From: a virus
IMG/VR virus record: IMGVR_UViG_3300024989_000002
Length of the DNA stretch: 40,339 nucleotides
Direction: 5' to 3' (one strand)
In this document: in pieces, positions 1 to 40,339 of the stretch
Numbering within the stretch: the stretch's first letter is position 1
How the letters are laid out: each line of letters starts with the position of its first letter
The notes under the pieces: model-generated
Seen by the model: the letters and a program-made list of their open reading frames with translations, nothing else
What the model was told of the DNA's origin: nothing
The model's database searches: none
Translations under genes and position numbers: made by a program

Positions 1-28
1 TGGCGGAGACGGAGGGATTTGAACCCTC
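1..28 (-). repeat. att core, left copy: displaced 3' fragment of a tRNA gene
   Basis: tggcggagacggagggatttgaaccctc is identical to 40312-40339. Its reverse complement reads GAGGG-TTCAAAT-CCCTC (T-arm), CGTCTCC (acceptor 3' strand), G, CCA. No matching 5' acceptor strand (GGAGACG) occurs in 29-95, so this copy is only a fragment. Confidence 0.85.
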
Positions 29-118
29 CCAAGACGGACACGGCGACGGATATGTGCCGAGATTCCGCGGGTTCTCAGCCCCAACAATGCCAACGGAATC
101 GGACGAAAAGCGGCAATC

Positions 119-135
119 GTTGACAGCGTCAACAC
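119..135. promoter_or_regulatory. Inverted GTTGACA-gc-GTCAACAC motif in the left att arm (candidate arm-type recombinase or accessory-protein site)
   Basis: GTTGAC/GTCAAC are perfect inverted arms. The 8-mer GTCAACAC recurs at 40258-40265 in the other att arm. Confidence 0.35.
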
Positions 136-352
136 TGCTGAGTTAGAGGCTCGCACGGCACCGCGTGATCTGCTCGAGCGCTGCGGTCTTGTAGTTGTCG
201 AACACTGAGGCGTGACGTACGGAGCATGGATGACTTGCCGAATGTCAGGCGTACCACCTATGTTCGAACACATGTTCGATAAACGGGGGGTAACGGGGAT
301 GACGGCAGGGCAGGCTCTCGAGTTGGCGATCAAGCTGGGGGTCCCTCCGTCA

Positions 353-583
353 CTAATCCTTGACGTGCTTCATCGCGTCATCGAGAAGCCCACCCGCCGA
401 GACGCCTAGGGCATCCGCGATCTTGAAGAGCACAGACAGCGGCGCGTCACGCTCTCCCTTGAGGTAGCGGCGAAGAGTGACGGCCGGGATTCCCGCGGCG
501 GCGGCGAGGGCGACGTCAGACATTCGAGCTCTCGCCTGCGCGGCACGAAGCTCAGCGGCTGCCGCCTCCACATATTTGTCCAT
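353..583 (-). CDS. CI-like prophage repressor, XRE-family HTH (76 aa from the ATG at 583)
   Basis: MDKYVEAAAAELRAAQARARMSDVALAAAAGIPAVTLRRYLKGERDAPLSVLFKIADALG is a single Cro/C1-type HTH. It is divergent from a second HTH gene across an AT-rich spacer. The track ORF runs to 691, but that extension crosses the operator region and has an implausible composition. Confidence 0.8.
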   Translation of the reverse strand: MDKYVEAAAAELRAAQARARMSDVALAAAAGIPAVTLRRYLKGERDAPLSVLFKIADALGVSAGGLLDDAMKHVKD

Positions 584-690
584 GTGGCTCACATTATCGC
601 CATATTGGATCATTTGAAAATCCGAATAGGGCACGAAGCCAACTTGACGTGATCCATTTGGGCAACTAGATTTGCTGCATGGATCACTCA
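584..690. promoter_or_regulatory. Divergent immunity-switch promoters with repeated TGGATCA operator candidates
   Basis: Rightward promoter: TTGACG 644-649, 17-nt spacer, TAGATT 667-672, which places the transcription start at about the A of the ATG at 679 (leaderless). Leftward promoter (minus strand): GATAAT = 593-598, TTTTCA = 615-620, ATG at 583. TGGATCA occurs at 606-612 and 680-686, and as TGATCCA at 650-656. The first two copies lie inside the promoter spacers and are each followed by TTTG. This is the lowest-GC stretch of the window. Confidence 0.55.
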
Positions 691-912
691 CCAGCTCAGG
701 AGCTCGCGGACAAGGTCGCCGCCAGCATCCTTCGATCCGGTCGCAAGAAGGCGGCAGTTGCCTCCGCAGCCGGCATCCCTCAGACGACCTTCAACCGCAA
801 GATCAACGGCCACACCGAGTTCACGTTCGGCGAACTTCTCCGCATCGCTCAGGCGATCGACGTGCCCCCGTCGACGTTCACGCCGCAGGCATTCCTCTCC
901 GCGGTCGCGTGA
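679..912 (+). CDS. Cro-like / early HTH regulator (XRE family), 77 aa
   Basis: KKAAVASAAGIPQTTFNRKINGHTEFTFGELLRIAQAIDVPPSTF is a classic HTH_3 pattern. The gene is divergent from the repressor. Confidence 0.85.
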   Translation: MDHSPAQELADKVAASILRSGRKKAAVASAAGIPQTTFNRKINGHTEFTFGELLRIAQAIDVPPSTFTPQAFLSAVA

Positions 913-1157
913 TGAGCGAGGCCCTGCTGACCCTCCAAGAGGTCGCGGTGGCGCTGGGCGTGCCGTACGAGATCGTCCGCGAGAACGTCTACGCGGGCCG
1001 CTGGCCGCACTCGAAGTTCAGCCCGAGGATCCGCCGGATGTCCGCCGACGACGTCGAACGCGTGCGCGCGATGACGCATCACGAGCCGAGCGACCCGACC
1101 CGGTCGGAATCGCACGCTCGCACGAAGCGCATCCGCGATCTGATGCGCGCGGTCTGA
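912..1157 (+). CDS. Excisionase-type (MerR-superfamily HTH_17-like) DNA-binding protein, 81 aa; candidate Xis or early regulator
   Basis: LLTLQEVAVALGVPYEIVRENVYAGRWPHSKF matches the excisionase-family HTH pattern. TGATG overlap with the upstream gene. Confidence 0.65.
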   Translation: MSEALLTLQEVAVALGVPYEIVRENVYAGRWPHSKFSPRIRRMSADDVERVRAMTHHEPSDPTRSESHARTKRIRDLMRAV

Positions 1158-1160
1158 CCC

Positions 1161-1196
1161 CAGAAAGCAGAAACCCGCCGGCTGGTACCCGGCGGG
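1161..1196 (-). terminator. GC hairpin that is a canonical intrinsic terminator only in the minus orientation
   Basis: Stem CCCGCCGG (1174-1181) / CCGGCGGG (1189-1196) with a 7-nt loop. The plus strand continues cctcac with no U-tract. On the minus strand the hairpin is followed by TTTCTGCTTTCTG (complement of 1161-1173). Confidence 0.4.
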
Positions 1197-1220
1197 CCTC
1201 ACAAGAGAGGAGCCATACAG

Positions 1221-1580
1221 GTGGCTCAGGAACAGATTCTAGGCCGTGAGGCCTTCGATGTCGTGGACATCGCGGAGGGCTTGCGGGATCTCGCGAGCGT
1301 GGTGGCGACGTTCCCGGACGGGAACCCGCTGATGCAGTACCCGGCTGTGCCCGTGCCGCTCGTCGTGCCGGTGGAGTCGGTGGACGCGGTGGCCGCGTGG
1401 GCGTTGAACCTCGGTGTTCCGGTCGAGTCGTGGACCGCCCCGACCGGGTTCGTGCACGTCTCTGCGGCTCGCGAGTTCGGTGCGGTCGAGTTCAAGGTCT
1501 TCTACATCGTCGAGCCGGTGCGGACTCTGATGCGCCCGTCGGGTGTGACAGAGGCGTTCGAGGCGGTGGAGGTCGCGTGA
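1221..1580 (+). CDS. Hypothetical early protein, 119 aa
   Basis: GTG start 8 nt after AGGAG; high GC3; coupled to the next gene. Confidence 0.65.
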   Translation: MAQEQILGREAFDVVDIAEGLRDLASVVATFPDGNPLMQYPAVPVPLVVPVESVDAVAAWALNLGVPVESWTAPTGFVHVSAAREFGAVEFKVFYIVEPVRTLMRPSGVTEAFEAVEVA

Positions 1581-1732
1581 TGGATGCCGCCAAGATGCCC
1601 GCACGCCGCACCGACAAGGCGCGGGCGCGCGCGGTCCTCGCGACCCGCGTGGACGCGGCCGCACAGAAGGTCGCCCCCTACATGCTCGGCCTGGCGCTCG
1701 CGGTGGCGATGCTCGCGGTGGTGACCCGGTGA
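1580..1732 (+). CDS. Small membrane protein, 50 aa
   Basis: The ATG overlaps the upstream TGA. Basic N-terminus followed by one hydrophobic helix (VAPYMLGLALAVAMLAVV). Confidence 0.55.
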   Translation: MDAAKMPARRTDKARARAVLATRVDAAAQKVAPYMLGLALAVAMLAVVTR

Positions 1733-2310
1733 GCGTCCCGCAGATCGTGATGGCCGGCGACAGCCCGCGTGCGCGCCTGTTCGACCCGGTCGAGTCCCAC
1801 GAAGCCGCGGACGCGTCCACGACGTCCGTCGCCGCCTCCCAGGCCGCGGTGCTCGCTGTGCTCGAGTTCGGGATCGCCCTGACCGACAAGCAGATCGTCG
1901 TCGAGATCCGCCGCACCGGGCAACGGTTCTCGGACTCCCGTGTCCGCTCGGCCCGCAGCGAGCTCGAACGCGACGGACGCGTCCACAAGGCCGGAAGGGT
2001 GAAGCAAGACGGCGTCCACGCGAGCGTGTGGCGGATCGGTCCGGCCCTTCCCTACCAGGCGCGGGTGGAGGACATCCACGACCGACTCACCGCCGCAGGC
2101 CTGACCCGCACGGATCAGCAGATCTCCACCGCGATCACCAACGCGTGGGACTCGTACCGGGACCGGCACGACACGGAACCCGACCTCGACATCGAAGACG
2201 CCCGCCGCCCGAACACGTGGCCCGACCTCCTCTGGGAGATCTTCGACAGCCTCGAGGTCGACTTCGAGGAGAACCGCCTCTACGACCGGATGGGCGGTGA
2301 CCCGCTGTGA
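1729..2310 (+). CDS. Winged-helix (MarR-like) DNA-binding protein, 193 aa
   Basis: QAAVLAVLEFGIALTDKQIVVEIRRTGQRFSDSRVRSARSELERDGRVHKAGR...VWRIG is a wHTH pattern. GTGA overlap with the upstream gene. Confidence 0.65.
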   Translation: MSVPQIVMAGDSPRARLFDPVESHEAADASTTSVAASQAAVLAVLEFGIALTDKQIVVEIRRTGQRFSDSRVRSARSELERDGRVHKAGRVKQDGVHASVWRIGPALPYQARVEDIHDRLTAAGLTRTDQQISTAITNAWDSYRDRHDTEPDLDIEDARRPNTWPDLLWEIFDSLEVDFEENRLYDRMGGDPL

Positions 2311-2411
2311 CCGATATCGCCCCGTTCATCGGGATCAGCGTGTTCGTCACCGTCCTCGTGGTGAGCGCCTGGGTCCTCGACCTTCGCCAGGACGAGAGGG
2401 ACCACCGATGA
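2307..2411 (+). CDS. Tiny membrane peptide, 34 aa (below the track cutoff)
   Basis: The GTG overlaps the upstream TGA and the stop overlaps the next ATG (ATGA). The product VTDIAPFIGISVFVTVLVVSAWVLDLRQDERDHR is one TM helix plus a charged tail. GC3 is high. Confidence 0.5.
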   Translation: MTDIAPFIGISVFVTVLVVSAWVLDLRQDERDHR

Positions 2412-2560
2412 CCTCACTGATCCTCCTGCTGGCCGGGATGCTCCTTCTTCCATTCGCGATCGGCGACCGCCCCCTCAACGGCCTCGACCTGATCACTCTC
2501 CTCCTCTTCATCGCTGCGGGACTCGCCCGCGCGACCACCAGACGAAAGGCACAACGATGA
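2408..2560 (+). CDS. Small membrane protein, 50 aa
   Basis: ATG preceded by GAGAGGGA. The product MTSLILLLAGMLLLPFAIGDRPLNGLDLITLLLFIAAGLARATTRRKAQR has two hydrophobic segments. Confidence 0.6.
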   Translation: MTSLILLLAGMLLLPFAIGDRPLNGLDLITLLLFIAAGLARATTRRKAQR

Positions 2561-3816
2561 CCATCCCCGCCATCAAGGGGTTCAACCCCGACCTGACTTG
2601 CCGCGGATTCCAGTTCGCGGAAGGGAAGTCGTTCACGCACGACGGGCCGGTCCGCGTGTGCAGCTCCGGGTTCCACGCGGTGACGATGCCGCTGGATGTT
2701 CTCCGCTACTACCCGCCGAACAAGTCCGTCTACCACCAGGTCGAACTCGAAGACGTGCAGACCCACTCGGAGGACTCTAAGGTCGCGGGCAAGACGATCC
2801 GCATCGGTGCGCGGATCGAGTTGCCCGCGTTGATCAAGGCGCAGATCGAGTTCGTCTTCAAGAACTCGAAGAAGGTCGACGGCGCTTCGTCGACGGAGGC
2901 GCGCACTCAGGTCGGCACTGACATCGAGCACGGTGCGGCGACGGTGTCCGGGTACTCCGGTGCGGCGACGGCGTCCGGGGACTACGGTGCGGCGACGGCG
3001 TCCGGGCGCTACGGTGCGGCGACGGCGTCCGGGTACTCCGGTGCGGCGACGGTGTCCGGGGAGCACGGTGCGGCGACGGCGTCCGGGGAGCACGGTGCGG
3101 CGACGGCGTCCGGGGAGCACGGTGCGGCGACGGCGTCCGGGGACTACGGTGCGGCGACGGCGTCCGGGCGCTACGGTGCGGCGACGGCGTCCGGGTACTC
3201 CGGTGCGGCGACGGCGTCCGGGGACTCCGGTGCGGCGACGGCGTCCGGGTACTACGGTGCGGCGACGGCGTCCGGGTACTACGGTGCGGCGACGGCGTCC
3301 GGGGACTCCGGTGCGGCGACGGCGTCCGGGTACTCCGGTGCGGCGACGGCGTCCGGGGACTACGGTGCGGCGACGGCGTCCGGGTACTACGGTGCGGCGA
3401 CGGCGTCCGGGGACTCCGGTGCGGCGACGGCGTCCGGGGACTCCGGTGCGGCGACGGCGTCCGGGTACTACGGTGCGGCGACGGCGTCCGGGCGCTACGG
3501 TGCGGCGACGGCGTCCGGGTACTACGGTGCGGCGACGGCGTCCGGGGACTACGGTGCGGCGACGGCGTCCGGGGACTCCGGTGCGGCGACGGCGTCCGGG
3601 TACTACGGTGCGGCGACGGCGTCCGGGGAGAAGTCCGTTGCCCTGGCCAGCGGCTACGACGGACGTGCGCGCGGAGCTATCGGTACCGCCCTCTTCCTCA
3701 CTGAGCGCTCGTCGGACTGGACCATCATCGCGGCGGCCGGCGTCGTCGTCGATGGTGCGGCCATCAAGGCCGACACGTGGTACTCGCTGCGTGGCGGGAA
3801 GGTCGTGGCGTCGTGA
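2557..3816 (+). CDS. Tandem-repeat protein: Cys-containing N-terminal domain + (GAATASGxx)x26 + short C-terminal domain, 419 aa
   Basis: This is the only frame with non-repeat flanks of normal composition. N-terminus: IKGFNPDLTCRGFQFAEGKSFTHDGPVRVCSSGFHAVTMPLDVLRYYPP. From memory, I believe this N-terminal module occurs in a widespread phage/prophage family of unknown function that also carries SG-rich repeats; this is not verified. ATGA coupling upstream and GTGA coupling downstream. Confidence 0.8.
   Translation: MTIPAIKGFNPDLTCRGFQFAEGKSFTHDGPVRVCSSGFHAVTMPLDVLRYYPPNKSVYHQVELEDVQTHSEDSKVAGKTIRIGARIELPALIKAQIEFVFKNSKKVDGASSTEARTQVGTDIEHGAATVSGYSGAATASGDYGAATASGRYGAATASGYSGAATVSGEHGAATASGEHGAATASGEHGAATASGDYGAATASGRYGAATASGYSGAATASGDSGAATASGYYGAATASGYYGAATASGDSGAATASGYSGAATASGDYGAATASGYYGAATASGDSGAATASGDSGAATASGYYGAATASGRYGAATASGYYGAATASGDYGAATASGDSGAATASGYYGAATASGEKSVALASGYDGRARGAIGTALFLTERSSDWTIIAAAGVVVDGAAIKADTWYSLRGGKVVAS
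2932..3633 (+). repeat. 26 head-to-tail copies of a 27-bp unit
   Basis: The backbone ggtgcggcgacggcgtccggg is identical in 24 of 26 units; two units carry one c>t change (A>V). The last 6 nt vary only among gac/tac/cgc/gag followed by tac/tcc/cac/aag. Confidence 0.97.
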
Positions 3817-5057
3817 GCAAGACCTTCTCCGTCCAGAACTTCAAGGGCGTCCGCGAGATCGAACTGAGCCCGACCGGGTCGCTGATCGTCGTCGCCGGCG
3901 CGAACGGTGCCGGGAAGTCGAGCTTCATCGACGCGTTCGTCGAGCTGTTCGACCCGAAGGGCACCCGCCTGACCCCGAAGCCGATCCGTGAGGGCGAGGA
4001 CGAGGCCCGCGCGGAGTACACCGACACGGACCTCGGTGTCCGCATCGTCCGCACCTGGAAGAAGAACGACGCGGGACGCCTCGAGGTGTTCGCGCTCGAC
4101 GGCGCGAAGTACTCGAAGCCCGCCGACGTCGTCGCGTCGCTCACGGGCGGCTTGATCTTCGACCCGGTCGCGTTCCTGAACCTCGACGAGAAGCGACAGC
4201 GGGACGCGCTCCTCGCGAAGGTCGACCTCCCGTTCGACGTCGACGCGTTGGCGCGGGAGAAGGCTGGTGCGGAGGAGCGCCGCCTGATCGCTGGCCGTGA
4301 CGTGAAACGCCTGCAGGGTGCCCTGTCGGCGATGCCGAACCCGCTGGACGCGCCGAACGAGGAGGTGTCGGGCGCCGCGGTCCTCGCCGAAATCGAGTCC
4401 GTGCAGGAGCACAACCACCGCATCGACCGGGCCGAGGATCTCGTCACCGAACTCGGACGTCAGGTCCTCGACACCGACCGCACGATCGAGCGCTTGGAGG
4501 AGCAGATCACTCAGGCGCGCGCGGACCGCGCCGTCTGGGTCGAGAGGATCGAGGTGGCCCAGCGCGCTGCCGCTGCTCCGCGCGCGGATCTCGCGCCGTT
4601 GCAGGCAAAGCTCGCGGCCGTCGACGAATGGAACGCGGCCGTGCGAGCGCGTCGCGAGTATGCGAAGGTCGCCGACGAGTGCGCCGCCGCGGAGTCCGCT
4701 CAGGCCGCCGCGAACCGCGACCTCGCCTCGATCGAGAAGCGCAAGCGTGACGGCCTCGCAGCGGCGACGTTCCCCGTCGACGGGCTGTCCGTGGACGAGG
4801 ACGGCGTGACGTTCGACGGCGTGCCGTTCACGCAGGTCAACTCGGCCATGCGTCGCCGCGTCGCGTTCGCGATCGCGACCGCGGGAGACCCGAAGCTGCG
4901 TCTCGTCATCGTGAAGGACGGTGACCTGTTGGACGCCGACTCCCTCGCCGCGATCCGGGATCTCGCCGACGAGCGCGGATACACCGTGCTCGTCGAGCGG
5001 GACCGTGACGAGTCCCGCCGGATCGGCTTCACGATCCAGGACGGCGCTCTCGCATGA
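3813..5057 (+). CDS. SMC/RecF-like AAA ATPase with a central coiled coil, 414 aa
   Basis: Walker A GANGAGKSS near the N-terminus, a long Ala/Glu/Arg-rich helical middle, and a C-terminal LRLVIVKDGDLLD (Walker-B-like). The GTG at 3813 overlaps the upstream TGA. Confidence 0.8.
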   Translation: MSKTFSVQNFKGVREIELSPTGSLIVVAGANGAGKSSFIDAFVELFDPKGTRLTPKPIREGEDEARAEYTDTDLGVRIVRTWKKNDAGRLEVFALDGAKYSKPADVVASLTGGLIFDPVAFLNLDEKRQRDALLAKVDLPFDVDALAREKAGAEERRLIAGRDVKRLQGALSAMPNPLDAPNEEVSGAAVLAEIESVQEHNHRIDRAEDLVTELGRQVLDTDRTIERLEEQITQARADRAVWVERIEVAQRAAAAPRADLAPLQAKLAAVDEWNAAVRARREYAKVADECAAAESAQAAANRDLASIEKRKRDGLAAATFPVDGLSVDEDGVTFDGVPFTQVNSAMRRRVAFAIATAGDPKLRLVIVKDGDLLDADSLAAIRDLADERGYTVLVERDRDESRRIGFTIQDGALA

Positions 5058-5323
5058 CCGCGCGCATCGACCATGCCTCCGAAGCGCTGAAGGCTCTCGG
5101 CCACATCACGGGAGTCGATGAGGCCACGAACCAGATCACGCTTGCGCTCGAAGCGCAGGTGCACGCGACTCTCGCTCTTGTCGAGCAGCAGCGCCTCGCC
5201 AACCTCATCGCGTTCCACGATGTCGCGACGCGTCAGGCGGACGCGGGCCACATCCTGAGCAGCGACGGCCTTGCCCGAGTCGAGCGTGCGGCGCGGGAGC
5301 TCCGGGCGGGGGTCGGACTGTGA
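5054..5323 (+). CDS. Hypothetical protein, 89 aa
   Basis: ATGA overlap upstream, GTGA overlap downstream; helical composition. Confidence 0.6.
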   Translation: MTARIDHASEALKALGHITGVDEATNQITLALEAQVHATLALVEQQRLANLIAFHDVATRQADAGHILSSDGLARVERAARELRAGVGL

Positions 5324-5937
5324 GCGCCCTCGCGATCCTGGATCGCACCCTCGCGGACTCTGCCGACCGCGAATCTTGGCTGGACGCGCACGACAAGGTC
5401 ATCGGCTCATCGACGGCGGGGAAGTTTGCGAAGCCGGGATCTGTGGAGCTCTACGTCCGGCAGATCCTCGAACCCCGCACGTTCGGCGGGAACGAGGCGA
5501 CCCGGTCGGGCAACGACTGGGAGCCCGCGCTGCTCGGCGCGGTCGGGGCGCGTCCGAACAGCCTGCTGATCCACCACCCCGACTATCCCCGGTTCGGCGC
5601 GACGATCGACGGCACGAAGCCGGTCGGCGACCGTTTCGCGATCGTCGAGACGAAGACGAAGCACAACAAGGTCGTGACCGGGCCGACACCGTACGAGGTC
5701 CGGCAGCTCGCGTGGCAGTTCTACTGCATCCCCGAAGCCGTCCACGCGGAGTGGGTGTGGGGCGAGCTCGTCCGCGACCCCGACGCGCCAGGACTGTGGC
5801 GGCTGCGCCGCCCCGTGCAGTCGCGCACGTTCCACCGCGACCACCCACAGATCATCGCCGCGACGGACCTGATCGTCCCCATCGCGCACCGCGTCGTCGA
5901 GCTGCTCGACGCCGCCCGAGAGGAGGCATGGACATGA
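5320..5937 (+). CDS. YqaJ/lambda-Exo-like recombination exonuclease (PD-(D/E)XK), 205 aa
   Basis: GSSTAGKF near the N-terminus, then ATIDG ... FAIVETKTK (the D...E-x-K nuclease motif). It lies directly upstream of an ERF annealase. Confidence 0.75.
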   Translation: MSALAILDRTLADSADRESWLDAHDKVIGSSTAGKFAKPGSVELYVRQILEPRTFGGNEATRSGNDWEPALLGAVGARPNSLLIHHPDYPRFGATIDGTKPVGDRFAIVETKTKHNKVVTGPTPYEVRQLAWQFYCIPEAVHAEWVWGELVRDPDAPGLWRLRRPVQSRTFHRDHPQIIAATDLIVPIAHRVVELLDAAREEAWT

Positions 5938-6584
5938 CCAACCCCACCCCGCCCGCGACCCTCACCGAGGCGCTCAGCGCCTTCCAGGCCGAACTGCCCC
6001 GCGTGCAGAAGGGTGCACGCAACGACCACTTCAAGTCGTCGTACGCGGACCTCGCCGACGTCGTCGGCGTCGTCCTCCCCGCGCTCGCCCGCCAGGGCCT
6101 CGCCTGGGTGACCGTTCCGACGATGACGGAGGCCGGGTTCCGGCTCGAGTACAGCCTGCAGCACGTCGGCGGGGAACGGATCGACGGCTCCTGGCCGCTC
6201 CCGAATCCGACCGAGAGCACTGCACAGGCGGTCGGGTCCGCGATCACGTACGCGAAGCGCTACGCGCTGTCCGCGGTCACCGGCGTCGCTCCCGATCAGG
6301 ACGACGACGGAAACAGCGCATCCCAGCAGGGAGCACCCGCCGCCGCGCCGAAGGAGTGGAAGAAGCAGGTCGCGGCCGCCGCGTCCGTCGCGGAGCTGCA
6401 CGAGATCTACCAGTCCGCGGAGCGCGACGGATGGCTGAACGCATCGATCATCGCGAGCCTGAACGCCCGCCGTGCCGTGCTGAGCACCCCGGCCGCGCCG
6501 GACGCCGCCGACGCGTACGAAGCGGCGGCATCGGCGGAGTACGACGCCGCGGTCGCGCGTGGGGAGGTGGCCGGTCGTGTCTGA
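5934..6584 (+). CDS. ERF-family single-strand annealing protein, 216 aa
   Basis: LSAFQAELPRVQKGARNDHFKSSYADLADVV...GSAITYAKRYALSAVTG matches the ERF pattern as I recall it. AGGAGG lies 7 nt upstream of the ATG at 5934. ATGA overlap with the exonuclease gene. Confidence 0.75.
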   Translation: MTNPTPPATLTEALSAFQAELPRVQKGARNDHFKSSYADLADVVGVVLPALARQGLAWVTVPTMTEAGFRLEYSLQHVGGERIDGSWPLPNPTESTAQAVGSAITYAKRYALSAVTGVAPDQDDDGNSASQQGAPAAAPKEWKKQVAAAASVAELHEIYQSAERDGWLNASIIASLNARRAVLSTPAAPDAADAYEAAASAEYDAAVARGEVAGRV

Positions 6585-6972
6585 AGTGGCGCACCTCTCG
6601 ACGGGCGAGATCGTCGAGTACGAACCGGCCTCCCCGCTCGAGCTGGAGCAGATGATCCGGGAGATCGGTGACCGGCTCGAGCGGGCGGTGCCCGTGATCC
6701 GTGGACTGTGGGCGGATCGGTACGCCGCGGAGCGGAAGTTCATCGAGGAGCGCGCGAAGGCCGTGATGCGGTCCGCCGAGCCGACGGTGACTCGGCAACG
6801 GGCCGAGGCGGATCTCGCGGCGATGCCCTTCAAGCACGAGTTCGACAACGCGAAGGAGATCTTGCATGCGGCTGAGGAGCTGCAGCGGGCGCTCACCGCG
6901 AAGTTGAACGGCTATCTCAATCTGAACCGCGCTCTCACGAGCGCGTACATCGCGAGCGGAGCGAGCCGATGA
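6577..6972 (+). CDS. Hypothetical protein, 131 aa
   Basis: GTG start after GGGGAGGTGG, overlapping the ERF stop; helical composition. Confidence 0.55.
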   Translation: MSEVAHLSTGEIVEYEPASPLELEQMIREIGDRLERAVPVIRGLWADRYAAERKFIEERAKAVMRSAEPTVTRQRAEADLAAMPFKHEFDNAKEILHAAEELQRALTAKLNGYLNLNRALTSAYIASGASR

Positions 6973-7115
6973 GCGACCGCCTACGCGTCATGAAGTCCCG
7001 GAAACCCGGCGACCGCCCCTGGAAGGTCCGCGCAGGTCGCACCGTGCTCGGCGCGTTCCCGACCGGTCCCGACGCGCTCCGATTCGTCCGCCGCCTCATC
7101 GCGGCGGCGCAGTGA
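6969..7115 (+). CDS. Small basic protein, 48 aa (below the track cutoff)
   Basis: ATGA overlap upstream and GTGA overlap downstream. Product MSDRLRVMKSRKPGDRPWKVRAGRTVLGAFPTGPDALRFVRRLIAAAQ. Confidence 0.45.
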   Translation: MSDRLRVMKSRKPGDRPWKVRAGRTVLGAFPTGPDALRFVRRLIAAAQ

Positions 7116-7525
7116 CCACCCCGAAGAAAGGAACCCAGGTGGCAGAGAAGAAGACCCAGGAAGGACCGCCGAGCTTCGCCGCGATGCTCGCCACGATCCG
7201 ACCGTCGACCGACGTCGAGCTCGCGGAGAACCTCGCGAAGCTCATCGAGGAGGTGAAGGCGACGGGCAAGAAGGGCACGCTCAGCGTCGTCTTCGAGGTG
7301 AAGCCCGTCAACGGCGGTGACCGTCTGGTCATCGTGAACGACGCGTTGAAGCTCCGTCTCCCCGAACGAACCCGCGAGGGCACGACCGCGTTCGTCACCG
7401 ACGACAACGGTCTCTCGCGCAGCGACCCGACCAGCAGCCCCCTGTTCACCGACGACGACATTCGCGATGCCGGCGCGAACGTCGACCCCCGTACCGGCGA
7501 GATCAAGGAGACCCCGAACGCATGA
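7112..7525 (+). CDS. Hypothetical protein, 137 aa (alternative GTG start at 7139)
   Basis: Normal composition; coupled by ATGA to the downstream gene. Confidence 0.6.
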   Translation: MTTPKKGTQVAEKKTQEGPPSFAAMLATIRPSTDVELAENLAKLIEEVKATGKKGTLSVVFEVKPVNGGDRLVIVNDALKLRLPERTREGTTAFVTDDNGLSRSDPTSSPLFTDDDIRDAGANVDPRTGEIKETPNA

Positions 7526-8406
7526 GCACCACGGAGAAGACCCTGGCGCCGGCCCCGACCGAGGCGGGGGCGATCGCGTCCCTCGCGGACATCGCAGCCG
7601 ATCAGCAGCGCACCCCGATCACGCCTGGCGAGGTGTTCATCGTCCGCGACGGTGACGGTGGCCTGCGTGTCATCGACACCGACGCATACGCTCCGACGCC
7701 CCGGCACATCGCCGCGGCGCGCAGCGTGTCCGACGCGGCATCGTTCTGCGCGTACATCCACCGTCACGGAGGCCCCGGCACGGAGGTGTACGCCCACACG
7801 AACACGTCCAAGGTCGTCGGCATCCTCGACTCCCACCCCGCCTCCACGTCTGACACCGCGGGATGGCAGAAGCACCGCGTGTCCCTCGACCTCGAGAAGA
7901 CGAAGGCGTGGCTCGCGTGGGAGAAGGCCGACGGACACCTGTTCGCGCAGGACGAGTTCGCCGACTTCCTCGACGACCGCTGGTCCGACGTGCTCGAGCC
8001 GGACGCGGGCGTGCTGATCGACATCGCCACCACCTTCCACGCGAAGACGAACGTCGAGTTCAACGGCGGTGTCCGACTCGACTCGGGCGACGTGAAGCTC
8101 ACGTTCGAGGAGAAGACGACCGCGAAGGCCGGCCAGAAGGGCGACATCGAGATCCCGAAGAAGATCAAGCTCGGCCTGAAGCCCTACGTCGGCGGCCCGA
8201 CCTACGCGATCTGGGCGCACTTCCGCTACCGGCTCCGCGGCGGCCAGGTGCTCCTCGGCTTCAAGCTCGAGCGCCCAGAGAACACCCTCGAGGCCGCGTT
8301 CGCCGACATCGTCACGGACATCCGTGAGGGCCGGAAGAACGGCGACGAGGTCGTGCACGAGGGCATCGGGGAGATCCCGATCTTCGCGGGCAAGCCCTCC
8401 GCCTGA
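7522..8406 (+). CDS. DUF2303 (YfdQ-like) family phage protein, 294 aa
   Basis: The length and the segment WLAWEKADGHLFAQDEFADFLDDRWSDVLEPDAGVLIDIATTFHAKTNVEFNGGVRLDSGDVKLTFEE resemble my recollection of the family. Not verified. Confidence 0.55.
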   Translation: MSTTEKTLAPAPTEAGAIASLADIAADQQRTPITPGEVFIVRDGDGGLRVIDTDAYAPTPRHIAAARSVSDAASFCAYIHRHGGPGTEVYAHTNTSKVVGILDSHPASTSDTAGWQKHRVSLDLEKTKAWLAWEKADGHLFAQDEFADFLDDRWSDVLEPDAGVLIDIATTFHAKTNVEFNGGVRLDSGDVKLTFEEKTTAKAGQKGDIEIPKKIKLGLKPYVGGPTYAIWAHFRYRLRGGQVLLGFKLERPENTLEAAFADIVTDIREGRKNGDEVVHEGIGEIPIFAGKPSA

Positions 8407-8447
8407 TCCGTCCGGTCGGCGTCCCCCATCGTCGACCGAACGAAAAC

Positions 8448-8480
8448 GGGGGCCGAGCTGATTGCAGCAGCTCGGCCCCC
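8448..8480 (+). terminator. 13-bp perfect GC hairpin after the DUF2303-like gene
   Basis: GGGGGCCGAGCTG (8448-8460), loop attgcag, CAGCTCGGCCCCC (8468-8480). No U-tract follows, which is common for actinobacterial terminators. Confidence 0.5.
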
Positions 8481-8513
8481 TCCACCCACCACCGCCTCTA
8501 GCAGGAGTCCAGC

Positions 8514-8963
8514 GTGAGCATTCCCATGATGCCCCCTCAGGCATCCCCCACACCCTTCCGCGGCGTCGCGTTCATCGTCCGCGGCACCCCAGCCCCGCAG
8601 GGCTCGAAGCATGCGTACGTCGTCGGCAACCGCGCCCGTGTCGTCGAAGACAGCAAGATGTCCGCCCCGTGGCGGGACAGCGTCGCCGCGGCCGCCGCGG
8701 ACGCGATGAACGGTGCGTCCCCGATCGACGTACCCGTGACCGTCACCATCACCTTCTTCTTCGCCCGCCCCCAGTCGGTGAAGCGCCCGCTGCCGTCAGT
8801 GCGACCCGACATCGACAAGCTCGCCCGAGCGGTGCTCGACGGCCTCACCGCCGGCGGCGTGTACACCGACGACTCCCGCGTCGTCGACCTCCACGCGAAG
8901 AAGCGCTACCGGGACGTCCCGGGCGCCGAGGTCACCGTGACTGCCGCGGAGGTGGCTTCTTGA
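8514..8963 (+). CDS. rusA: RusA-family Holliday junction resolvase, 149 aa
   Basis: FIVRGTPAPQGSKH ... RPDIDKLARAVLDGLTAGGVYTDDSRVV matches the RusA Asp-rich motif. GTG start after AGGAG. Confidence 0.8.
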   Translation: MSIPMMPPQASPTPFRGVAFIVRGTPAPQGSKHAYVVGNRARVVEDSKMSAPWRDSVAAAAADAMNGASPIDVPVTVTITFFFARPQSVKRPLPSVRPDIDKLARAVLDGLTAGGVYTDDSRVVDLHAKKRYRDVPGAEVTVTAAEVAS

Positions 8964-9439
8964 CGACCCTGTATGTCGCGGGTCCCATGACCGGCCTTCC
9001 CGACTTCAACTATCCAGCCTTCCGTGCCGCTGCAACCGAGCTACGGGACGCGGGATACGTCGTCGAGGACCCATCCACCAACACCAACCCGACTCCCGAC
9101 GACTACCACGGCTGGCTTCGTGCGGGGCTCGCGCAGCTCATCACCTGCGACGGCGTGGCAATTCTCGACGGATGGGAAGCATCCGGCGGGGCCCGACTGG
9201 AGGTGAACGTCGCGGCGACGCTCGGCATGAGGGTGCGCCCCGTACACGAGTGGGTCACGGAGGCGCAGGCCGATCCCGAGCGGGAGTTCCCTGACCGCCC
9301 CGAACGCGTGAAGTGCCGCGGGTGCGGCTCGTTCGACACGCACCGAATCGGTATCGGGTCGCGTCTCATCGCGATCGACGACGCCATCGATTACGAGAAC
9401 TGGCAGTGCATCGACTGCGGTCGGGAGTGGGAACGATGA
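8960..9439 (+). CDS. DUF4406-like (nucleoside 2-deoxyribosyltransferase-fold) domain fused to a C-terminal zinc ribbon, 159 aa
   Basis: LYVAGPMTGLPDFNYPAFRAAATELRDAGYVVEDP...CDGVAILDGWEASGGARLEVNVAATLG, followed by CRGCG...CIDCG. TTG start (TTGA overlap) 6 nt after GGAGGT. Confidence 0.65.
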   Translation: MTTLYVAGPMTGLPDFNYPAFRAAATELRDAGYVVEDPSTNTNPTPDDYHGWLRAGLAQLITCDGVAILDGWEASGGARLEVNVAATLGMRVRPVHEWVTEAQADPEREFPDRPERVKCRGCGSFDTHRIGIGSRLIAIDDAIDYENWQCIDCGREWER

Positions 9440-10131
9440 GCCTCTACTACGAAGACGAGTACATCGAGCTCCACCATGGCGACTGCCGTGCGGTCCGCGG
9501 ATGGACTCGGGCAGACGTCCTCGTGACGGACCCGCCCTACGGAATGAACTTCCAGTCCAACCACAGAAGGTCCGGCAAGTTCACCCGAATCGTCGGCGAC
9601 GACGACGCGTCACTTCGCGACGCGGTACTCGAGCTGTGGCCAGACCATCGACCAGCAATCGTCTTCGGTCGCTGGTCTGTTGCGGCTCCCGTCGGAGAGC
9701 GTCAGCGCGTCATCTGGTTCAAGTCCGGAGGCGGACCCGGCATGGGCGACCTGCGTCTGCCCTGGGGGCCCGCCCACGAGGACATCCATGTCCTAGGTGA
9801 TGGCTGGGATGTGGCAGCGACCGGGAAGAAGCGGACGGGCAGCGTGATCGTCACGTCGCGCGGCCGGGGGGGGTCCAGCGGCGACGAGAACGCGTTCGGT
9901 CACCCCACCCCAAAGCCGGTATCACTCATGGAGGATCTCATTTCGAGCTGCCCTCCTGGGGTGATCGCGGACCCGTTCGCGGGTTCAGGTGCAACGCTCA
10001 TCGCGGCGCGAAACCTCGGCCGCCGCGCTATCGGGGTCGAACTCGAGGAGCGCTACTGCGAAGCAATCGTGCGCAGGCTGTCGCAGCAGGCGTTCGACTT
10101 CTCCGCGCTCGAGTCGGGTGCGGGCCAATGA
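9436..10131 (+). CDS. Beta-class amino DNA methyltransferase (DPPY; N6-adenine more likely than N4-cytosine), 231 aa
   Basis: Motif IV (TDPPYG) precedes motif I (DPFAGSGATLIAA). ATGA overlap upstream. No adjacent restriction endonuclease was recognised. Confidence 0.88.
   Translation: MSLYYEDEYIELHHGDCRAVRGWTRADVLVTDPPYGMNFQSNHRRSGKFTRIVGDDDASLRDAVLELWPDHRPAIVFGRWSVAAPVGERQRVIWFKSGGGPGMGDLRLPWGPAHEDIHVLGDGWDVAATGKKRTGSVIVTSRGRGGSSGDENAFGHPTPKPVSLMEDLISSCPPGVIADPFAGSGATLIAARNLGRRAIGVELEERYCEAIVRRLSQQAFDFSALESGAGQ
9866..9873 (+). repeat. G8 homopolymer inside the methyltransferase ORF
   Basis: ccGGGGGGGGtcc, encoding R-G-G, lies between motif IV and motif I. Confidence 0.95.
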
Positions 10132-10219
10132 TGCGCGCCGGCCGTCGGCGTCCTCCACGCGCCGCCGGCGACCGCGGCCTCGCCGTCGCCGCGTTCCTCA
10201 CCGGAGAGCAGGCCGCCGC

Positions 10220-10609
10220 ATGAGCGCCGCGCACCCTCCGGTGGACGTGAAGCGCGCCGTCATCCGTCGGGATGGCGGGTTCTGCCTCCTTGCCCTGCAC
10301 CGCTGCCAGGGAGAGGCGACGACGACCGATCATCGCGCGAACCGTGGCATGGGCGGATCGCGACTCCTCAACGACCCTGTGAACCTGATCGCCGCGTGCG
10401 GGATCTGCAACGGCGACAAGGCGGACGCGACCTCGCTGGTGCTCCTCGAGCTGGAGGAGCGGGGCTTGTGGGTGCGTCCCGCGGCGACCCACGAGAAGAC
10501 GTTGGTGCGTGCACGTGAGACGCCCGTGGAGGCGTTGGACGGCACCCGGTGGTTCCTGCTGTCGGCGACGGAGCGGATCACCGTGGCGGAAGCGATGGGG
10601 GCGCGCTGA
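10220..10609 (+). CDS. HNH endonuclease, 129 aa
   Basis: VIRRDGGFCL...TTDHRANRGMGGSRLLNDPVNLIAACGICNGDK. Confidence 0.8.
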   Translation: MSAAHPPVDVKRAVIRRDGGFCLLALHRCQGEATTTDHRANRGMGGSRLLNDPVNLIAACGICNGDKADATSLVLLELEERGLWVRPAATHEKTLVRARETPVEALDGTRWFLLSATERITVAEAMGAR

Positions 10610-10655
10610 TGCCGGAACTGGAAGTCAACGACAACACCAACGAGAGGAGCGCGTG

Positions 10656-11355
10656 ATGGCTGTCACCAAGCGCACACGGTTCGAGATTCTGCGACGCGAC
10701 GGGTACCGCTGCTACTACTGCGGCGTCCGCGGAAACGAAACGGGCAGCGGACTCACGATCGACCACGTCACGCCCGTCGCCTTGGGCGGCAGTGACGACG
10801 CCACGAACTTGGTCAGCGCGTGCGCTGACTGCAACGCGGGTAAGTCGTCCGTCCCAGCCGATGCGGCGACGGTTGCGGACATCGACCGCAAGGCCGCCGA
10901 GTACGCCCACGCTCGCACGATAGCGCTGCGTGCGCTCGACGCCGATCTTGATGCGGAGGCTGAGTACCTCACGGGAATGTGGGATGCGTGGGACGCTGCC
11001 GCGCCGTCTTACTCGAAGGGGTCAGCGCCTGGCGAGATCGAATCGTTCGCCTCGGATTGGTTCCGACGCGGTGTGCCGCTGCGAGTCGTGGAGAAGGCAT
11101 TCACGATCGCCTGGGCCGGTCCCGCGCGGCCTAACCAGAAGGTGAAGTACGCGGGCGGCGTGGTCAACAACATGATGGCCGGCGCAGAGGACCGCACCCG
11201 CTCGATGGTGGCCGGCGACTCGGTCGTCTTCGGCAGCGGGTATGACGCCGGGTGGGCGGACGGTGTCGCCTTCGCTGGGCTGCTCACTGACGAGCGCGAC
11301 CTGGTCGCGCTGCACGTCGACGGCCGGAAGAACGAGTTCTGGCGGGTGATGTCCA

Positions 11356-11366
<11 letters not shown>
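10656..11366 (+). CDS. HNH endonuclease domain fused to a C-terminal helical domain, 236 aa
   Basis: ILRRDGYRCYYCG...TIDHVTPVALGGSDDATNLVSACADCNAGK. The C-terminal segment PLRVVEKAFTIAWAG...KYAGGVVNN loosely recalls DnaD/replisome-organizer C-terminal motifs. GAGAGGAG lies 6 nt upstream of the start. Confidence 0.8.
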
Positions 11367-12083
<717 letters not shown>

Positions 12084-12087
<4 letters not shown>

Positions 12088-12287
12088 TCGCGGAGCGAGA
12101 GCCGGACGAGACCGAACAGAGCCTCGAGCTCTACATCGCCGCGTGCCGGGAGCGGTACGCCTTCGACCGCGAGTATCGCGCGCGCCTGCAACGCGAGCTG
12201 TTCGACACCGACGCTCACCGATCCATCCAAGCAACCCTCGAGGCCGTCCGATTCGAGACGGCAATGAAACGAAAGGCAGCAGCATGA
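12084..12287 (+). CDS. Hypothetical protein, 67 aa
   Basis: GTGA overlap upstream, ATGA overlap downstream; normal charged-helical composition. Confidence 0.6.
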
Positions 12288-12778
12288 CCGGAGAAACAAC
12301 CATCACCGTCGTGGGCAACCTCACGGCCGACCCCGAGCTGCGCTACACGCAGAACGGGCTGCCCGTCGCGAACTTCACCATCGCGTCGACCCCCCGCACG
12401 TTCGACCGTCAGGCGAACGAGTGGAAGGACGGCGAGGCCCTGTTCCTGCGTGCGTCGGTCTGGCGTGAGTTCGCCGAGCACGTGGCGGGCTCGCTGACGA
12501 AGGGGTCCCGTGTCATTGCGACCGGACGTCTGCGTCAGCGCTCCTACCAGGACCGCGACGGTCAGACGCGGGTGAGTGTCGAACTCGAGGTGGACGAGAT
12601 CGGCCCGAGCCTCCGCTACGCGACCGCGCAGGTGACACGCGCGGCCTCCACGGGCGGCCCGGGAGGCCGGCCGCACGCGCCCGCGACTGAGGAGCCGTGG
12701 GCGACGCCTTCGAGCGCTCCTGCGGGCGAGTGGGCCACGCCGGAACCGACCGCCTACGGCGACGAGGTCCCGTTCTGA
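12284..12778 (+). CDS. ssb: Single-stranded DNA-binding protein, 164 aa
   Basis: [32 protein letters not shown]...[35 protein letters not shown], with an acidic C-terminal tail ending DEVPF. Confidence 0.95.
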
Positions 12779-13233
12779 TGCGCATTCTGACTGTTCGGCA
12801 GCCGTGGGCGTGGGCGATCATCCACGGCGGGAAGGATGTCGAGAACCGCACCCGCAACATCGCCGGCTCCTACCGCGGGCCTGTCGCGATCCATGTCTCC
12901 GGCAGGTTCGCCGAGGACGTTGACAGTCCCGCTCTCGACGACGCGACGGAGCGTTGGCACGACCAGCCTGAGGCGGACTGCAATCGGCATCCATGGCGAT
13001 TGAACGTCGGCAAGACCATCGGCCTCGTCGACCTCGTCGACGTGCACCAGGGCGCGGATTGCTGGGATACGCCGTCCTTCTGCTCACCGTGGGCGGATGG
13101 CCCATGGCACCTCTCGCTCGCGAACCCGCGGCCACTCATCGAGCCGATCCCGTTCAAGGGCGCTCTCGGCCTCCGTCACCTCGATGACGACACCACAGCG
13201 CGGATTCTCGCGCAGATCGGAGACCCCACGTGA
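12778..13233 (+). CDS. ASCH-domain protein, 151 aa
   Basis: [25 protein letters not shown]...GPVAIHVS matches the ASCH/PUA-like N-terminal pattern. Confidence 0.7.
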   Translation: MRILTVRQPWAWAIIHGGKDVENRTRNIAGSYRGPVAIHVSGRFAEDVDSPALDDATERWHDQPEADCNRHPWRLNVGKTIGLVDLVDVHQGADCWDTPSFCSPWADGPWHLSLANPRPLIEPIPFKGALGLRHLDDDTTARILAQIGDPT

Positions 13234-13952
13234 CGATCATCTGCATCACCAACACGCCCATCCCGGGGATGCGGCCGTGCACAGTCCGAGACGAGCACAA
13301 GATCACGTGCCCGGACCGCGACGTGAACCGCGCCCTCGCCAGCCACGTACACGGCGAGGCACCCGACCCGACGTGCGGCGGGTGCCTCCCGAGGCTCGCG
13401 CACCGCGGCTACCTCTGCCAGGGGTGCTTCGCTCGCCTCGAGAGCGTGTACGCGGGTTGGGAACGGTTCGCGCGCACGATCCAGGGCGTGGACCGTGCCG
13501 TGCAACGCGACAACGCGGGCGTCCGCACCCGCCCGGAGGGGCACATCCCGATCCCGTTGACGTCGCTGTCGGTCGACGAGTGCTGGGGGTTCCTCGCGTC
13601 GTTCACACAACGCTCCCTCGACGAGTGGGTGTCGACGCCGGCGGGCGCGGCGGACGCGGTCCAGTTCACCCGCGCCGCGCAGCGCGCGTACCGCGACCAC
13701 CCTGTGGAGGAAGCGGAGACGGAGCTTCGACGGGTCCGGTGCCCGTCGTGCAAGCAGCTCACCCTCACCCGCCGGCCGCCCGCAACCGACGGGCAGCTCG
13801 TGACCGTGAAGTGCCAGAACACGGCCTGCGGACACACCATCCGTGAGGGCGAGGAAGCGCTCTCGTATGTCCCCGACCCGACGGAGGGGTGGCGGCCCGT
13901 GCGGGTCGAGAAGCTCGCCGTCATCCGCCGAATCGAAAGGAACGCATCATGA
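13230..13952 (+). CDS. Cys-rich protein with two zinc-ribbon-like modules, 240 aa
   Basis: CGGC...CQGC and CPSC...CQNTAC; GTGA overlap upstream. Confidence 0.6.
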   Translation: MTIICITNTPIPGMRPCTVRDEHKITCPDRDVNRALASHVHGEAPDPTCGGCLPRLAHRGYLCQGCFARLESVYAGWERFARTIQGVDRAVQRDNAGVRTRPEGHIPIPLTSLSVDECWGFLASFTQRSLDEWVSTPAGAADAVQFTRAAQRAYRDHPVEEAETELRRVRCPSCKQLTLTRRPPATDGQLVTVKCQNTACGHTIREGEEALSYVPDPTEGWRPVRVEKLAVIRRIERNAS

Positions 13953-14197
13953 CCGAGCGTCTCGCGAAGTTCCACGTCCGCGTGCACGCGTCGAACCGGC
14001 ACGCCGGTTACGGAAGGCCCTACACGGTGATCGCGGCGACGAGGCAGGAAGCCGTGAACCGCGCCGTCGACCTCGGATGGGGCGGTCACCCAAGCGACGC
14101 TCGCGTGACGATCGACCGCATCGAGGACATCGACCCGCGCGAGTGTCCTCACGCCACCGAATCACCCGACCACACGGATGGGAGCCGAGGTGAGTGA
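13949..14197 (+). CDS. Hypothetical protein, 82 aa
   Basis: ATGA overlap upstream. The C-terminus ...ESPDHTDGSRGE is encoded by the shared junction repeat. Confidence 0.6.
   Translation: MTERLAKFHVRVHASNRHAGYGRPYTVIAATRQEAVNRAVDLGWGGHPSDARVTIDRIEDIDPRECPHATESPDHTDGSRGE
14162..14181 (+). repeat. Junction repeat A (20 bp, identical to 14655-14674)
   Basis: tcacccgaccacacggatgg is read in the same frame (SPDHTDG) in both copies and contains an ATG. Confidence 0.95.
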
Positions 14198-14690
14198 TCT
14201 GCGCATCGTGCCCGTCGATCTGAAAGACGCTCGCGCGTTCGTCGCCGCGCATCACCGCCACAACGAACCGCCGATCGGGCACAAGTTCAGCGTCGGCGTA
14301 GCGTCCGGTGACCAGCTGGTAGGCGTGGCGATCGTCGGACGCCCGGTGTCGCGGGTGATCCAGTCGCAGGGCGCGACGCTCGAAGTGATCCGCACGGCCA
14401 CGGACGGCACCCGCAACGCGAACAGCATGCTCTACGGCGCTGCACGCCGCGCCGCGTTCGCGCTCGGCTACGACCGGCTCATCACGTACACGCAGGCCGA
14501 CGAAGGTGGCGCGAGCCTTCACGCGGCTGGTTTCCGCGTCGTCGCTCAGCGCCCGCCTCGCCCCGGCTGGGACACGCCCTCACGACCGCGCACGAACAGG
14601 GCCGACAACGTGCCGCGCGTGCTCTGGGAGTCGGTCACCCATTCGACCGATCCGTCACCCGACCACACGGATGGTGGCCGGGATGCCTAG
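14178..14690 (+). CDS. GNAT-fold-like protein of the XF1762 type, 170 aa (alternative GTG start at 14190)
   Basis: ARAFVAAHHRHNEPPIGHKFSVGV...LVGVAIVGRPVSR...LEVIRTATDGTRNANSMLYGAARRAAFALGYDRLITYT...GGASLHAAGF matches my recollection of the family. Not verified. Confidence 0.6.
   Translation: MGAEVSDLRIVPVDLKDARAFVAAHHRHNEPPIGHKFSVGVASGDQLVGVAIVGRPVSRVIQSQGATLEVIRTATDGTRNANSMLYGAARRAAFALGYDRLITYTQADEGGASLHAAGFRVVAQRPPRPGWDTPSRPRTNRADNVPRVLWESVTHSTDPSPDHTDGGRDA
14644..14674 (+). repeat. Junction repeat B (hybrid: its left 17 bp equal repeat C, its right 20 bp equal repeat A)
   Basis: cgaccgatccgtcaccc (14644-14660) is identical to 15785-15801. tcacccgaccacacggatgg (14655-14674) is identical to 14162-14181. 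Confidence 0.95.
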
Positions 14691-15378
14691 GTTGCTCGAT
14701 CTGTTCAGCTGTGCGGGTGGTGCCGGGATGGGCTATCACCGTGCCGGGTTCGAGGTCGTCGGTGTCGACATCGTGCCGCAGCCGCACTACCCGTTCGAGC
14801 ACCACGTTGCCGACGCGCTCGCGTTCGCGGTCGAGCATGGTCGGGAGTTCGACGTGATCCACGCCTCGCCGCCGTGCCAGGTGTACAGCGCATCGGCGAA
14901 CGCGCACGACGTGAAGCATCCCGACCTGCTCGCTCCGACGCGTGAGGTACTGCGATCGCTCGGCGTGCCGTACATCATCGAGAACGTCGAACGCGCGCCC
15001 CTGATCGATCCCGTGCTGCTGTGCGGATCGATGTTCGGCCTACGCGCTCCCGACGTGGATGGGGTCGAGTTGCAGCTACAGCGTCACCGCCTGTTCGAGA
15101 CGTCATTCACAGTCGGTATGGCCCCGGCACCGTGCGCGCACGATGGCGCTCCTGTCGGCGGCTCCTACAAGGGCGCGCGGCGACGCACACCCGAGGATCG
15201 CGACCAGAAGCGGCGCGGCGGCTACACCCCCGCGCTGCCGGTTCGAGCTGCGCTGCTCGGCATCGACTGGATGGACATGCGTGACGAGCACGAACTCGCG
15301 CAGGCAATCCCGCCCGTCTACACCGAATGGCTCGGGGGCCAGGCGCTCACTCACCTCCATGAAAGGACAGCAGCATGA
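14671..15378 (+). CDS. DNA (cytosine-5) methyltransferase, compact phage type, about 231-235 aa (start at 14671 or 14683)
   Basis: Motif I DLFSCAGGAGMGY, motif IV SPPCQ, motif VI ENV, motif VIII QRHRLF, motif X-like AIPPVY. Confidence 0.9.
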   Translation: MVAGMPRLLDLFSCAGGAGMGYHRAGFEVVGVDIVPQPHYPFEHHVADALAFAVEHGREFDVIHASPPCQVYSASANAHDVKHPDLLAPTREVLRSLGVPYIIENVERAPLIDPVLLCGSMFGLRAPDVDGVELQLQRHRLFETSFTVGMAPAPCAHDGAPVGGSYKGARRRTPEDRDQKRRGGYTPALPVRAALLGIDWMDMRDEHELAQAIPPVYTEWLGGQALTHLHERTAA

Positions 15379-15563
15379 CCGCGATAGTGATCCACGACAT
15401 CGAGACGCACGAGACTATCCACCGCATCGACACGACAAACCTCGACCGGCGCGCCCGAGAGAAGGCGTTCATGGGCGTCGCGATGCAGACCGACTTCGAC
15501 CGGTACTACATCGCCGAGGAAGGCGAGGGCGGCACGACCGATCGGGGGTCTGACGATGCCTGA
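15375..15563 (+). CDS. Small acidic hypothetical protein, 62 aa
   Basis: ATGA overlap upstream, preceded by the GAAAGG junction module. Confidence 0.55.
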   Translation: MTAIVIHDIETHETIHRIDTTNLDRRAREKAFMGVAMQTDFDRYYIAEEGEGGTTDRGSDDA

Positions 15564-15819
15564 GCCGATCAATCTGCGGGTGCCGAAGTCGATGCATCCC
15601 GACGATGTCGTGTGGGCGTTCCGCTACGGCGTGGCGTGGGCACGGTACTCGGTACTGGGTGACGCGTCAGCGATCCGCCGTCACGGCCTCGCCTACACGA
15701 ACCACTACCGCAACGTCCACGCACTCGCTGACAGGGTGCGCGTCGCCGCGATCCGTCGCCTCCGCGATCGCGTGGCTCAGCAACCGACCGATCCGTCACC
15801 CACAGAGGAGACCCGATGA
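15556..15819 (+). CDS. Hypothetical protein, 87 aa
   Basis: Normal composition. The C-terminus ...TDPSPTEETR is encoded by junction repeat C. Confidence 0.55.
   Translation: MPEPINLRVPKSMHPDDVVWAFRYGVAWARYSVLGDASAIRRHGLAYTNHYRNVHALADRVRVAAIRRLRDRVAQQPTDPSPTEETR
15785..15801 (+). repeat. Junction repeat C (17 bp, identical to 14644-14660)
   Basis: cgaccgatccgtcaccc, read in the same frame (TDPSP) as in repeat B. Confidence 0.9.
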
Positions 15820-15866
15820 GTTCCCAGCCGAAGGAGTGGGTGACGGTCGCCGAGGCCGCGGGCTAG
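15816..15866 (+). pseudogene. 16-codon remnant of an excisionase-type HTH gene
   Basis: AGAGGAG then ATG (ATGA-coupled). The product MSSQPKEWVTVAEAAG ends at a stop, and WVTVAEAAG parallels YVPIGQAAG at the start of the HTH in 16123-16350. Its TAG shares the palindrome CTAG with the stop of the convergent minus-strand gene. Confidence 0.45.
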
Positions 15867-16087
15867 TCCGACGACTTCAGGGAGATCTGGATGCCGCGCG
15901 GCGAGAGTCCCGTGATCTCGCCGGCGCGCACCCAGGTCACCCCGGATCCGAGCGCCTGACGCAGGACGTGGTTGCGGTACTGGCGCTGCTGTTTCGTGCG
16001 CTGCTCTAGCTCCTCGAGCTTGGCCTGCGCGGCTGCCAGATCGTCTTCCACGGCCACACGGAGAACTCTACCTGGGTAGAGCAACAC
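15863..16087 (-). CDS. Reverse-oriented small protein, 74 aa or shorter: coiled-coil N-terminus plus a possible C-terminal HTH
   Basis: This is the only minus-strand gene inside the 37-kb plus-strand block. Sequence AAAQAKLEELEQRTKQQRQYRNHVLRQALGSGVTWVRAGEITGLSPRGIQISLK. GTG starts are possible at 16087, 16057 and 16051. Confidence 0.55.
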   Translation of the reverse strand: MLLYPGRVLRVAVEDDLAAAQAKLEELEQRTKQQRQYRNHVLRQALGSGVTWVRAGEITGLSPRGIQISLKSSD

Positions 16088-16088
16088 C

Positions 16089-16108
16089 CGCTATACTTTG
16101 GTATAGCG
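16089..16108. promoter_or_regulatory. Perfect palindrome CGCTATAC-TTTG-GTATAGCG between the divergent genes
   Basis: 8-bp arms, AT-rich, containing TATACT (16092-16097). It lies 15 nt upstream of the ATG at 16123, with GGAGGGG in between. Confidence 0.5.
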
Positions 16109-16122
16109 ATGGAGGGGAACAG

Positions 16123-16350
16123 ATGGTCGAGTACTACGAGGTCGCACCCCCCGGCTACGTCCCGATCGGGCAGGCAGCCGGCACCGTGAACCGCAGCACC
16201 CGCACCATCTACGAGTGGGTCCGCTCCGAAGGCGTCCGCACGTTCAAACGCTCCAACGAACCAGCCCTCGTGAACCTCGACGACGTCCTCCGCGTCGAGA
16301 GCGTCCGCCAGAACGGCCGACGCCGGAAACCACGACCCCCACACGCGTGA
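16123..16350 (+). CDS. Excisionase-type HTH DNA-binding protein, 75 aa
   Basis: YVPIGQAAGTVNRSTRTIYEWVRSEGVRTFK is an HTH_17-like pattern, followed by a basic tail. Confidence 0.7.
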   Translation: MVEYYEVAPPGYVPIGQAAGTVNRSTRTIYEWVRSEGVRTFKRSNEPALVNLDDVLRVESVRQNGRRRKPRPPHA

Positions 16351-16482
16351 CACGCCGCCCGCCTACTTGACACTAAGCCGCACTGGCTGCAATCTGACCG
16401 AGATGGTGGCGAACTACGCCCACCGAACACACTCAGCCCCGGCCCTGACCACAGGTAAACCGGGGCTTCGTCGTACCATCCC

Positions 16483-16555
16483 GCGTTCGTAGCTCAACAG
16501 GCAGAGCACCGACCTCCCACGTCGGGGGTTGCGAGTTCGAACCTCGCCGAACGCT
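16483..16555 (+). tRNA. tRNA-Gly (anticodon CCC), 73 nt, no encoded CCA
   Basis: Folded by hand. Acceptor stem GCGTTCG/CGAACGC (7 of 7 pairs). D arm GCTC-AACAGGCA-GAGC. Anticodon arm CCGAC-CTCCCAC-GTCGG with U33 and A37. Variable loop GGGTT. T arm GCGAG-TTCGAAC-CTCGC. Discriminator U. Confidence 0.9.
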
Positions 16556-16633
16556 CACACCACGTCACCCGCTGACCGCGCATCACGCGCCAACCCTGAA
16601 CGTGGCCTGGCGCCACCGAAGAGGTGAACCACC

Positions 16634-17170
16634 ATGGCCACACGCGCCCGTCGTGCACATCGACCAGTCGAAGCCCTTACGCGCGAGAAGATCCAGGAGG
16701 CGGCTCGGGACGGCTCGCGTAGCCGTAACTCCATCGCCCGCGAGTTCAGCGTCTCAGGTGAGACGGTGACGCGGATCTGCGCGGAGGCGGGCATCACCTT
16801 CGACCGGTCGAAGACCGAAGCCGCGGTGCGGGCTCACGCGCTGGACATCGCTGCTGAGCAGCAGACGCTCCTGCGGATGATGGTCGCTGAGGTGCAGGAA
16901 GAGCTCGACCTGCTGAACGCCCCGTACCTCGTGTGGTCGTTCGGGGGCATGGATGGCGAGATCCATTCGCACCTCCTCGACGCTGCCCCAATGGACGTCC
17001 GCAACATGGCGATCCGTTCCGCGGCGACCGTCGTGGACAAGGTGGCGCGTCACCTCGGGACGACTCCGGAGGGTGCGGCCGCAGCGGAGTCGGTGCTGGA
17101 CCGTATCGAGGCGGAGTTCGACGGCGAGTTCGCCGAGGCGGACGACACCGAGTTCGGCGGCGTGGGGTGA
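16634..17170 (+). CDS. Terminase small subunit (N-terminal HTH), 178 aa
   Basis: Lies directly upstream of and is coupled (GTGA) to the large terminase gene. It has the HTH SRNSIAREFSVSGETVTRICAEAGI and an acidic C-terminus. Confidence 0.75.
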   Translation: MATRARRAHRPVEALTREKIQEAARDGSRSRNSIAREFSVSGETVTRICAEAGITFDRSKTEAAVRAHALDIAAEQQTLLRMMVAEVQEELDLLNAPYLVWSFGGMDGEIHSHLLDAAPMDVRNMAIRSAATVVDKVARHLGTTPEGAAAAESVLDRIEAEFDGEFAEADDTEFGGVG

Positions 17171-18459
17171 CTCGACCGCCGGCGCTGTCACGGAAGCAGC
17201 GGTGGAGCATCGCCCGCGCGTCGCGGCGGAAGATCGCGCTGTGGGTCGGTGCGGTGTCGGCGGGCAAGACCATGGTGTCTCTGCTCGCTCTGTTCATCGC
17301 GATCCGGCACACCAAGGGTCGCGGCCTGATCGTCATCGTCGGGAAGACGTTGCAGACGATCGAACGCAACGTCATCGGCGAGATGCAGAAGCCGGAACTG
17401 TTCGGGCGTCTCGCGAAGCAGGTGAAGCACACGACCGGGTCGAACACGGCGATCATCCTCGGCCGGGTCGTGCATCTCGTCGGCGCGAACGACGCGCGCT
17501 CTGAGGAGAAGATCCGCGGGTCGACGATCGAGCTCGCGTACGTCGATGAGGCGACGCTGGTTCCCGAGGCGTTCTGGGCGATGCTGCTGACCCGTCTGCG
17601 TGTCGCCGGCGCCCGCCTCCTCGCGACTACCAACCCTGGATCCAGTCAGCATTGGCTGCGCGTGAAGTACATCCTCGACGCGGACGCGCAGAACATGATC
17701 GTGTTCCACTTCACGATGCACGACAACCCGCTCTACTTCGAGGGCGGCGACCCGGGCCCGTCGTACATCGCCGACATGGAAGCGTCGTTCCGGAAGTCGA
17801 AGCTGTTCTTCGACCGGTTCATCCGCGGCCTGTGGACGAACGCTGAGGGCGCGATCTACGACGGTTGGGACCCGGCGGAGCACGTGATCCCGTGGGAGCA
17901 ACTCCCGCCCATGTACAGGCTCCTCGGCGTCGGCATGGACTTCGGCACCCAGCACGCCACGTCGGTGATCCTTCTCGGCCTCGGCTACGACCGGAAGCTG
18001 TACGCGATCGACGAGCTCCGCATCGAGTCGGACGCGCAGACGCACCGCCAAGCCCCATCAGTACAGGCGAAAGCGATCGCCGACTGGTTGAAGATCAACC
18101 ATCTCCCCGAGGGGTTCCTGCGACCCGAGGGGCTGTTCGCCGACCCGGCCGCGCTCGCGTACCGGCAGGAACTCCGCGAGTCGCAAGGAGTGGACACCGC
18201 CCCGGCCGACAACTCCGTCGCGTACGGCATCGGCCTCGTCGCGTCTCTCCTTGCCCGCGGCCTGCTGAAGGTCACCGACCGGTGCTGGGGCGTCATCAAG
18301 GAAGCCCCCGAGTACCGGTACGACCCGAAAGCGCAGGAACGCGGCGTCGACGAGCCCATCAAGGACCGCGATGACTCCCTCGACGCTCTCCGCTACGTGA
18401 TCGCCTCCACCGAGTACGAGTGGCGCGACGAAGTCGGCCCGAGACCACACACGTTCTGA
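17167..18459 (+). CDS. Terminase large subunit, 430 aa
   Basis: Walker A GAVSAGKT, Walker B LAYVDEAT, and nuclease-half motifs (GMDFG..., DDSLDALRY). Confidence 0.93.
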   Translation: MTRPPALSRKQRWSIARASRRKIALWVGAVSAGKTMVSLLALFIAIRHTKGRGLIVIVGKTLQTIERNVIGEMQKPELFGRLAKQVKHTTGSNTAIILGRVVHLVGANDARSEEKIRGSTIELAYVDEATLVPEAFWAMLLTRLRVAGARLLATTNPGSSQHWLRVKYILDADAQNMIVFHFTMHDNPLYFEGGDPGPSYIADMEASFRKSKLFFDRFIRGLWTNAEGAIYDGWDPAEHVIPWEQLPPMYRLLGVGMDFGTQHATSVILLGLGYDRKLYAIDELRIESDAQTHRQAPSVQAKAIADWLKINHLPEGFLRPEGLFADPAALAYRQELRESQGVDTAPADNSVAYGIGLVASLLARGLLKVTDRCWGVIKEAPEYRYDPKAQERGVDEPIKDRDDSLDALRYVIASTEYEWRDEVGPRPHTF

Positions 18460-18478
18460 CCTGGGAAGGGGGAACCTG

Positions 18479-20080
18479 ATGCCGCTCCCCGCTTCGTCCC
18501 TGACCGCACAGTGGCCGCCGAAGGTCCTCGACAACCTGCTGCCCGCGATGGCCCGGTGGGGTGCGTGGTGGGCGAACGACCTGAACCGGCTGCAGTACGT
18601 GTACGGCGGCGGGATCATGCCGGACCGGACGGGGTTCTTCGCTTCCGACACGGGCGGCATCAAGGTCCACTCGCTCGGCCCGATCCGCTGGTTCGTCGCG
18701 CAGCCCGCGATCGGTACCCGCCTGAACACGAAGCTCCCGGTCCCGATCGCTGCGGAGATCTGCCAGGCGTCCGCGGATCTGCTGTTCTCCGACCCGGTGA
18801 CGGTGACCGCGAATGACGAGGCCACGCAGGCGCGCGTCGGGGAACTGCTGGACGACGGGTTCCACTCGTCGGTCGCGGAAGCCGCGGAGATGTCGGCCGC
18901 GCTCGGCGGCGTGTACCTCCGCGTCACGTGGGACGACACCGTGAAGCCCGACGGCCCGTTCACGACCGTGAAGGACGCTGACGAAGCGATCCCCGAGTTC
19001 CGGTTCGGTGTGCTCACCGCGGTCACCTTCTGGGCTGTGGTCGCTCGCGACGGGAAGAACGTGTGGCGTCACCTGGAACGCCACGAGCTGACCGCGCTCG
19101 GGCGGGGTGTGATCCTCCACGGCCTGTACGTCGGGGACGACACGACTCTCGGCATGCGCGTCGGCCTCACCAGCCGCCCCGAGACAGCGCCTCTCGCGAT
19201 CCACGCTGACCTTTCCGCCGAGGGCACGATCGACACCCTGTCGCCGGGCCTCGCGGTCACGTACATCCCGAACCAGACCCCGAACCGGTCGTGGCGTCAC
19301 GACCCGCTCGGGCAGAACCTGGGACGCTCCGACCTCGACGGCATCGAGCACCTGATGGATCAACTGTCGGAGACGATGTCGGACTGGATGCGGGCACGCC
19401 GCGCCGCGCGCGCCCGCGTGCTGGTGTCGAAGGAGCTCGCGAAGTCCGCCGGCCCCGGTCAGGCGTCCGTGGTCGACATGGATCAGGAGACGTACGTCTC
19501 GACCGACATGAGCGGCCAGTCCGGCACGGCACCCCTGTCGATGGCGGACCGGATGAACGTGATGCAGCCCGCGTTCGACCCCGCCGGGTACAAGGCCACC
19601 GCCGACGAGCTGGTCGAGCAGATCCTGCAGATGGCGGGCTACTCGATGTCGACGTTCGGTGTGCAGGGTGAGCAGCGCGGCGACCGCACGGCGACGGAGA
19701 TCGAAGCCCGCGAACGCCGCTCCCTGATGACCCGTGCACGGAAGATTCGGATCTGGCGTCCCGCACTCGAGGCGTACATCGAGAAGCTGCTCGCCGTGGA
19801 CCGTGACTTCTTCGGCCACCCGAGCAGCGGTGAAGTGCACGTCGAGTTCTCCGATGGTGTGCAGGAGTCGCAGTTGCATCTCGCGCAGACCGTGCAGGCC
19901 CTGTACGCGTCGGAGTCCGCGTCGGTCGAGGAGCGGGTGAGCATCCTGCACCCCGACTGGGACGAGACGCAGATCAACGACGAGGTCTCGAAGATCAAGA
20001 CGGAGTTCGCGCAGACGCTGCCCGACCCGATGATGAACCCGTTCGACCAGGCGGCGTCGGGTGACCCCGCAGCCGGCTGA
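18479..20080 (+). CDS. Portal protein, 533 aa
   Basis: Size, position after terL, and an SPP1-gp6-like composition. Confidence 0.88.
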   Translation: MPLPASSLTAQWPPKVLDNLLPAMARWGAWWANDLNRLQYVYGGGIMPDRTGFFASDTGGIKVHSLGPIRWFVAQPAIGTRLNTKLPVPIAAEICQASADLLFSDPVTVTANDEATQARVGELLDDGFHSSVAEAAEMSAALGGVYLRVTWDDTVKPDGPFTTVKDADEAIPEFRFGVLTAVTFWAVVARDGKNVWRHLERHELTALGRGVILHGLYVGDDTTLGMRVGLTSRPETAPLAIHADLSAEGTIDTLSPGLAVTYIPNQTPNRSWRHDPLGQNLGRSDLDGIEHLMDQLSETMSDWMRARRAARARVLVSKELAKSAGPGQASVVDMDQETYVSTDMSGQSGTAPLSMADRMNVMQPAFDPAGYKATADELVEQILQMAGYSMSTFGVQGEQRGDRTATEIEARERRSLMTRARKIRIWRPALEAYIEKLLAVDRDFFGHPSSGEVHVEFSDGVQESQLHLAQTVQALYASESASVEERVSILHPDWDETQINDEVSKIKTEFAQTLPDPMMNPFDQAASGDPAAG

Positions 20081-21224
20081 GCCGTCGTCGGAACAGATCG
20101 CGGCAGCACTGATCGGCCTGTACGTCCTTGCCGAGCATGAGCTGCTCGCGGGAGTGTCGGCGGTGCTGCGGATGCCGTGGTCGGTGTCGCGGGACGCGTT
20201 GATCCTGACCCGCGCGCGTCTCCTCGTTCGCCAGGTGCTGACGTACCTCACGGCACGGTCCACCCCGATGCTGCAGGCGATGATCACTGCCGCGGTGGCT
20301 GAGGGCCGCCGGGACGCGGAACTCGTCCTCACCCGGGCGCACCAGGCCGGTGGCGGTGGTGGTGGGCGTGTCCCCCCGGGCCGGGATGTGACGTTCCCCG
20401 GCGGTGACCCGTTCGACCTGTCGATGCCTCACGGTGAACGCGCAGCGGCCGCGATCCGCAACGACATCGTGTCGTCCCTCGATGACGTCCGGTTCCGGAT
20501 CACCCGCCTCCCCGACGACATCTACAAGATGATCGCCCCGAACGGCGCGGTCCGGCAGGTCCTCGACAACAACGTCACCCCCGCGCAAGCGCAGGCGATG
20601 GCGTGGCGGGTGTTCGTGTCGCAGGGCATCACCGGGTTCACCGACAAGTCCGGCCGGAACTGGTCCCTGTCGGCGTACACGGAGATGGCTGTCCGCACCG
20701 CCGCGACCCGCGCGTACAACGCGTCACACCTCGCCCGCATGCAGGCCCTCGGCGTCGACTACTTCTCGGTGCCCGACACGGGGCATCCGTGCCCGTTGTG
20801 CTTCCCGTGGCAGGGGCGTGTGCTCACCGCGACCCCGGTCGCGTATCCGACGATCCCGGTCGACGCGACGATCGCGGAAGCGACCGCGGCGGGCCTGTTC
20901 CACCCGAACTGCAAGCACACGCTCATCCCCGTGTTCCCCGGGGTGACGGTGCTGCCCGAGGCCCACGTGTGGACCCCGGAGATGCAGGACGCGTACGACC
21001 TGTCGCAGAAGCAGCGTCGCCTCGAGCTGGACGTGCGGAAGGCGAAGCGGCAGCTCGAGTTCGCGGTGTCTCCGGAGACCCGCGCGGACGCGCGCGTGAA
21101 GGTGCGTGCGGGTCAGGCGAAGCTGCGCGACTTCGTCGCGACGTCCGGGTTCGCCCGCGACTACCGGCGTGAGCAGGTCGACCTGACCGACGCCCGCATC
21201 AAGCTCCCGACTCCCATCCGGTGA
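20061..21224 (+). CDS. MuF/SPP1-gp7-like head morphogenesis (minor capsid) protein, 387 aa
   Basis: Follows the portal gene. Contains GHPCPLCFPWQGRV and HPNCKHTLIP motifs. Confidence 0.8.
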   Translation: MTPQPAEPSSEQIAAALIGLYVLAEHELLAGVSAVLRMPWSVSRDALILTRARLLVRQVLTYLTARSTPMLQAMITAAVAEGRRDAELVLTRAHQAGGGGGGRVPPGRDVTFPGGDPFDLSMPHGERAAAAIRNDIVSSLDDVRFRITRLPDDIYKMIAPNGAVRQVLDNNVTPAQAQAMAWRVFVSQGITGFTDKSGRNWSLSAYTEMAVRTAATRAYNASHLARMQALGVDYFSVPDTGHPCPLCFPWQGRVLTATPVAYPTIPVDATIAEATAAGLFHPNCKHTLIPVFPGVTVLPEAHVWTPEMQDAYDLSQKQRRLELDVRKAKRQLEFAVSPETRADARVKVRAGQAKLRDFVATSGFARDYRREQVDLTDARIKLPTPIR

Positions 21225-21255
21225 GTCGGGTCATCCCCAAGCAAGGAGAACGATC

Positions 21256-21531
21256 ATGGCACTCACCGATTCTGACCTCGTCGACCACGACGACGACGCT
21301 GACCTCAAGGCCGCGTCCCAGCGAACCGACGATCGACTCAGGATCGCGTCCGACTCGCCCCCTGCACCCGATCACGCAAGGCGTCTGGCAACTCAGCAGG
21401 CCATCCGCGGCTACCTCTGGGACGCCGCGTTCGAGATCGAGGCGAATGTGCAGCCCTGCCGTGAAGCATCTCTGGCCCTCACGCACCTCGAAGAGGCGCT
21501 GATGTGGGCGGGCAAGGCCATCTTCCGCTGA
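21256..21531 (+). CDS. Small acidic hypothetical protein, 91 aa
   Basis: AAGGAG lies 7 nt upstream. The C-terminal helix is SLALTHLEEALMWAGKAIF. Confidence 0.6.
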   Translation: MALTDSDLVDHDDDADLKAASQRTDDRLRIASDSPPAPDHARRLATQQAIRGYLWDAAFEIEANVQPCREASLALTHLEEALMWAGKAIFR

Positions 21532-21680
21532 TGCCCACCCGCCAACGGAAGGCCCGGAAGCGCGCCGGCATCGCGTTCACGAAGACGCCGAAGACAGCCC
21601 CCAGCGTCCCGACACCCCCAAGCCTCGGTCTCACGTCGATGGCCGAGATCCTCGCCGGCCTCGTCATCCGCGGCCGGTAA
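21531..21680 (+). CDS. Small basic protein, 49 aa (below the track cutoff)
   Basis: TGATG overlap upstream. Product MPTRQRKARKRAGIAFTKTPKTAPSVPTPPSLGLTSMAEILAGLVIRGR. Confidence 0.4.
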   Translation: MPTRQRKARKRAGIAFTKTPKTAPSVPTPPSLGLTSMAEILAGLVIRGR

Positions 21681-21721
21681 CCATCCCCACCACGAGCCTG
21701 GCGCTCGGAAGGAGCACGACC

Positions 21722-22387
21722 ATGTTCATCAAGAAGCCGTTCCCGCTGCTGCGGTTCGTGGGCGACGCCGTCGAAGGCACGTCGACCCCGCCCGCTCCGG
21801 CTGCGCCGGCCGCGCCCGCCGAACCGGCCGCACCGCCCGCGCCCAGCGAGAAGGTCGAGGACCTCCCCGACTGGGCACAGAAGGTCATCCGCGACACCCG
21901 GAAGGAAGCGGGCGACTACCGCACCGCTGCGAAGACCGCCGCGGAGGAGGCGCAGAAGGCCCTGACGGACAAGCTCGCCGTCGCCCTCGGCCTCAAGCCG
22001 GACGCCGCGACCGACCCCGCCGCGCTCACCGCGTCGCTGACGAAGGCGCAGCAGGACGCCGTCACCTCCGCCCGCGAGCTCGCCGTGTTCAAGCAGGCCG
22101 CTGCGGCCGGCGCGGACCCGTCGAAGCTCCTCGACCGGGCTTCGTTCCTCACTTCCATCGGCGGTATCGACCCGACCGATGGTGCGGCGATCAAGGCGGC
22201 CATCGACGCCGCCGTGACCGCAGATCAGACCCTCAAGGCGACCCGGGCGGTCGGCGCGAGCACTGTCGAAACTCCCGGCGGGACCGGCGAGCAGGGACAG
22301 ATCACCGAAGCGCAGCTTGCGCAGATGACCCCCGAGCAGATCGCGGAGGCCCACGAGAAGGGCCTCCTCAAGGATCTGCTCACCTAA
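21722..22387 (+). CDS. Capsid scaffolding protein, 221 aa
   Basis: Ala/Glu/Lys-rich helical protein immediately upstream of the major capsid gene; GGAAGGAG RBS. Confidence 0.75.
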   Translation: MFIKKPFPLLRFVGDAVEGTSTPPAPAAPAAPAEPAAPPAPSEKVEDLPDWAQKVIRDTRKEAGDYRTAAKTAAEEAQKALTDKLAVALGLKPDAATDPAALTASLTKAQQDAVTSARELAVFKQAAAAGADPSKLLDRASFLTSIGGIDPTDGAAIKAAIDAAVTADQTLKATRAVGASTVETPGGTGEQGQITEAQLAQMTPEQIAEAHEKGLLKDLLT

Positions 22388-22406
22388 CCCCTGAAAGGAG
22401 AGCCTC

Positions 22407-23255
22407 GTGGCTTTCAACAAGTTCAAGCCGGAGATCTGGAGCGCCCTGCTCCTGATCGCCCTCCGGAAGTCGCTGGTGTACAGCGCCTTCACCAACCGCG
22501 ACTACGAGGGTGAGATCGCGGAGGCGGGCGACACCGTCCGCATCACCTCCGTCGGCCGCCCGACTGTCTCGAACTACGTCCCGGGAACGACCGTGATCGC
22601 GCCCGAGACCGTGGCGGACAGCCAGCGCACCCTCGTCGTCGACCAGGCGAAGTACTTTGCCTTCCAGGTCGACGACGTCGACAAGCGCCAGGCGAAGGGC
22701 GGCATCCTCGAGCAGCTCACCAACGAAGCCGCGTACGCGTTCGCCGACACGGTCGACCAGTACATCGCGTCGTTCTACACGTCGATCCAGCAGGCGAACC
22801 AGCTCGGTTCGATCTCGGTGTCGGCCGCGACCCCCGGGCAGGCGTACGACAACGTGCTGGTGCCGCTGAAGGTCAAGCTCGACAAGGCGAGCGTCGCGAC
22901 CCAGGGTCGCTCCGTCGCCGTCACGCCCGACTTCCACGGTGTCCTCCTCCGCGACCCCCGCTTCATCAAGGTCAACGAGGCTGGCACCGACCAGGGCCTC
23001 CGAAACGGTCTCGTCGGCCGCGCCGCCGGGTTCGACATCCTGCTCACGAACAACGCCCCGAACACCACGGGCAGCGAGTTCGCGACGATCGCCGGCAACG
23101 ACCGCGCGATCACCTTCGCGGATCAGATCAACAAGGTCGAGCCGTACCGGCCGCAGTCCTCGTTCTCCGACGCCGTGAAGGGCCTGCTCCTCTTCGGCGC
23201 GAAGAACGTCCGTCCCGACTCGCTGGCGAGCGCGCTCGTCACGGTCACGGCCTGA
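22407..23255 (+). CDS. Major capsid protein, 282 aa
   Basis: Position after the scaffold gene, strong RBS (GAAAGGAG) before a GTG start, and a composition typical of capsid proteins. Confidence 0.8.
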   Translation: MAFNKFKPEIWSALLLIALRKSLVYSAFTNRDYEGEIAEAGDTVRITSVGRPTVSNYVPGTTVIAPETVADSQRTLVVDQAKYFAFQVDDVDKRQAKGGILEQLTNEAAYAFADTVDQYIASFYTSIQQANQLGSISVSAATPGQAYDNVLVPLKVKLDKASVATQGRSVAVTPDFHGVLLRDPRFIKVNEAGTDQGLRNGLVGRAAGFDILLTNNAPNTTGSEFATIAGNDRAITFADQINKVEPYRPQSSFSDAVKGLLLFGAKNVRPDSLASALVTVTA

Positions 23256-23272
23256 GAAAGGAGCGCTGACAC

Positions 23273-23644
23273 ATGGCACGCGCAACTCTCACCCCCACCG
23301 CCCTCGTCCCGAACGCGGGCATCAACGACCCCGCCGGCACCGCGTCGACCGCGGGCGCAGGAAACGGCTTCACCGTCCCGTACGCGGGATCGAAGCACAT
23401 CCTCCTCCGCGTCACCAACGGCACCGGCGGATCCGGCACCGCGACCGTCCTCGCCGGTTCGCAGCCGTCGGCGATCGCGTCGGGCCAGGGCAGCCTCGCC
23501 GACACGGTCGGTGCCGGGGCGACGCGCTGGCTCGGCCCGTTCGAGTCCGCCCGGTTCCAGCAGCCGGACGGTTCCCTCGCGATCGACACGTCCGTGGTCA
23601 TGACCGTGACCGCGTTCTCGGTCGACGGCCGCTACGTGGGCTGA
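23273..23644 (+). CDS. Head-associated hypothetical protein, 123 aa
   Basis: GAAAGGAG RBS; Gly/Thr/Ala-rich beta-type composition; lies directly after the capsid gene. Confidence 0.6.
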   Translation: MARATLTPTALVPNAGINDPAGTASTAGAGNGFTVPYAGSKHILLRVTNGTGGSGTATVLAGSQPSAIASGQGSLADTVGAGATRWLGPFESARFQQPDGSLAIDTSVVMTVTAFSVDGRYVG

Positions 23645-23648
23645 TCCC

Positions 23649-23972
23649 ATGAGCGACACGTCGGCTGAGAAGCCTCACTTGTTCGTCCGTGGAGAGGGTG
23701 GGGCCATCTTCAAGATGGACCTACCCCTCCACGAGACGATCGAGGACCGTCTCACCAAGGGCCACCTCGTGCGCGTCGCGAACGCGGACGGCGACCCGTA
23801 CACCCCCGGACAGGACGGCCCGGAAACGGCCGGCCTGCCCACACAGCGACCCGCACTGAACGCGAGCAAGGCGACCTGGGTCGGCTGGGCTGTCGCGAAC
23901 GGCATGACGCCGGACGACGCCGAAGCCGCCACGAAGGACGACCTGATCGAGAAGTTCGGGATCGGGAAGTGA
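23649..23972 (+). CDS. Hypothetical head-module protein, 107 aa
   Basis: Normal composition; last gene before a hairpin. Confidence 0.55.
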   Translation: MSDTSAEKPHLFVRGEGGAIFKMDLPLHETIEDRLTKGHLVRVANADGDPYTPGQDGPETAGLPTQRPALNASKATWVGWAVANGMTPDDAEAATKDDLIEKFGIGK

Positions 23973-23979
23973 CCGCCTG

Positions 23980-24008
23980 GTGGGCGGGGCCTCACACGCC
24001 CCGCCCAC
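23980..24008 (+). terminator. 11-bp perfect GC hairpin between the capsid and connector modules (terminator or attenuator)
   Basis: GTGGGCGGGGC (23980-23990), loop ctcacac, GCCCCGCCCAC (23998-24008). No U-tract follows. Confidence 0.45.
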
Positions 24009-24033
24009 TGGCACCACACGAAGGGAGCCGGTC

Positions 24034-24495
24034 ATGAGCATGTCCTTCGGGAGCTTCGTCGTTCCCACACGCCTCGCCGAGTCGACGGACCTGACCAACT
24101 GGACGGGCGACGCGGCACCCTCGAACGCTGACGCGATCCTCCGCTCCTGTACGACTCTCGTGCTCGAGGCTGTCCAGGGCGTGATCTGCGACGTCGACCC
24201 GAGCACGGGTCTCGCCACCGACCCGGTCATCGCCGGCGCGCTGCGTGACGCGACGTGCATTCAGGCTGCCGCGTGGATCGCGCTCGGCATCGACCCGGCC
24301 ACGGGCGGGATCGTGCAGGCGTCGAAGAACGCCCGCTCCAAGGGCATCGGGTCCGCCCGCATCGAGTACTCCGACGCGGAAGTGCAAGCCGTCGCCGCCG
24401 CGCGCGCTGCCGCGTACAGCGGCCTCGTTCCGGAAGCGACCTCGTACCTGCAGCAGCGCAACCTGCTCGGCACGAACATCTGGACACTCGGATGA
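24034..24495 (+). CDS. Head-tail connector / adaptor protein, 153 aa
   Basis: GAAGGGAG RBS; position and size. Confidence 0.6.
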   Translation: MSMSFGSFVVPTRLAESTDLTNWTGDAAPSNADAILRSCTTLVLEAVQGVICDVDPSTGLATDPVIAGALRDATCIQAAAWIALGIDPATGGIVQASKNARSKGIGSARIEYSDAEVQAVAAARAAAYSGLVPEATSYLQQRNLLGTNIWTLG

Positions 24496-24833
24496 GCGAC
24501 GAGCTCGCGGACTTCTACGTCCACACCGTCACCGTGCAGACCAGCATTCGCACCAGCGGGTACGGCGTTGACGTGTTCAACGACCCGGTGATGCTGACGC
24601 CCACCGGCGGCACGGGATGCTTCGTGGAACGCAAGCGCCGCCTCGTCCGCAACAACGCTGGCGCGGAAGTCGTCTCCGAGACGACCCTCTACACCTACCC
24701 GGCCGCCGCCGACCTCTTCACCGTCGACTCCCTGGTCTCCACAGGCGGCGTCGACTCCCGCGTGATCACCGTCGCCCAGTCCGACTCCGGCGACCTCGAC
24801 CTCCCCGACCACATCGCGGTCTACCTGACGTAG
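24492..24833 (+). CDS. Head closure / head-tail joining protein, 113 aa
   Basis: ATGA-coupled; position and size. Confidence 0.6.
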   Translation: MSDELADFYVHTVTVQTSIRTSGYGVDVFNDPVMLTPTGGTGCFVERKRRLVRNNAGAEVVSETTLYTYPAAADLFTVDSLVSTGGVDSRVITVAQSDSGDLDLPDHIAVYLT

Positions 24834-24840
24834 GAGCGAC

Positions 24841-25176
24841 ATGTCCGACGGCAGCCTGTTCGAGAAGCTCACCGCCCTCGAGCAGGCGGTCGACGATCTC
24901 ACCCCGCTCGCTGTGGGACGCGGGATGGAGCACATCCGCGGGGTCGCCGCCGACCTCACCCCGATCCGCGAAGGTCACCTCGTCGGGTCCGCGTCGGTGA
25001 CCGTGCACGGCGACGAAGCGAACCTGACCTACCCGGGACCGTACGCCCGCCGCCAGCACTTCGAACTGACCTGGAAGCACACGCACGGGCAGGCTCTGTA
25101 CCTCGAGCAGCCAATGCGCACCGAAGCGGAAGCCGCGTTGAAGATCATCGCCGACACGCTCGGGGAGGCGTTCTGA
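24841..25176 (+). CDS. HK97-gp10-like neck protein, 111 aa
   Basis: AADLTPIREGHLVGSASV pattern and position. Confidence 0.6.
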   Translation: MSDGSLFEKLTALEQAVDDLTPLAVGRGMEHIRGVAADLTPIREGHLVGSASVTVHGDEANLTYPGPYARRQHFELTWKHTHGQALYLEQPMRTEAEAALKIIADTLGEAF

Positions 25177-25628
25177 TGGGCACCACCAGTGAACTGATCG
25201 ACGGGTTCGCGGCGCTGATCTCGGCCGCGGGGATCGCCGTGTGGGATCCGGCGGGCGTGTACACCGCCGACCAGACGGGCATCTTCCGGAAGGTGCTCCC
25301 CCCCGCACCCGACCGGGCGATCGCGTTGACGATCGTCGACACCAGCGACGACCCGACGATGCCGCTCGGTTCGAAGATGCTGCAGGTCCGCGGCCGCGGT
25401 GTCCCCGGGGACCCGACCGACGTCGATGACCTCCTCGACCCGATCTTCACGGTCCTCCACGGTCTCACCGGCATCACCGTCGGGTCGCAGACCGTGATCC
25501 AGTGCCTGCGGCGAATCTCCGCCCCGATGGGCACGGACCAGTCGAAACGCTGGGAACGCGCCGACCAGTACTACCTCGACGTCGACGCCCCACCGACCGA
25601 CCTGCGCCCCGAACGCGGCGCCTGGTAA
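25176..25628 (+). CDS. Tail terminator protein, 150 aa
   Basis: Lies immediately upstream of the major tail gene; TGATG coupling. Confidence 0.6.
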   Translation: MGTTSELIDGFAALISAAGIAVWDPAGVYTADQTGIFRKVLPPAPDRAIALTIVDTSDDPTMPLGSKMLQVRGRGVPGDPTDVDDLLDPIFTVLHGLTGITVGSQTVIQCLRRISAPMGTDQSKRWERADQYYLDVDAPPTDLRPERGAW

Positions 25629-25727
25629 TCCCCACCCCTCGACCACCGACACTCCCGTCGGTGCCCGCCCCCGAACCGCTTGGTGAGGGGCTTTCACCCT
25701 GCCCCGATCAGCCTGAGGAGGCTCATC

Positions 25728-26432
25728 ATGACCACCGCTCTCGCCCGACGGTTCCGACTCGACGTCTCGTCGATCGCGAACCCCACCGCGTGGCTGCCCT
25801 TCAAGGGCATCAACGACCTGAACACCCCCGTCAGCCCCAACCTGCAGGCCGCCGACGACTACGACACCAACGGGTTCTCGTCGTTCGAGAAGACCATGCA
25901 GGGCTGGGTCGTCACCGCGAAGGCGCTCCGCAAGACCGTCGCCGGGGTGTTCGACGCCGGCCAGGAACTCGTCCGGGCCGCGCAGCTCGGCTGGGGCGAC
26001 GCGGCCCGCGTGAACGTCCGCTGGTACGACCGCAACGGCGGCCCGGAGGCGTTCCAGGGCGTCGCGATCGTCGGATGGGTACCGTCGAAGACCGGCGTCA
26101 CCGACCTCGACGAGATCACCGCGACGTTCACCGGCGACGGGATCCTGTCCCCGATCGCGAACCCGTTCAGCGACCCGATCGCCCCGATCATCCTCGGTGC
26201 GTCGCCGTCCGGTGTCGCCGCCGGCGGGATCATCAACATCACCGGTTCCGGCTTCGCGGGCGTGACGGGCGCTGCGGGCGTGAAGATCGGCGGCACGAAC
26301 GCGTCGAGCTACATCGTCGTGTCCGACAACACGATCGTCGCCGTCCTCCCCGCCGGTTCCGCCGGGTCCGCGCCGATCACGACCACGAACCTGTCCGGCA
26401 CCTCCGCCGCCTTCCCCTACACCCGGGCGTAA
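25728..26432 (+). CDS. Major tail protein with a C-terminal Ig-like (IPT/TIG-type) domain, 234 aa
   Basis: GAGGAGG RBS. The C-terminal PIILGASPSGVAAGGIINITGSGFAGVTG...VKIGGTNASSYIVVSDNTIVAVLPAG is an IPT-like pattern. Confidence 0.8.
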   Translation: MTTALARRFRLDVSSIANPTAWLPFKGINDLNTPVSPNLQAADDYDTNGFSSFEKTMQGWVVTAKALRKTVAGVFDAGQELVRAAQLGWGDAARVNVRWYDRNGGPEAFQGVAIVGWVPSKTGVTDLDEITATFTGDGILSPIANPFSDPIAPIILGASPSGVAAGGIINITGSGFAGVTGAAGVKIGGTNASSYIVVSDNTIVAVLPAGSAGSAPITTTNLSGTSAAFPYTRA

Positions 26433-26438
26433 CACACC

Positions 26439-26474
26439 CCTCGGGCGCGCGGATGGGGATGCGCGCGCCCGAGG
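26439..26474 (+). terminator. 13-bp perfect GC hairpin after the major tail gene
   Basis: CCTCGGGCGCGCG (26439-26451), 10-nt loop, CGCGCGCCCGAGG (26462-26474). Confidence 0.5.
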
Positions 26475-26503
26475 TCCATCCCCACAGAAAGGTCCCCACC
26501 ACC

Positions 26504-26941
26504 ATGACTCTGCGCGAGTTCACCGACTTCGCCGACGGGCCCCTCGCCTTCCCCTACAAGGGCAAGGTCTACACCGCCCCCGCCATCGGAATCGACCTCG
26601 GCATCCGCCTGTCCGGCATCCTCAACAAGGGCGAGGACGCCGACCGCAGCTTCGAAGAGATGTGGCCTGACCTGTTCGGTCAGGAACTGCTCGACGAGAT
26701 GCGCGCCGACGGGGTCCCGATCCTGTTCGTCACGCGCGCCGCGGCGACGATCCTCGCCGACTTCGAGTATGGCCGCGAGTACGCGACCGCGATGTGGGAG
26801 ACCGGTGCCGACCCAAAAGCGATGGTGGAGTACCTGAAGTCGAAGGGCAATCGGGCTACGAGGCGATCGCGCAGTACGGGTGGGGCGAGCAAGACCCCGT
26901 CACCGGCATCTTCGAAGGCTACGACCTCCCGAAAGAGCTGA
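26504..26941 (+). CDS. Tail assembly chaperone (G-like), 145 aa
   Basis: Lies between the major tail and tape measure genes. The last ~30 codons have reduced GC3 and an off-frame-like Arg/Ser/Thr composition. Confidence 0.7.
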   Translation: MTLREFTDFADGPLAFPYKGKVYTAPAIGIDLGIRLSGILNKGEDADRSFEEMWPDLFGQELLDEMRADGVPILFVTRAAATILADFEYGREYATAMWETGADPKAMVEYLKSKGNRATRRSRSTGGASKTPSPASSKATTSRKS

Positions 26942-27165
26942 GGAAGCCGTCCGGGTCGGTCGCGTTCGTCGACATCCTCGCCCAGTGGGTGCTGCTCGTC
27001 GGCACCTTCCATCAGGTCCTGCACGTCGACCTCGAGTCCGTGTGGCGGGTGAAGCCGTGGCGCTGGTTCGAGACGCGCGTGAAGTTCCTGATGACCACCG
27101 ACACCCCACTCGCCCGGTACTTCGCGCCGGAGGAACCGCAGGAGGTGCCCGGTGAGCGTGAATGA
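26504..27165 (+). CDS. Tail assembly chaperone G-T fusion made by a programmed -1 frameshift near 26842-26848
   Basis: By hand count of 30 codons, GC3 is about 90 percent in the -1 frame and about 67 percent in the zero frame downstream of ~26850, and the reverse upstream. The -1 frame reads SGYEAIAQYGWGEQDPVTGIFEGYDLPKEL... and ends at 27165, overlapping the tape measure start. Confidence 0.6.
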
Positions 27166-29953
27166 GGGTCCCACCACGGTCGGTTCGATCGTGGGGAAGC
27201 TGCGGATGGATCGCGACGAGTGGGTCGCGCAGCTCGCCGCGACGAAGAAGGACATCCACGACATCGAGTCGGCGGACCCGAACATCCGGGTCGGCGCGAC
27301 GACGGGCGAGGCTGTCGCGAAGCTCGCCGCGGTGGAGCAGTCCACGCGGCGCGTGTCCCGGTCGACGGACACCGTCACCGCCGCGCAGGCGCGTCTCACG
27401 ACCGCGATGCACGCCGCCGACACCGCGTACGCGCGCGCGCAGCTCGCGCAGATGCGGTTGACGGAGCTGCAGGACCGCGGCGTGACGACGGGTTCCCGGT
27501 TCGCGGCCGCCGAACTCGCGGTGACGGAGGCGCTTCGACGTCTGGACGTCGCGAACGAGAAGGCGACCGCGTCGGAGGTCGCGTTGACCGCCGCGCAGCA
27601 GGCCGCCGCGGCCGCGGCGCTCGAGGAAGCCTCCGCGCAGGACGACGTCGAACGTTCCACGGTGAAAGCGAACGAAGCGAACCGCACGAACGTGACCCGT
27701 GTCGGCGCGATCGCGGCGGCCGTCGCGCTCCTCGTCCCCCTCCTCGCCCCTGTCGGCGCGGTCGCGGTCGGCGTCGCGGGTGCGCTGCTCGGGATGGGTT
27801 CCGCCGGCGTGCTCGCCCTGTTCGGCATCCGGAAGGAGATGCAGGACGGCACGGTCGTCGGCGGGATGTACCGCAACGGCCTGTCGGACCTGAAGGGCAT
27901 CTTCGACACCCTGTCGCGCACCGCCGCGGTGAACATGCTCGGCTCGTTCCGGGACGTGGTGTCGCAGATCCGCGCGGACATGCCGATGCTGAACACCCAG
28001 GTGGGGCAGTTCTCGGTGATCCTCGGGCGGACGGGCTCGGCGGCCATCGCGGGCACGATCAGCAGCCTCCGTGTGCTGAACCCGTTGTTCCTGACCGCGG
28101 GCCTGTACGTGCAGAGCCTCGCGGAAGGGTTCCAGCGGTGGGCGTCGGGGTCAGGGATCGAGAAGTTCGCCGGCTACGCGCTGTCGATGCTCCCGACCGT
28201 CACCGACGTGCTCGGCAAGCTCGCGGCGATGGTGATGCACATCCTCGAGGCCCTCGCCCCGCTCGGTCAGATCGGCCTGACAGTGCTGTCCGGGATCGCG
28301 ACGGCGATCGACGCTATCCCCGTCGACGTGCTGTCACAGCTCATCGTGACGATCACGTGGGGGGCGGTCGCGTTCAAGGCTTGGGGCTTCATCGCCCCGA
28401 TGCTCGCGTCGATCGCGAGCACCATGGGCGCGGTCGGTGTCGCGTCGACCATCGCGACGGGCCCGGTCGGGTGGATCGTCGCGGGGCTGTCGGCCCTCGC
28501 CGGCGTGTTCGCGGTCGTCATCGCTCAGCAGACCGACGCGACGCAGGCCATGCAGGACTACACCGCCGCGGTGCAGGCCGACAACGGCGTGATCGGTGAG
28601 AACGTGCGCCAGAAGGCCGCGCAGAAGCTCGCCGACGCCGGCGCGTACGCGAACGCGAAGCTCCTCGGCATCAGCACCCAGGTCGTCACTCAGGCGGTGC
28701 TCGGCAACGCGGACGCGCAGAAGAAGCTGAACGAGGCGCTCGGCGTGGGACGGAACCAGCAGGAGTGGCTCAACCAGACCACCGACAAGACCGGCCAGAA
28801 CCTGCTGGACGTCGCGACGGCCGCCGCCGACCTGACCACCGCGGTGAACACCAACCGCGACGCGATCTCGGGCGAGATCACCCGGAACAAGGAGCTGCAG
28901 GACGCGCTCGGGGACACGACCGAAGCGACCAACGCTCAGACCTCCGCCGACACGGCCGCGGCGGCTGCCCTCGGAATCTCCGTGTCGGCGATCCAGGCCG
29001 CTCGAGCCTCGCAGAAGGACATGAAGTCCTCGACCGAGGAGGCGACCGCGCAGATGTACCTGCAGGGCGACGCCGCTGGCCTCCTGAAGCAGCAGCTCGA
29101 CCTGCTTAACGGGAAGGCGATCTCCACCGCGGACGCGCAGAACCGGTTCGACTCGTCGCTCGCGAACATGGGCGCCCACATTGACAAGACCGGCAAGGAC
29201 GTGAAGCGCGCGACCACGAACCTTGAGGGGATGTCGGCGGCCGCCGTCGCGAACCGGGGCGAGCTGATCTCGTCCGTGCAGGCCGCGCAGAACGCCGCCC
29301 AGGCTTATCGCGACAACGGTGCGAGCAGCGAGGACGCGCGGAAGAAGCTCGTCGACATGAAGAAGGCGATCATCGAGCACGCGGTGGAGCTCGGGGAGGA
29401 CCGGAAGCAGGTCGAGGCGTTCGTGAACTCGATCTTCCAGATCCCCGCCGAGGTGCCCAAGACGAAGGTCGAGGTCGACACGGCGGCCGCGAACGCGCAG
29501 ATCGCGGCCCTGCAGAAGAACCTCGAGCAGCTCTCTCGCAACATCGACATCGCGGTGAAGCTGCATGGCGCGGAGAACCTGTCGAATGTGACCGGTGGTG
29601 TCGCGTTCGCGAACGGTGGCACACCCCGCGGGCTCGCCGGCGGTGGCGGCGGCAGCGTGCTCGGCCGCGGCACCGCCGGGTCGGACACGGCCGGCCTTTA
29701 TCGCCTCGCGAACGGTGAAGAGGTCACCTCGAACGTGTTCGGGCAGGCCGACCGGAACCGCGCCCTGCTGAAGCAGATCAACGCGGGATACACGCCCACG
29801 ATCCCGACCATGCAGCAGGCCCCGCAGGCCGTGAAGCAAAAGGCGACGGAGGTGCACATTCACGTGTCCGGGGTGAACCAGGAAGACCCGCGCGTGCTCG
29901 GCGCGGTCGTCGGCGGCGAGGTCGGGCGTCAGCTTCGGGTGCTGAAGAAGTGA
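27152..29953 (+). CDS. Tape measure protein, 933 aa
   Basis: Longest gene in the window; Ala-rich helical protein with central hydrophobic segments; canonical position. Confidence 0.92.
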   Translation: MSVNEGPTTVGSIVGKLRMDRDEWVAQLAATKKDIHDIESADPNIRVGATTGEAVAKLAAVEQSTRRVSRSTDTVTAAQARLTTAMHAADTAYARAQLAQMRLTELQDRGVTTGSRFAAAELAVTEALRRLDVANEKATASEVALTAAQQAAAAAALEEASAQDDVERSTVKANEANRTNVTRVGAIAAAVALLVPLLAPVGAVAVGVAGALLGMGSAGVLALFGIRKEMQDGTVVGGMYRNGLSDLKGIFDTLSRTAAVNMLGSFRDVVSQIRADMPMLNTQVGQFSVILGRTGSAAIAGTISSLRVLNPLFLTAGLYVQSLAEGFQRWASGSGIEKFAGYALSMLPTVTDVLGKLAAMVMHILEALAPLGQIGLTVLSGIATAIDAIPVDVLSQLIVTITWGAVAFKAWGFIAPMLASIASTMGAVGVASTIATGPVGWIVAGLSALAGVFAVVIAQQTDATQAMQDYTAAVQADNGVIGENVRQKAAQKLADAGAYANAKLLGISTQVVTQAVLGNADAQKKLNEALGVGRNQQEWLNQTTDKTGQNLLDVATAAADLTTAVNTNRDAISGEITRNKELQDALGDTTEATNAQTSADTAAAAALGISVSAIQAARASQKDMKSSTEEATAQMYLQGDAAGLLKQQLDLLNGKAISTADAQNRFDSSLANMGAHIDKTGKDVKRATTNLEGMSAAAVANRGELISSVQAAQNAAQAYRDNGASSEDARKKLVDMKKAIIEHAVELGEDRKQVEAFVNSIFQIPAEVPKTKVEVDTAAANAQIAALQKNLEQLSRNIDIAVKLHGAENLSNVTGGVAFANGGTPRGLAGGGGGSVLGRGTAGSDTAGLYRLANGEEVTSNVFGQADRNRALLKQINAGYTPTIPTMQQAPQAVKQKATEVHIHVSGVNQEDPRVLGAVVGGEVGRQLRVLKK

Positions 29954-30807
29954 GCACCGTCACCCTGACCTCCATCGGCGGGTCCGTCACGATGTACGGC
30001 GAGAACCAGCGCGCCGACGGCGTCTACCAGGTGGGTGCGCAGTTCTTCTCCGACTGGTACACGGTGTCCGACTCGAAGACCGAGATCCGTGAGCGGCCCG
30101 CCGGCGACGGCGCGTTCGGCATCGACCGTGACTGGCGGTCGTCGTTGATGCTGAACATGGCGGGCCGCTTCCGCGGTGCGGGCTGGGCGTCCATGCTCAT
30201 GGCGTTGCGGAGCATCCTGATCGTCGGGGTGCCCGTGACCATCACGGTCGTCGACGACTTCGGGGAGACGACGCGGGTGGTGTCGGTGCGGCGCTTCGTG
30301 CCCACACCGAACCCGGGCGCGCAGCTCGTCGAGTTCCAGCTCGTCGTCCTCGCGACCGACCCGCTCATGTACGGGCCGATCCGCTCCGCGTCGACGACCC
30401 CGCCGACGTCCGGCACCGGCCAGCCGTGGCCGCAGGTGTGGCCCGTCGACTGGGGCACCCCGGGCATGGACGGCCGCGCGACCGCGGAGAACGGCGGCAG
30501 CGCCCCAAGCCCCCTCGTCCTCGCTGTCACGGGTGGTGCGGACGGTGTCGAGCTCGTCGAAATCCTGTCCGGACGGATCCTGCGCCTGGAACGCGTCATC
30601 CCGGTCGGCTCGACGGTCGTGTTCGACGTGTCGCTGTCGGTCGCGTACCTCGACCTGCCCGAGAACGACATCACCGGGTTCATGACCCGCAGGGAATGGG
30701 ACGGGTTCCAGATCCCCGCGTTCGGATCCCGCATCGTGCAGTTCAACCCGCTCGGCACCGTCATCGGCACCCCGCTCTTGACGTTGTCGTGGTCCGACGC
30801 GAACTGA
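29950..30807 (+). CDS. Distal tail protein (Dit-like), 285 aa
   Basis: GTGA-coupled to the tape measure gene; position and size. Confidence 0.7.
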   Translation: MSTVTLTSIGGSVTMYGENQRADGVYQVGAQFFSDWYTVSDSKTEIRERPAGDGAFGIDRDWRSSLMLNMAGRFRGAGWASMLMALRSILIVGVPVTITVVDDFGETTRVVSVRRFVPTPNPGAQLVEFQLVVLATDPLMYGPIRSASTTPPTSGTGQPWPQVWPVDWGTPGMDGRATAENGGSAPSPLVLAVTGGADGVELVEILSGRILRLERVIPVGSTVVFDVSLSVAYLDLPENDITGFMTRREWDGFQIPAFGSRIVQFNPLGTVIGTPLLTLSWSDAN

Positions 30808-30816
30808 GGGGGTCGG

Positions 30817-32010
30817 ATGCTGCGCTGGTTCATCGCCGATCTCCGCACCGGACGGCAACTCATCGACATCCAGGTGATGGCGGAGTCAACCTGGTCACGC
30901 TCGCTGAACGCCCCGGAGAAGCTCACCGCGGTGCTCGACATGCAGGACCCCGCGACGATCGCGTTGCGGCCTCGGCAGACGATCCGGCCGGGGCGGTCGG
31001 TGCTCGCTGTCGCGGTCGGCGATGTGATCCTCGCGGCCGGGCCGGTGTGGGCTCACGACTACGACCGCGATCAGAAGACGCTGCGGGTGACCGCGGTCGG
31101 GCTGTGGTCGTACTTCGATCACCGCTACCTGCTGCCCCTCGCCGCAGCGACCGCGGATGTCGCGACGTTCATCGTCTCTGACCCGGCTTCGGCGGGCAAG
31201 ACTATGCCGAACGCCGCGCTCGCGACGAACCTGTCGAACCTCGAGTACGGCACGATCGCGAAACGGTGGGTGCAGCAGGCGCAGGCGTGGACCGGCGGCA
31301 ACGTGCCCGTCGTGTTCGAAGCCGATCGCGCCGGCGGCCGCGAGCGGAACGCGGACGCCGTCGACTTCAAGAACATCGGCACGCTGCTCACCCAGTTGAC
31401 GCAGCTGGAGGACGGCCCCGATATCCGGTTCAAGCCGCAGTTCGCCGCGGACCGGCTCGGCGTGCAGTTCCTGCTGCAGACCGGCACGGACGCGAACCCG
31501 CTGATCACCGGCACCGCGGTGCACCAGTGGACGGTGGGCGTGCCGGGCAGTGGGGTGTCGGCGTTGAAGGTCGGCGTCGACGCGACGACTCTCGCGTCGG
31601 TCGCGTGGGCGTCCGCCGGTCGTTCGGTGGACTCGGTGCTCGTGTCCCGCTCCACCGACCCCACACTCACCGATCTCGGCTTCCCGCTGTTCGAGTCGCT
31701 CGACACCAGCCATTCGACGGTCGTGATTCAGGACACGCTCGACGGCTACTCGGGCGAGGCGACCACGTTCGGGCGCGCCCCGCTCGAGACGTGGACGTTC
31801 ACAGTCGAGGCGGCACGGCAGCCGCTGCTCGGCGCGTACTGGGAGGGCGACTGGTGCGACATCACGATCCCCGCGTACGACCCGGATCAGGGCCACGGTG
31901 ACCCGTACGTGTTCGAACAGTCGACCCCGCGGCGTCGCATCGTCGCGTTCGACGGCAACGCGAAGGGACTCACCGTGAACGTGACGACTCAGGCGGCGGT
32001 CAATGGGTAA
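30817..32010 (+). CDS. Tail tip / Tal-like minor tail protein, 397 aa
   Basis: Lies after the Dit-like gene; GAGGGGG RBS. Confidence 0.6.
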   Translation: MLRWFIADLRTGRQLIDIQVMAESTWSRSLNAPEKLTAVLDMQDPATIALRPRQTIRPGRSVLAVAVGDVILAAGPVWAHDYDRDQKTLRVTAVGLWSYFDHRYLLPLAAATADVATFIVSDPASAGKTMPNAALATNLSNLEYGTIAKRWVQQAQAWTGGNVPVVFEADRAGGRERNADAVDFKNIGTLLTQLTQLEDGPDIRFKPQFAADRLGVQFLLQTGTDANPLITGTAVHQWTVGVPGSGVSALKVGVDATTLASVAWASAGRSVDSVLVSRSTDPTLTDLGFPLFESLDTSHSTVVIQDTLDGYSGEATTFGRAPLETWTFTVEAARQPLLGAYWEGDWCDITIPAYDPDQGHGDPYVFEQSTPRRRIVAFDGNAKGLTVNVTTQAAVNG

Positions 32011-32779
32011 GGGGTACGCCAGCCCGCCGCAGGGCGAGTACGGGGAGCTGGAGCGGATCCTCAGCGACGTGCAGACGCGGCTGAAGGAACTCGAGACCCC
32101 CACGGGCACGAGCGTGAACAGCCTCGTCGACCAGGTGCAGCAGGCGATCGCCGACATCACCACCACAGTGACCGCCGCGATCGACGCGAACTCGTACACG
32201 CGGGCTGAGATTAACGCGCTGGTCGCGAGCCCGGGCGCGATCGCGCCGACGACGGTGACCGCGTCGGGCAGCATGTCCACGGCGGGCGCTCTCACCACCG
32301 GAAGCGACACGGTCGTCGGCGGTCAACTCCGCGCGCTCGACGCGGTCACGAACGTGATCACCAGCGGCCGGTACGCGACGTGGATCGAGACCGCGACGGG
32401 CCGCTTCGGGAACACGTCATCGTCGCGCCGCTACAAGCAGGACATCACCGAGGCGCAGATCGACGCGGATGTGTTCCTCACGATCGTGCCGTTCGTTTTC
32501 CACTACATCGCCGAGGTCCGGAAGCGCGACGACCCCATGTTCGAGGGGTACGTCGGCCCCGACTACGTCGTCGCCGACGAGTACGGCCTGATGGCGGAAG
32601 ACCTGCACGCCGCCGGCCTCACACCGTGGGTGTACTACGACGCCGCCGGCCTCCCCGACTCCGTGAACTACACGATGCTCGTCGTCCCGCTCCTCGCGGT
32701 CGCGCGCGCTGAGAAGGCCGCGCGGGCGGCGCTCGAGGAGCGCGTGACGCGCCTCGAATCCCTGATGGAAGGACACTGA
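32003..32779 (+). CDS. Tail fibre with a C-terminal peptidase-S74 intramolecular chaperone domain, 258 aa
   Basis: N-terminal coiled coil, then GNTSSSRRYKQDITEAQIDADVFLTIVPFVFHY, which matches the S74 autoprocessing motif (S-x-R-x-K-x-x-I). Confidence 0.7.
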   Translation: MGKGYASPPQGEYGELERILSDVQTRLKELETPTGTSVNSLVDQVQQAIADITTTVTAAIDANSYTRAEINALVASPGAIAPTTVTASGSMSTAGALTTGSDTVVGGQLRALDAVTNVITSGRYATWIETATGRFGNTSSSRRYKQDITEAQIDADVFLTIVPFVFHYIAEVRKRDDPMFEGYVGPDYVVADEYGLMAEDLHAAGLTPWVYYDAAGLPDSVNYTMLVVPLLAVARAEKAARAALEERVTRLESLMEGH

Positions 32780-33879
32780 TGACCGTTCGCAGTTCGTGGC
32801 CTGGCCCCACTGGTCAGACCGGCACCACCGAAGCCCGCAAGGCCATCTCGGGTCTGTTCGCGTCGGACAGCACCGGCGCGGTTCGCGCTGGCGTCCTCTC
32901 CCCGGTGAACACGCAGCTCCTCGTCGCCCGCACGGACCTGAACGTCGACATCGCCGCGCTCCAGGCGGTCGCGGTGCAGTTCGGTGGCGCGATCCTGATC
33001 GCGAACGACGGGGTCGTGCAGCTCCCGTCACCGCTGGTTTCTCCGCCGGCGGGGATCAACTACTACGTCGTGTACGCGAAGCAGAACGAGTCGGTGTCGC
33101 CTGGGACGGACCCGAACAACACCCCGGTGGTGGGTGCGGCTCTGTCGACGTCCGACTTCGCGACGGCCCGCACGTCGATGCCGACCGGTGCCGTCGAGAT
33201 CGGGACGGTGCAGATCCCGTCGGGGGTCACCGCGACGAACGCGAGCGGCGTCGCCGTGACGACCACGGCGACGTACACCGCCGCGGCGGGCGGTGTCGTG
33301 CTGGTTCGGAACGCGACCGAGCTCGCCGCGTGGACCCCGGCGGACAGCTCCCTCGCCTTCCGTCTGGACACCGGCACGCTCTACACGCGGGCGGGTGGCG
33401 CGTGGTCGCCGTCGGCGGGTGTGATGCCGGTGATCGACGTGGTCGTGGGTACGAGCATCGCGGTCGCGAGCGGCGGGTCGGCGAACGTGAACCTGTGGTC
33501 CGCGCCCGGGTCGGGGCAGTCGATCGTGCAACCGGCGGGGACGGAGTGGTTCACCTACAACCCGACGACCGGCGACATCACGTGTGTGAAAGCGGGCCGC
33601 TACCAGATCACGGCGCGTCTCGCGGTGCAGCCCGCGTCAGGCGGTGCCGCGCAGGCGTACCTGATCCGTGGTGGGAGCCCGACCGACGTGCTCACCCTCG
33701 ACTCGGTGAACGCGCATTCCTCGCAGCAGACGATGCTGAAGCTCGACGTCGCCTCGGTGCTCCTGGTGGCCGGCGCGTCGCTGCGAGTGTGGATCTCGTC
33801 CGTGACGGCCGCGTTGACGGTCGGTGGGACGGCGCGCGCGCAGGGCGAGTTCTCGATCCGCTACCTCGGGCCGAGCTGA
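32779..33879 (+). CDS. Minor tail protein / receptor-binding candidate, 366 aa
   Basis: Beta-rich Gly/Thr/Val/Ala composition; last gene of the tail module. Confidence 0.6.
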   Translation: MTVRSSWPGPTGQTGTTEARKAISGLFASDSTGAVRAGVLSPVNTQLLVARTDLNVDIAALQAVAVQFGGAILIANDGVVQLPSPLVSPPAGINYYVVYAKQNESVSPGTDPNNTPVVGAALSTSDFATARTSMPTGAVEIGTVQIPSGVTATNASGVAVTTTATYTAAAGGVVLVRNATELAAWTPADSSLAFRLDTGTLYTRAGGAWSPSAGVMPVIDVVVGTSIAVASGGSANVNLWSAPGSGQSIVQPAGTEWFTYNPTTGDITCVKAGRYQITARLAVQPASGGAAQAYLIRGGSPTDVLTLDSVNAHSSQQTMLKLDVASVLLVAGASLRVWISSVTAALTVGGTARAQGEFSIRYLGPS

Positions 33880-33881
33880 CC

Positions 33882-34625
33882 ATGTCGTCTCTGATCATCG
33901 CCGCCGGAGCACGCCTCGACGCGGCCGGCACCCGGGACGCGTTCGGTGCCCTGTCCGATGACCTCGTGCGTGCCGGCTACCCGCCGATCACGGTGAACTT
34001 CGGCGACCGGGACATGACGGAGGAGATCCACCTCTTCACCACCCGGTACCGGCAGCAGGCGACCGGCTCCGGCGCGTTCGGTGACGTGCGCACGTGGGAC
34101 GGGTCCGCGTACGGATTCCCTGGCGGCACCCGGTGGGTGCGGGTCTCCGCGGACGGCCCGGTCGCGATTCCCGGGTCCAGCAACCACGGCCGGAAACGGT
34201 CCGGAGATCTCGCCGCCCCGTACAACGCTGACACGCCCGCGCACCGCGCCGCCGAGCAGCTCGCGAAGGCCCACAACATCACCTGCGAGGGCATGGGCTT
34301 CGGCGAGTGGTGGCACTGGACGTACTGGGGGCTGCTCGGCGTCATCGGTACCCCCGCGGCCACGACCGCAACACCCTTCACCCCTGTCCCGAAACGGAGC
34401 CTGACCATGGACGAAGCACTCATCATCGAGCAGACGAGCAACAACATGGTGCTCGTCAATGTGAAGGACCGCACGCTCGTGAACCTCGGCAACGACCCGA
34501 AGTCGCAGCTGCGGGCCTGGTTCGCGGAGAACCACCCGTACAAGTTCATGGGCTCCGACGAGTGGACCAAGACGTTCGGTCCCGGCACCGGCTACAACTA
34601 CGTCGGTCACGGCACCCCGGCATGA
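33882..34625 (+). CDS. Endolysin: M15-type zinc peptidase (LAS fold) plus a C-terminal domain of unknown type, 247 aa
   Basis: GSSNHGRKRSGDL and EWWHW supply an H...D...H zinc-ligand pattern. A Pro/Thr linker is followed by a ~75-aa C-terminal domain. Confidence 0.75.
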   Translation: MSSLIIAAGARLDAAGTRDAFGALSDDLVRAGYPPITVNFGDRDMTEEIHLFTTRYRQQATGSGAFGDVRTWDGSAYGFPGGTRWVRVSADGPVAIPGSSNHGRKRSGDLAAPYNADTPAHRAAEQLAKAHNITCEGMGFGEWWHWTYWGLLGVIGTPAATTATPFTPVPKRSLTMDEALIIEQTSNNMVLVNVKDRTLVNLGNDPKSQLRAWFAENHPYKFMGSDEWTKTFGPGTGYNYVGHGTPA

Positions 34626-35080
34626 CCGCCGCTCCCCGCACCCGCATGAACCGGGCGTGGTGGGTGTTCTCCGCCGCGGGGGTGCTGACGTTCGTGATCT
34701 CCGGGCTGATCCTCCTCGGCGGCACGCCCGCCCCCGACGGGCAGTCGTGGCTGCGGGACCCGGACAGCATCATCCTGCAGATCCTCGTTGTGGTCGGGGC
34801 GGTCACGAGCGTCGCCGCCCCGGCCGCGGGGAAGCTGCAGCGCATCGGCACGGGCGTGGAGAAGACCGTCGACCACGTCGTGAACTCCCACGGCGGCACC
34901 ATCCTCCGCGACGACATCGACGAGCTGAAAGACCTCGTGAGAGCCGTCCGGTCCGAGCAGAAGCAGCAACGCCAAGACATCCTCGGCATCCGTGAGGAGA
35001 TCGGCCAGATCCGCAAGTCCGAACGGGACCAGTGGAACGCGATCGAGACCACTGCCAACCGCAACCGAAAGGAAACCTGA
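34622..35080 (+). CDS. Holin-like membrane protein (2 TM plus a C-terminal coiled coil), 152 aa
   Basis: ATGA-coupled to the endolysin gene. TM segments WWVFSAAGVLTFVISGLILLGG and IILQILVVVGAVTSVAAPAAG. Confidence 0.65.
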   Translation: MTAAPRTRMNRAWWVFSAAGVLTFVISGLILLGGTPAPDGQSWLRDPDSIILQILVVVGAVTSVAAPAAGKLQRIGTGVEKTVDHVVNSHGGTILRDDIDELKDLVRAVRSEQKQQRQDILGIREEIGQIRKSERDQWNAIETTANRNRKET

Positions 35081-35082
35081 CC

Positions 35083-35526
35083 ATGTCCCTGAACAGCATC
35101 CCGGCAGTGACCGTCCAGGACGGCGCGCTCGGCGCGATCGTCGAGTCCACCTCGACCCGCAAGCGTGTGTACAGCGCGTGGATCCTCATCGGCCTCGCCC
35201 TGCAGGCGATCGTCGCCGGGATCATCGCCGGTACGGCCTCGTTCGCCGCTGTGGCCGCCCTGGGGTGGCCGCTCCTGGTGAGCGTGGCCGCGGCCATCCT
35301 GGGGGCCGTGGCGGGCGCGTACGCCGCGCTGACGCCCCAGGTCGCGACCCTCGCCCGTGCGAACACATCGAGCACGACGTCAACGCCTGCGACGAGCACC
35401 ACGGGCGCCACATTGCCGATCACCTACGCGCTCCCGACCGCCCAGATGTCCCCGAGCGACGTCGCCTCCCTGGTCGTGAACCAGGTCGCGCCGGTCGACG
35501 TTCCCGCACCGACCACGGGCGACTGA
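35083..35526 (+). CDS. Holin-like membrane protein (2 TM), 147 aa
   Basis: TM segments VYSAWILIGLALQAIVAGIIAG and GWPLLVSVAAAILGAVAGAYAAL, followed by a Ser/Thr/Pro-rich tail. Confidence 0.65.
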   Translation: MSLNSIPAVTVQDGALGAIVESTSTRKRVYSAWILIGLALQAIVAGIIAGTASFAAVAALGWPLLVSVAAAILGAVAGAYAALTPQVATLARANTSSTTSTPATSTTGATLPITYALPTAQMSPSDVASLVVNQVAPVDVPAPTTGD

Positions 35527-35807
35527 TGGTCTACATCAAGGTGCGGCCGGGCGGGTGGCGACAGCGCCCGTACATATCGACATCGCTCGACGCGGCCGCG
35601 CTCGATCACTTCGAGCAGGGCATCTACGACGCCTCGGTCACCGCCGACGGCGCGTTCCAGGACACGCCCGAGGGCCGCACTGCCCTCGCCGCGTCCACGG
35701 AGTTGGGCGAGGCGTTCGTCGGTGTCGCGAACGGGGTGACCGCGACGATCACCGGTGACCCCGCGGACCCGGATGTTCGTCTGTTCATGAACGGGGTGGA
35801 GCTCTGA
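35526..35807 (+). CDS. Hypothetical protein with a tail-fibre-like N-terminal motif, 93 aa
   Basis: TGATG coupling. YISTSLDAAALDHFEQGIYDA recalls the (L/I)xAxxLNxxExGI motif seen at the N-termini of phage tail fibres. Confidence 0.55.
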   Translation: MVYIKVRPGGWRQRPYISTSLDAAALDHFEQGIYDASVTADGAFQDTPEGRTALAASTELGEAFVGVANGVTATITGDPADPDVRLFMNGVEL

Positions 35808-36904
35808 TGGCTGGGATCGCGAAGGACTCGACGCTGACGAGCGGGAGTGCCCGTTTCGTGCAGCGACCGGACCCGGTGGTCGTGTTCGACGACACCGACT
35901 TCTCGACCGGTCCCCGCGGGTGGCGGGGGCTGATCAACGGCACCGCGGCGCAGGGCGTGCTCGTCCCGTCCACGATGCCGGGGAACGGGGCGTCATCGCT
36001 TCACCTCGGCATCGAGGACGGCGGCGCGTCGTACAACGCGGACGGCTACGCGATGGCCGTGAAGCGTGCGTCGCTGCCGTTCAACCCGGCGACGGGGAAC
36101 CTGTACGAGTTCATGACGCTCGAGATGGAGGTCGCGCTCGGCTCGTACTGGAACACGCAGAACCGGTGGGCGAGCCCCCGATGCGTGGACATCGGCATCG
36201 ACAACGGGTACGGGCTCTACCAGGGCGGGCAGATCGACAACCGGGCGCTGCCCGCGGTCCGCTACCTCGTCATCGACGAGTCGAACAGCAGCGCGCTGGT
36301 GCAGAAGTTCCAGACCCGCCACGGCGACAACGGCGGCAACGTCACCGGCAACCTCACGTCGGGCTCCGCGGTCGTCGGCGGCTACTCGTCGGGGGACATC
36401 GGGAAGGTCGGCGCGACGGTCACCGGCTCCGGCATCCCGGCAGGGACCACGATCCTGACCCGCACGAACAACACGATCACCCTGTCCGCCCCCGCGACCG
36501 CGACTCTCAACGGGGCCGCGCTCGTCATCGGGTCCGTGATCGTTCTCGTCGATCTCGTCGACATGTACGGCGCACCGATCACGTACCCGTACGGTTACAA
36601 CGAGGACAAGACCGGCGTCTGGAAGATCAAGATCATGCAGTCGATCGTCGACCAGCGGGTCGTCGGGCTGCAGGTCCAAGGCAAGGGGTACGGGTTCCTC
36701 AACCAGGCCCTCGCGGACCCCTACTCCGACCTCAGCCTCTACAACCTCGGGAAGGGCTGGGCGCACCCGTTGAACCAGGGCGGTGTCGCGTCGTTCTACG
36801 GCGGCGCGAACGCGTGCGTCGAACTGTACGGGCGCAACAACACCGGGCAGGTCCAAGCGGACCTGTGGTTCTCCCGACCGCGGATGGAGATGTTGGCAGC
36901 ATGA
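35807..36904 (+). CDS. Hypothetical beta-rich protein, 365 aa
   Basis: TGATG coupling; high GC3; contains GATVTGSGIPAGTTILTRTNNTITLSAPATATLNG. Confidence 0.65.
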   Translation: MAGIAKDSTLTSGSARFVQRPDPVVVFDDTDFSTGPRGWRGLINGTAAQGVLVPSTMPGNGASSLHLGIEDGGASYNADGYAMAVKRASLPFNPATGNLYEFMTLEMEVALGSYWNTQNRWASPRCVDIGIDNGYGLYQGGQIDNRALPAVRYLVIDESNSSALVQKFQTRHGDNGGNVTGNLTSGSAVVGGYSSGDIGKVGATVTGSGIPAGTTILTRTNNTITLSAPATATLNGAALVIGSVIVLVDLVDMYGAPITYPYGYNEDKTGVWKIKIMQSIVDQRVVGLQVQGKGYGFLNQALADPYSDLSLYNLGKGWAHPLNQGGVASFYGGANACVELYGRNNTGQVQADLWFSRPRMEMLAA

Positions 36905-37563
36905 GCACGTTCAACCTGCTCGCGAACGGTCGCGCGATCTCCGCGCCGGTACGGCTGCGACGGATGCTGACGAGCAAACCGACGGACGTGTTCCTCTCGG
37001 TCACCGACTGCACCGGAGCGCCGACCGCCGCGGCCCTGACCGCGTACTTCGAGGTCCTCCAACCCACCTCGGACGGTGCGATCACGAACGCGTACCCCGG
37101 CGGGATGTGGACGCGGCTCGACGCGGACACGCACCCGTTCGCGCTTCCCGAGGGCGACTGGGACACGATGCTCGCCGACCAGACGACCACGAAGCTGAAC
37201 ATCGACAAGGTCGTGACCGCGTCGGGGAGCCTCGCGATCTCGATCGGATCGGGCGGCACCCTGCCACACCCGTTCGTCGTCGGGCAGCGGATCTCCGGAA
37301 CCGGCATCGCGCACGGCGCGTCGAACATCATCGACGCCGTCGGATCGGCCGGCGCGGACGGCACCTCCGGATCGTCCGCGACGCTCCGGTTCCCGGGCAT
37401 CACCGGCGACTCGAACGGGTCGGGGAAGCTGTTCACTAACCCGAAGCAGTGGAAGCGCCGCATCCTCGGGTTCCCGACCTGGGCGCTGGTGCTGCTCCCG
37501 AAGTTCACCGGCGGCGCGTCACCCGCGTTCACCGTCACCGTCTCAGCGATCACGGAGGACTGA
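36901..37563 (+). CDS. Hypothetical beta-rich protein, 220 aa
   Basis: ATGA coupling; contains GQRISGTGIAHGASNIIDAV. Confidence 0.6.
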   Translation: MSTFNLLANGRAISAPVRLRRMLTSKPTDVFLSVTDCTGAPTAAALTAYFEVLQPTSDGAITNAYPGGMWTRLDADTHPFALPEGDWDTMLADQTTTKLNIDKVVTASGSLAISIGSGGTLPHPFVVGQRISGTGIAHGASNIIDAVGSAGADGTSGSSATLRFPGITGDSNGSGKLFTNPKQWKRRILGFPTWALVLLPKFTGGASPAFTVTVSAITED

Positions 37564-37564
37564 C

Positions 37565-37801
37565 ATGGCCGCACACGTCCACCACGCCGGCGCGAACGGC
37601 ATCTGCTCGTGCGGGCTCGTGTCCGTCGGCGACGACTGGATGGATCCCGCGCACCTCCCGATCCCGTGGGACGTGCCCGTGAACCTCGACTACGCGACAC
37701 CCCCGGACGACACCGACCCGGTCGACGTGGTCATCGTCGACACCGGCACCCCACCGGTCGACCCCGCGCCGGTCGTGATCTACCAGTCATCGGAGGGATG
37801 A
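37565..37801 (+). CDS. Small acidic Pro-rich protein, 78 aa
   Basis: The ATG lies 1 nt after the upstream stop. Confidence 0.5.
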   Translation: MAAHVHHAGANGICSCGLVSVGDDWMDPAHLPIPWDVPVNLDYATPPDDTDPVDVVIVDTGTPPVDPAPVVIYQSSEG

Positions 37802-37802
37802 A

Positions 37803-38072
37803 ATGGGCTACCAGGCGATCGTCGGGTCCGCGGACCTGACCACGAAGATGCGCTACATCAGCTCGTACACGTTCACCGAGAACGCCGGCACCCCCGCGGC
37901 CGCGCGCGTCGTGATCCGTGACGGCAGCGCGTCCGGGCCGGTCATCATCGACGAGCCGATCGTCGCGGGCGGTGTCGCGAAAGGCGACCTCTCGAAGCCC
38001 GTGTTCTGCCCCAGCGGGGTCTACGTGCAGGTTACCACCGGCACCGTCCGCGGCTCGATCCGAGGCACCTGA
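37803..38072 (+). CDS. Small beta-rich protein, 89 aa
   Basis: The ATG lies 1 nt after the upstream stop; last plus-strand gene before the terminator. Confidence 0.55.
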   Translation: MGYQAIVGSADLTTKMRYISSYTFTENAGTPAAARVVIRDGSASGPVIIDEPIVAGGVAKGDLSKPVFCPSGVYVQVTTGTVRGSIRGT

Positions 38073-38110
38073 CGCAGATAAGCGCATAGCTTCTCCGGCG
38101 CACATATAAG

Positions 38111-38151
38111 CCCCCGGCTTCTACCCTTCCCAGGGTGGGAGTCGGGGGTTT
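38111..38151 (+). terminator. Strong intrinsic terminator between the convergent units
   Basis: 16-bp stem (38111-38126 pairing with 38133-38148; 13 Watson-Crick and 3 G-U pairs), loop ttccca, followed by TTT. Confidence 0.65.
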
Positions 38152-38224
38152 CCGGCGTTGTCGGCGGCATCCCGCAGGATGACCGCATGTCCGAGTGGCA
38201 CCCGCTCCTAGCCGCGGTCGAATC

Positions 38225-38524
38225 TCAGATCGGACGGCCGCGCAGGACCAGAAGAACACCAAGAACACCCGAACCGATCAGCAGGAACGCGATCCCGCGC
38301 ACGGCCCATACGATCGCGTTCTGGATTCCCGTGTACGCGTCTCCACCGTATTCGGTGGTGTTCGCATTGCTCAGAAGCACGATCGCGGCGATGATCGCGA
38401 ACACGGCGTACACGCCTGCCAGGATTCCTGCGAACGCGTTGCCACTGATGTCCTGCTCATACCGGGGGACAGCGGTCGCACCGCGGCCCTCCGTCGGTCC
38501 TGTTGGTGCTTCGCTGTCCGTCAT
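38225..38524 (-). CDS. Small two-TM membrane protein, 99 aa
   Basis: TM segments AFAGILAGVYAVFAIIAAIVLL and IAFLLIGSGVLGVLLVL with the loop TEYGGDAYTGIQNA. It is on the same strand as the integrase gene, downstream of it. Confidence 0.7.
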   Translation of the reverse strand: MTDSEAPTGPTEGRGATAVPRYEQDISGNAFAGILAGVYAVFAIIAAIVLLSNANTTEYGGDAYTGIQNAIVWAVRGIAFLLIGSGVLGVLLVLRGRPI

Positions 38525-38559
38525 GGTGTCCCCCGATCGTGTATGGCGAGAGCCTATCG

Positions 38560-38982
38560 TCAGGGCTTGAACGGCTTGTCACATTCCGGATGCGCGGGGT
38601 CCGGGACAGCGATCGAGAAGCAGATCACCGGGTAGCACGACGTGTCGTTGACGCCGTCGTTGCTATTCGCCGAGGACCCGGCCGGGCACCGTATTGGTGC
38701 TTTCGTCGCGGGTGCTGGGTTCTGCTTCTTCTGCGTGGTCGGAGGTGCTTGCGTCACGGAGGGAGAGGGAGTCGGCGTGGACACCTGCTCGACGGGCGTC
38801 GATGTGAGAGAAGGCGTCGGCGACGGAGTTGGCGAGGGCGTCGTCGTATCGACGATCGAAACCGTCGTAGCTACTTGCTCTTCAAGTCGCGGCAGGTTCG
38901 TGATCAACGCGTACGCTCCCCCGGCGACGGCAACGACGGCGACAACTCCGACCGCAGAGGCGATGATGCTCCTGATATTCAT
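38560..38982 (-). CDS. N-terminally anchored secreted protein with a Pro/Thr/Ser linker and a 4-Cys C-terminal module, 140 aa
   Basis: AAGGAG RBS. Signal-anchor IIASAVGVVAVVAVAGGAYALI, linker TTTPSPTPSPTPSLTSTP..., then C-x19-C-x4-C-x13-C. Confidence 0.7.
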   Translation of the reverse strand: MNIRSIIASAVGVVAVVAVAGGAYALITNLPRLEEQVATTVSIVDTTTPSPTPSPTPSLTSTPVEQVSTPTPSPSVTQAPPTTQKKQNPAPATKAPIRCPAGSSANSNDGVNDTSCYPVICFSIAVPDPAHPECDKPFKP

Positions 38983-39014
38983 GTGTCCTTCTCCTTGAGT
39001 GGCATGGTCGCACC

Positions 39015-39176
39015 ATGATTCCGATCGAAGATCTGACGGCCGAGCAGGAGGCGCTCAAGGAACCCACCATCGACTTGGCGGCGCGCGCGCTGCTCGACGC
39101 ACGCGACGAGATCGCGGCAAGGGAGAGCGACGCTAGCGGGCATCGATCCGAGCCATCGCATCAGCGGCATCCTTAA
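39015..39176 (+). CDS. Possible small protein, 53 aa, convergent with the integrase gene and overlapping its 3' end by 44 nt
   Basis: Not in the track. By hand count GC3 is about 82 percent and GC2 about 44 percent over 39 codons. The sequence MIPIEDLTAEQEALKEPTIDLAARALLDARDEIAARESDA... is plausible, but the RBS is weak. Confidence 0.35.
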   Translation: MIPIEDLTAEQEALKEPTIDLAARALLDARDEIAARESDASGHRSEPSHQRHP

Positions 39177-40236
39177 GCGCTTCCGGCATCAGGTGACCGT
39201 AGATCTGGGTGGTCGTCTGCACGGACTCGTGCCCAAGCCGGCGGGAAACGACGAAGATCGGCACGCCCTCCTGCAGCAGCCACGACGCGTGGGTGTGCCG
39301 TAGGTCGTGCGGCCGCGGCTCCTTCCGCAGCTTCGAGGCGTCGACGGCGTCCTGCCAGCCGTGGTTGTGGAAGGTGGTGTTGGTGAGCTGCGACCCCAGC
39401 GTGTTCGGGAACACCAGATCGTGCTGGCGATTGGCGGCAACGAGATCCGCGGCGAGTCCCGGCGTGATCGACACATCTCGGTCGCTCGGCGTGTTCTTCG
39501 TCGAGCCGATGAAGAACTTCCGGTGCGCGTCACCCTTCCACGCCTTGTCGACCTGGATGTAGGGAACGTCAGCGTCGAGGTGCAGATCATCCCAGGTCAG
39601 CGCTGTCGCCTCACTGAAGCGCATTCCGGTGCCGACGAGAACTCGCGTGAGCATCTGGTGTCGCTGGGGGATGTGCTCAAGGAGCGTGTCGAACTCAGCC
39701 TTCGTGAGGAAGGTGGCGCGCCGTCCGGCTCGATCCTCGTTCGGCAGTTCCACGAGCTCGCAGGGATTGTCGCCTCGCCACCCCCTCCTTACCGCGGTCT
39801 TGAACGCGCTCGAGAGCAGGCCCATACGATTCGCGATCGACTTCCGCGTCGCCCCGTCGCGCCGCTGCCGCTGGATCCATGCCGCTATGTGCTCGTCGGT
39901 GACCACGTCGACGCGCAACCCACCGAGCTGCTCGGTGAAGTGCGTCGCGATCATCGAGCGGTAGCCGGCAATCGTGCCCTCGTTCGCCCGGGTGAGCAGC
40001 GACAGGTGCCGCTCGAGCATCTCGCTGACGGTCGGCTTGCGACTCGCCGCGGCGGTGAGCATCTGTTCGGCCAAGGCGAACCTCTGGTCGTTGGCGTCCA
40101 GCAACCGGCGCAGCATCTCCGCCTCACCCTCAGTGGGGAACGTCATGCTCGTCTGGCGCCCAGACTCCGGGTCACGCCACAGCACAGCGAACGACGCCGC
40201 ACCCGTCTTCTGGACCCGCTTCCGAACGCTCGCCAT
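39133..40236 (-). CDS. int: Tyrosine integrase, 367 aa
   Basis: SAM-like N-terminal domain. Catalytic pattern GMRFSEA (R) ... HDLRHTHAS (H-x-x-R) ... LGHESVQTTTQIYGHL (Y). It lies adjacent to the tRNA-derived att core. Confidence 0.95.
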   Translation of the reverse strand: MASVRKRVQKTGAASFAVLWRDPESGRQTSMTFPTEGEAEMLRRLLDANDQRFALAEQMLTAAASRKPTVSEMLERHLSLLTRANEGTIAGYRSMIATHFTEQLGGLRVDVVTDEHIAAWIQRQRRDGATRKSIANRMGLLSSAFKTAVRRGWRGDNPCELVELPNEDRAGRRATFLTKAEFDTLLEHIPQRHQMLTRVLVGTGMRFSEATALTWDDLHLDADVPYIQVDKAWKGDAHRKFFIGSTKNTPSDRDVSITPGLAADLVAANRQHDLVFPNTLGSQLTNTTFHNHGWQDAVDASKLRKEPRPHDLRHTHASWLLQEGVPIFVVSRRLGHESVQTTTQIYGHLMPEALKDAADAMARIDAR

Positions 40237-40255
40237 GCCCGCCAGACTAGGGCTC

Positions 40256-40285
40256 GTGTCAACACATTTCGAGTTAGTGTCAACG
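40256..40285. promoter_or_regulatory. Two direct GTGTCAAC repeats 21 bp apart between the integrase gene and the att core (candidate arm-type sites)
   Basis: GTGTCAACA at 40256-40264 and GTGTCAACG at 40277-40285. On the minus strand both read TTGACAC. The same 8-mer core, GTCAACAC, occurs at 128-135. Confidence 0.4.
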
Positions 40286-40311
40286 GATCCGCCGGAATCC
40301 CTTGAAAATAC

Positions 40312-40339
40312 TGGCGGAGACGGAGGGATTTGAACCCTC
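40312..40339 (-). repeat. att core, right copy: the 3' end of the (presumably intact) target tRNA gene, which continues beyond the window
   Basis: Identical to 1-28. The integrase gene lies immediately downstream of the tRNA 3' end. Acceptor GGAGACG with discriminator G and an encoded CCA would fit tRNA-Ser, but identity cannot be determined from this fragment. Confidence 0.85.

Follow-up and report, generated by a model that had tools for sequence, protein, structure and literature searches.

Several described systems share features with the phage protein reported here. TAL effectors are built from near-identical tandem units with two adjacent variable residues, a small alphabet and arrays reshuffled by recombination, but their units are helical hairpins of 33–35 residues with the variable pair at positions 12/13, reading one base per unit in a universal code. 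In the T-even gp38 adhesins, which form the virion tail-fibre tip, conserved glycine-rich motifs alternate with hypervariable segments in a polyglycine-II sandwich, the likeness being a conserved small-residue framework that displays short hypervariable segments. The RTX nonapeptide beta-roll (GGxGxDxUx) resembles our protein in repeating every nine residues, in having Gly in the turn and in a probable two units per turn. Hypervariable repeat proteins have also been screened computationally by Altae-Tran et al. 2020, and the passages of that paper matching a term search, in which DUF7666 is absent, describe examples such as Dictyostelium LRRs with a variable di-residue, localised hypervariation, rearranging repeats and a preference for Tyr, Asp, Asn and His very similar to the one found here, but on an LRR horseshoe fold and in other organisms (PMC10392669). 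Finally, T-even phages need RIIB to overcome RexAB, and the mechanism of this anti-RexAB protein is unknown (PMC10312443).

We analysed a gene at positions 2557–3816 (+ strand) of a 40,339-nucleotide viral sequence, hereafter the window, and compared its 419-aa product with each of these. With the DUF7666/PHROG 4433 family (e.g., Salmonella phage ES18 gp53) it shares head (E 1e-28), array, cap and early location, without essential difference, and its place as a typical member is well supported, as is its tripartite build, in which a predicted flat beta-solenoid joins a small Cys/His alpha/beta head to a conserved cap. Unlike TAL effectors, the array has 9-residue predicted strands and lineage-specific alphabets, and a one-unit-per-base test was negative; unlike RTX repeats, it lacks the GGxGxD calcium consensus, a conserved Asp, a large hydrophobic core residue and a secretion signal, and the window protein had no HemolysinCabind Pfam match at E<=1. 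Whereas gp38 is a virion tip, this is an early non-structural product with a predicted beta-solenoid. T4 RIIB, also an early phage protein, has a C-terminal domain whose predicted fold is similar to our head and which shares its residue order, but that domain lies behind an HTH and a middle domain and is joined to no repeat array, whereas the DUF7666 head is N-terminal; Pfam HTH models match T4 RIIB and none match the window protein. RIIB also acts with RIIA, and no RIIA-like gene adjoins the array gene. Nor does the array match the target of a diversity-generating retroelement, as third-position G varies (GAG, AAG) and variation extends across all 26 units, and we found neither a second array copy in the window nor a reverse transcriptase among the 16 window proteins scanned.

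The array gene, its family and its neighbourhood

Tandem Repeats Finder placed a repeat at 2930–3629 of the window (period 27, 25.9 copies, 93% matches, score 1169), and in-frame cutting from 2932 yielded 26 head-to-tail 27-bp units ending at 3633 (+ strand), a count and order taken from an assembled metagenome or MAG, with the same sequence in GCA_017306455.1 (where the identical 419-aa protein is recorded) and JGI 3300024998 possibly representing one dataset. The units encode (G-A-A-T-A/V-S-G-x8-x9)26, with the variable codons as the final six bases of each. The backbone GGTGCGGCGACGGCGTCCGGG is the same in 24/26 units, the exceptions being units 1 and 5 with GCG>GTG (Ala>Val), and comparison of all 26 revealed zero synonymous differences in the backbone. 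Four codons occur at position 8 (GAC, TAC, CGC, GAG) and four at position 9 (TAC, TCC, CAC, AAG), giving D/Y/R/E followed by Y/S/H/K (YY x6, DS x5, YS x4, DY x4, RY x3, EH x3, EK x1); the run DY-RY-YS stands at units 2–4 and again at 8–10, with EH tripled at units 5–7. Around the array lie ~125 aa on the N-terminal side and ~60 aa on the C-terminal side. An earlier sequence-only reading had described the array in these same terms, including its extent, the two A>V changes, the small codon sets, the recurring runs and the flanking domains, and in-frame cutting and the unit table confirmed each of them.

Pfam DUF7666 (PF24703) matched aa 5–95 of the product at 97–100 bits against a gathering threshold of 27 (E 8.6e-28 to 8e-29; profile positions 3–95 of 95), and PHROG 4433 (phrog_4433) matched it full-length (E 7.2e-115), by the head alone (E 1.7e-40) and by the cap alone (E 3.9e-8), while NCBIfam gave no meaningful match. 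The gene had been treated as singular, which turned out to be wrong: it belongs, with nothing unusual about it, to a very large family comprising 2,949 clusters at 50% identity (E<=1e-3), found mostly in prophages and with phage and prophage members in Actinomycetota, Pseudomonadota, Bacillota, Bacteroidota and further phyla. That no function had been assigned was, in contrast, correct; only the DUF7666 and PHROG 4433 labels exist, and a literature search on DUF7666, GAATASG, phrog_4433 and ES18 gp53 found no family papers. At the level of the phage itself, megablast of GenBank returned no nearly identical phage, IMG/VR and JGI metagenome contigs held no further siblings above 67–68%, and complete E. 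coli genomes, queried with the ES18 gene and an E. coli phage homologue to check copy number in long-read assemblies, gave zero matches.

Canonical relatives follow a common plan of Cys/His head, 8- or 9-residue units with two variable residues, and conserved C-terminal cap. Their 9-residue backbones are lineage-specific (GAATASG, GASSATG, SAATNTG, SANSATG, AHAATTG, AKIGSSG, ARNASTG), always with two variable residues next, and an 8-residue variant, GAATAG+xx, also occurs; the di-residue alphabet has ~6 types per protein and differs between lineages. Four apparently 'head-only' relatives (TC7, Vibrio 1.021, fEg-Aba01, BF1-TP2) proved to be frameshifted or truncated arrays and not another architecture.

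The genomic setting of the gene is that of an early region, as the sequence-only reading had held in preferring an early operon to the tail module. An immunity switch at 353–912 comprises an HTH repressor gene (353–691, − strand) and a cro-like gene (679–912, + strand), with HTH_3 and HTH_31 matches on sibling gene calls, and a promoter scan placed promoter-like sites within it at 644–672 (+) and 620–593 (−); no promoter- or terminator-like site adjoins 2557–3816 in that scan, and the switch probably drives the operon holding the array gene. The gene start overlaps the stop of an upstream ORF (ATGA, 2557–2560, +), which spans 2408–2560 (+) in a sibling-contig gene call and encodes 50 aa with two hydrophobic helices in a simple hydropathy scan (2 TM segments), as a small membrane protein would. 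At the other end, the stop overlaps the GTG start of the next gene (GTGA, 3813–3816, +; same boundaries called in sibling contigs), an SMC/RecF/Rad50-like ATPase with P-loop head and coiled coil (3813–5057, +; Pfam AAA_29 and AAA_23, phrog_1499, NCBIfam scores far under curated cut-offs). This ATPase gene heads a recombination module that also holds an exonuclease-like gene (5320–5937) and ERF (5934–6584), while terminase, portal, head and tail genes span 16933–33879, the tail module lying ~22 kb downstream of the array gene, and an integrase gene lies at 39133–40236. The translational coupling proposed on both sides is real as far as the ATGA and GTGA overlaps go, that with the ATPase included, but the ATPase neighbour recurs in only 4 of ~80 loci compared.

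Clustering of neighbours (up to 5 per side, ~80 loci) revealed no conserved partner gene, only generic early-region genes (repressor, SSB, ERF, exonuclease, replication genes), and a small upstream membrane ORF was present in 3/77 loci having an upstream ORF. In the PL operon of ES18, the first gene past the N-like antiterminator is gp53, with a terminator annotated directly after it; homologues in Pseudomonas, Acinetobacter and Blautia phages are comparably placed, and an early-region position is shared by every annotated relative examined. We regard it as well supported that the family is an early-region (immunity, recombination, replication) accessory protein of temperate and some lytic phages.

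Unit turnover and selection on two codons

To evaluate how such arrays evolve, we compared units within and between genes. Across 49 genes, within-gene diversity was 0.28 at the variable codons and 0.023 in the backbone, where third positions had a median of 0, while gene pairs sharing a backbone peptide differed by 0.18–0.29 in backbone DNA. Among variable codon pairs in the same 49 genes, 312 differences were nonsynonymous and 7 synonymous. Because backbones are uniform within genes and divergent between them, and given the 312:7 excess, the comparison shows a family evolving by concerted evolution with diversifying selection. This had been suggested for the single array, with selection acting on two positions per unit, and it holds family-wide.

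Variation in copy number and order, which had been proposed as a check, was found in close relatives. A sibling prophage with flanks 99.7–99.8% identical carries 11 units, corresponding to window units 1–8 plus 24–26, and six P. aeruginosa phage isolates with end domains 93–100% identical have arrays of 8, 12, 13, 15, 26 and 27 units whose order differs; array lengths are uncertain in short-read assemblies, and many public contigs break inside arrays of DUF7666 type. Since near-identical phages disagree in both the number and the order of their units, an old static repeat, with fixed units and normal synonymous divergence, is excluded. Di-residues show no periodic order at lags 1–6 (identities 0.19–0.23). 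The preferred residues are Tyr, Asp, Asn, Glu, Arg, Thr and Trp at the first variable position and Ser, Tyr, Gln, Arg and Trp at the second.

The mechanism supported by this comparison begins with the identical 21-nt backbones, which serve as recombination substrates. Unequal exchange between them homogenises backbones within a gene and shuffles, deletes and duplicates units over very short evolutionary times, while mutations in the variable codons are retained only if the amino acid changes, and only into a narrow, binding-type set.

Predicted solenoid, cap and RIIB-like head

We evaluated the architecture with an AlphaFold2 model of the full protein (mean pLDDT 84). The alpha/beta head (2557–2871, +; ~aa 1–105, DUF7666 by Pfam at aa 5–95) was modelled at pLDDT 91, and is followed by a linker (2872–2931, +; ~aa 106–125) that is weakly conserved across family alignments and, having short strands at 117–121, is possibly the first irregular turn of the solenoid. 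Each array unit (pLDDT ~75–85) is predicted to form a strand of 6 residues (x9-G-A-A-T-A), of which G-A-A-T-A are all tiny, and a turn of 3 (S-G-x8), with strand lengths alternating in an 18-residue super-period over the period of 9. This alternation argues for two units per turn. The array is predicted to be a flat beta-solenoid, modelled as a monomer only, in which the variable residues x8 and x9 are predicted to be exposed and aligned as ladders on two narrow edges. A solenoid had earlier been guessed from the 9-residue period, and the model agrees, placing the variable pair at the turns. The array ends in a degenerate 27th unit (SVALASGYD) and a conserved ~60-aa C-terminal cap (3634–3813, +; phrog_27197 and the C-terminal part of phrog_4433; pLDDT 90–95), whose motif (...GxARGxxGxALxLxER...VDGxxIKADTxYxLxxGKVV) is kept from Actinobacteria to Firmicutes and Bacteroidota. 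Strong conservation across phyla extends to the outward backbone residues A2, T4 and S6, a feature for which a model of variable edges only gives no explanation. Foldseek searches of the PDB with the full model gave nothing below E 0.2 (best, the Ag43 beta-helix at E 0.2), and PDB searches by sequence gave low-complexity matches only (collagens, Spt5 C-terminal repeats, spindle fibril). The protein is presumably cytoplasmic, as it has no signal peptide.

In the head, K7, C15, C35, G38, H40 and P45 are invariant across family alignments and K75 nearly so, and both 'C-x(1,2)-G-F-[Q/H]' motifs lie within it. Cys42, present in 75% of members, covaries with His/Cys60 (79% vs 50%), which is only suggestive of a metal-ligand swap between the two sites. 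A PDB fold search with the head alone yielded no match below E 0.2, while its BFVD matches were DUF7666 proteins, RIIB, giant-virus ankyrin and DUF4116 repeat proteins, and a Rheinheimera phage protein in which a related head is fused to pentapeptide repeats; these place head relatives in lytic T4-like phages and giant viruses, and in other viruses the head-type domain is fused to pentapeptide, ankyrin or DUF4116 repeats.

Several comparisons connect the head to RIIB (Pfam PF26926 in precomputed tables). Seven RIIB-named proteins matched in BFVD (E 1e-4 to 3e-3, TM ~0.55), all as predicted structures, and key residues occur in equal order in head and RIIB (K..C..G..C-x-x-G-[FL]-H-x-C). The DUF7666 HMM found the same site in 120/120 RIIBs at 4–8 bits (reversed-sequence maximum 0.4), and the RIIB C-terminal HMM exceeded 5 bits in 65/268 DUF7666 heads, compared with 0/268 reversed and 2/804 shuffled sequences, so that scores overall (4–10 bits) were low but consistently over controls; hhalign gave a weak match (probability 5–11%, E 0.003–0.007, 33–39 columns). 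From these short motifs and predicted structures, the head is a probable distant relative of the T4 RIIB C-terminal domain.

Proposed function and competing explanations

Taken together, our best overall explanation is a DUF7666 early accessory protein whose recombining array offers a binding surface in phage-host conflict, an account that we regard as evenly poised between right and wrong. As a best guess at function, the protein would be a hypervariable binding scaffold, its variable ladders forming a surface that could be quickly re-tuned, in an arms race, toward a host or rival-phage macromolecule. The probable RIIB kinship of the head, together with early expression, makes counter-defence or host takeover the most likely direction for such a role. 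Weighing against this account are the low RIIB profile-profile statistics, the absence of PADLOC matches to defence or anti-defence models and the absence of a conserved partner among neighbouring genes. Because unit order changes so freely, an order-dependent binding site is hard to picture, and valency or composition may matter more than the sequence of units. We propose more tentatively that DUF7666 is an undescribed class of variable-specificity phage binders, defined by a 9-residue solenoid, a two-residue 'paratope' per unit, recombining units and a RIIB-like head.

The first rival, which we consider improbable though worth serious thought, is prophage defence or superinfection exclusion, with the variable solenoid sensing invading-phage proteins and the head acting as effector. 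Immune receptors typically use hypervariable repeat sensors, the predominance of prophages among family members and the terminator after the ES18 gene would suit such a role, and the ES18 gene occupies the N-cIII slot, where lambda carries sieB. The window gene, however, overlaps the genes on either side in a cro-proximal early operon and lacks a promoter-like site of its own, PADLOC defence models gave 0 families at E<=0.01 for the array protein, and the head has relatives in lytic T4-like phages and giant viruses.

Somewhat less probable is a self-assembling scaffold or polymer, in which flat Ala/Thr/Ser faces would stack, array length would set a dimension and the variable edges would be secondary. 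Silk-like beta-sheets of small residues pack well, the outward backbone is as conserved as the inward across phyla (1,452/1,515 units are GAATASG in members of that type), and unit number varies freely. Yet polymerisation leaves the nonsynonymous excess and the binding-type composition unexplained, the di-residues lack periodic order, and neither a bactofilin-like nor any other polymer fold was matched.

We find doubtful the possibility of a targeted enzyme, in which a catalytic Cys/His head (a thiol enzyme or ADP-ribosyltransferase-like) would merely be delivered by the solenoid. The invariance of K7, C15, C35 and H40, with K75 nearly so, fits a catalytic site, and Foldseek returned weak matches to the ADP-ribosyltransferase domains of ExoS and diphtheria toxin, and one GenBank annotation is based on an HHpred match to the rifampin ADP-ribosyltransferase Arr. 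These Foldseek probabilities were only 0.10 (ExoS, TM 0.35) and 0.06 (diphtheria toxin), no Pfam ART family matched at E<=1, no H-Y-E or R-S-E spacing fits the alignment as read by eye, and Cys/Cys/His plus Cys42 (or His/Cys60) looks more like a structural metal site.

A nucleic-acid reader with a TALE- or PUF-like code of one base per di-residue is very unlikely, even though each unit has two adjacent variable residues from an alphabet of ~6 types per protein, and Tyr, Arg, Trp, Gln, Asn, Asp and Ser read bases in PUF and TALE proteins. Alphabets are lineage-specific and order and number change between near-identical phages; the best one-unit-per-base match to the phage's own genome was 22/26, versus 21–23 for shuffled arrays, and the inferred solenoid rise of ~4.8 A per turn mismatches nucleotide spacing. 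The evidence leaves still less room for a DNA mimic or decoy that would block restriction enzymes or other DNA-binding host proteins in the manner of pentapeptide-repeat proteins, Ocr or ArdA. The window copy is acidic (array net charge -9, pI 5.5), and the Rheinheimera head-pentapeptide fusion and early expression would suit anti-restriction, but 102 members average -0.14 array charge per unit with pI 4.8–9.3 (mean 6.55), and Arg and Trp are abundant in many arrays; as the family is not acidic, the nucleic-acid decoy that the sequence-only reading had listed as a candidate is unlikely. Least probable of all is a virion fibre or collagen-like structural protein, since the Pfam Collagen match (PF01391, 50 bits vs cut-off 27.2) is compositional, the several PHROG tail-fibre families (E 1e-9 to 1e-11) match only the low-complexity array, NCBIfam collagen-like adhesin models match weakly and far under curated cut-offs, the triplets G-A-A, T-A-S and G-x-x leave one in three without Gly, which makes a collagen helix impossible, AlphaFold2 gives beta-strands, the gene sits in the early operon well away from the tail module, and the confident structural match to a fibre or collagen that had been named as counter-evidence was absent from the PDB fold search.

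What the array pattern means, then, is best seen at the level of the family: a very large group of phage proteins, encoded beside the immunity switch and named only by a DUF number, carries a rare evolutionary pattern of DNA-identical repeats with two diverging codons per unit. In TAL effectors and variable LRR receptors, where the same pattern has been studied, the surface that it marks is the one that sets specificity, and here the pattern raises a question of phage-host conflict, namely what the ladders bind. In practice, DUF7666 arrays break short-read assemblies and draw false annotations as 'collagen', 'tail fibre', 'C-type lectin' and 'CRISPR spacer'. The probable kinship of head and RIIB could inform how the rII proteins act, an open matter since Benzer's rII work. 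If the proposed binder class is true, the C-terminal domain of RIIB would for the first time be set within a family, the scaffold might be engineerable as a very small repeat binder, and a single modular specificity generator against host immunity or rival phages would be common to phages across most bacterial phyla.

Family membership and the repeat array

The gene under study (2557..3816, plus strand, by ORF calling) encodes a 419-aa product and is a regular member of a family that is catalogued but uncharacterised, with Pfam DUF7666 matching residues 5-95 (E 8e-29) and PHROG 4433 (unknown function) matching the whole protein (E 7e-115). A word-indexed search found >2,500 relatives, and an exhaustive phmmer search with the N-terminal head only (about residues 1-105) yielded 2,949 clusters (50% identity) at E<=1e-3, of which 1,194 reached E<=1e-10. 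Isolated phages that carry a relative include those of Salmonella (ES18 gp53), Pseudomonas, Ralstonia, Vibrio, Acinetobacter, Blautia, Bacteroides and Pseudanabaena, and prophages of many phyla carry relatives too. Every canonical member combines the head with a repeat array and a ~60-aa conserved C-terminal cap; ‘head-only’ members were rejected as a separate architecture, their arrays being frameshifted or truncated. In the 120 nearest relatives the backbone is GAATASG in 1,452 of the 1,515 units, and proteins carry about six types of variable di-residue each. In more distant lineages the backbone differs (GASSATG, SAATNTG, SANSATG, AHAATTG, AKIGSSG, ARNASTG, GASTNSG, or an 8-residue unit, GAATAG+xx), with two variable residues after the backbone glycine in every type.

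Within the gene, Tandem Repeats Finder reported a single array at 2930-3629 (period 27, 25.9 copies, 93% matches, score 1169), and in-frame cutting from 2932 gave 26 units, the last ending at 3633, in agreement with the sequence-only reading of 26 head-to-tail 27-bp units at 2932-3633. Reading unit by unit, we found the 21-nt backbone to be GGTGCGGCGACGGCGTCCGGG in 24 of the 26 units and GGTGCGGCGACGGTGTCCGGG, an Ala to Val change, in units 1 and 5, with no synonymous change at any backbone codon across the 26. Codon 8 is GAC, TAC, CGC or GAG (D/Y/R/E) and codon 9 is TAC, TCC, CAC or AAG (Y/S/H/K), giving YY (6), DS (5), YS (4), DY (4), RY (3), EH (3) and EK (1); DY-RY-YS is seen twice, EH stands three consecutive times, and all four D/Y by S/Y combinations are present though the two variable bases lie only four nucleotides apart. 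The sequence-only reading had described this invariant backbone, the restriction of other variation to two codons with small sets, and this unit order, and all of its sequence statements proved correct. Long alternative-frame ORFs through the array, at 2933-3991 (plus strand, 352 aa of RRRRPGTxV repeats) and 2347-3120 (minus strand, 257 aa), are by-products of the GC-rich repeat, and these frames cannot be conserved because relatives encode the same backbone with other codons.

Because the array breaks short-read assemblies, database unit counts are unreliable and short-read counts need confirmation. Many public contigs end or begin within the array, among them compared loci L009, L012, L022, L027, L035, L038, L100, L101 and others, and several ‘complete’ Ralstonia and Pseudomonas phage records (H2-H5, H12-H20) also start or stop there. 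Frameshifts within the array, with out-of-frame repeat as the remainder, were found in Pseudomonas phage TC7 (L087), Acinetobacter phage fEg-Aba01 (L089), relative P0365 and Salmonella phage Emek (H50), and could reflect sequencing error, pseudogenes or on/off switching. Family labels can also mislead, among them ‘CRISPR_spacer’ features on the array, ‘C-type lectin precursor’, ‘Collagen triple helix repeat’ and ‘putative ADP-ribosyltransferase’ (derived from an HHpred match to Arr); mislabelled records are those of Vibrio phage 1.185.O (H26), Salmonella phage SEN22 and Bacteroides phage BF1-TP2 (H8, L090), Acinetobacter phages (L089) and B. pseudomallei P0074.

Genomic setting of the gene

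The window comprises a complete temperate prophage of siphovirus type; an identical sequence is embedded in a 564-kb contig of GCA_017306455.1, and it is therefore integrated. A divergent HTH repressor/cro-like pair (353-912, ORF calling), with promoter-like sites in this region (593-672, promoter scan), is followed by a long plus-strand early operon, in which a recombination module (3813-6584) comes after the gene under study. Upstream, a 50-aa ORF with two hydrophobic helices (2408-2560, plus strand), present in sibling contigs, overlaps the gene start; the overlaps claimed earlier, ATGA at 2557-2560 and GTGA at 3813-3816, are both present in the sequence. Directly downstream lies an SMC/RecF-like ATPase with a coiled coil (phrog_1499, 3813-5057), the module also holding an 89-aa ORF, an exonuclease-like gene with a weak lambda-exonuclease-family match (5320-5937) and ERF (5934-6584). 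Further downstream are YfdP, DUF4406 (~8960-9439) and N6/N4 DNA methyltransferase (from ~9436) genes, the latter two with coordinates mapped from gene calls of L084, the sibling locus. A tRNA gene (16483-16555, plus strand; Rfam RF00005, 64.8 bits) sits just upstream of the terminase gene (16933), which is followed by portal, major head protein (22407), tail genes (25680-33879) and a minus-strand integrase (39133-40236). Short tandem repeats elsewhere (Tandem Repeats Finder) are (CAACAG)x5.8 at 11951-11985, (CCGGCCGCG)x6.2 at 21788-21843 in the head-gene region, and two copies of a 33-bp unit at 32607-32671 in the tail region. Since the window scan placed no promoter-like or terminator-like site beside the gene, the simplest reading is that it belongs to the early transcript.

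Comparison with relatives shows the same early-region placement, as judged from gene order. In the PL operon of ES18, gp53 directly follows the N-like antiterminator and precedes cIII, kil, erf and abc2; in Pseudomonas and Acinetobacter phages the gene lies just downstream of the repressor region, and in Blautia phage Montmirail it is surrounded by replication genes. Clustering the neighbours at ~80 loci returned generic early genes (repressor, SSB, ERF, Sak4-like ATPase, exonuclease, replication genes, DUF4406) and no constant partner, so the protein probably acts on its own; the window's SMC-like ATPase recurs in 4 of the ~80 loci and the small upstream membrane ORF in 3 of 77. DUF4406-like genes recur near DUF7666 genes of other phages.

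Unit turnover and predicted fold

From DNA comparison of the units of 49 genes, we found a within-gene mean pairwise diversity of 0.28 at the two variable codons and 0.023 (median 0.011) in the backbone, with a median of 0 at backbone third codon positions. Genes with exactly the same backbone peptide differ from one another at 18-29% of backbone bases (e.g., GGTGCGGCGACGGCGTCCGGG in the window versus GGTGCCGCGACGGCCAGCGGG in Microbacterium jejuense versus GGCGCTGCCACCGCATCGGGC in Mesorhizobium), which rules out codon constraint as the cause of within-gene uniformity, and we interpret the backbones as undergoing homogenisation, that is, concerted evolution. At the variable codons, distinct codon pairs were nonsynonymous in 312 cases and synonymous in 7. 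The residue set is narrow, with Tyr (29%), Asp (28%), Asn (10%), Glu (8%), Arg, Thr and Trp (6% each) at the first position, Ser (30%), Tyr (19%), Gln (17%), Arg (16%) and Trp (9%) at the second, and aliphatic residues, Lys and Pro nearly missing; most types are separated by one base (GAC/TAC/AAC/CAC; TCC/TAC; CAG/CGG/TGG). Sequence comparison thus shows diversifying, binding-type selection on two residues per unit.

The same kind of comparison shows units being gained, lost and reshuffled rapidly. A sibling prophage from another metagenome, with flanks 99.7-99.8% identical over >9 kb, carries 11 units that are exactly window units 1-8 and 24-26, so that a single exchange between the two DY units separates the arrays, apart from one Val/Ala difference. 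Six phages of P. aeruginosa, isolated in different countries, share 93-100% identity in head and cap, and hold 8, 12, 13, 15, 26 and 27 units in differing orders with a shared alphabet (YQ, DY, NR, DR); in two of them the end domains are 100% identical and the arrays still differ. Phage single-strand annealing proteins work on short homologies, and because of this the downstream recombination module could, speculatively, itself promote shuffling of the 21-nt backbones.

Modelling with AlphaFold2 from a 69-sequence alignment (mean pLDDT 84; head 91-97, array 74-85, cap 90-95) predicted a beta-solenoid with variable pairs exposed at turns, each unit contributing a 6-residue strand (x9-G-A-A-T-A) and a 3-residue turn (S-G-x8). 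Because strand lengths alternate, 6/7 at first and 4/6 later, over a period of 18 residues, we read one solenoid turn as two units, which would give a flat, two-faced coil of ~13 turns with tiny residues in the core, Ala/Thr/Ser on the faces and variable pairs at two edges. Foldseek against the PDB gave no convincing match, the best being the Ag43 beta-helix (E 0.2) and then polysaccharide-lyase beta-helices.

The head domain and possible roles

The head modelled alone (pLDDT 91) had no PDB fold match by Foldseek. Among predicted viral structures (BFVD) it matched DUF7666 proteins, a Rheinheimera phage ‘pentapeptide’ protein, many giant-virus ankyrin-repeat/DUF4116 proteins (Mimivirus, Moumouvirus, Megavirus, Marseillevirus, Tupanvirus) and seven proteins named RIIB (E 1e-4 to 3e-3, TM ~0.55). 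Since a DUF7666-like fold is predicted in giant-virus repeat proteins and a phage pentapeptide-repeat protein, these models suggest that a head plus repeat array is a general design across very different viruses. In T4 RIIB, residues ~205-312 hold the key residues of DUF7666 in the same order (W-K...D-C...G...T-C-S-R-G-L-H-V-C versus Y-K-G-F...C-R-G...G...C-x-S-G-F-H-A-C). Profile-profile scores were weak (probability 5-11%, E 0.003-0.007), and the weak HMM signal was consistent in both directions: the DUF7666 HMM scored 4-8 bits at the shared-motif site in all of 120 RIIBs (maximum 0.4 on reversed sequences; 1 of 600 shuffled at 7.3), and the RIIB C-terminal HMM exceeded 5 bits on 65 of 268 DUF7666 heads versus none of the 268 reversed sequences and 2 of 804 shuffled ones. 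Distant homology of head and RIIB is probable. Cys15, Cys35 and His40 are invariant and, with Cys42 (75% of members) or otherwise His/Cys at position 60, look like a metal site, the covariation of Cys42 with His/Cys60 being suggestive. T-even growth on RexAB-carrying hosts requires RIIB, and CARD/gasdermin systems are also triggered by it (PMC10312443).

We hold the structural and evolutionary description of the array with high confidence. The protein has no signal peptide. As to its role, a prophage defence sensor appears unlikely, and a self-assembling scaffold built on conserved faces slightly less likely; the outward-facing A/T/S backbone residues are likewise conserved between phyla, which binding at the edges leaves unexplained. 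A targeted enzyme is less probable again. A nucleic-acid reader seems improbable, with a negative self-target test and a unit order too unstable for reading, and a DNA mimic very improbable in a family that is not acidic. Least credible is a virion fibre or collagen, the Pfam Collagen (50 bits) and PHROG tail-fibre matches being compositional, with every third triplet lacking glycine and an all-beta-strand model.

Full-text searches for DUF7666, GAATASG, phrog_4433 and ES18 gp53 found no relevant literature. The nearest published concept is a computational survey of hypervariable repeat proteins (PMC10392669), whose passages returned by term search describe LRR proteins with a variable di-residue very similar in composition to the DUF7666 pair and do not mention this family. 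We class the protein as a putative hypervariable tandem-repeat binder, unusual in its predicted minimal fold and phage early operon location. That unit reordering is freely tolerated, yet residue type strictly selected, is left unexplained by the role we favour over those alternatives, in which the variable ladders would form a binding surface quickly re-tuned as phage and host, or rival phages, contend; its direction, to which the RIIB-like head and presumed early expression would point, is counter-defence or host takeover, held with less than even confidence.

Follow-up and report, generated by a model that had tools for sequence, protein, structure and literature searches.

A small reverse gene, paired dyads, and an excisionase-like gene form a putative regulatory block ahead of the terminase genes of a temperate Microbacterium-type siphophage

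Organization and mobility of the 700-bp block

The window, that is, the whole stretch of 40,339 nucleotides analyzed here, corresponds to a temperate Microbacterium-type siphophage with a CI/Cro-like pair near one end and a tyrosine integrase gene near the other (table 1). The block of interest (15775-16474) occupies the junction between the early and the late genes, ahead of the packaging genes. The original prediction, made from the letters alone, placed a two-gene cassette just before the tRNA and terminase genes and described its reverse gene as the only one in about 37 kb. Both observations hold. In a codon-position GC screen of the interval 912-39133, the reverse gene shows values of 0.73/0.44/0.83 at positions 1/2/3, and the remaining minus-strand candidates are overlapped by stronger plus-strand frames.

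Table 1. Features of the block and of its phage setting (positions in the window)
Feature	Position	Strand	Remarks
CI/Cro-like pair	353-912		Main immunity pair
Left end of the 700-bp mosaic block	15775-15815	plus	C-terminal tail of the upstream gene, RBS junction, ATGA overlap
Stump of an ancestral Xis-like HTH_17 gene of about 70 aa	15816-15866	plus	16 codons, MSSQPKEWVTVAEAAG, then stop
CTAG common to two convergent stop codons	15863-15866		Module boundary; read directly
64-aa gene, proposed regulator	15863-16057	minus	GTG start; protein with a long helix followed by a helix-turn-helix
TAGAGT, candidate −10 of the 64-aa gene	16065-16070	minus	7 nt before the start codon
Dyad O1, CTCTAC-CTGG-GTAGAG	16066-16081		Absent from the original prediction
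Dyad O2, CTATAC-TTTG-GTATAG	16091-16106		Overlaps the candidate −10s of the rightward promoter, TATACT (16092-97) and TATAGC (16102-07)
75-aa Xis-like HTH_17 gene	16123-16350	plus	Full-length copy, part of the block
GC-rich hairpin AGCCCCGG...CCGGGGCT	16435-16467	plus	Likely terminator closing the block
tRNA-Gly(CCC)	16483-16556
terS	16634-17170
Tyrosine integrase	39133-40236	minus	Phage_integrase match, E = 1.5e-30

The short ORF near the left end of the block is, as predicted, translationally coupled and well placed for initiation: its ATG overlaps the upstream TGA (15817-19), and GAGGAG lies 6 nt upstream. It reads MSSQPKEWVTVAEAAG and ends at a TAG (15864-66). Its likeness to the start of the downstream helix-turn-helix (HTH) gene, noticed from the letters alone, reflects real homology. 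The related locus L020 has an intact 70-aa HTH_17 gene whose 5′ end is similar to nucleotides 15823-15859 (86% over 37 nt, E = 1e-6). Run against the entire window, a profile of HTH_17 relatives picked up the 75-aa gene and the stump and nothing else. The uninterrupted gene expected by the original prediction occurs, with matching 5′ DNA, in L019 (476-691) and L020 (1052-1264). In both loci, it encodes about 70 aa, lies about 1 kb 5′ of terS, and is not accompanied by the 64-aa gene; the L019 protein scores 28.3 bits against HTH_17. Stumps cut at other truncation points are found in L003, L004, L014, L017, and L044. We do not retain selection on the stump: it is more similar between the window and L003 than the third codon positions of the neighboring gene but not so between the window and L014, and it is too short for this purpose. 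Repeated recombination within the stump island accounts for this pattern as well. We also rejected the idea that the stump is one part of a split or recoded gene: the 75-aa gene that follows is itself a complete homologue and has a separate N-terminus.

At the right end of the stump, its stop codon and that of the convergent reverse gene (15863-65) share a CTAG palindrome, as claimed. Three loci (L011, L012, and L013) begin to match the window at precisely 15863 and show 100% identity to the right of it, and in two of them (L011 and L013) a DDE_Tnp_1 transposase gene lies beyond this position. To judge from these alignments, the CTAG is an insertion point of an IS element in other samples.

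The block moves as a mosaic unit. Identity between L001 and the window is 97% over precisely 15775-16474 (700 bp), whereas the DNA of L001 upstream is unrelated, and a comparison of L019 with the L003 contig shows that they share only a 46-nt stump island and everything from about 45 nt upstream of terS on. The proposed replacement of the 3′ part of an HTH gene by a cassette therefore stands as far as the intact L019 and L020 alleles and the discrete block are concerned. It is neither private to this phage nor recent: the reverse gene and the dyads are at the same junction in every relative found, and sequence comparison supports an old and widespread event. The two-gene composition describes the window correctly and is, in a wider view, a reduced form, because in most relatives the 64-aa gene is accompanied by a T5orf172/MUG113 nuclease-like gene and then the HTH_17 gene. 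The first gene of their rightward unit mostly encodes a zinc ribbon and a T5orf172 domain, near the terminase genes and at a mosaic breakpoint. This homing-endonuclease-like gene was called beside the 64-aa gene in L002, L003, L014-L017, L040, L041, L043, L044, and L045, with MUG113/T5orf172 matches on record for L002, L015-L017, and L043-L045; it is absent from the window and from L001. The homology of the HTH gene of the window to L044 begins only at codon 4-5, which is at most suggestive of a loss of T5orf172 from the window through an in-frame deletion. Four relatives (L002, L015, L042, and L043) harbor additional ORFan genes after the 64-aa gene and on the same strand; these cargo ORFs gave no family or defence match in Pfam and PADLOC.

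The 75-aa protein encoded by the rightward gene of the window aligns with proteins of L019, L020, and L002. It scores 13 bits against Pfam HTH_17, below the 27-bit cut-off, and matches a MerR-like family (E = 4.5e-4) and an excisionase family (E = 0.019) in PHROG. In its structural model (pLDDT 79.5), a strand is followed by two helices, strands, and a further helix, as in a winged helix of the Xis/MerR N-terminal kind, and its best PDB match is the Xis of mycobacteriophage Pukovnik (4j2n, E = 5e-3, probability 1.0). Because this match is an actinophage Xis, the same element encodes a tyrosine integrase, and there is no other full HTH_17-like ORF, we regard the protein as Xis-like. The attachment sites lie outside the window. 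The hairpin that follows the gene, and stands between it and the tRNA and terS genes, is terminator-like and conserved. It is also found after the HTH gene in L002, L003, L014, L019, L020, and L044; in L014, a G-C pair of the hairpin is replaced by C-G, a compensatory change.

The 64-residue protein and its family

The reverse gene had been predicted to encode 74 aa. It almost certainly encodes 64 aa, starting at the GTG at 16057: of 15 aligned homologues, 14 have a called length of 64 aa and line up with the protein from this codon onward, and one was called at 75 aa. The alignment contains 35 invariant columns, including the predicted recognition helix. The gene is kept in at least 12 related prophages, always in reverse orientation and between the early genes and terS. 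By its pattern of substitutions, it is a real gene under purifying selection, with a divergence at codon positions 1/2/3 of about 0.2/0.15/0.45, the third being about three times the second.

The AlphaFold2 model of the protein (pLDDT 88.6) consists of three helices (residues 2-37, 42-49, and 53-61), that is, a predicted HTH after a 36-residue helix. All its fold matches are HTH proteins, either DNA-binding HTH domains or small actinophage HTH proteins (TM 0.77-0.86), with weak E-values, 0.075 or worse, because the protein is tiny. Its best viral matches include Microbacterium phage proteins annotated as "RNA polymerase sigma factor." In contrast to the CI- and Cro-like proteins of the main immunity pair, which match the Cro/C1-type HTH family, it gave no match to this type (HTH_3 and relatives) in Pfam, NCBIfam, and PDB sequences. 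Against Pfam DUF6003 it scores 18.2 bits, short of the 35.4-bit cut-off, in a match confined to the C-terminal third of the profile. An identity as an Arc/Mnt ribbon-helix-helix protein was rejected, as the model is all-helical and lacks the N-terminal beta strand. Among 50,697 records of sequenced phages, the gene is absent, and searches of sequenced phages with the DNA of the region and with two distant family members were likewise without a match. Three proteins (P0016, P0035, and P0056) fuse a GIY-YIG nuclease domain to the 64-aa domain. Long multi-repeat proteins retrieved by the representative search were discarded as noise from a GxTW (BNR-like) motif. We also discarded a conserved RNA hairpin inside the gene (15883-15939), for which 20 pairs were predicted, one of them covarying, with an unfavorable covariation term; the hairpin probably just reflects conservation at the protein level.

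Dyads and promoter elements of the control region

Because the reverse gene starts at 16057, the spacer that separates it from the 75-aa gene measures 65 bp and not 35 bp as originally stated. The palindrome reported in it, CGCTATAC-TTTG-GTATAGCG (16089-16108), is present, and its core is O2. O1 and O2 both conform to CTNTAC-N4-GTANAG and, allowing up to one mismatch, they are the only matches in 40 kb, where about 0.1 is expected by chance; two matches were obtained in none of 100 shuffled sequences. The main immunity pair carries no such dyad. Among the 22 fetched loci with a close homologue of the 64-aa gene, 20 have two exact dyads adjacent to the gene and 25 bp apart, and the other two (L041 and L042) have one exact match and a one-base variant of O1. 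None was found in the 23 fetched loci without a close homologue. The centre-to-centre distance of 25 bp is constant across relatives.

Both dyads contain −10-like hexamers at a fixed 6-7 nt from the start codons. In 12 of 12 loci, TAGAGT is followed after 6-7 nt by the ATG or GTG of the 64-aa gene and there is no Shine-Dalgarno sequence, so that its mRNA looks leaderless. GTAGAGC, the distal half of O1, would serve poorly or not at all as a −10 yet is kept in 10 of these 12 loci. On the rightward side, the −10 is ambiguous in the window, either TATACT or TATAGC, and a comparison of relatives shows that it switches between the two halves of O2 depending on whether the downstream gene possesses a Shine-Dalgarno sequence.

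Among the close homologues of the 64-aa protein, the recognition helix is invariant and the half-sites are conserved; the neighboring HTH_17 proteins are only about 18-27% identical. More distant family members with other recognition helices are associated with other dyads of the same 6-4-6 design: L032 has three copies of GCTACA-N4-TGTAGC, L031 has TACTAG-CGCG-CTAGTA, and L044 has GGTAAC-N4-GTTACC. Helix and site thus change together over four classes, a small sample given here without statistics.

Proposed regulation and related systems

Among the three functions originally suggested, a switch controlling the onset of late genes or packaging, a moron, or a small defence or anti-defence pair, a local regulatory switch fits the anatomy best, with the qualification that the regulated gene looks, from its modelled fold, more like an excisionase gene. 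Our analysis establishes the anatomy and its conservation, the selection on the 64-aa gene, its predicted fold, and the geometry of the sites; that the protein binds DNA, with which sign it regulates, where transcription starts, and what the HTH_17 protein does are inferred. We consider it fairly probable that the block is a self-contained regulatory unit, in which the 64-aa protein is a dimeric autoregulator that also represses the rightward promoter of the Xis-like gene. The dimer would bind the 16-bp dyads O1 and O2 in the divergent control region. With a transcription start at 16057, O1 would be centered at about −16.5, over the −10 of the 64-aa gene itself, so that its occupancy would lead to autorepression. 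O2 lies over the rightward −10, and its occupancy would likewise repress the rightward promoter; at about −41.5 from the leftward start, it could also stimulate the promoter of the regulator. The rightward unit would express the 75-aa protein and end at the hairpin. In a lysogen, the regulator would hold this unit silent. Upon induction, transcription from the early operon, antisense through the 64-aa gene, would lower the amount of regulator and open the unit. The early operon leads into the block with no evident terminator on the way, and early read-through may therefore express the HTH gene whatever the regulator does. The 25-bp spacing places the centers of the two dyads on different faces of the helix and does not favor simple cooperative binding.

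Instead of marking an operator, part of the symmetry of O2 could stem from two promoters placed back to back, since the half-site GTAnAG contains the −10 pattern TAnAGT. Carried further, both dyads would mainly be promoter elements packed back to back, or else a DNA hairpin, and not operators, and the 64-aa protein would act elsewhere, for example as a partner of RNA polymerase resembling sigma region 4 or as a targeting or silencing partner of T5orf172. The outward-reading TAnAGT hexamers of the half-sites, the phage proteins annotated as sigma factors among the best viral fold matches, and the GIY-YIG fusions are consistent with this possibility. We nevertheless judge it improbable: the conserved distal half of O1 is a poor −10, O1 and O2 have one geometry and one consensus, helix and dyad change together in the distant members, and the dyads are unchanged in the window despite the missing T5orf172 gene. 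We assign a similarly low likelihood to a two-player switch like P2 C/Cox or CI/Cro, in which the HTH_17 protein also binds the dyads and shuts the 64-aa gene off, making a bistable toggle, or is their sole binder. Two small DNA-binding genes do diverge across common dyads, P2 Cox is among the weaker fold matches of the HTH_17 model, and in the distant family member L033 the gene is also divergent from an HTH_17 gene, within an integrative element. Yet relatives that share these dyads have HTH_17 proteins poorly conserved with respect to that of the window (18-27% identity, as given above), and the first rightward gene of most relatives is T5orf172 and not the HTH gene.

It is very unlikely that the prophage expresses the block as a moron or as a small pair for defence, anti-defence, or toxin-antitoxin action, its site before terS being incidental. 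The reverse orientation of the gene, its own candidate promoter, and the cargo-like ORFans of four relatives would suit such a role, but the position is fixed in all relatives, both proteins of the window are predicted DNA binders with no toxin-like partner, and neither these proteins nor the cargo ORFs have a meaningful defence match in PADLOC or Pfam. The defence or anti-defence pair of the original prediction is thus unsupported, the PADLOC matches being marginal and unrelated (E = 0.003-0.007).

The block as we read it, with the 64-aa protein as autoregulator and repressor, looks like a second, local on/off switch of ordinary type whose protein belongs to an unstudied family. To our knowledge, regulation in temperate actinobacterial phages beyond mycobacteriophages has been little studied. 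If correct, our reading would provide a small repressor-operator pair, a 64-residue protein and a 65-bp two-dyad control region, that is easily testable and could become a compact regulatory part for high-GC Gram-positive hosts. An excisionase-like gene would be gated separately from the main immunity switch, and the locus would be a clean example of a mosaic block landing inside a gene and leaving a readable stump.

In phage lambda, CI binds several related dyads, OR1-OR3, between the divergent promoters PRM and PR, and from sites near −10 and −42 it both activates and represses its own synthesis. The block resembles this arrangement by a small, presumably dimeric HTH protein, related dyads in a short divergent region, and one site over the −10 of the regulator and another near −42, a geometry permitting both self-activation and self-repression. 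It differs by an unrelated protein family, as judged by the missing HTH_3/Cro-C1 match, two sites instead of three, and an apparently leaderless mRNA. Moreover, it is not the immunity region, since the phage has a separate CI/Cro-like pair. The temperate phage P22 has, apart from its main immunity region, an additional autonomous repressor-operator unit, immI (Mnt, Arc, Pant/Pmnt), in which a small repressor gene is divergent from genes silenced in the lysogen. The proposed unit would similarly be a second one away from the main immunity region, with its small repressor gene divergent from the genes it silences. However, Mnt and Arc are ribbon-helix-helix proteins, whereas the 64-aa protein is modelled as all-helical with an HTH, and the regulated gene is Xis-like and/or a nuclease gene instead of an antirepressor gene. 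As in the C-Cox switch of P2 and the CI-Apl switch of 186, a small repressor would face an excisionase-type protein that doubles as a regulator, and the 75-aa protein is predicted to adopt a winged-helix fold like those of Xis, Cox, and MerR. In P2 and 186, this is the main lysis-lysogeny switch, with face-to-face promoters; here the promoters are divergent and the switch would be secondary, before the packaging genes. With AlpA/Q-type antitermination (PMC7969949, PMC9371919), the block shares a winged-helix gene of about 70 aa, a promoter-like element, a terminator-like hairpin, and late genes downstream. This likeness is positional only: the promoter-like element is weakly supported, and the best fold match is an excisionase, not AlpA.

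The T5orf172 gene of the relatives points to another kind of element. A nuclease DNA-binding module acting as a repressor has precedents in the autorepression of I-TevI and in CapR. T5orf172 domains form a subfamily of GIY-YIG, and Barth et al. (2023, PMC10448857) report that genes encoding them lie most often close to terminase genes and where recombination boundaries fall. In the relatives of the window, the gene is similarly close to the terminase genes, where a mosaic breakpoint adjoins an essential gene; the island-free L019 and L020 keep the HTH_17 gene intact, and the 64-aa domain also occurs fused to GIY-YIG domains. Unlike these islands, the window has no nuclease gene, and the actinobacterial genes of the relatives are putative homing endonucleases. 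The link to T5orf172 and GIY-YIG nonetheless offers a route to homing-type elements in actinobacterial prophages. Tentatively, and with far more doubt than conviction, one may see the block as a reduced homing-endonuclease island with its own silencer: T5orf172 would repeatedly have captured the 5′ end of an excisionase-like gene before terS, the 64-aa protein, as a stand-alone DNA-binding module of nuclease type, would quiet the island in lysogens, and the GIY-YIG fusions would be aimed at the operator dyads of rival prophages. Such captures would be independent, because the window and L044 carry two small reverse regulators that are unrelated to each other, at truncation points that differ by a few codons. 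If so, the operators of the regulator would be a target in prophage-against-prophage conflict. A frameshifted copy of a GIY-YIG fusion is found in the second prophage of a Microbacterium resistens genome that also carries a dyad-bearing prophage.

Organization and ends of the junction block

With a G+C content of 68%, the window is a temperate siphophage-like element. After divergent CI-like and Cro-like genes, a long plus-strand early series leads to the small and large terminase, portal, structural, and lysis genes. The relatives of the window are Microbacterium prophages, such as the M. resistens prophage L006, and metagenome contigs. The 64-aa protein encoded at the early/late junction also turns up on contigs as long as 503 kb; the element therefore exists integrated in bacterial genomes.

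Every feature listed by the original prediction at this junction was confirmed: an ATGA-coupled 16-codon ORF (the stump), a CTAG common to both convergent stops, a minus-strand gene, a 75-aa HTH gene, and a 20-bp palindrome (table). However, the minus-strand gene does not encode the predicted 74 aa. It starts at GTG 16057 and encodes 64 aa, the length called in 14 of 15 homologs (the other is called at 75 aa), and the control region therefore spans 65 bp, not 35 bp.

Features of the window and of related loci
Locus	Feature	Position	Strand	Remark
Window	CI-like HTH_3 gene	353-691	minus	divergent from Cro-like gene
Window	Cro-like gene	679-912		
Window	700-bp mosaic block	15775-16474		
Window	Stump	15816-15866		
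Window	CTAG of the two stops	15863-15866		
Window	64-aa gene	15863-16057	minus	
Window	Imperfect hairpin	15883-15939		in 64-aa gene
Window	Dyad O1	16066-16081		CTCTAC-CTGG-GTAGAG
Window	Palindrome	16089-16108		
Window	Dyad O2	16091-16106		CTATAC-TTTG-GTATAG
Window	75-aa HTH_17 gene	16123-16350		
Window	Codons 1-4 of 75-aa gene	16123-16134		
Window	Promoter-like element	16367-16405		
Window	GC-rich hairpin	16435-16467		
Window	tRNA-Gly(CCC)	16483-16556		
Window	Tyrosine integrase gene	39133-40236	minus	
L002	ORFan 3' of 64-aa gene	6302-6490		
L015	ORFan 3' of 64-aa gene	3714-4313		
L042	ORFan 3' of 64-aa gene	1913-2338		
L043	ORFan 3' of 64-aa gene	2729-3175		
L044/L045	First small reverse gene	2280-2535		
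L044/L045	Second small reverse gene	3316-3600		

The stump had been read as the remnant of a truncated HTH gene. A degenerate DNA pattern for it matched two contigs, L019 and L020, where the same 5' sequence starts an uninterrupted 70-71-aa gene upstream of terminase genes related to those of the window, with no 64-aa gene nearby. The L019 gene begins MPEPKEWVTVKEAAVLAGKKPRTIYEWIEDDRL... and encodes a protein scoring above the Pfam HTH_17 cut-off; the L020 gene contains ...KPKEWVTVREAALIAGKSPRTIYVWIEQDRL.... These uninterrupted versions argue for truncation. Stumps in further relatives end differently: EAAG-stop in the window and L001, EAAS-stop in L004, EAAA... continuing into the reverse gene in L014, a longer ...EAAFLADRSMLCT-stop coupled to an additional 130-aa gene in L003, a decayed EPADELVTVG-stop in L017, and a shorter MAEMREWIT abutted by a different small reverse gene in L044. 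The proposed evolutionary history is largely right, as part of an ancestral HTH gene was indeed replaced, but the replacement is old and common to the whole phage group rather than particular to this phage.

Contigs L019 and L003 match at ~80% identity rightward from a point ~45 nt before terS; further upstream, a 46-nt stump island is their only common sequence. Locus L001 and the window share 97% identity across the mosaic block only; upstream of it they are unrelated, and their terminase regions are 87% identical. Judging from these identity boundaries, the moving unit extends from the junction module that precedes the stump to just past the GC-rich hairpin. All relatives examined have this hairpin 3' of the HTH gene, and in L014 it carries a compensatory change. 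The tRNA-Gly gene lies outside both the moving unit and the mosaic block. In the six relatives scanned, this slot lacks a tRNA, and several relatives carry reverse-oriented ORFan genes there instead.

Three metagenome contigs (L011, L012, and L013) are 100% identical to the window rightward from exactly 15863 and diverge completely leftward. In L011 and L013, the adjoining DNA encodes a DDE_Tnp_1 transposase. This suggests an IS insertion at the CTAG common to both stops. After the HTH gene, TTGACA, a 17-nt spacer, CAATCT, 7 nt, and ATG form a promoter-like element whose -10 is poorly conserved among relatives; a conserved core, AGATGGTGG...CGCCCA, and the conserved GC-rich hairpin follow. This arrangement, in which a promoter-like element and a short transcript precede a terminator and then the tRNA and terS, is reminiscent of late promoters controlled by antitermination.

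A family of small predicted HTH proteins

The 64-aa gene has G+C contents of 0.73, 0.44, and 0.83 at codon positions 1, 2, and 3, where its divergence is ~0.2, 0.15, and 0.45, a pattern indicating a translated gene under purifying selection. In the AlphaFold2 model (mean pLDDT 88.6), a helix-turn-helix comes after a helix of 36 residues. Structure searches matched solely DNA-binding HTH domains, with the weak E-values expected of so small a query; the closest viral models (TM 0.77-0.86) are actinophage proteins of 65-86 aa annotated as HTH or "sigma factor." The protein falls into no curated family; DUF6003 reaches 18 bits for a cut-off of 35. Searching 1.8 billion representatives with a profile revealed a wider family of 56-89 aa proteins, as well as three proteins with the domain C-terminal to a GIY-YIG nuclease domain. 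The family is present in 13 of 301 Microbacteriaceae genomes sampled. This uncharacterized family seems to perform a well-known task at an uncommon location.

Within its HTH-coding stretch, the gene contains a long, imperfect hairpin of 20 predicted pairs. Although this hairpin is conserved, only one pair covaries, so it is probably a side effect of the coding sequence.

Paired dyads and a putative local switch

The control region contains an additional dyad, O1, related to the core of the predicted palindrome, O2. They are the only matches to CTNTAC-N4-GTANAG in the window, where ~0.1 is expected by chance. The layout is constant across 12 loci: in the sense of the 64-aa gene, O2, 9 bp, O1, 6-7 nt, and the start codon, the dyad centers being 25 bp apart. 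Exactly two dyads are present in 20 of the 22 fetched loci encoding a close homolog; the other two (L041 and L042) have one exact dyad and a one-base variant of O1. No dyad is present in the 23 other loci.

These dyads overlap candidate promoter elements. The proximal half of O1, TAGAGT, is a good actinobacterial -10, and no Shine-Dalgarno sequence separates O1 from the start of the gene in the 12 loci, which points to a leaderless mRNA beginning at the initiation codon. On the other side, the loci split cleanly: where the rightward gene has a Shine-Dalgarno leader, the left half of O2 is TATACT; where it is leaderless, the right half is TA(T/A)AGT, 6-7 nt before the start codon. The dyads might be promoter elements only, the 64-aa protein possibly working on RNA polymerase or with the nuclease encoded in relatives. 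However, the distal half of O1 read in the opposite direction, GTAGAGC, is a poor -10 yet conserved, so that promoter need alone leaves the symmetry unexplained. Moreover, dyads are kept at loci without the T5orf172 nuclease gene, which is therefore dispensable for their retention.

A two-player C/Cox-like toggle is also possible. However, whereas the HTH_17 proteins adjoining the 64-aa gene are 18-27% identical, the 64-aa protein keeps its recognition helix, SPRGIQIS, without any change. Distant family members, adjoining integrase, HTH_17, or ParB-like genes in integrative elements, have other recognition helices and other 6-4-6 dyads directly upstream: three copies of GCTACA-N4-TGTAGC in L032, TACTAG-CGCG-CTAGTA in L031, and GGTAAC-N4-GTTACC in L044, the latter upstream of a positional analog, a putative member by position. 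Among the evidence available, this co-variation of helix and dyad speaks most strongly for binding of these sites by the family. The main CI/Cro region of the window has no such dyad.

Transcription of the 64-aa gene from 16057 would place the centers of O1 and O2 at -16.5 and -41.5, and a rightward start after O2 would see the mirrored geometry. With sites so positioned, one dimeric 64-aa protein could both repress the rightward unit at O2 and restrict its own synthesis via O1. It might also activate its own promoter from O2, by analogy with lambda CI, which stimulates its own promoter at OR. The rightward unit, closed by the GC-rich hairpin, contains the sole HTH_17-like gene of the phage; for the model of its product, the best match is an actinophage excisionase. 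From this and the site geometry, we infer a local switch that would keep an excisionase-like gene, and in relatives the nuclease gene, off in the lysogen; after induction, early transcription entering antisense would help to open it. The functions originally predicted narrow to a regulatory switch; a defense or toxin-antitoxin pair is without support.

Association with homing endonuclease genes

The 64-aa gene is reverse-oriented at the early/late junction in every relative. The usual order of the divergent unit is a zinc-ribbon plus T5orf172/MUG113 gene (150-200 aa) and the HTH_17 gene, then terS and terL. T5orf172 genes have been described as encoding homing endonucleases of the GIY-YIG type that carry zinc-finger DNA-binding modules, and as being commonest next to terminase genes and at genetic-exchange boundaries (PMC10448857). 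The tie to such islands, and to GIY-YIG fusions with the same DNA-binding domain, is the aspect most deserving follow-up.

The window and L001 are without the T5orf172 gene. In L044, which encodes the closest relative of the 75-aa protein (69% identical), this gene precedes the HTH gene, and homology to the window starts at codon 4-5 of the latter. The window may have lost the nuclease gene, which this arrangement fits but does not prove. Codons 1-4 are nonhomologous to L044, and the leader resembles T5orf172 leaders of relatives; these codons may be the scar of a deletion that took out the nuclease gene.

The three fusion proteins, P0016, P0035, and P0056, have an N-terminal GIY-YIG nuclease domain joined to this long-helix plus HTH domain, and the recognition helix of P0016 is identical to that of the 64-aa protein. 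The M. resistens contig with L006 bears a second prophage, L024, in which a frameshifted fusion copy is found upstream of terS, in reverse orientation; this genome also holds a dyad-bearing prophage. Four relatives carry an extra ORFan gene (62-199 aa, one a predicted membrane protein) after the 64-aa gene on the same strand, placed as if cargo under its promoter; none of the four has a family or defense match. Loci L004 and L030 contain a decayed module with a frameshifted 64-aa gene, a 167-aa HTH_17::T5orf172 fusion, and an adjoining 394-aa ORF whose N-terminus looks TIR-like by eye; the region looks like a prophage remnant. Finally, L044 and L045 carry two other small reverse genes of the long-helix plus HTH type. 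The first, missed by gene callers, occupies the same junction with the dyads GGTAAC-CCAC-GTTACC and GGAAAC-CAGA-GTTACC; the second lies past the hairpin, with TCTAC-TTA-GTAGA upstream.

Follow-up and report, generated by a model that had tools for sequence, protein, structure and literature searches.

Two unrelated envelope genes stacked behind the integrase of a Microbacterium prophage as candidates for superinfection exclusion

The stretch of DNA analysed here (the window; 40,339 nucleotides, IMG/VR record IMGVR_UViG_3300024989_000002) is a whole prophage, both ends of which are marked by 28-bp att direct repeats at a tRNA-Ser. The two copies of this att core, at positions 1-28 and 40312-40339, are identical. 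The right copy (minus strand) forms the 3' end of the host tRNA-Ser(gct) and has 100% identity to the 3' end of this gene in Microbacterium ginsengisoli (L005); in L051, the complete tRNA-Ser runs on beyond the position at which the window ends. The adjoining host DNA shares 98.2% identity with M. ginsengisoli. In two near-identical hosts, related prophages occupy the same tRNA-Ser site with differing cargo layouts, and an insertion scar is visible in one of the layouts. Isolates of temperate Microbacterium phages are few, and we know of no superinfection-exclusion protein that has been described for Microbacterium phages or their hosts.

The tyrosine integrase gene (39133-40236, minus strand; 367 aa; Pfam PF00589, E 1.5e-30; phrog_1, E 1e-72) encodes a protein that shares 87% identity with the M. 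ginsengisoli integrase located at this tRNA. Two cargo genes follow downstream on the same strand, exactly as the initial annotation of this DNA had placed them. The first (38560-38982; GC 62.9%, GC3 0.74) encodes a 140-aa protein with four cysteines and begins 150 nt behind the integrase gene; after a further 35 nt comes the second (38225-38524; GC 62.7%, GC3 0.72), which encodes a 99-aa protein with two transmembrane (TM) helices. A convergent small ORF of 53 aa ('geneB-like'; 39015-39176, plus strand) lies between the integrase and Cys genes and overlaps the 3' end of the former. Positions 39040-39113 within it are 77% identical to positions 6191-6264 of L005, which fall inside a small ORF downstream of 'geneA'. 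This ORF is outside the cargo and serves as a marker of its boundary. A scan for sigma-70-like promoters, which is uninformative for Actinobacteria, found none.

On the other side, a terminator hairpin (38108-38151) separates the cargo genes from the late operon. The initial annotation had called this element bidirectional, but it is asymmetric. Read on the plus strand, it has a stem of 20 bp with UUU behind it (z -4.3); on the minus strand, G-U pairs turn into mismatches, the stem-loop loses much of its strength and only CUUAUAU follows as a tail (z -0.9). Next to it lies the remnant of a conserved prophage gene (38159-38221, plus strand), made up of its 5' region and 12 codons (MSEWHPLLAAVE). 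Over 63 nt, the remnant matches the start of an intact 85-aa gene of L005 with ~79% identity, and it also resembles a 100-aa gene in L006. The homology stops 3 nt short of the stop codon of the two-TM gene; the remnant is an insertion scar at the edge of the cassette. GC3 is 0.72-0.74 in the cassette versus 0.90-0.94 in the late genes. Since the GC3 is low and the neighbouring gene is truncated, the cassette was inserted recently; illegitimate recombination that truncated the resident gene would be the probable route. The cassette shows the features of an independently acquired moron: its composition is atypical, its boundary bears the mark of an insertion, and related phages vary in whether and where they carry such a gene. 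The locus is a clean example of how integrase-proximal cargo slots get filled.

In GC-rich DNA, it has to be considered that the cargo ORFs could be chance ORFs, as the region is full of overlapping ones. However, both ORFs have homologues, dozens in total, that keep the starts, the lengths and invariant key residues (best E 1e-34 and 1e-16), and this conservation already refutes the idea. The codon-position GC pattern of the cargo genes is coding-like, the plus-strand ORFs that overlap them have a poorer GC3, and both genes are preceded by Shine-Dalgarno-like sequences (AAGGAGAAGGA and GGGGGA). Both are real genes, and the odds of a chance origin are negligible.

The 140-aa protein contains the three parts initially described for it, i.e., a signal-anchor, a Pro/Thr linker and four cysteines. 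The N-terminal signal-anchor comprises residues 5-27 (38902-38970, minus strand; helix 3-28 in the AF2 model), of which G21 and G22 are conserved among the homologues. Across the family, the hydrophobic segments reach a median of 2.08 on the Kyte-Doolittle scale. There is no lipobox, because the anchor contains no Cys and the first Cys is residue 99. The anchor ends in AYA and could alternatively be a cleavable signal peptide; if it is cleaved, the protein would be released rather than tethered. The Pro/Thr-rich stalk (residues 28-94; 38701-38901, minus strand) includes TTTPSPTPSPTPS and is disordered in the AF2 model. It leads to a C-terminal knob (residues 95-140; 38563-38700, minus strand) with C99, C116, C121 and C134. 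The spacing of these residues is C-x16-C-x4-C-x12-C, a correction of the C-x19-C-x4-C-x13-C given at first, and is common to 71 of the 89 family members; 25 knob positions are invariant among 12 close homologues. The AF2 model of the protein is poor (mean pLDDT 54.5; ~45-55 in the knob), and as the knob has no confident fold, it offers no structural clue. Searches of Pfam, PHROGs, NCBIfam and PADLOC gave nothing significant for this protein, the best PADLOC match (E 0.0025) being confined to the low-complexity stalk.

The Cys family collected with phmmer comprises 90 clusters, in nearly all of which the knob sits at the C-terminus or within a few residues of it, behind a TM segment and a variable stalk. 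Many of the matches have a coverage of 30%, which raised the suspicion of linker artefacts; this was rejected, as the matches fall on the knob. Apart from one unrelated repeat protein (P0139), the members are 38-302 aa long. Their stalks are hypervariable (21-135 aa; rich in A, P, V, T, E and Q), and a Pfam scan of the 90 members found extracellular PKD or Big Ig domains in some of them; beyond these stalk domains, the same scan at E <= 0.01 gave only isolated single-member matches. The family was found only in phages and prophages of Microbacteriaceae, including seven IMG/VR viral contigs. Some of its genes adjoin an integrase gene, others are inserted in reverse orientation next to a tail gene, and two lytic phages have a member as well. 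In L001 and L002, the integrase stop codon lies in a 4-nt overlap with the Cys gene, and L005 and L006 also have a member beside the integrase gene; across the window, L005 and L006, it takes three differing positions relative to conserved neighbours. In L003, L008, L075, L081 and L085, the Cys gene is convergent to and abuts a homologue of the window's tail gene at 32003-32779. These loci, in at least five prophages or viral contigs, belong to at least three lineages without DNA similarity to each other. The tail gene matches the C-terminal parts of long tail proteins (phrog_1330), which suggests a role in receptor binding. The lytic carriers are the integrase-less Microbacterium phages Wyvern (gp9) and Isperia (gp7), whose proteins are divergent members (hhalign probability 96.8%); a tblastn search of isolated phages with the Cys protein gave weak matches only, and these were the same two true members. 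The family is not specific to lysogeny, having members in tail modules as well as in these two lytic phages that lack an integrase gene.

The architecture of the 140-aa protein invites comparison with Ltp, a superinfection-exclusion lipoprotein of the Streptococcus thermophilus phage TP-J34 that consists of an anchor, a spacer and an effector. The gene for Ltp is part of the lysogeny module, close to the integrase gene, and the prophage expresses it (PMC3952083). The 140-aa protein is predicted to follow the same three-part plan, in which a low-complexity spacer links the membrane anchor to a small effector outside the cytoplasm. It differs in that its anchor is a TM helix instead of a lipid, in agreement with the negative lipobox test, and that its spacer is rich in Pro and Thr, whereas that of Ltp is rich in Ser. 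In addition, the effector is a 46-aa four-Cys knob in place of the HTH-like repeats of Ltp, with no Pfam or PHROG match for the Ltp repeat, and the Cys family occurs in lytic phages too. A second parallel is given by Llp of the lytic phage T5, the gene of which lies adjacent to and downstream of that for the receptor-binding protein pb5 (PMC9586334). Llp and Cor (phages T1 and phi80-like) are small envelope proteins of both lytic and temperate phages, and the five loci in which the Cys gene abuts a tail gene recall the arrangement of llp. However, the Cys gene of the window is beside the integrase gene and not the tail genes, Llp and Cor are receptor-blocking lipoproteins of the Gram-negative outer membrane with FhuA as their binding partner, and the Cys protein has neither sequence similarity to them nor a lipobox.

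Both cargo genes may alternatively be lysogenic-conversion genes whose benefit to the host has nothing to do with phages and concerns, for instance, surface adhesion, tolerance of envelope stress or competition between bacteria. The moron-typical position, atypical GC and sporadic distribution agree with this, and so does the surface-displayed architecture, with PKD or Big domains in some stalks. Yet lytic phages keep the Cys family while gaining nothing from the long-term fitness of the host, and the Cys gene repeatedly abuts a tail gene, which makes this explanation rather unlikely.

The 99-aa protein has the two TM helices and the loop that the initial annotation had recognised: AF2 models it as a simple hairpin of two helices (H26-53 and H64-95), and the predicted exposed loop TEYGGDAYTGIQNA, residues 57-70, is encoded at 38315-38356 (minus strand). 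In the homologue alignment, loop residues Y59, G61 and A63-A70 as well as one face of TM2 are invariant, and the YGGDAYTGIQNA loop is also invariant in Clostridial and Bacteroidial relatives. The protein is a short member of an unannotated two-TM module that spans several phyla. Searches of Pfam, PHROGs and NCBIfam gave nothing significant, there were zero PADLOC matches, tblastn against isolated phages gave no match, and no paper on the loop motif turned up in the literature. Membership of DUF4064 was considered and rejected, as the matches are sub-threshold (11.7-18.8 bits against a cut-off of 32.1; E 0.33 to 0.0019); the weak matches to this family of small bacterial membrane proteins do span both helices of the hairpin and of its Clostridial relatives. 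Neither cargo sequence matches a described family, in line with the initial annotation, which had recognised neither: searches of Pfam, PHROGs, NCBIfam, PADLOC and the PDB were without a significant match, in the case of the PDB even at E <= 10 for both families, and the first four revealed no similarity of either protein to known exclusion or defence proteins. A match to a housekeeping family, which the initial annotation had named as evidence against a phage role, was likewise not found.

The two-TM module is present in Actinomycetota, Clostridia and Bacteroidia, and sporadic in their genomes. Members lie directly behind integrase genes in L004 and L010 and in L059 (gap 33 nt) and at a prophage end in L057; in Clostridial viral contigs, a member is flanked on one side by XRE-type repressor-like genes and on the other by the gene for a serine integrase. 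Together with the Cys genes directly downstream of integrases (as in L001), the sporadic occurrence of these relatives upholds the view that both genes are accessory envelope genes of phages and mobile elements in an integrase-proximal slot. The module has other settings as well. On a Neglectibacter chromosome, it lies between ABC-F and recX, outside a recognisable phage context. A YukD-type ubiquitin-like plus Zn-ribbon protein, encoded in an E1/E2-FHA/trypsin/JAB/RING operon on an integrative element, carries it as its membrane part at the C-terminus, and it is frequently fused to cytoplasmic Zn-ribbons. In L055, it lies on an integrative element near genes matching CTD10, MC6 and DUF2326, families that are linked to conflict systems. 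These non-phage contexts imply that the core activity of the module may be more general than phage exclusion. The fusion at the end of a ubiquitin-like protein, the Zn-ribbons and the neighbours in L055 could mean that the hairpin is a membrane effector or tether, either a latent abortive-infection pore or toxin, or a module for docking a partner. This reading is improbable for the prophage version, which has neither a cytoplasmic sensor domain nor a conserved partner, and in which the most conserved part is predicted to face outward instead of the cytoplasm.

Both proteins could instead be accessories of the lytic cycle, with the hairpin acting like a holin or antiholin and the knob acting on the wall at release, for example in lysis regulation. 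The hairpin has the size of a class-II holin and a charged C-terminus, and a weak match to the Pfam family Holin-X was found (E 0.26). The Cys family has members inside tail or late modules, and in the late operons of the two lytic phages its gene is three genes upstream of the endolysin gene. Against this, both genes of the window are on the integrase strand, where the terminator separates them from the lysis cassette at ~33.9-35.5 kb, and the relatives of the hairpin are beside integrase genes or on non-phage elements. The holin match is far under the cut-off (11.8 versus 28.4 bits, Phage_holin_3_6), and an invariant extracytoplasmic loop is, to our knowledge, not a feature of holins. A function in lysis is consequently considered unlikely.

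The two genes are adjacent, co-oriented and only 35 nt apart, and their similarly low GC3 means that they may have arrived together, all of which would fit an obligate two-component envelope system; the initial annotation had spoken of a pair and a system. This does not agree with the distribution. Among 80 loci (22 with the knob, 61 with the hairpin module), the families co-occur solely in four copies of this same prophage, and each is found alone beside integrase genes. Both are sporadic (four and two of 401 Microbacteriaceae genomes; five of 301 genomes in a further sample), and no genome in the 401-genome samples matched both. As the families co-occur in this prophage alone, they are independent cargo genes, and an obligate system is very improbable. 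The locus can also be compared with the RexAB-like pairs CarolAnn gp43/44, Sbash gp30/31 and Butters gp30/31, prophage defences that are lysogenically expressed and located near the integrase or repressor genes of actinobacteriophages (PMC6426606, PMC7542560). The locus shares with them two adjacent genes near an integrase, one of which encodes a membrane protein. The RexAB-like pairs, however, consist of a 4-TM channel and a cytoplasmic DUF4747-like sensor with conserved synteny, whereas the hairpin has two TM helices and its neighbour has a signal-anchor, is predicted to be extracytoplasmic, has no DUF4747 match and is not syntenic elsewhere.

Taken together, the best explanation is that knob and hairpin are two unrelated, stacked morons that act in superinfection exclusion, to which we assign a probability of roughly 0.45. 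Each accessory gene would move on its own, and in this Microbacterium prophage the two have come to share the cargo slot next to the integrase gene; they are presumably expressed from the prophage. Exclusion is a plausible function and fits position and architecture best. The lack of similarity to known exclusion or defence proteins, the missing promoter match and the weakness of the terminator on the minus strand weigh against it. The 140-aa protein would be a type-II membrane protein with an N-in TM anchor and an extended Pro/Thr stalk of ~70 residues that places the 46-residue C-terminal knob, probably held by two disulfides, within or beyond the cell wall. There, the knob may mask a wall-level receptor or engage the tail tip of incoming phages, which would combine the anchor-spacer-effector logic of Ltp with the receptor-linked logic of Llp and Cor. 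The knob family is thereby a compact, testable candidate for exclusion with an anchor-spacer-effector design.

The 99-aa protein, as an N-in/C-in helical hairpin, would interfere at the membrane, for instance by keeping phage DNA from entering, with the YGGDAYTGIQNA loop and the conserved face of TM2 probably binding a conserved component of the envelope or membrane. Small proteins with one or two TM helices that stop DNA entry include lactococcal Sie2009, T4 Imm and HK97 gp15. In the mycobacteriophage Charlie, a single membrane protein expressed from the prophage excludes DNA injection (PMC6426606). The hairpin is comparable to such injection blockers in size and position, but has no sequence relationship to them, and its module spans several phyla, including non-phage contexts. 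A more far-reaching proposal, which we regard as a long shot, is that the 99-aa protein is the minimal phage-borne form of a module whose loop recognises a universally conserved envelope component and closes DNA entry, that other elements use this module as the docking or effector end of ubiquitin-like operons, and that the knob represents a new wall-spanning family of receptor masks specific to Microbacteriaceae phages. In any case, the hairpin reveals a membrane module without annotation, whose invariant outer loop of 12 residues recurs in several phyla. Its carriers range from phages and integrative elements to a ubiquitin-like operon, and knowledge of its ligand could explain why mobile elements repeatedly carry this cargo gene. 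In the knob family, the natural variation in stalk length resembles a ruler for the thickness of the wall.

The window is a complete prophage bounded by two identical 28-bp copies of an att direct repeat (1-28 and 40312-40339), corresponding to the 3' end of tRNA-Ser(gct). A metagenomic copy (L051) extends beyond the window into the complete tRNA and host genes, and across this host flank it shares 98.2% identity with Microbacterium ginsengisoli DSM 18659. Reading inward from the att site, three minus-strand genes follow: one for the integrase (39133-40236; PF00589, E = 1.5e-30), a gene for a 140-aa protein ending in a four-Cys module, the knob (38560-38982), and a gene for a 99-aa two-helix membrane protein, the hairpin protein (38225-38524). 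The initial annotation had placed the last two ORFs at exactly these positions, and both carry Shine-Dalgarno-like sequences. Both are genuine genes, as full-length homologues of the 140-aa protein (E = 1e-34 to 1e-15) and homologues of the 99-aa protein (E = 1e-16 to 1e-11) keep the start, the length and many invariant positions. The late operon ends at 38072 (+), and a terminator hairpin at 38108-38151 separates it from the minus-strand genes. This terminator had been described as bidirectional, but that symmetry was overstated: the plus strand has a 20-bp stem followed by UUU and is a strong terminator (z -4.3), whereas the minus strand is far weaker. The gap between the integrase and Cys genes is filled by a convergent 53-aa ORF (39015-39176, +). 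A relative in the M. ginsengisoli DSM 18659 prophage (L005, 6161-6330, -), recognisable in both DNA and protein, suggests that it is a real small gene; the two proteins have the pattern LT.EQEA...DLAA.ALLDARDEI in common, and the C-terminus diverges where the ORF enters the 3' end of the integrase gene.

The two minus-strand genes had been taken for a pair acting as one system. Among 80 fetched loci, the knob was found in 22 and the hairpin module in 61, but the two occur together only in four copies of the window prophage. Two genome samplings, one per family, yielded no genome matching both. The knob and hairpin genes are thus two independent cargo genes and not a system.

The insertion of this cargo is recent, and the genes have the hallmarks of morons. 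Firstly, their GC content is 62.7-62.9% with a GC3 of 0.72-0.74, compared with 0.90-0.94 in the late genes and 0.85 in the integrase gene. Secondly, at 38159-38221 (+) the window shares about 79% identity with the 5' end of a conserved prophage gene for 85-100 aa (protein pattern MSEWHPILAAVE...RRT.DGPRYR.EHRGEL.GW). This remnant comprises 30 nt upstream and 12 codons, and the similarity ends 3 nt before the stop codon of the hairpin gene; intact copies lie near integrase genes in related Microbacterium prophages (L005 6328-6585, -; L006 5337-5639, -). Thirdly, the related L005 prophage occupies the same tRNA-Ser site, with an integrase 87% identical to that of the window but a knob protein only about 49% identical; the holin region is about 80% identical in DNA. 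Fourthly, the L005 knob gene lies on the opposite side of the counterpart of the 53-aa ORF relative to the window layout, and in L006 the knob gene has a third position. With 98% identical host flanks and the same tRNA-Ser attB, L005 and the window form a natural pair for tests of immunity and exclusion.

The cysteines of the 140-aa protein are C99, C116, C121 and C134, which corrects the spacing reported initially (C-x19-C-x4-C-x13-C) to C-x16-C-x4-C-x12-C; the latter is found in 71 of 89 family members. AF2 predicted an N-terminal helix (residues 3-28) and no confident fold for the remainder, knob included (pLDDT about 45-55). A phmmer search of 1.84 billion representatives with the last 49 residues returned 90 clusters, of 38-302 aa with the sole exception of an unrelated repeat protein. 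In all others, the module lies at the C-terminus or within a few residues of it, and 77 of the 89 members end exactly six residues after the last Cys. A hydrophobic segment is followed by a stalk of 21-135 residues (median 93), Pro/Thr-rich to Ala/Gln-rich, and then by the module. A few stalks contain PKD or Big Ig domains, and these, being extracellular, place the module outside the cell. The 140-aa protein has neither a lipobox nor an LPXTG motif. The initial annotation recognised neither protein as a described family; searches of Pfam, PHROGs, NCBIfam, PADLOC and PDB sequences gave no match for either, and the Cys family is undescribed.

Named genomes with the Cys family are Microbacterium, Salinibacterium and Gulosibacter, and 4 of 401 sampled Microbacteriaceae genomes carry it. 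In L001/L002, the Cys gene lies 3' of the integrase gene and overlaps its stop codon by 4 nt, so that co-transcription is likely; it starts 54 nt after the integrase gene in L005 and lies within 1.3 kb of it in L006. In five loci (L003, L008, L075, L081, L085), representing at least three lineages without mutual DNA similarity, it is a reverse-oriented insert adjoining a homologue of the window tail gene 32003-32779, which matches long tail proteins (phrog_1330) at their C-terminal ends. In the isolated lytic phages Wyvern, which has neither integrase nor repressor in its full annotation, and Isperia, for which the analysis covered the annotation of the first 7.7 kb, a divergent member sits between the genes for the large terminase and the portal (hhalign probability 96.8%, E = 2e-10, over the module's first half). 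The family is also present on seven IMG/VR viral contigs. Given the lytic phages, the tail-gene sites and these contigs, it is a phage accessory gene not restricted to lysogeny modules. In related Microbacteriaceae prophages, other small genes for membrane or envelope proteins, with SHOCT-domain or DUF2510/TM2 products (L001 6462-6980; L003 851-1201), occupy the slot directly 3' of the integrase gene, which looks like a general hot spot of envelope cargo.

The initial observation was essentially right and its interpretation is partly supported: by position and architecture both genes are good superinfection-exclusion candidates, but not as a system, nor is the Cys family specific to lysogeny. 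Every function assigned here to knob and hairpin is one that we infer. The 140-aa protein shares its design, an anchor, a spacer and a small extracytoplasmic effector, with Ltp, a lysogeny-module protein that the prophage expresses and that prevents DNA from being injected (PMC3952083). Its family resembles Llp/Cor (PMC9586334) in also occurring in lytic phages, with repeated linkage to a tail gene. The long stalk, variable in length, fits a knob reaching into or across the Gram-positive wall, which favours action at the wall level, by either receptor masking or tail-tip interference. For the hairpin protein, the nearest functional precedent is the single membrane protein by which the Charlie prophage excludes DNA injection (PMC6426606). 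RexAB-like pairs (PMC6426606, PMC7542560) do not fit the two genes, as they require a 4-TM channel and a cytoplasmic partner in conserved synteny.

AF2 models the 99-aa protein as a helical hairpin (helices 26-53 and 64-95, loop 54-63). The basic C-terminus (RGRPI) and acidic loop fit an N-in/C-in topology that leaves the loop outside the cell, by the positive-inside rule. In eighteen relatives Y59, G61 and A63-A70 (YGGDAYTGIQNA) are invariant, and A74, G77, L81, S85 and G89 form a conserved face of TM2. When species-representative genomes were scanned, this motif turned up in Clostridia, Bacteroidia, Coriobacteriia and other Actinomycetota; it extends as AAAQTANN, and two TM helices flank it in every case. 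The invariance is in part an ascertainment effect, as the scan pattern was AYTGIQNA, but the flanking YGGD and AAxTANN lie outside the pattern and are likewise conserved. Most notable of all is how invariant the hairpin module stays across phyla. Many relatives have cytoplasmic Zn-ribbons. The module lies outside all Pfam and NCBIfam families (DUF4064 scored under the cut-off), and the family is undescribed.

The hairpin family occurs sporadically, in 2 of 401 Microbacteriaceae genomes and in 5 of 301 from the order containing Neglectibacter. Its gene directly follows a tyrosine integrase gene in L004/L010 (Frigoribacterium) and L059, and lies beside tail genes at a prophage end (L057), on an integrative element with a D5-type primase (L055), beside IS3 transposase genes (L080), between XRE-type repressor-like genes and a serine integrase gene on Clostridial viral contigs (L089/L090), and in a chromosomal-looking site in Neglectibacter. 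In Ruminococcus sp. CAG:488 (L073/L074, 8001-8759 and neighbours), a YukD-type ubiquitin-like domain and Zn-ribbon are fused to the YGGDAYTGIQNA two-TM module. The operon encodes ThiF (E1), UQ_con (E2)-FHA, a trypsin-like protease, JAB and two Prok-RING proteins and adjoins an integrase gene and HTH/ImmA-like genes; the fusion resembles a ubiquitin-like precursor that is anchored in the membrane and carried by an integrative element. On two IMG/VR contigs of GC 0.42-0.45 (L088 5004-5951; L091 1953-2908), the two-TM gene, beside a portal-like gene, is always followed by one for a Zn-ribbon and TM protein (188-195 aa), the two possibly forming a conserved unit in this low-GC viral lineage. In the Frigoribacterium prophage L004, a tRNA-Arg(tct) gene (6333-6406) immediately follows the two-TM gene, before the tail genes, and could be a phage-encoded or att-associated tRNA.
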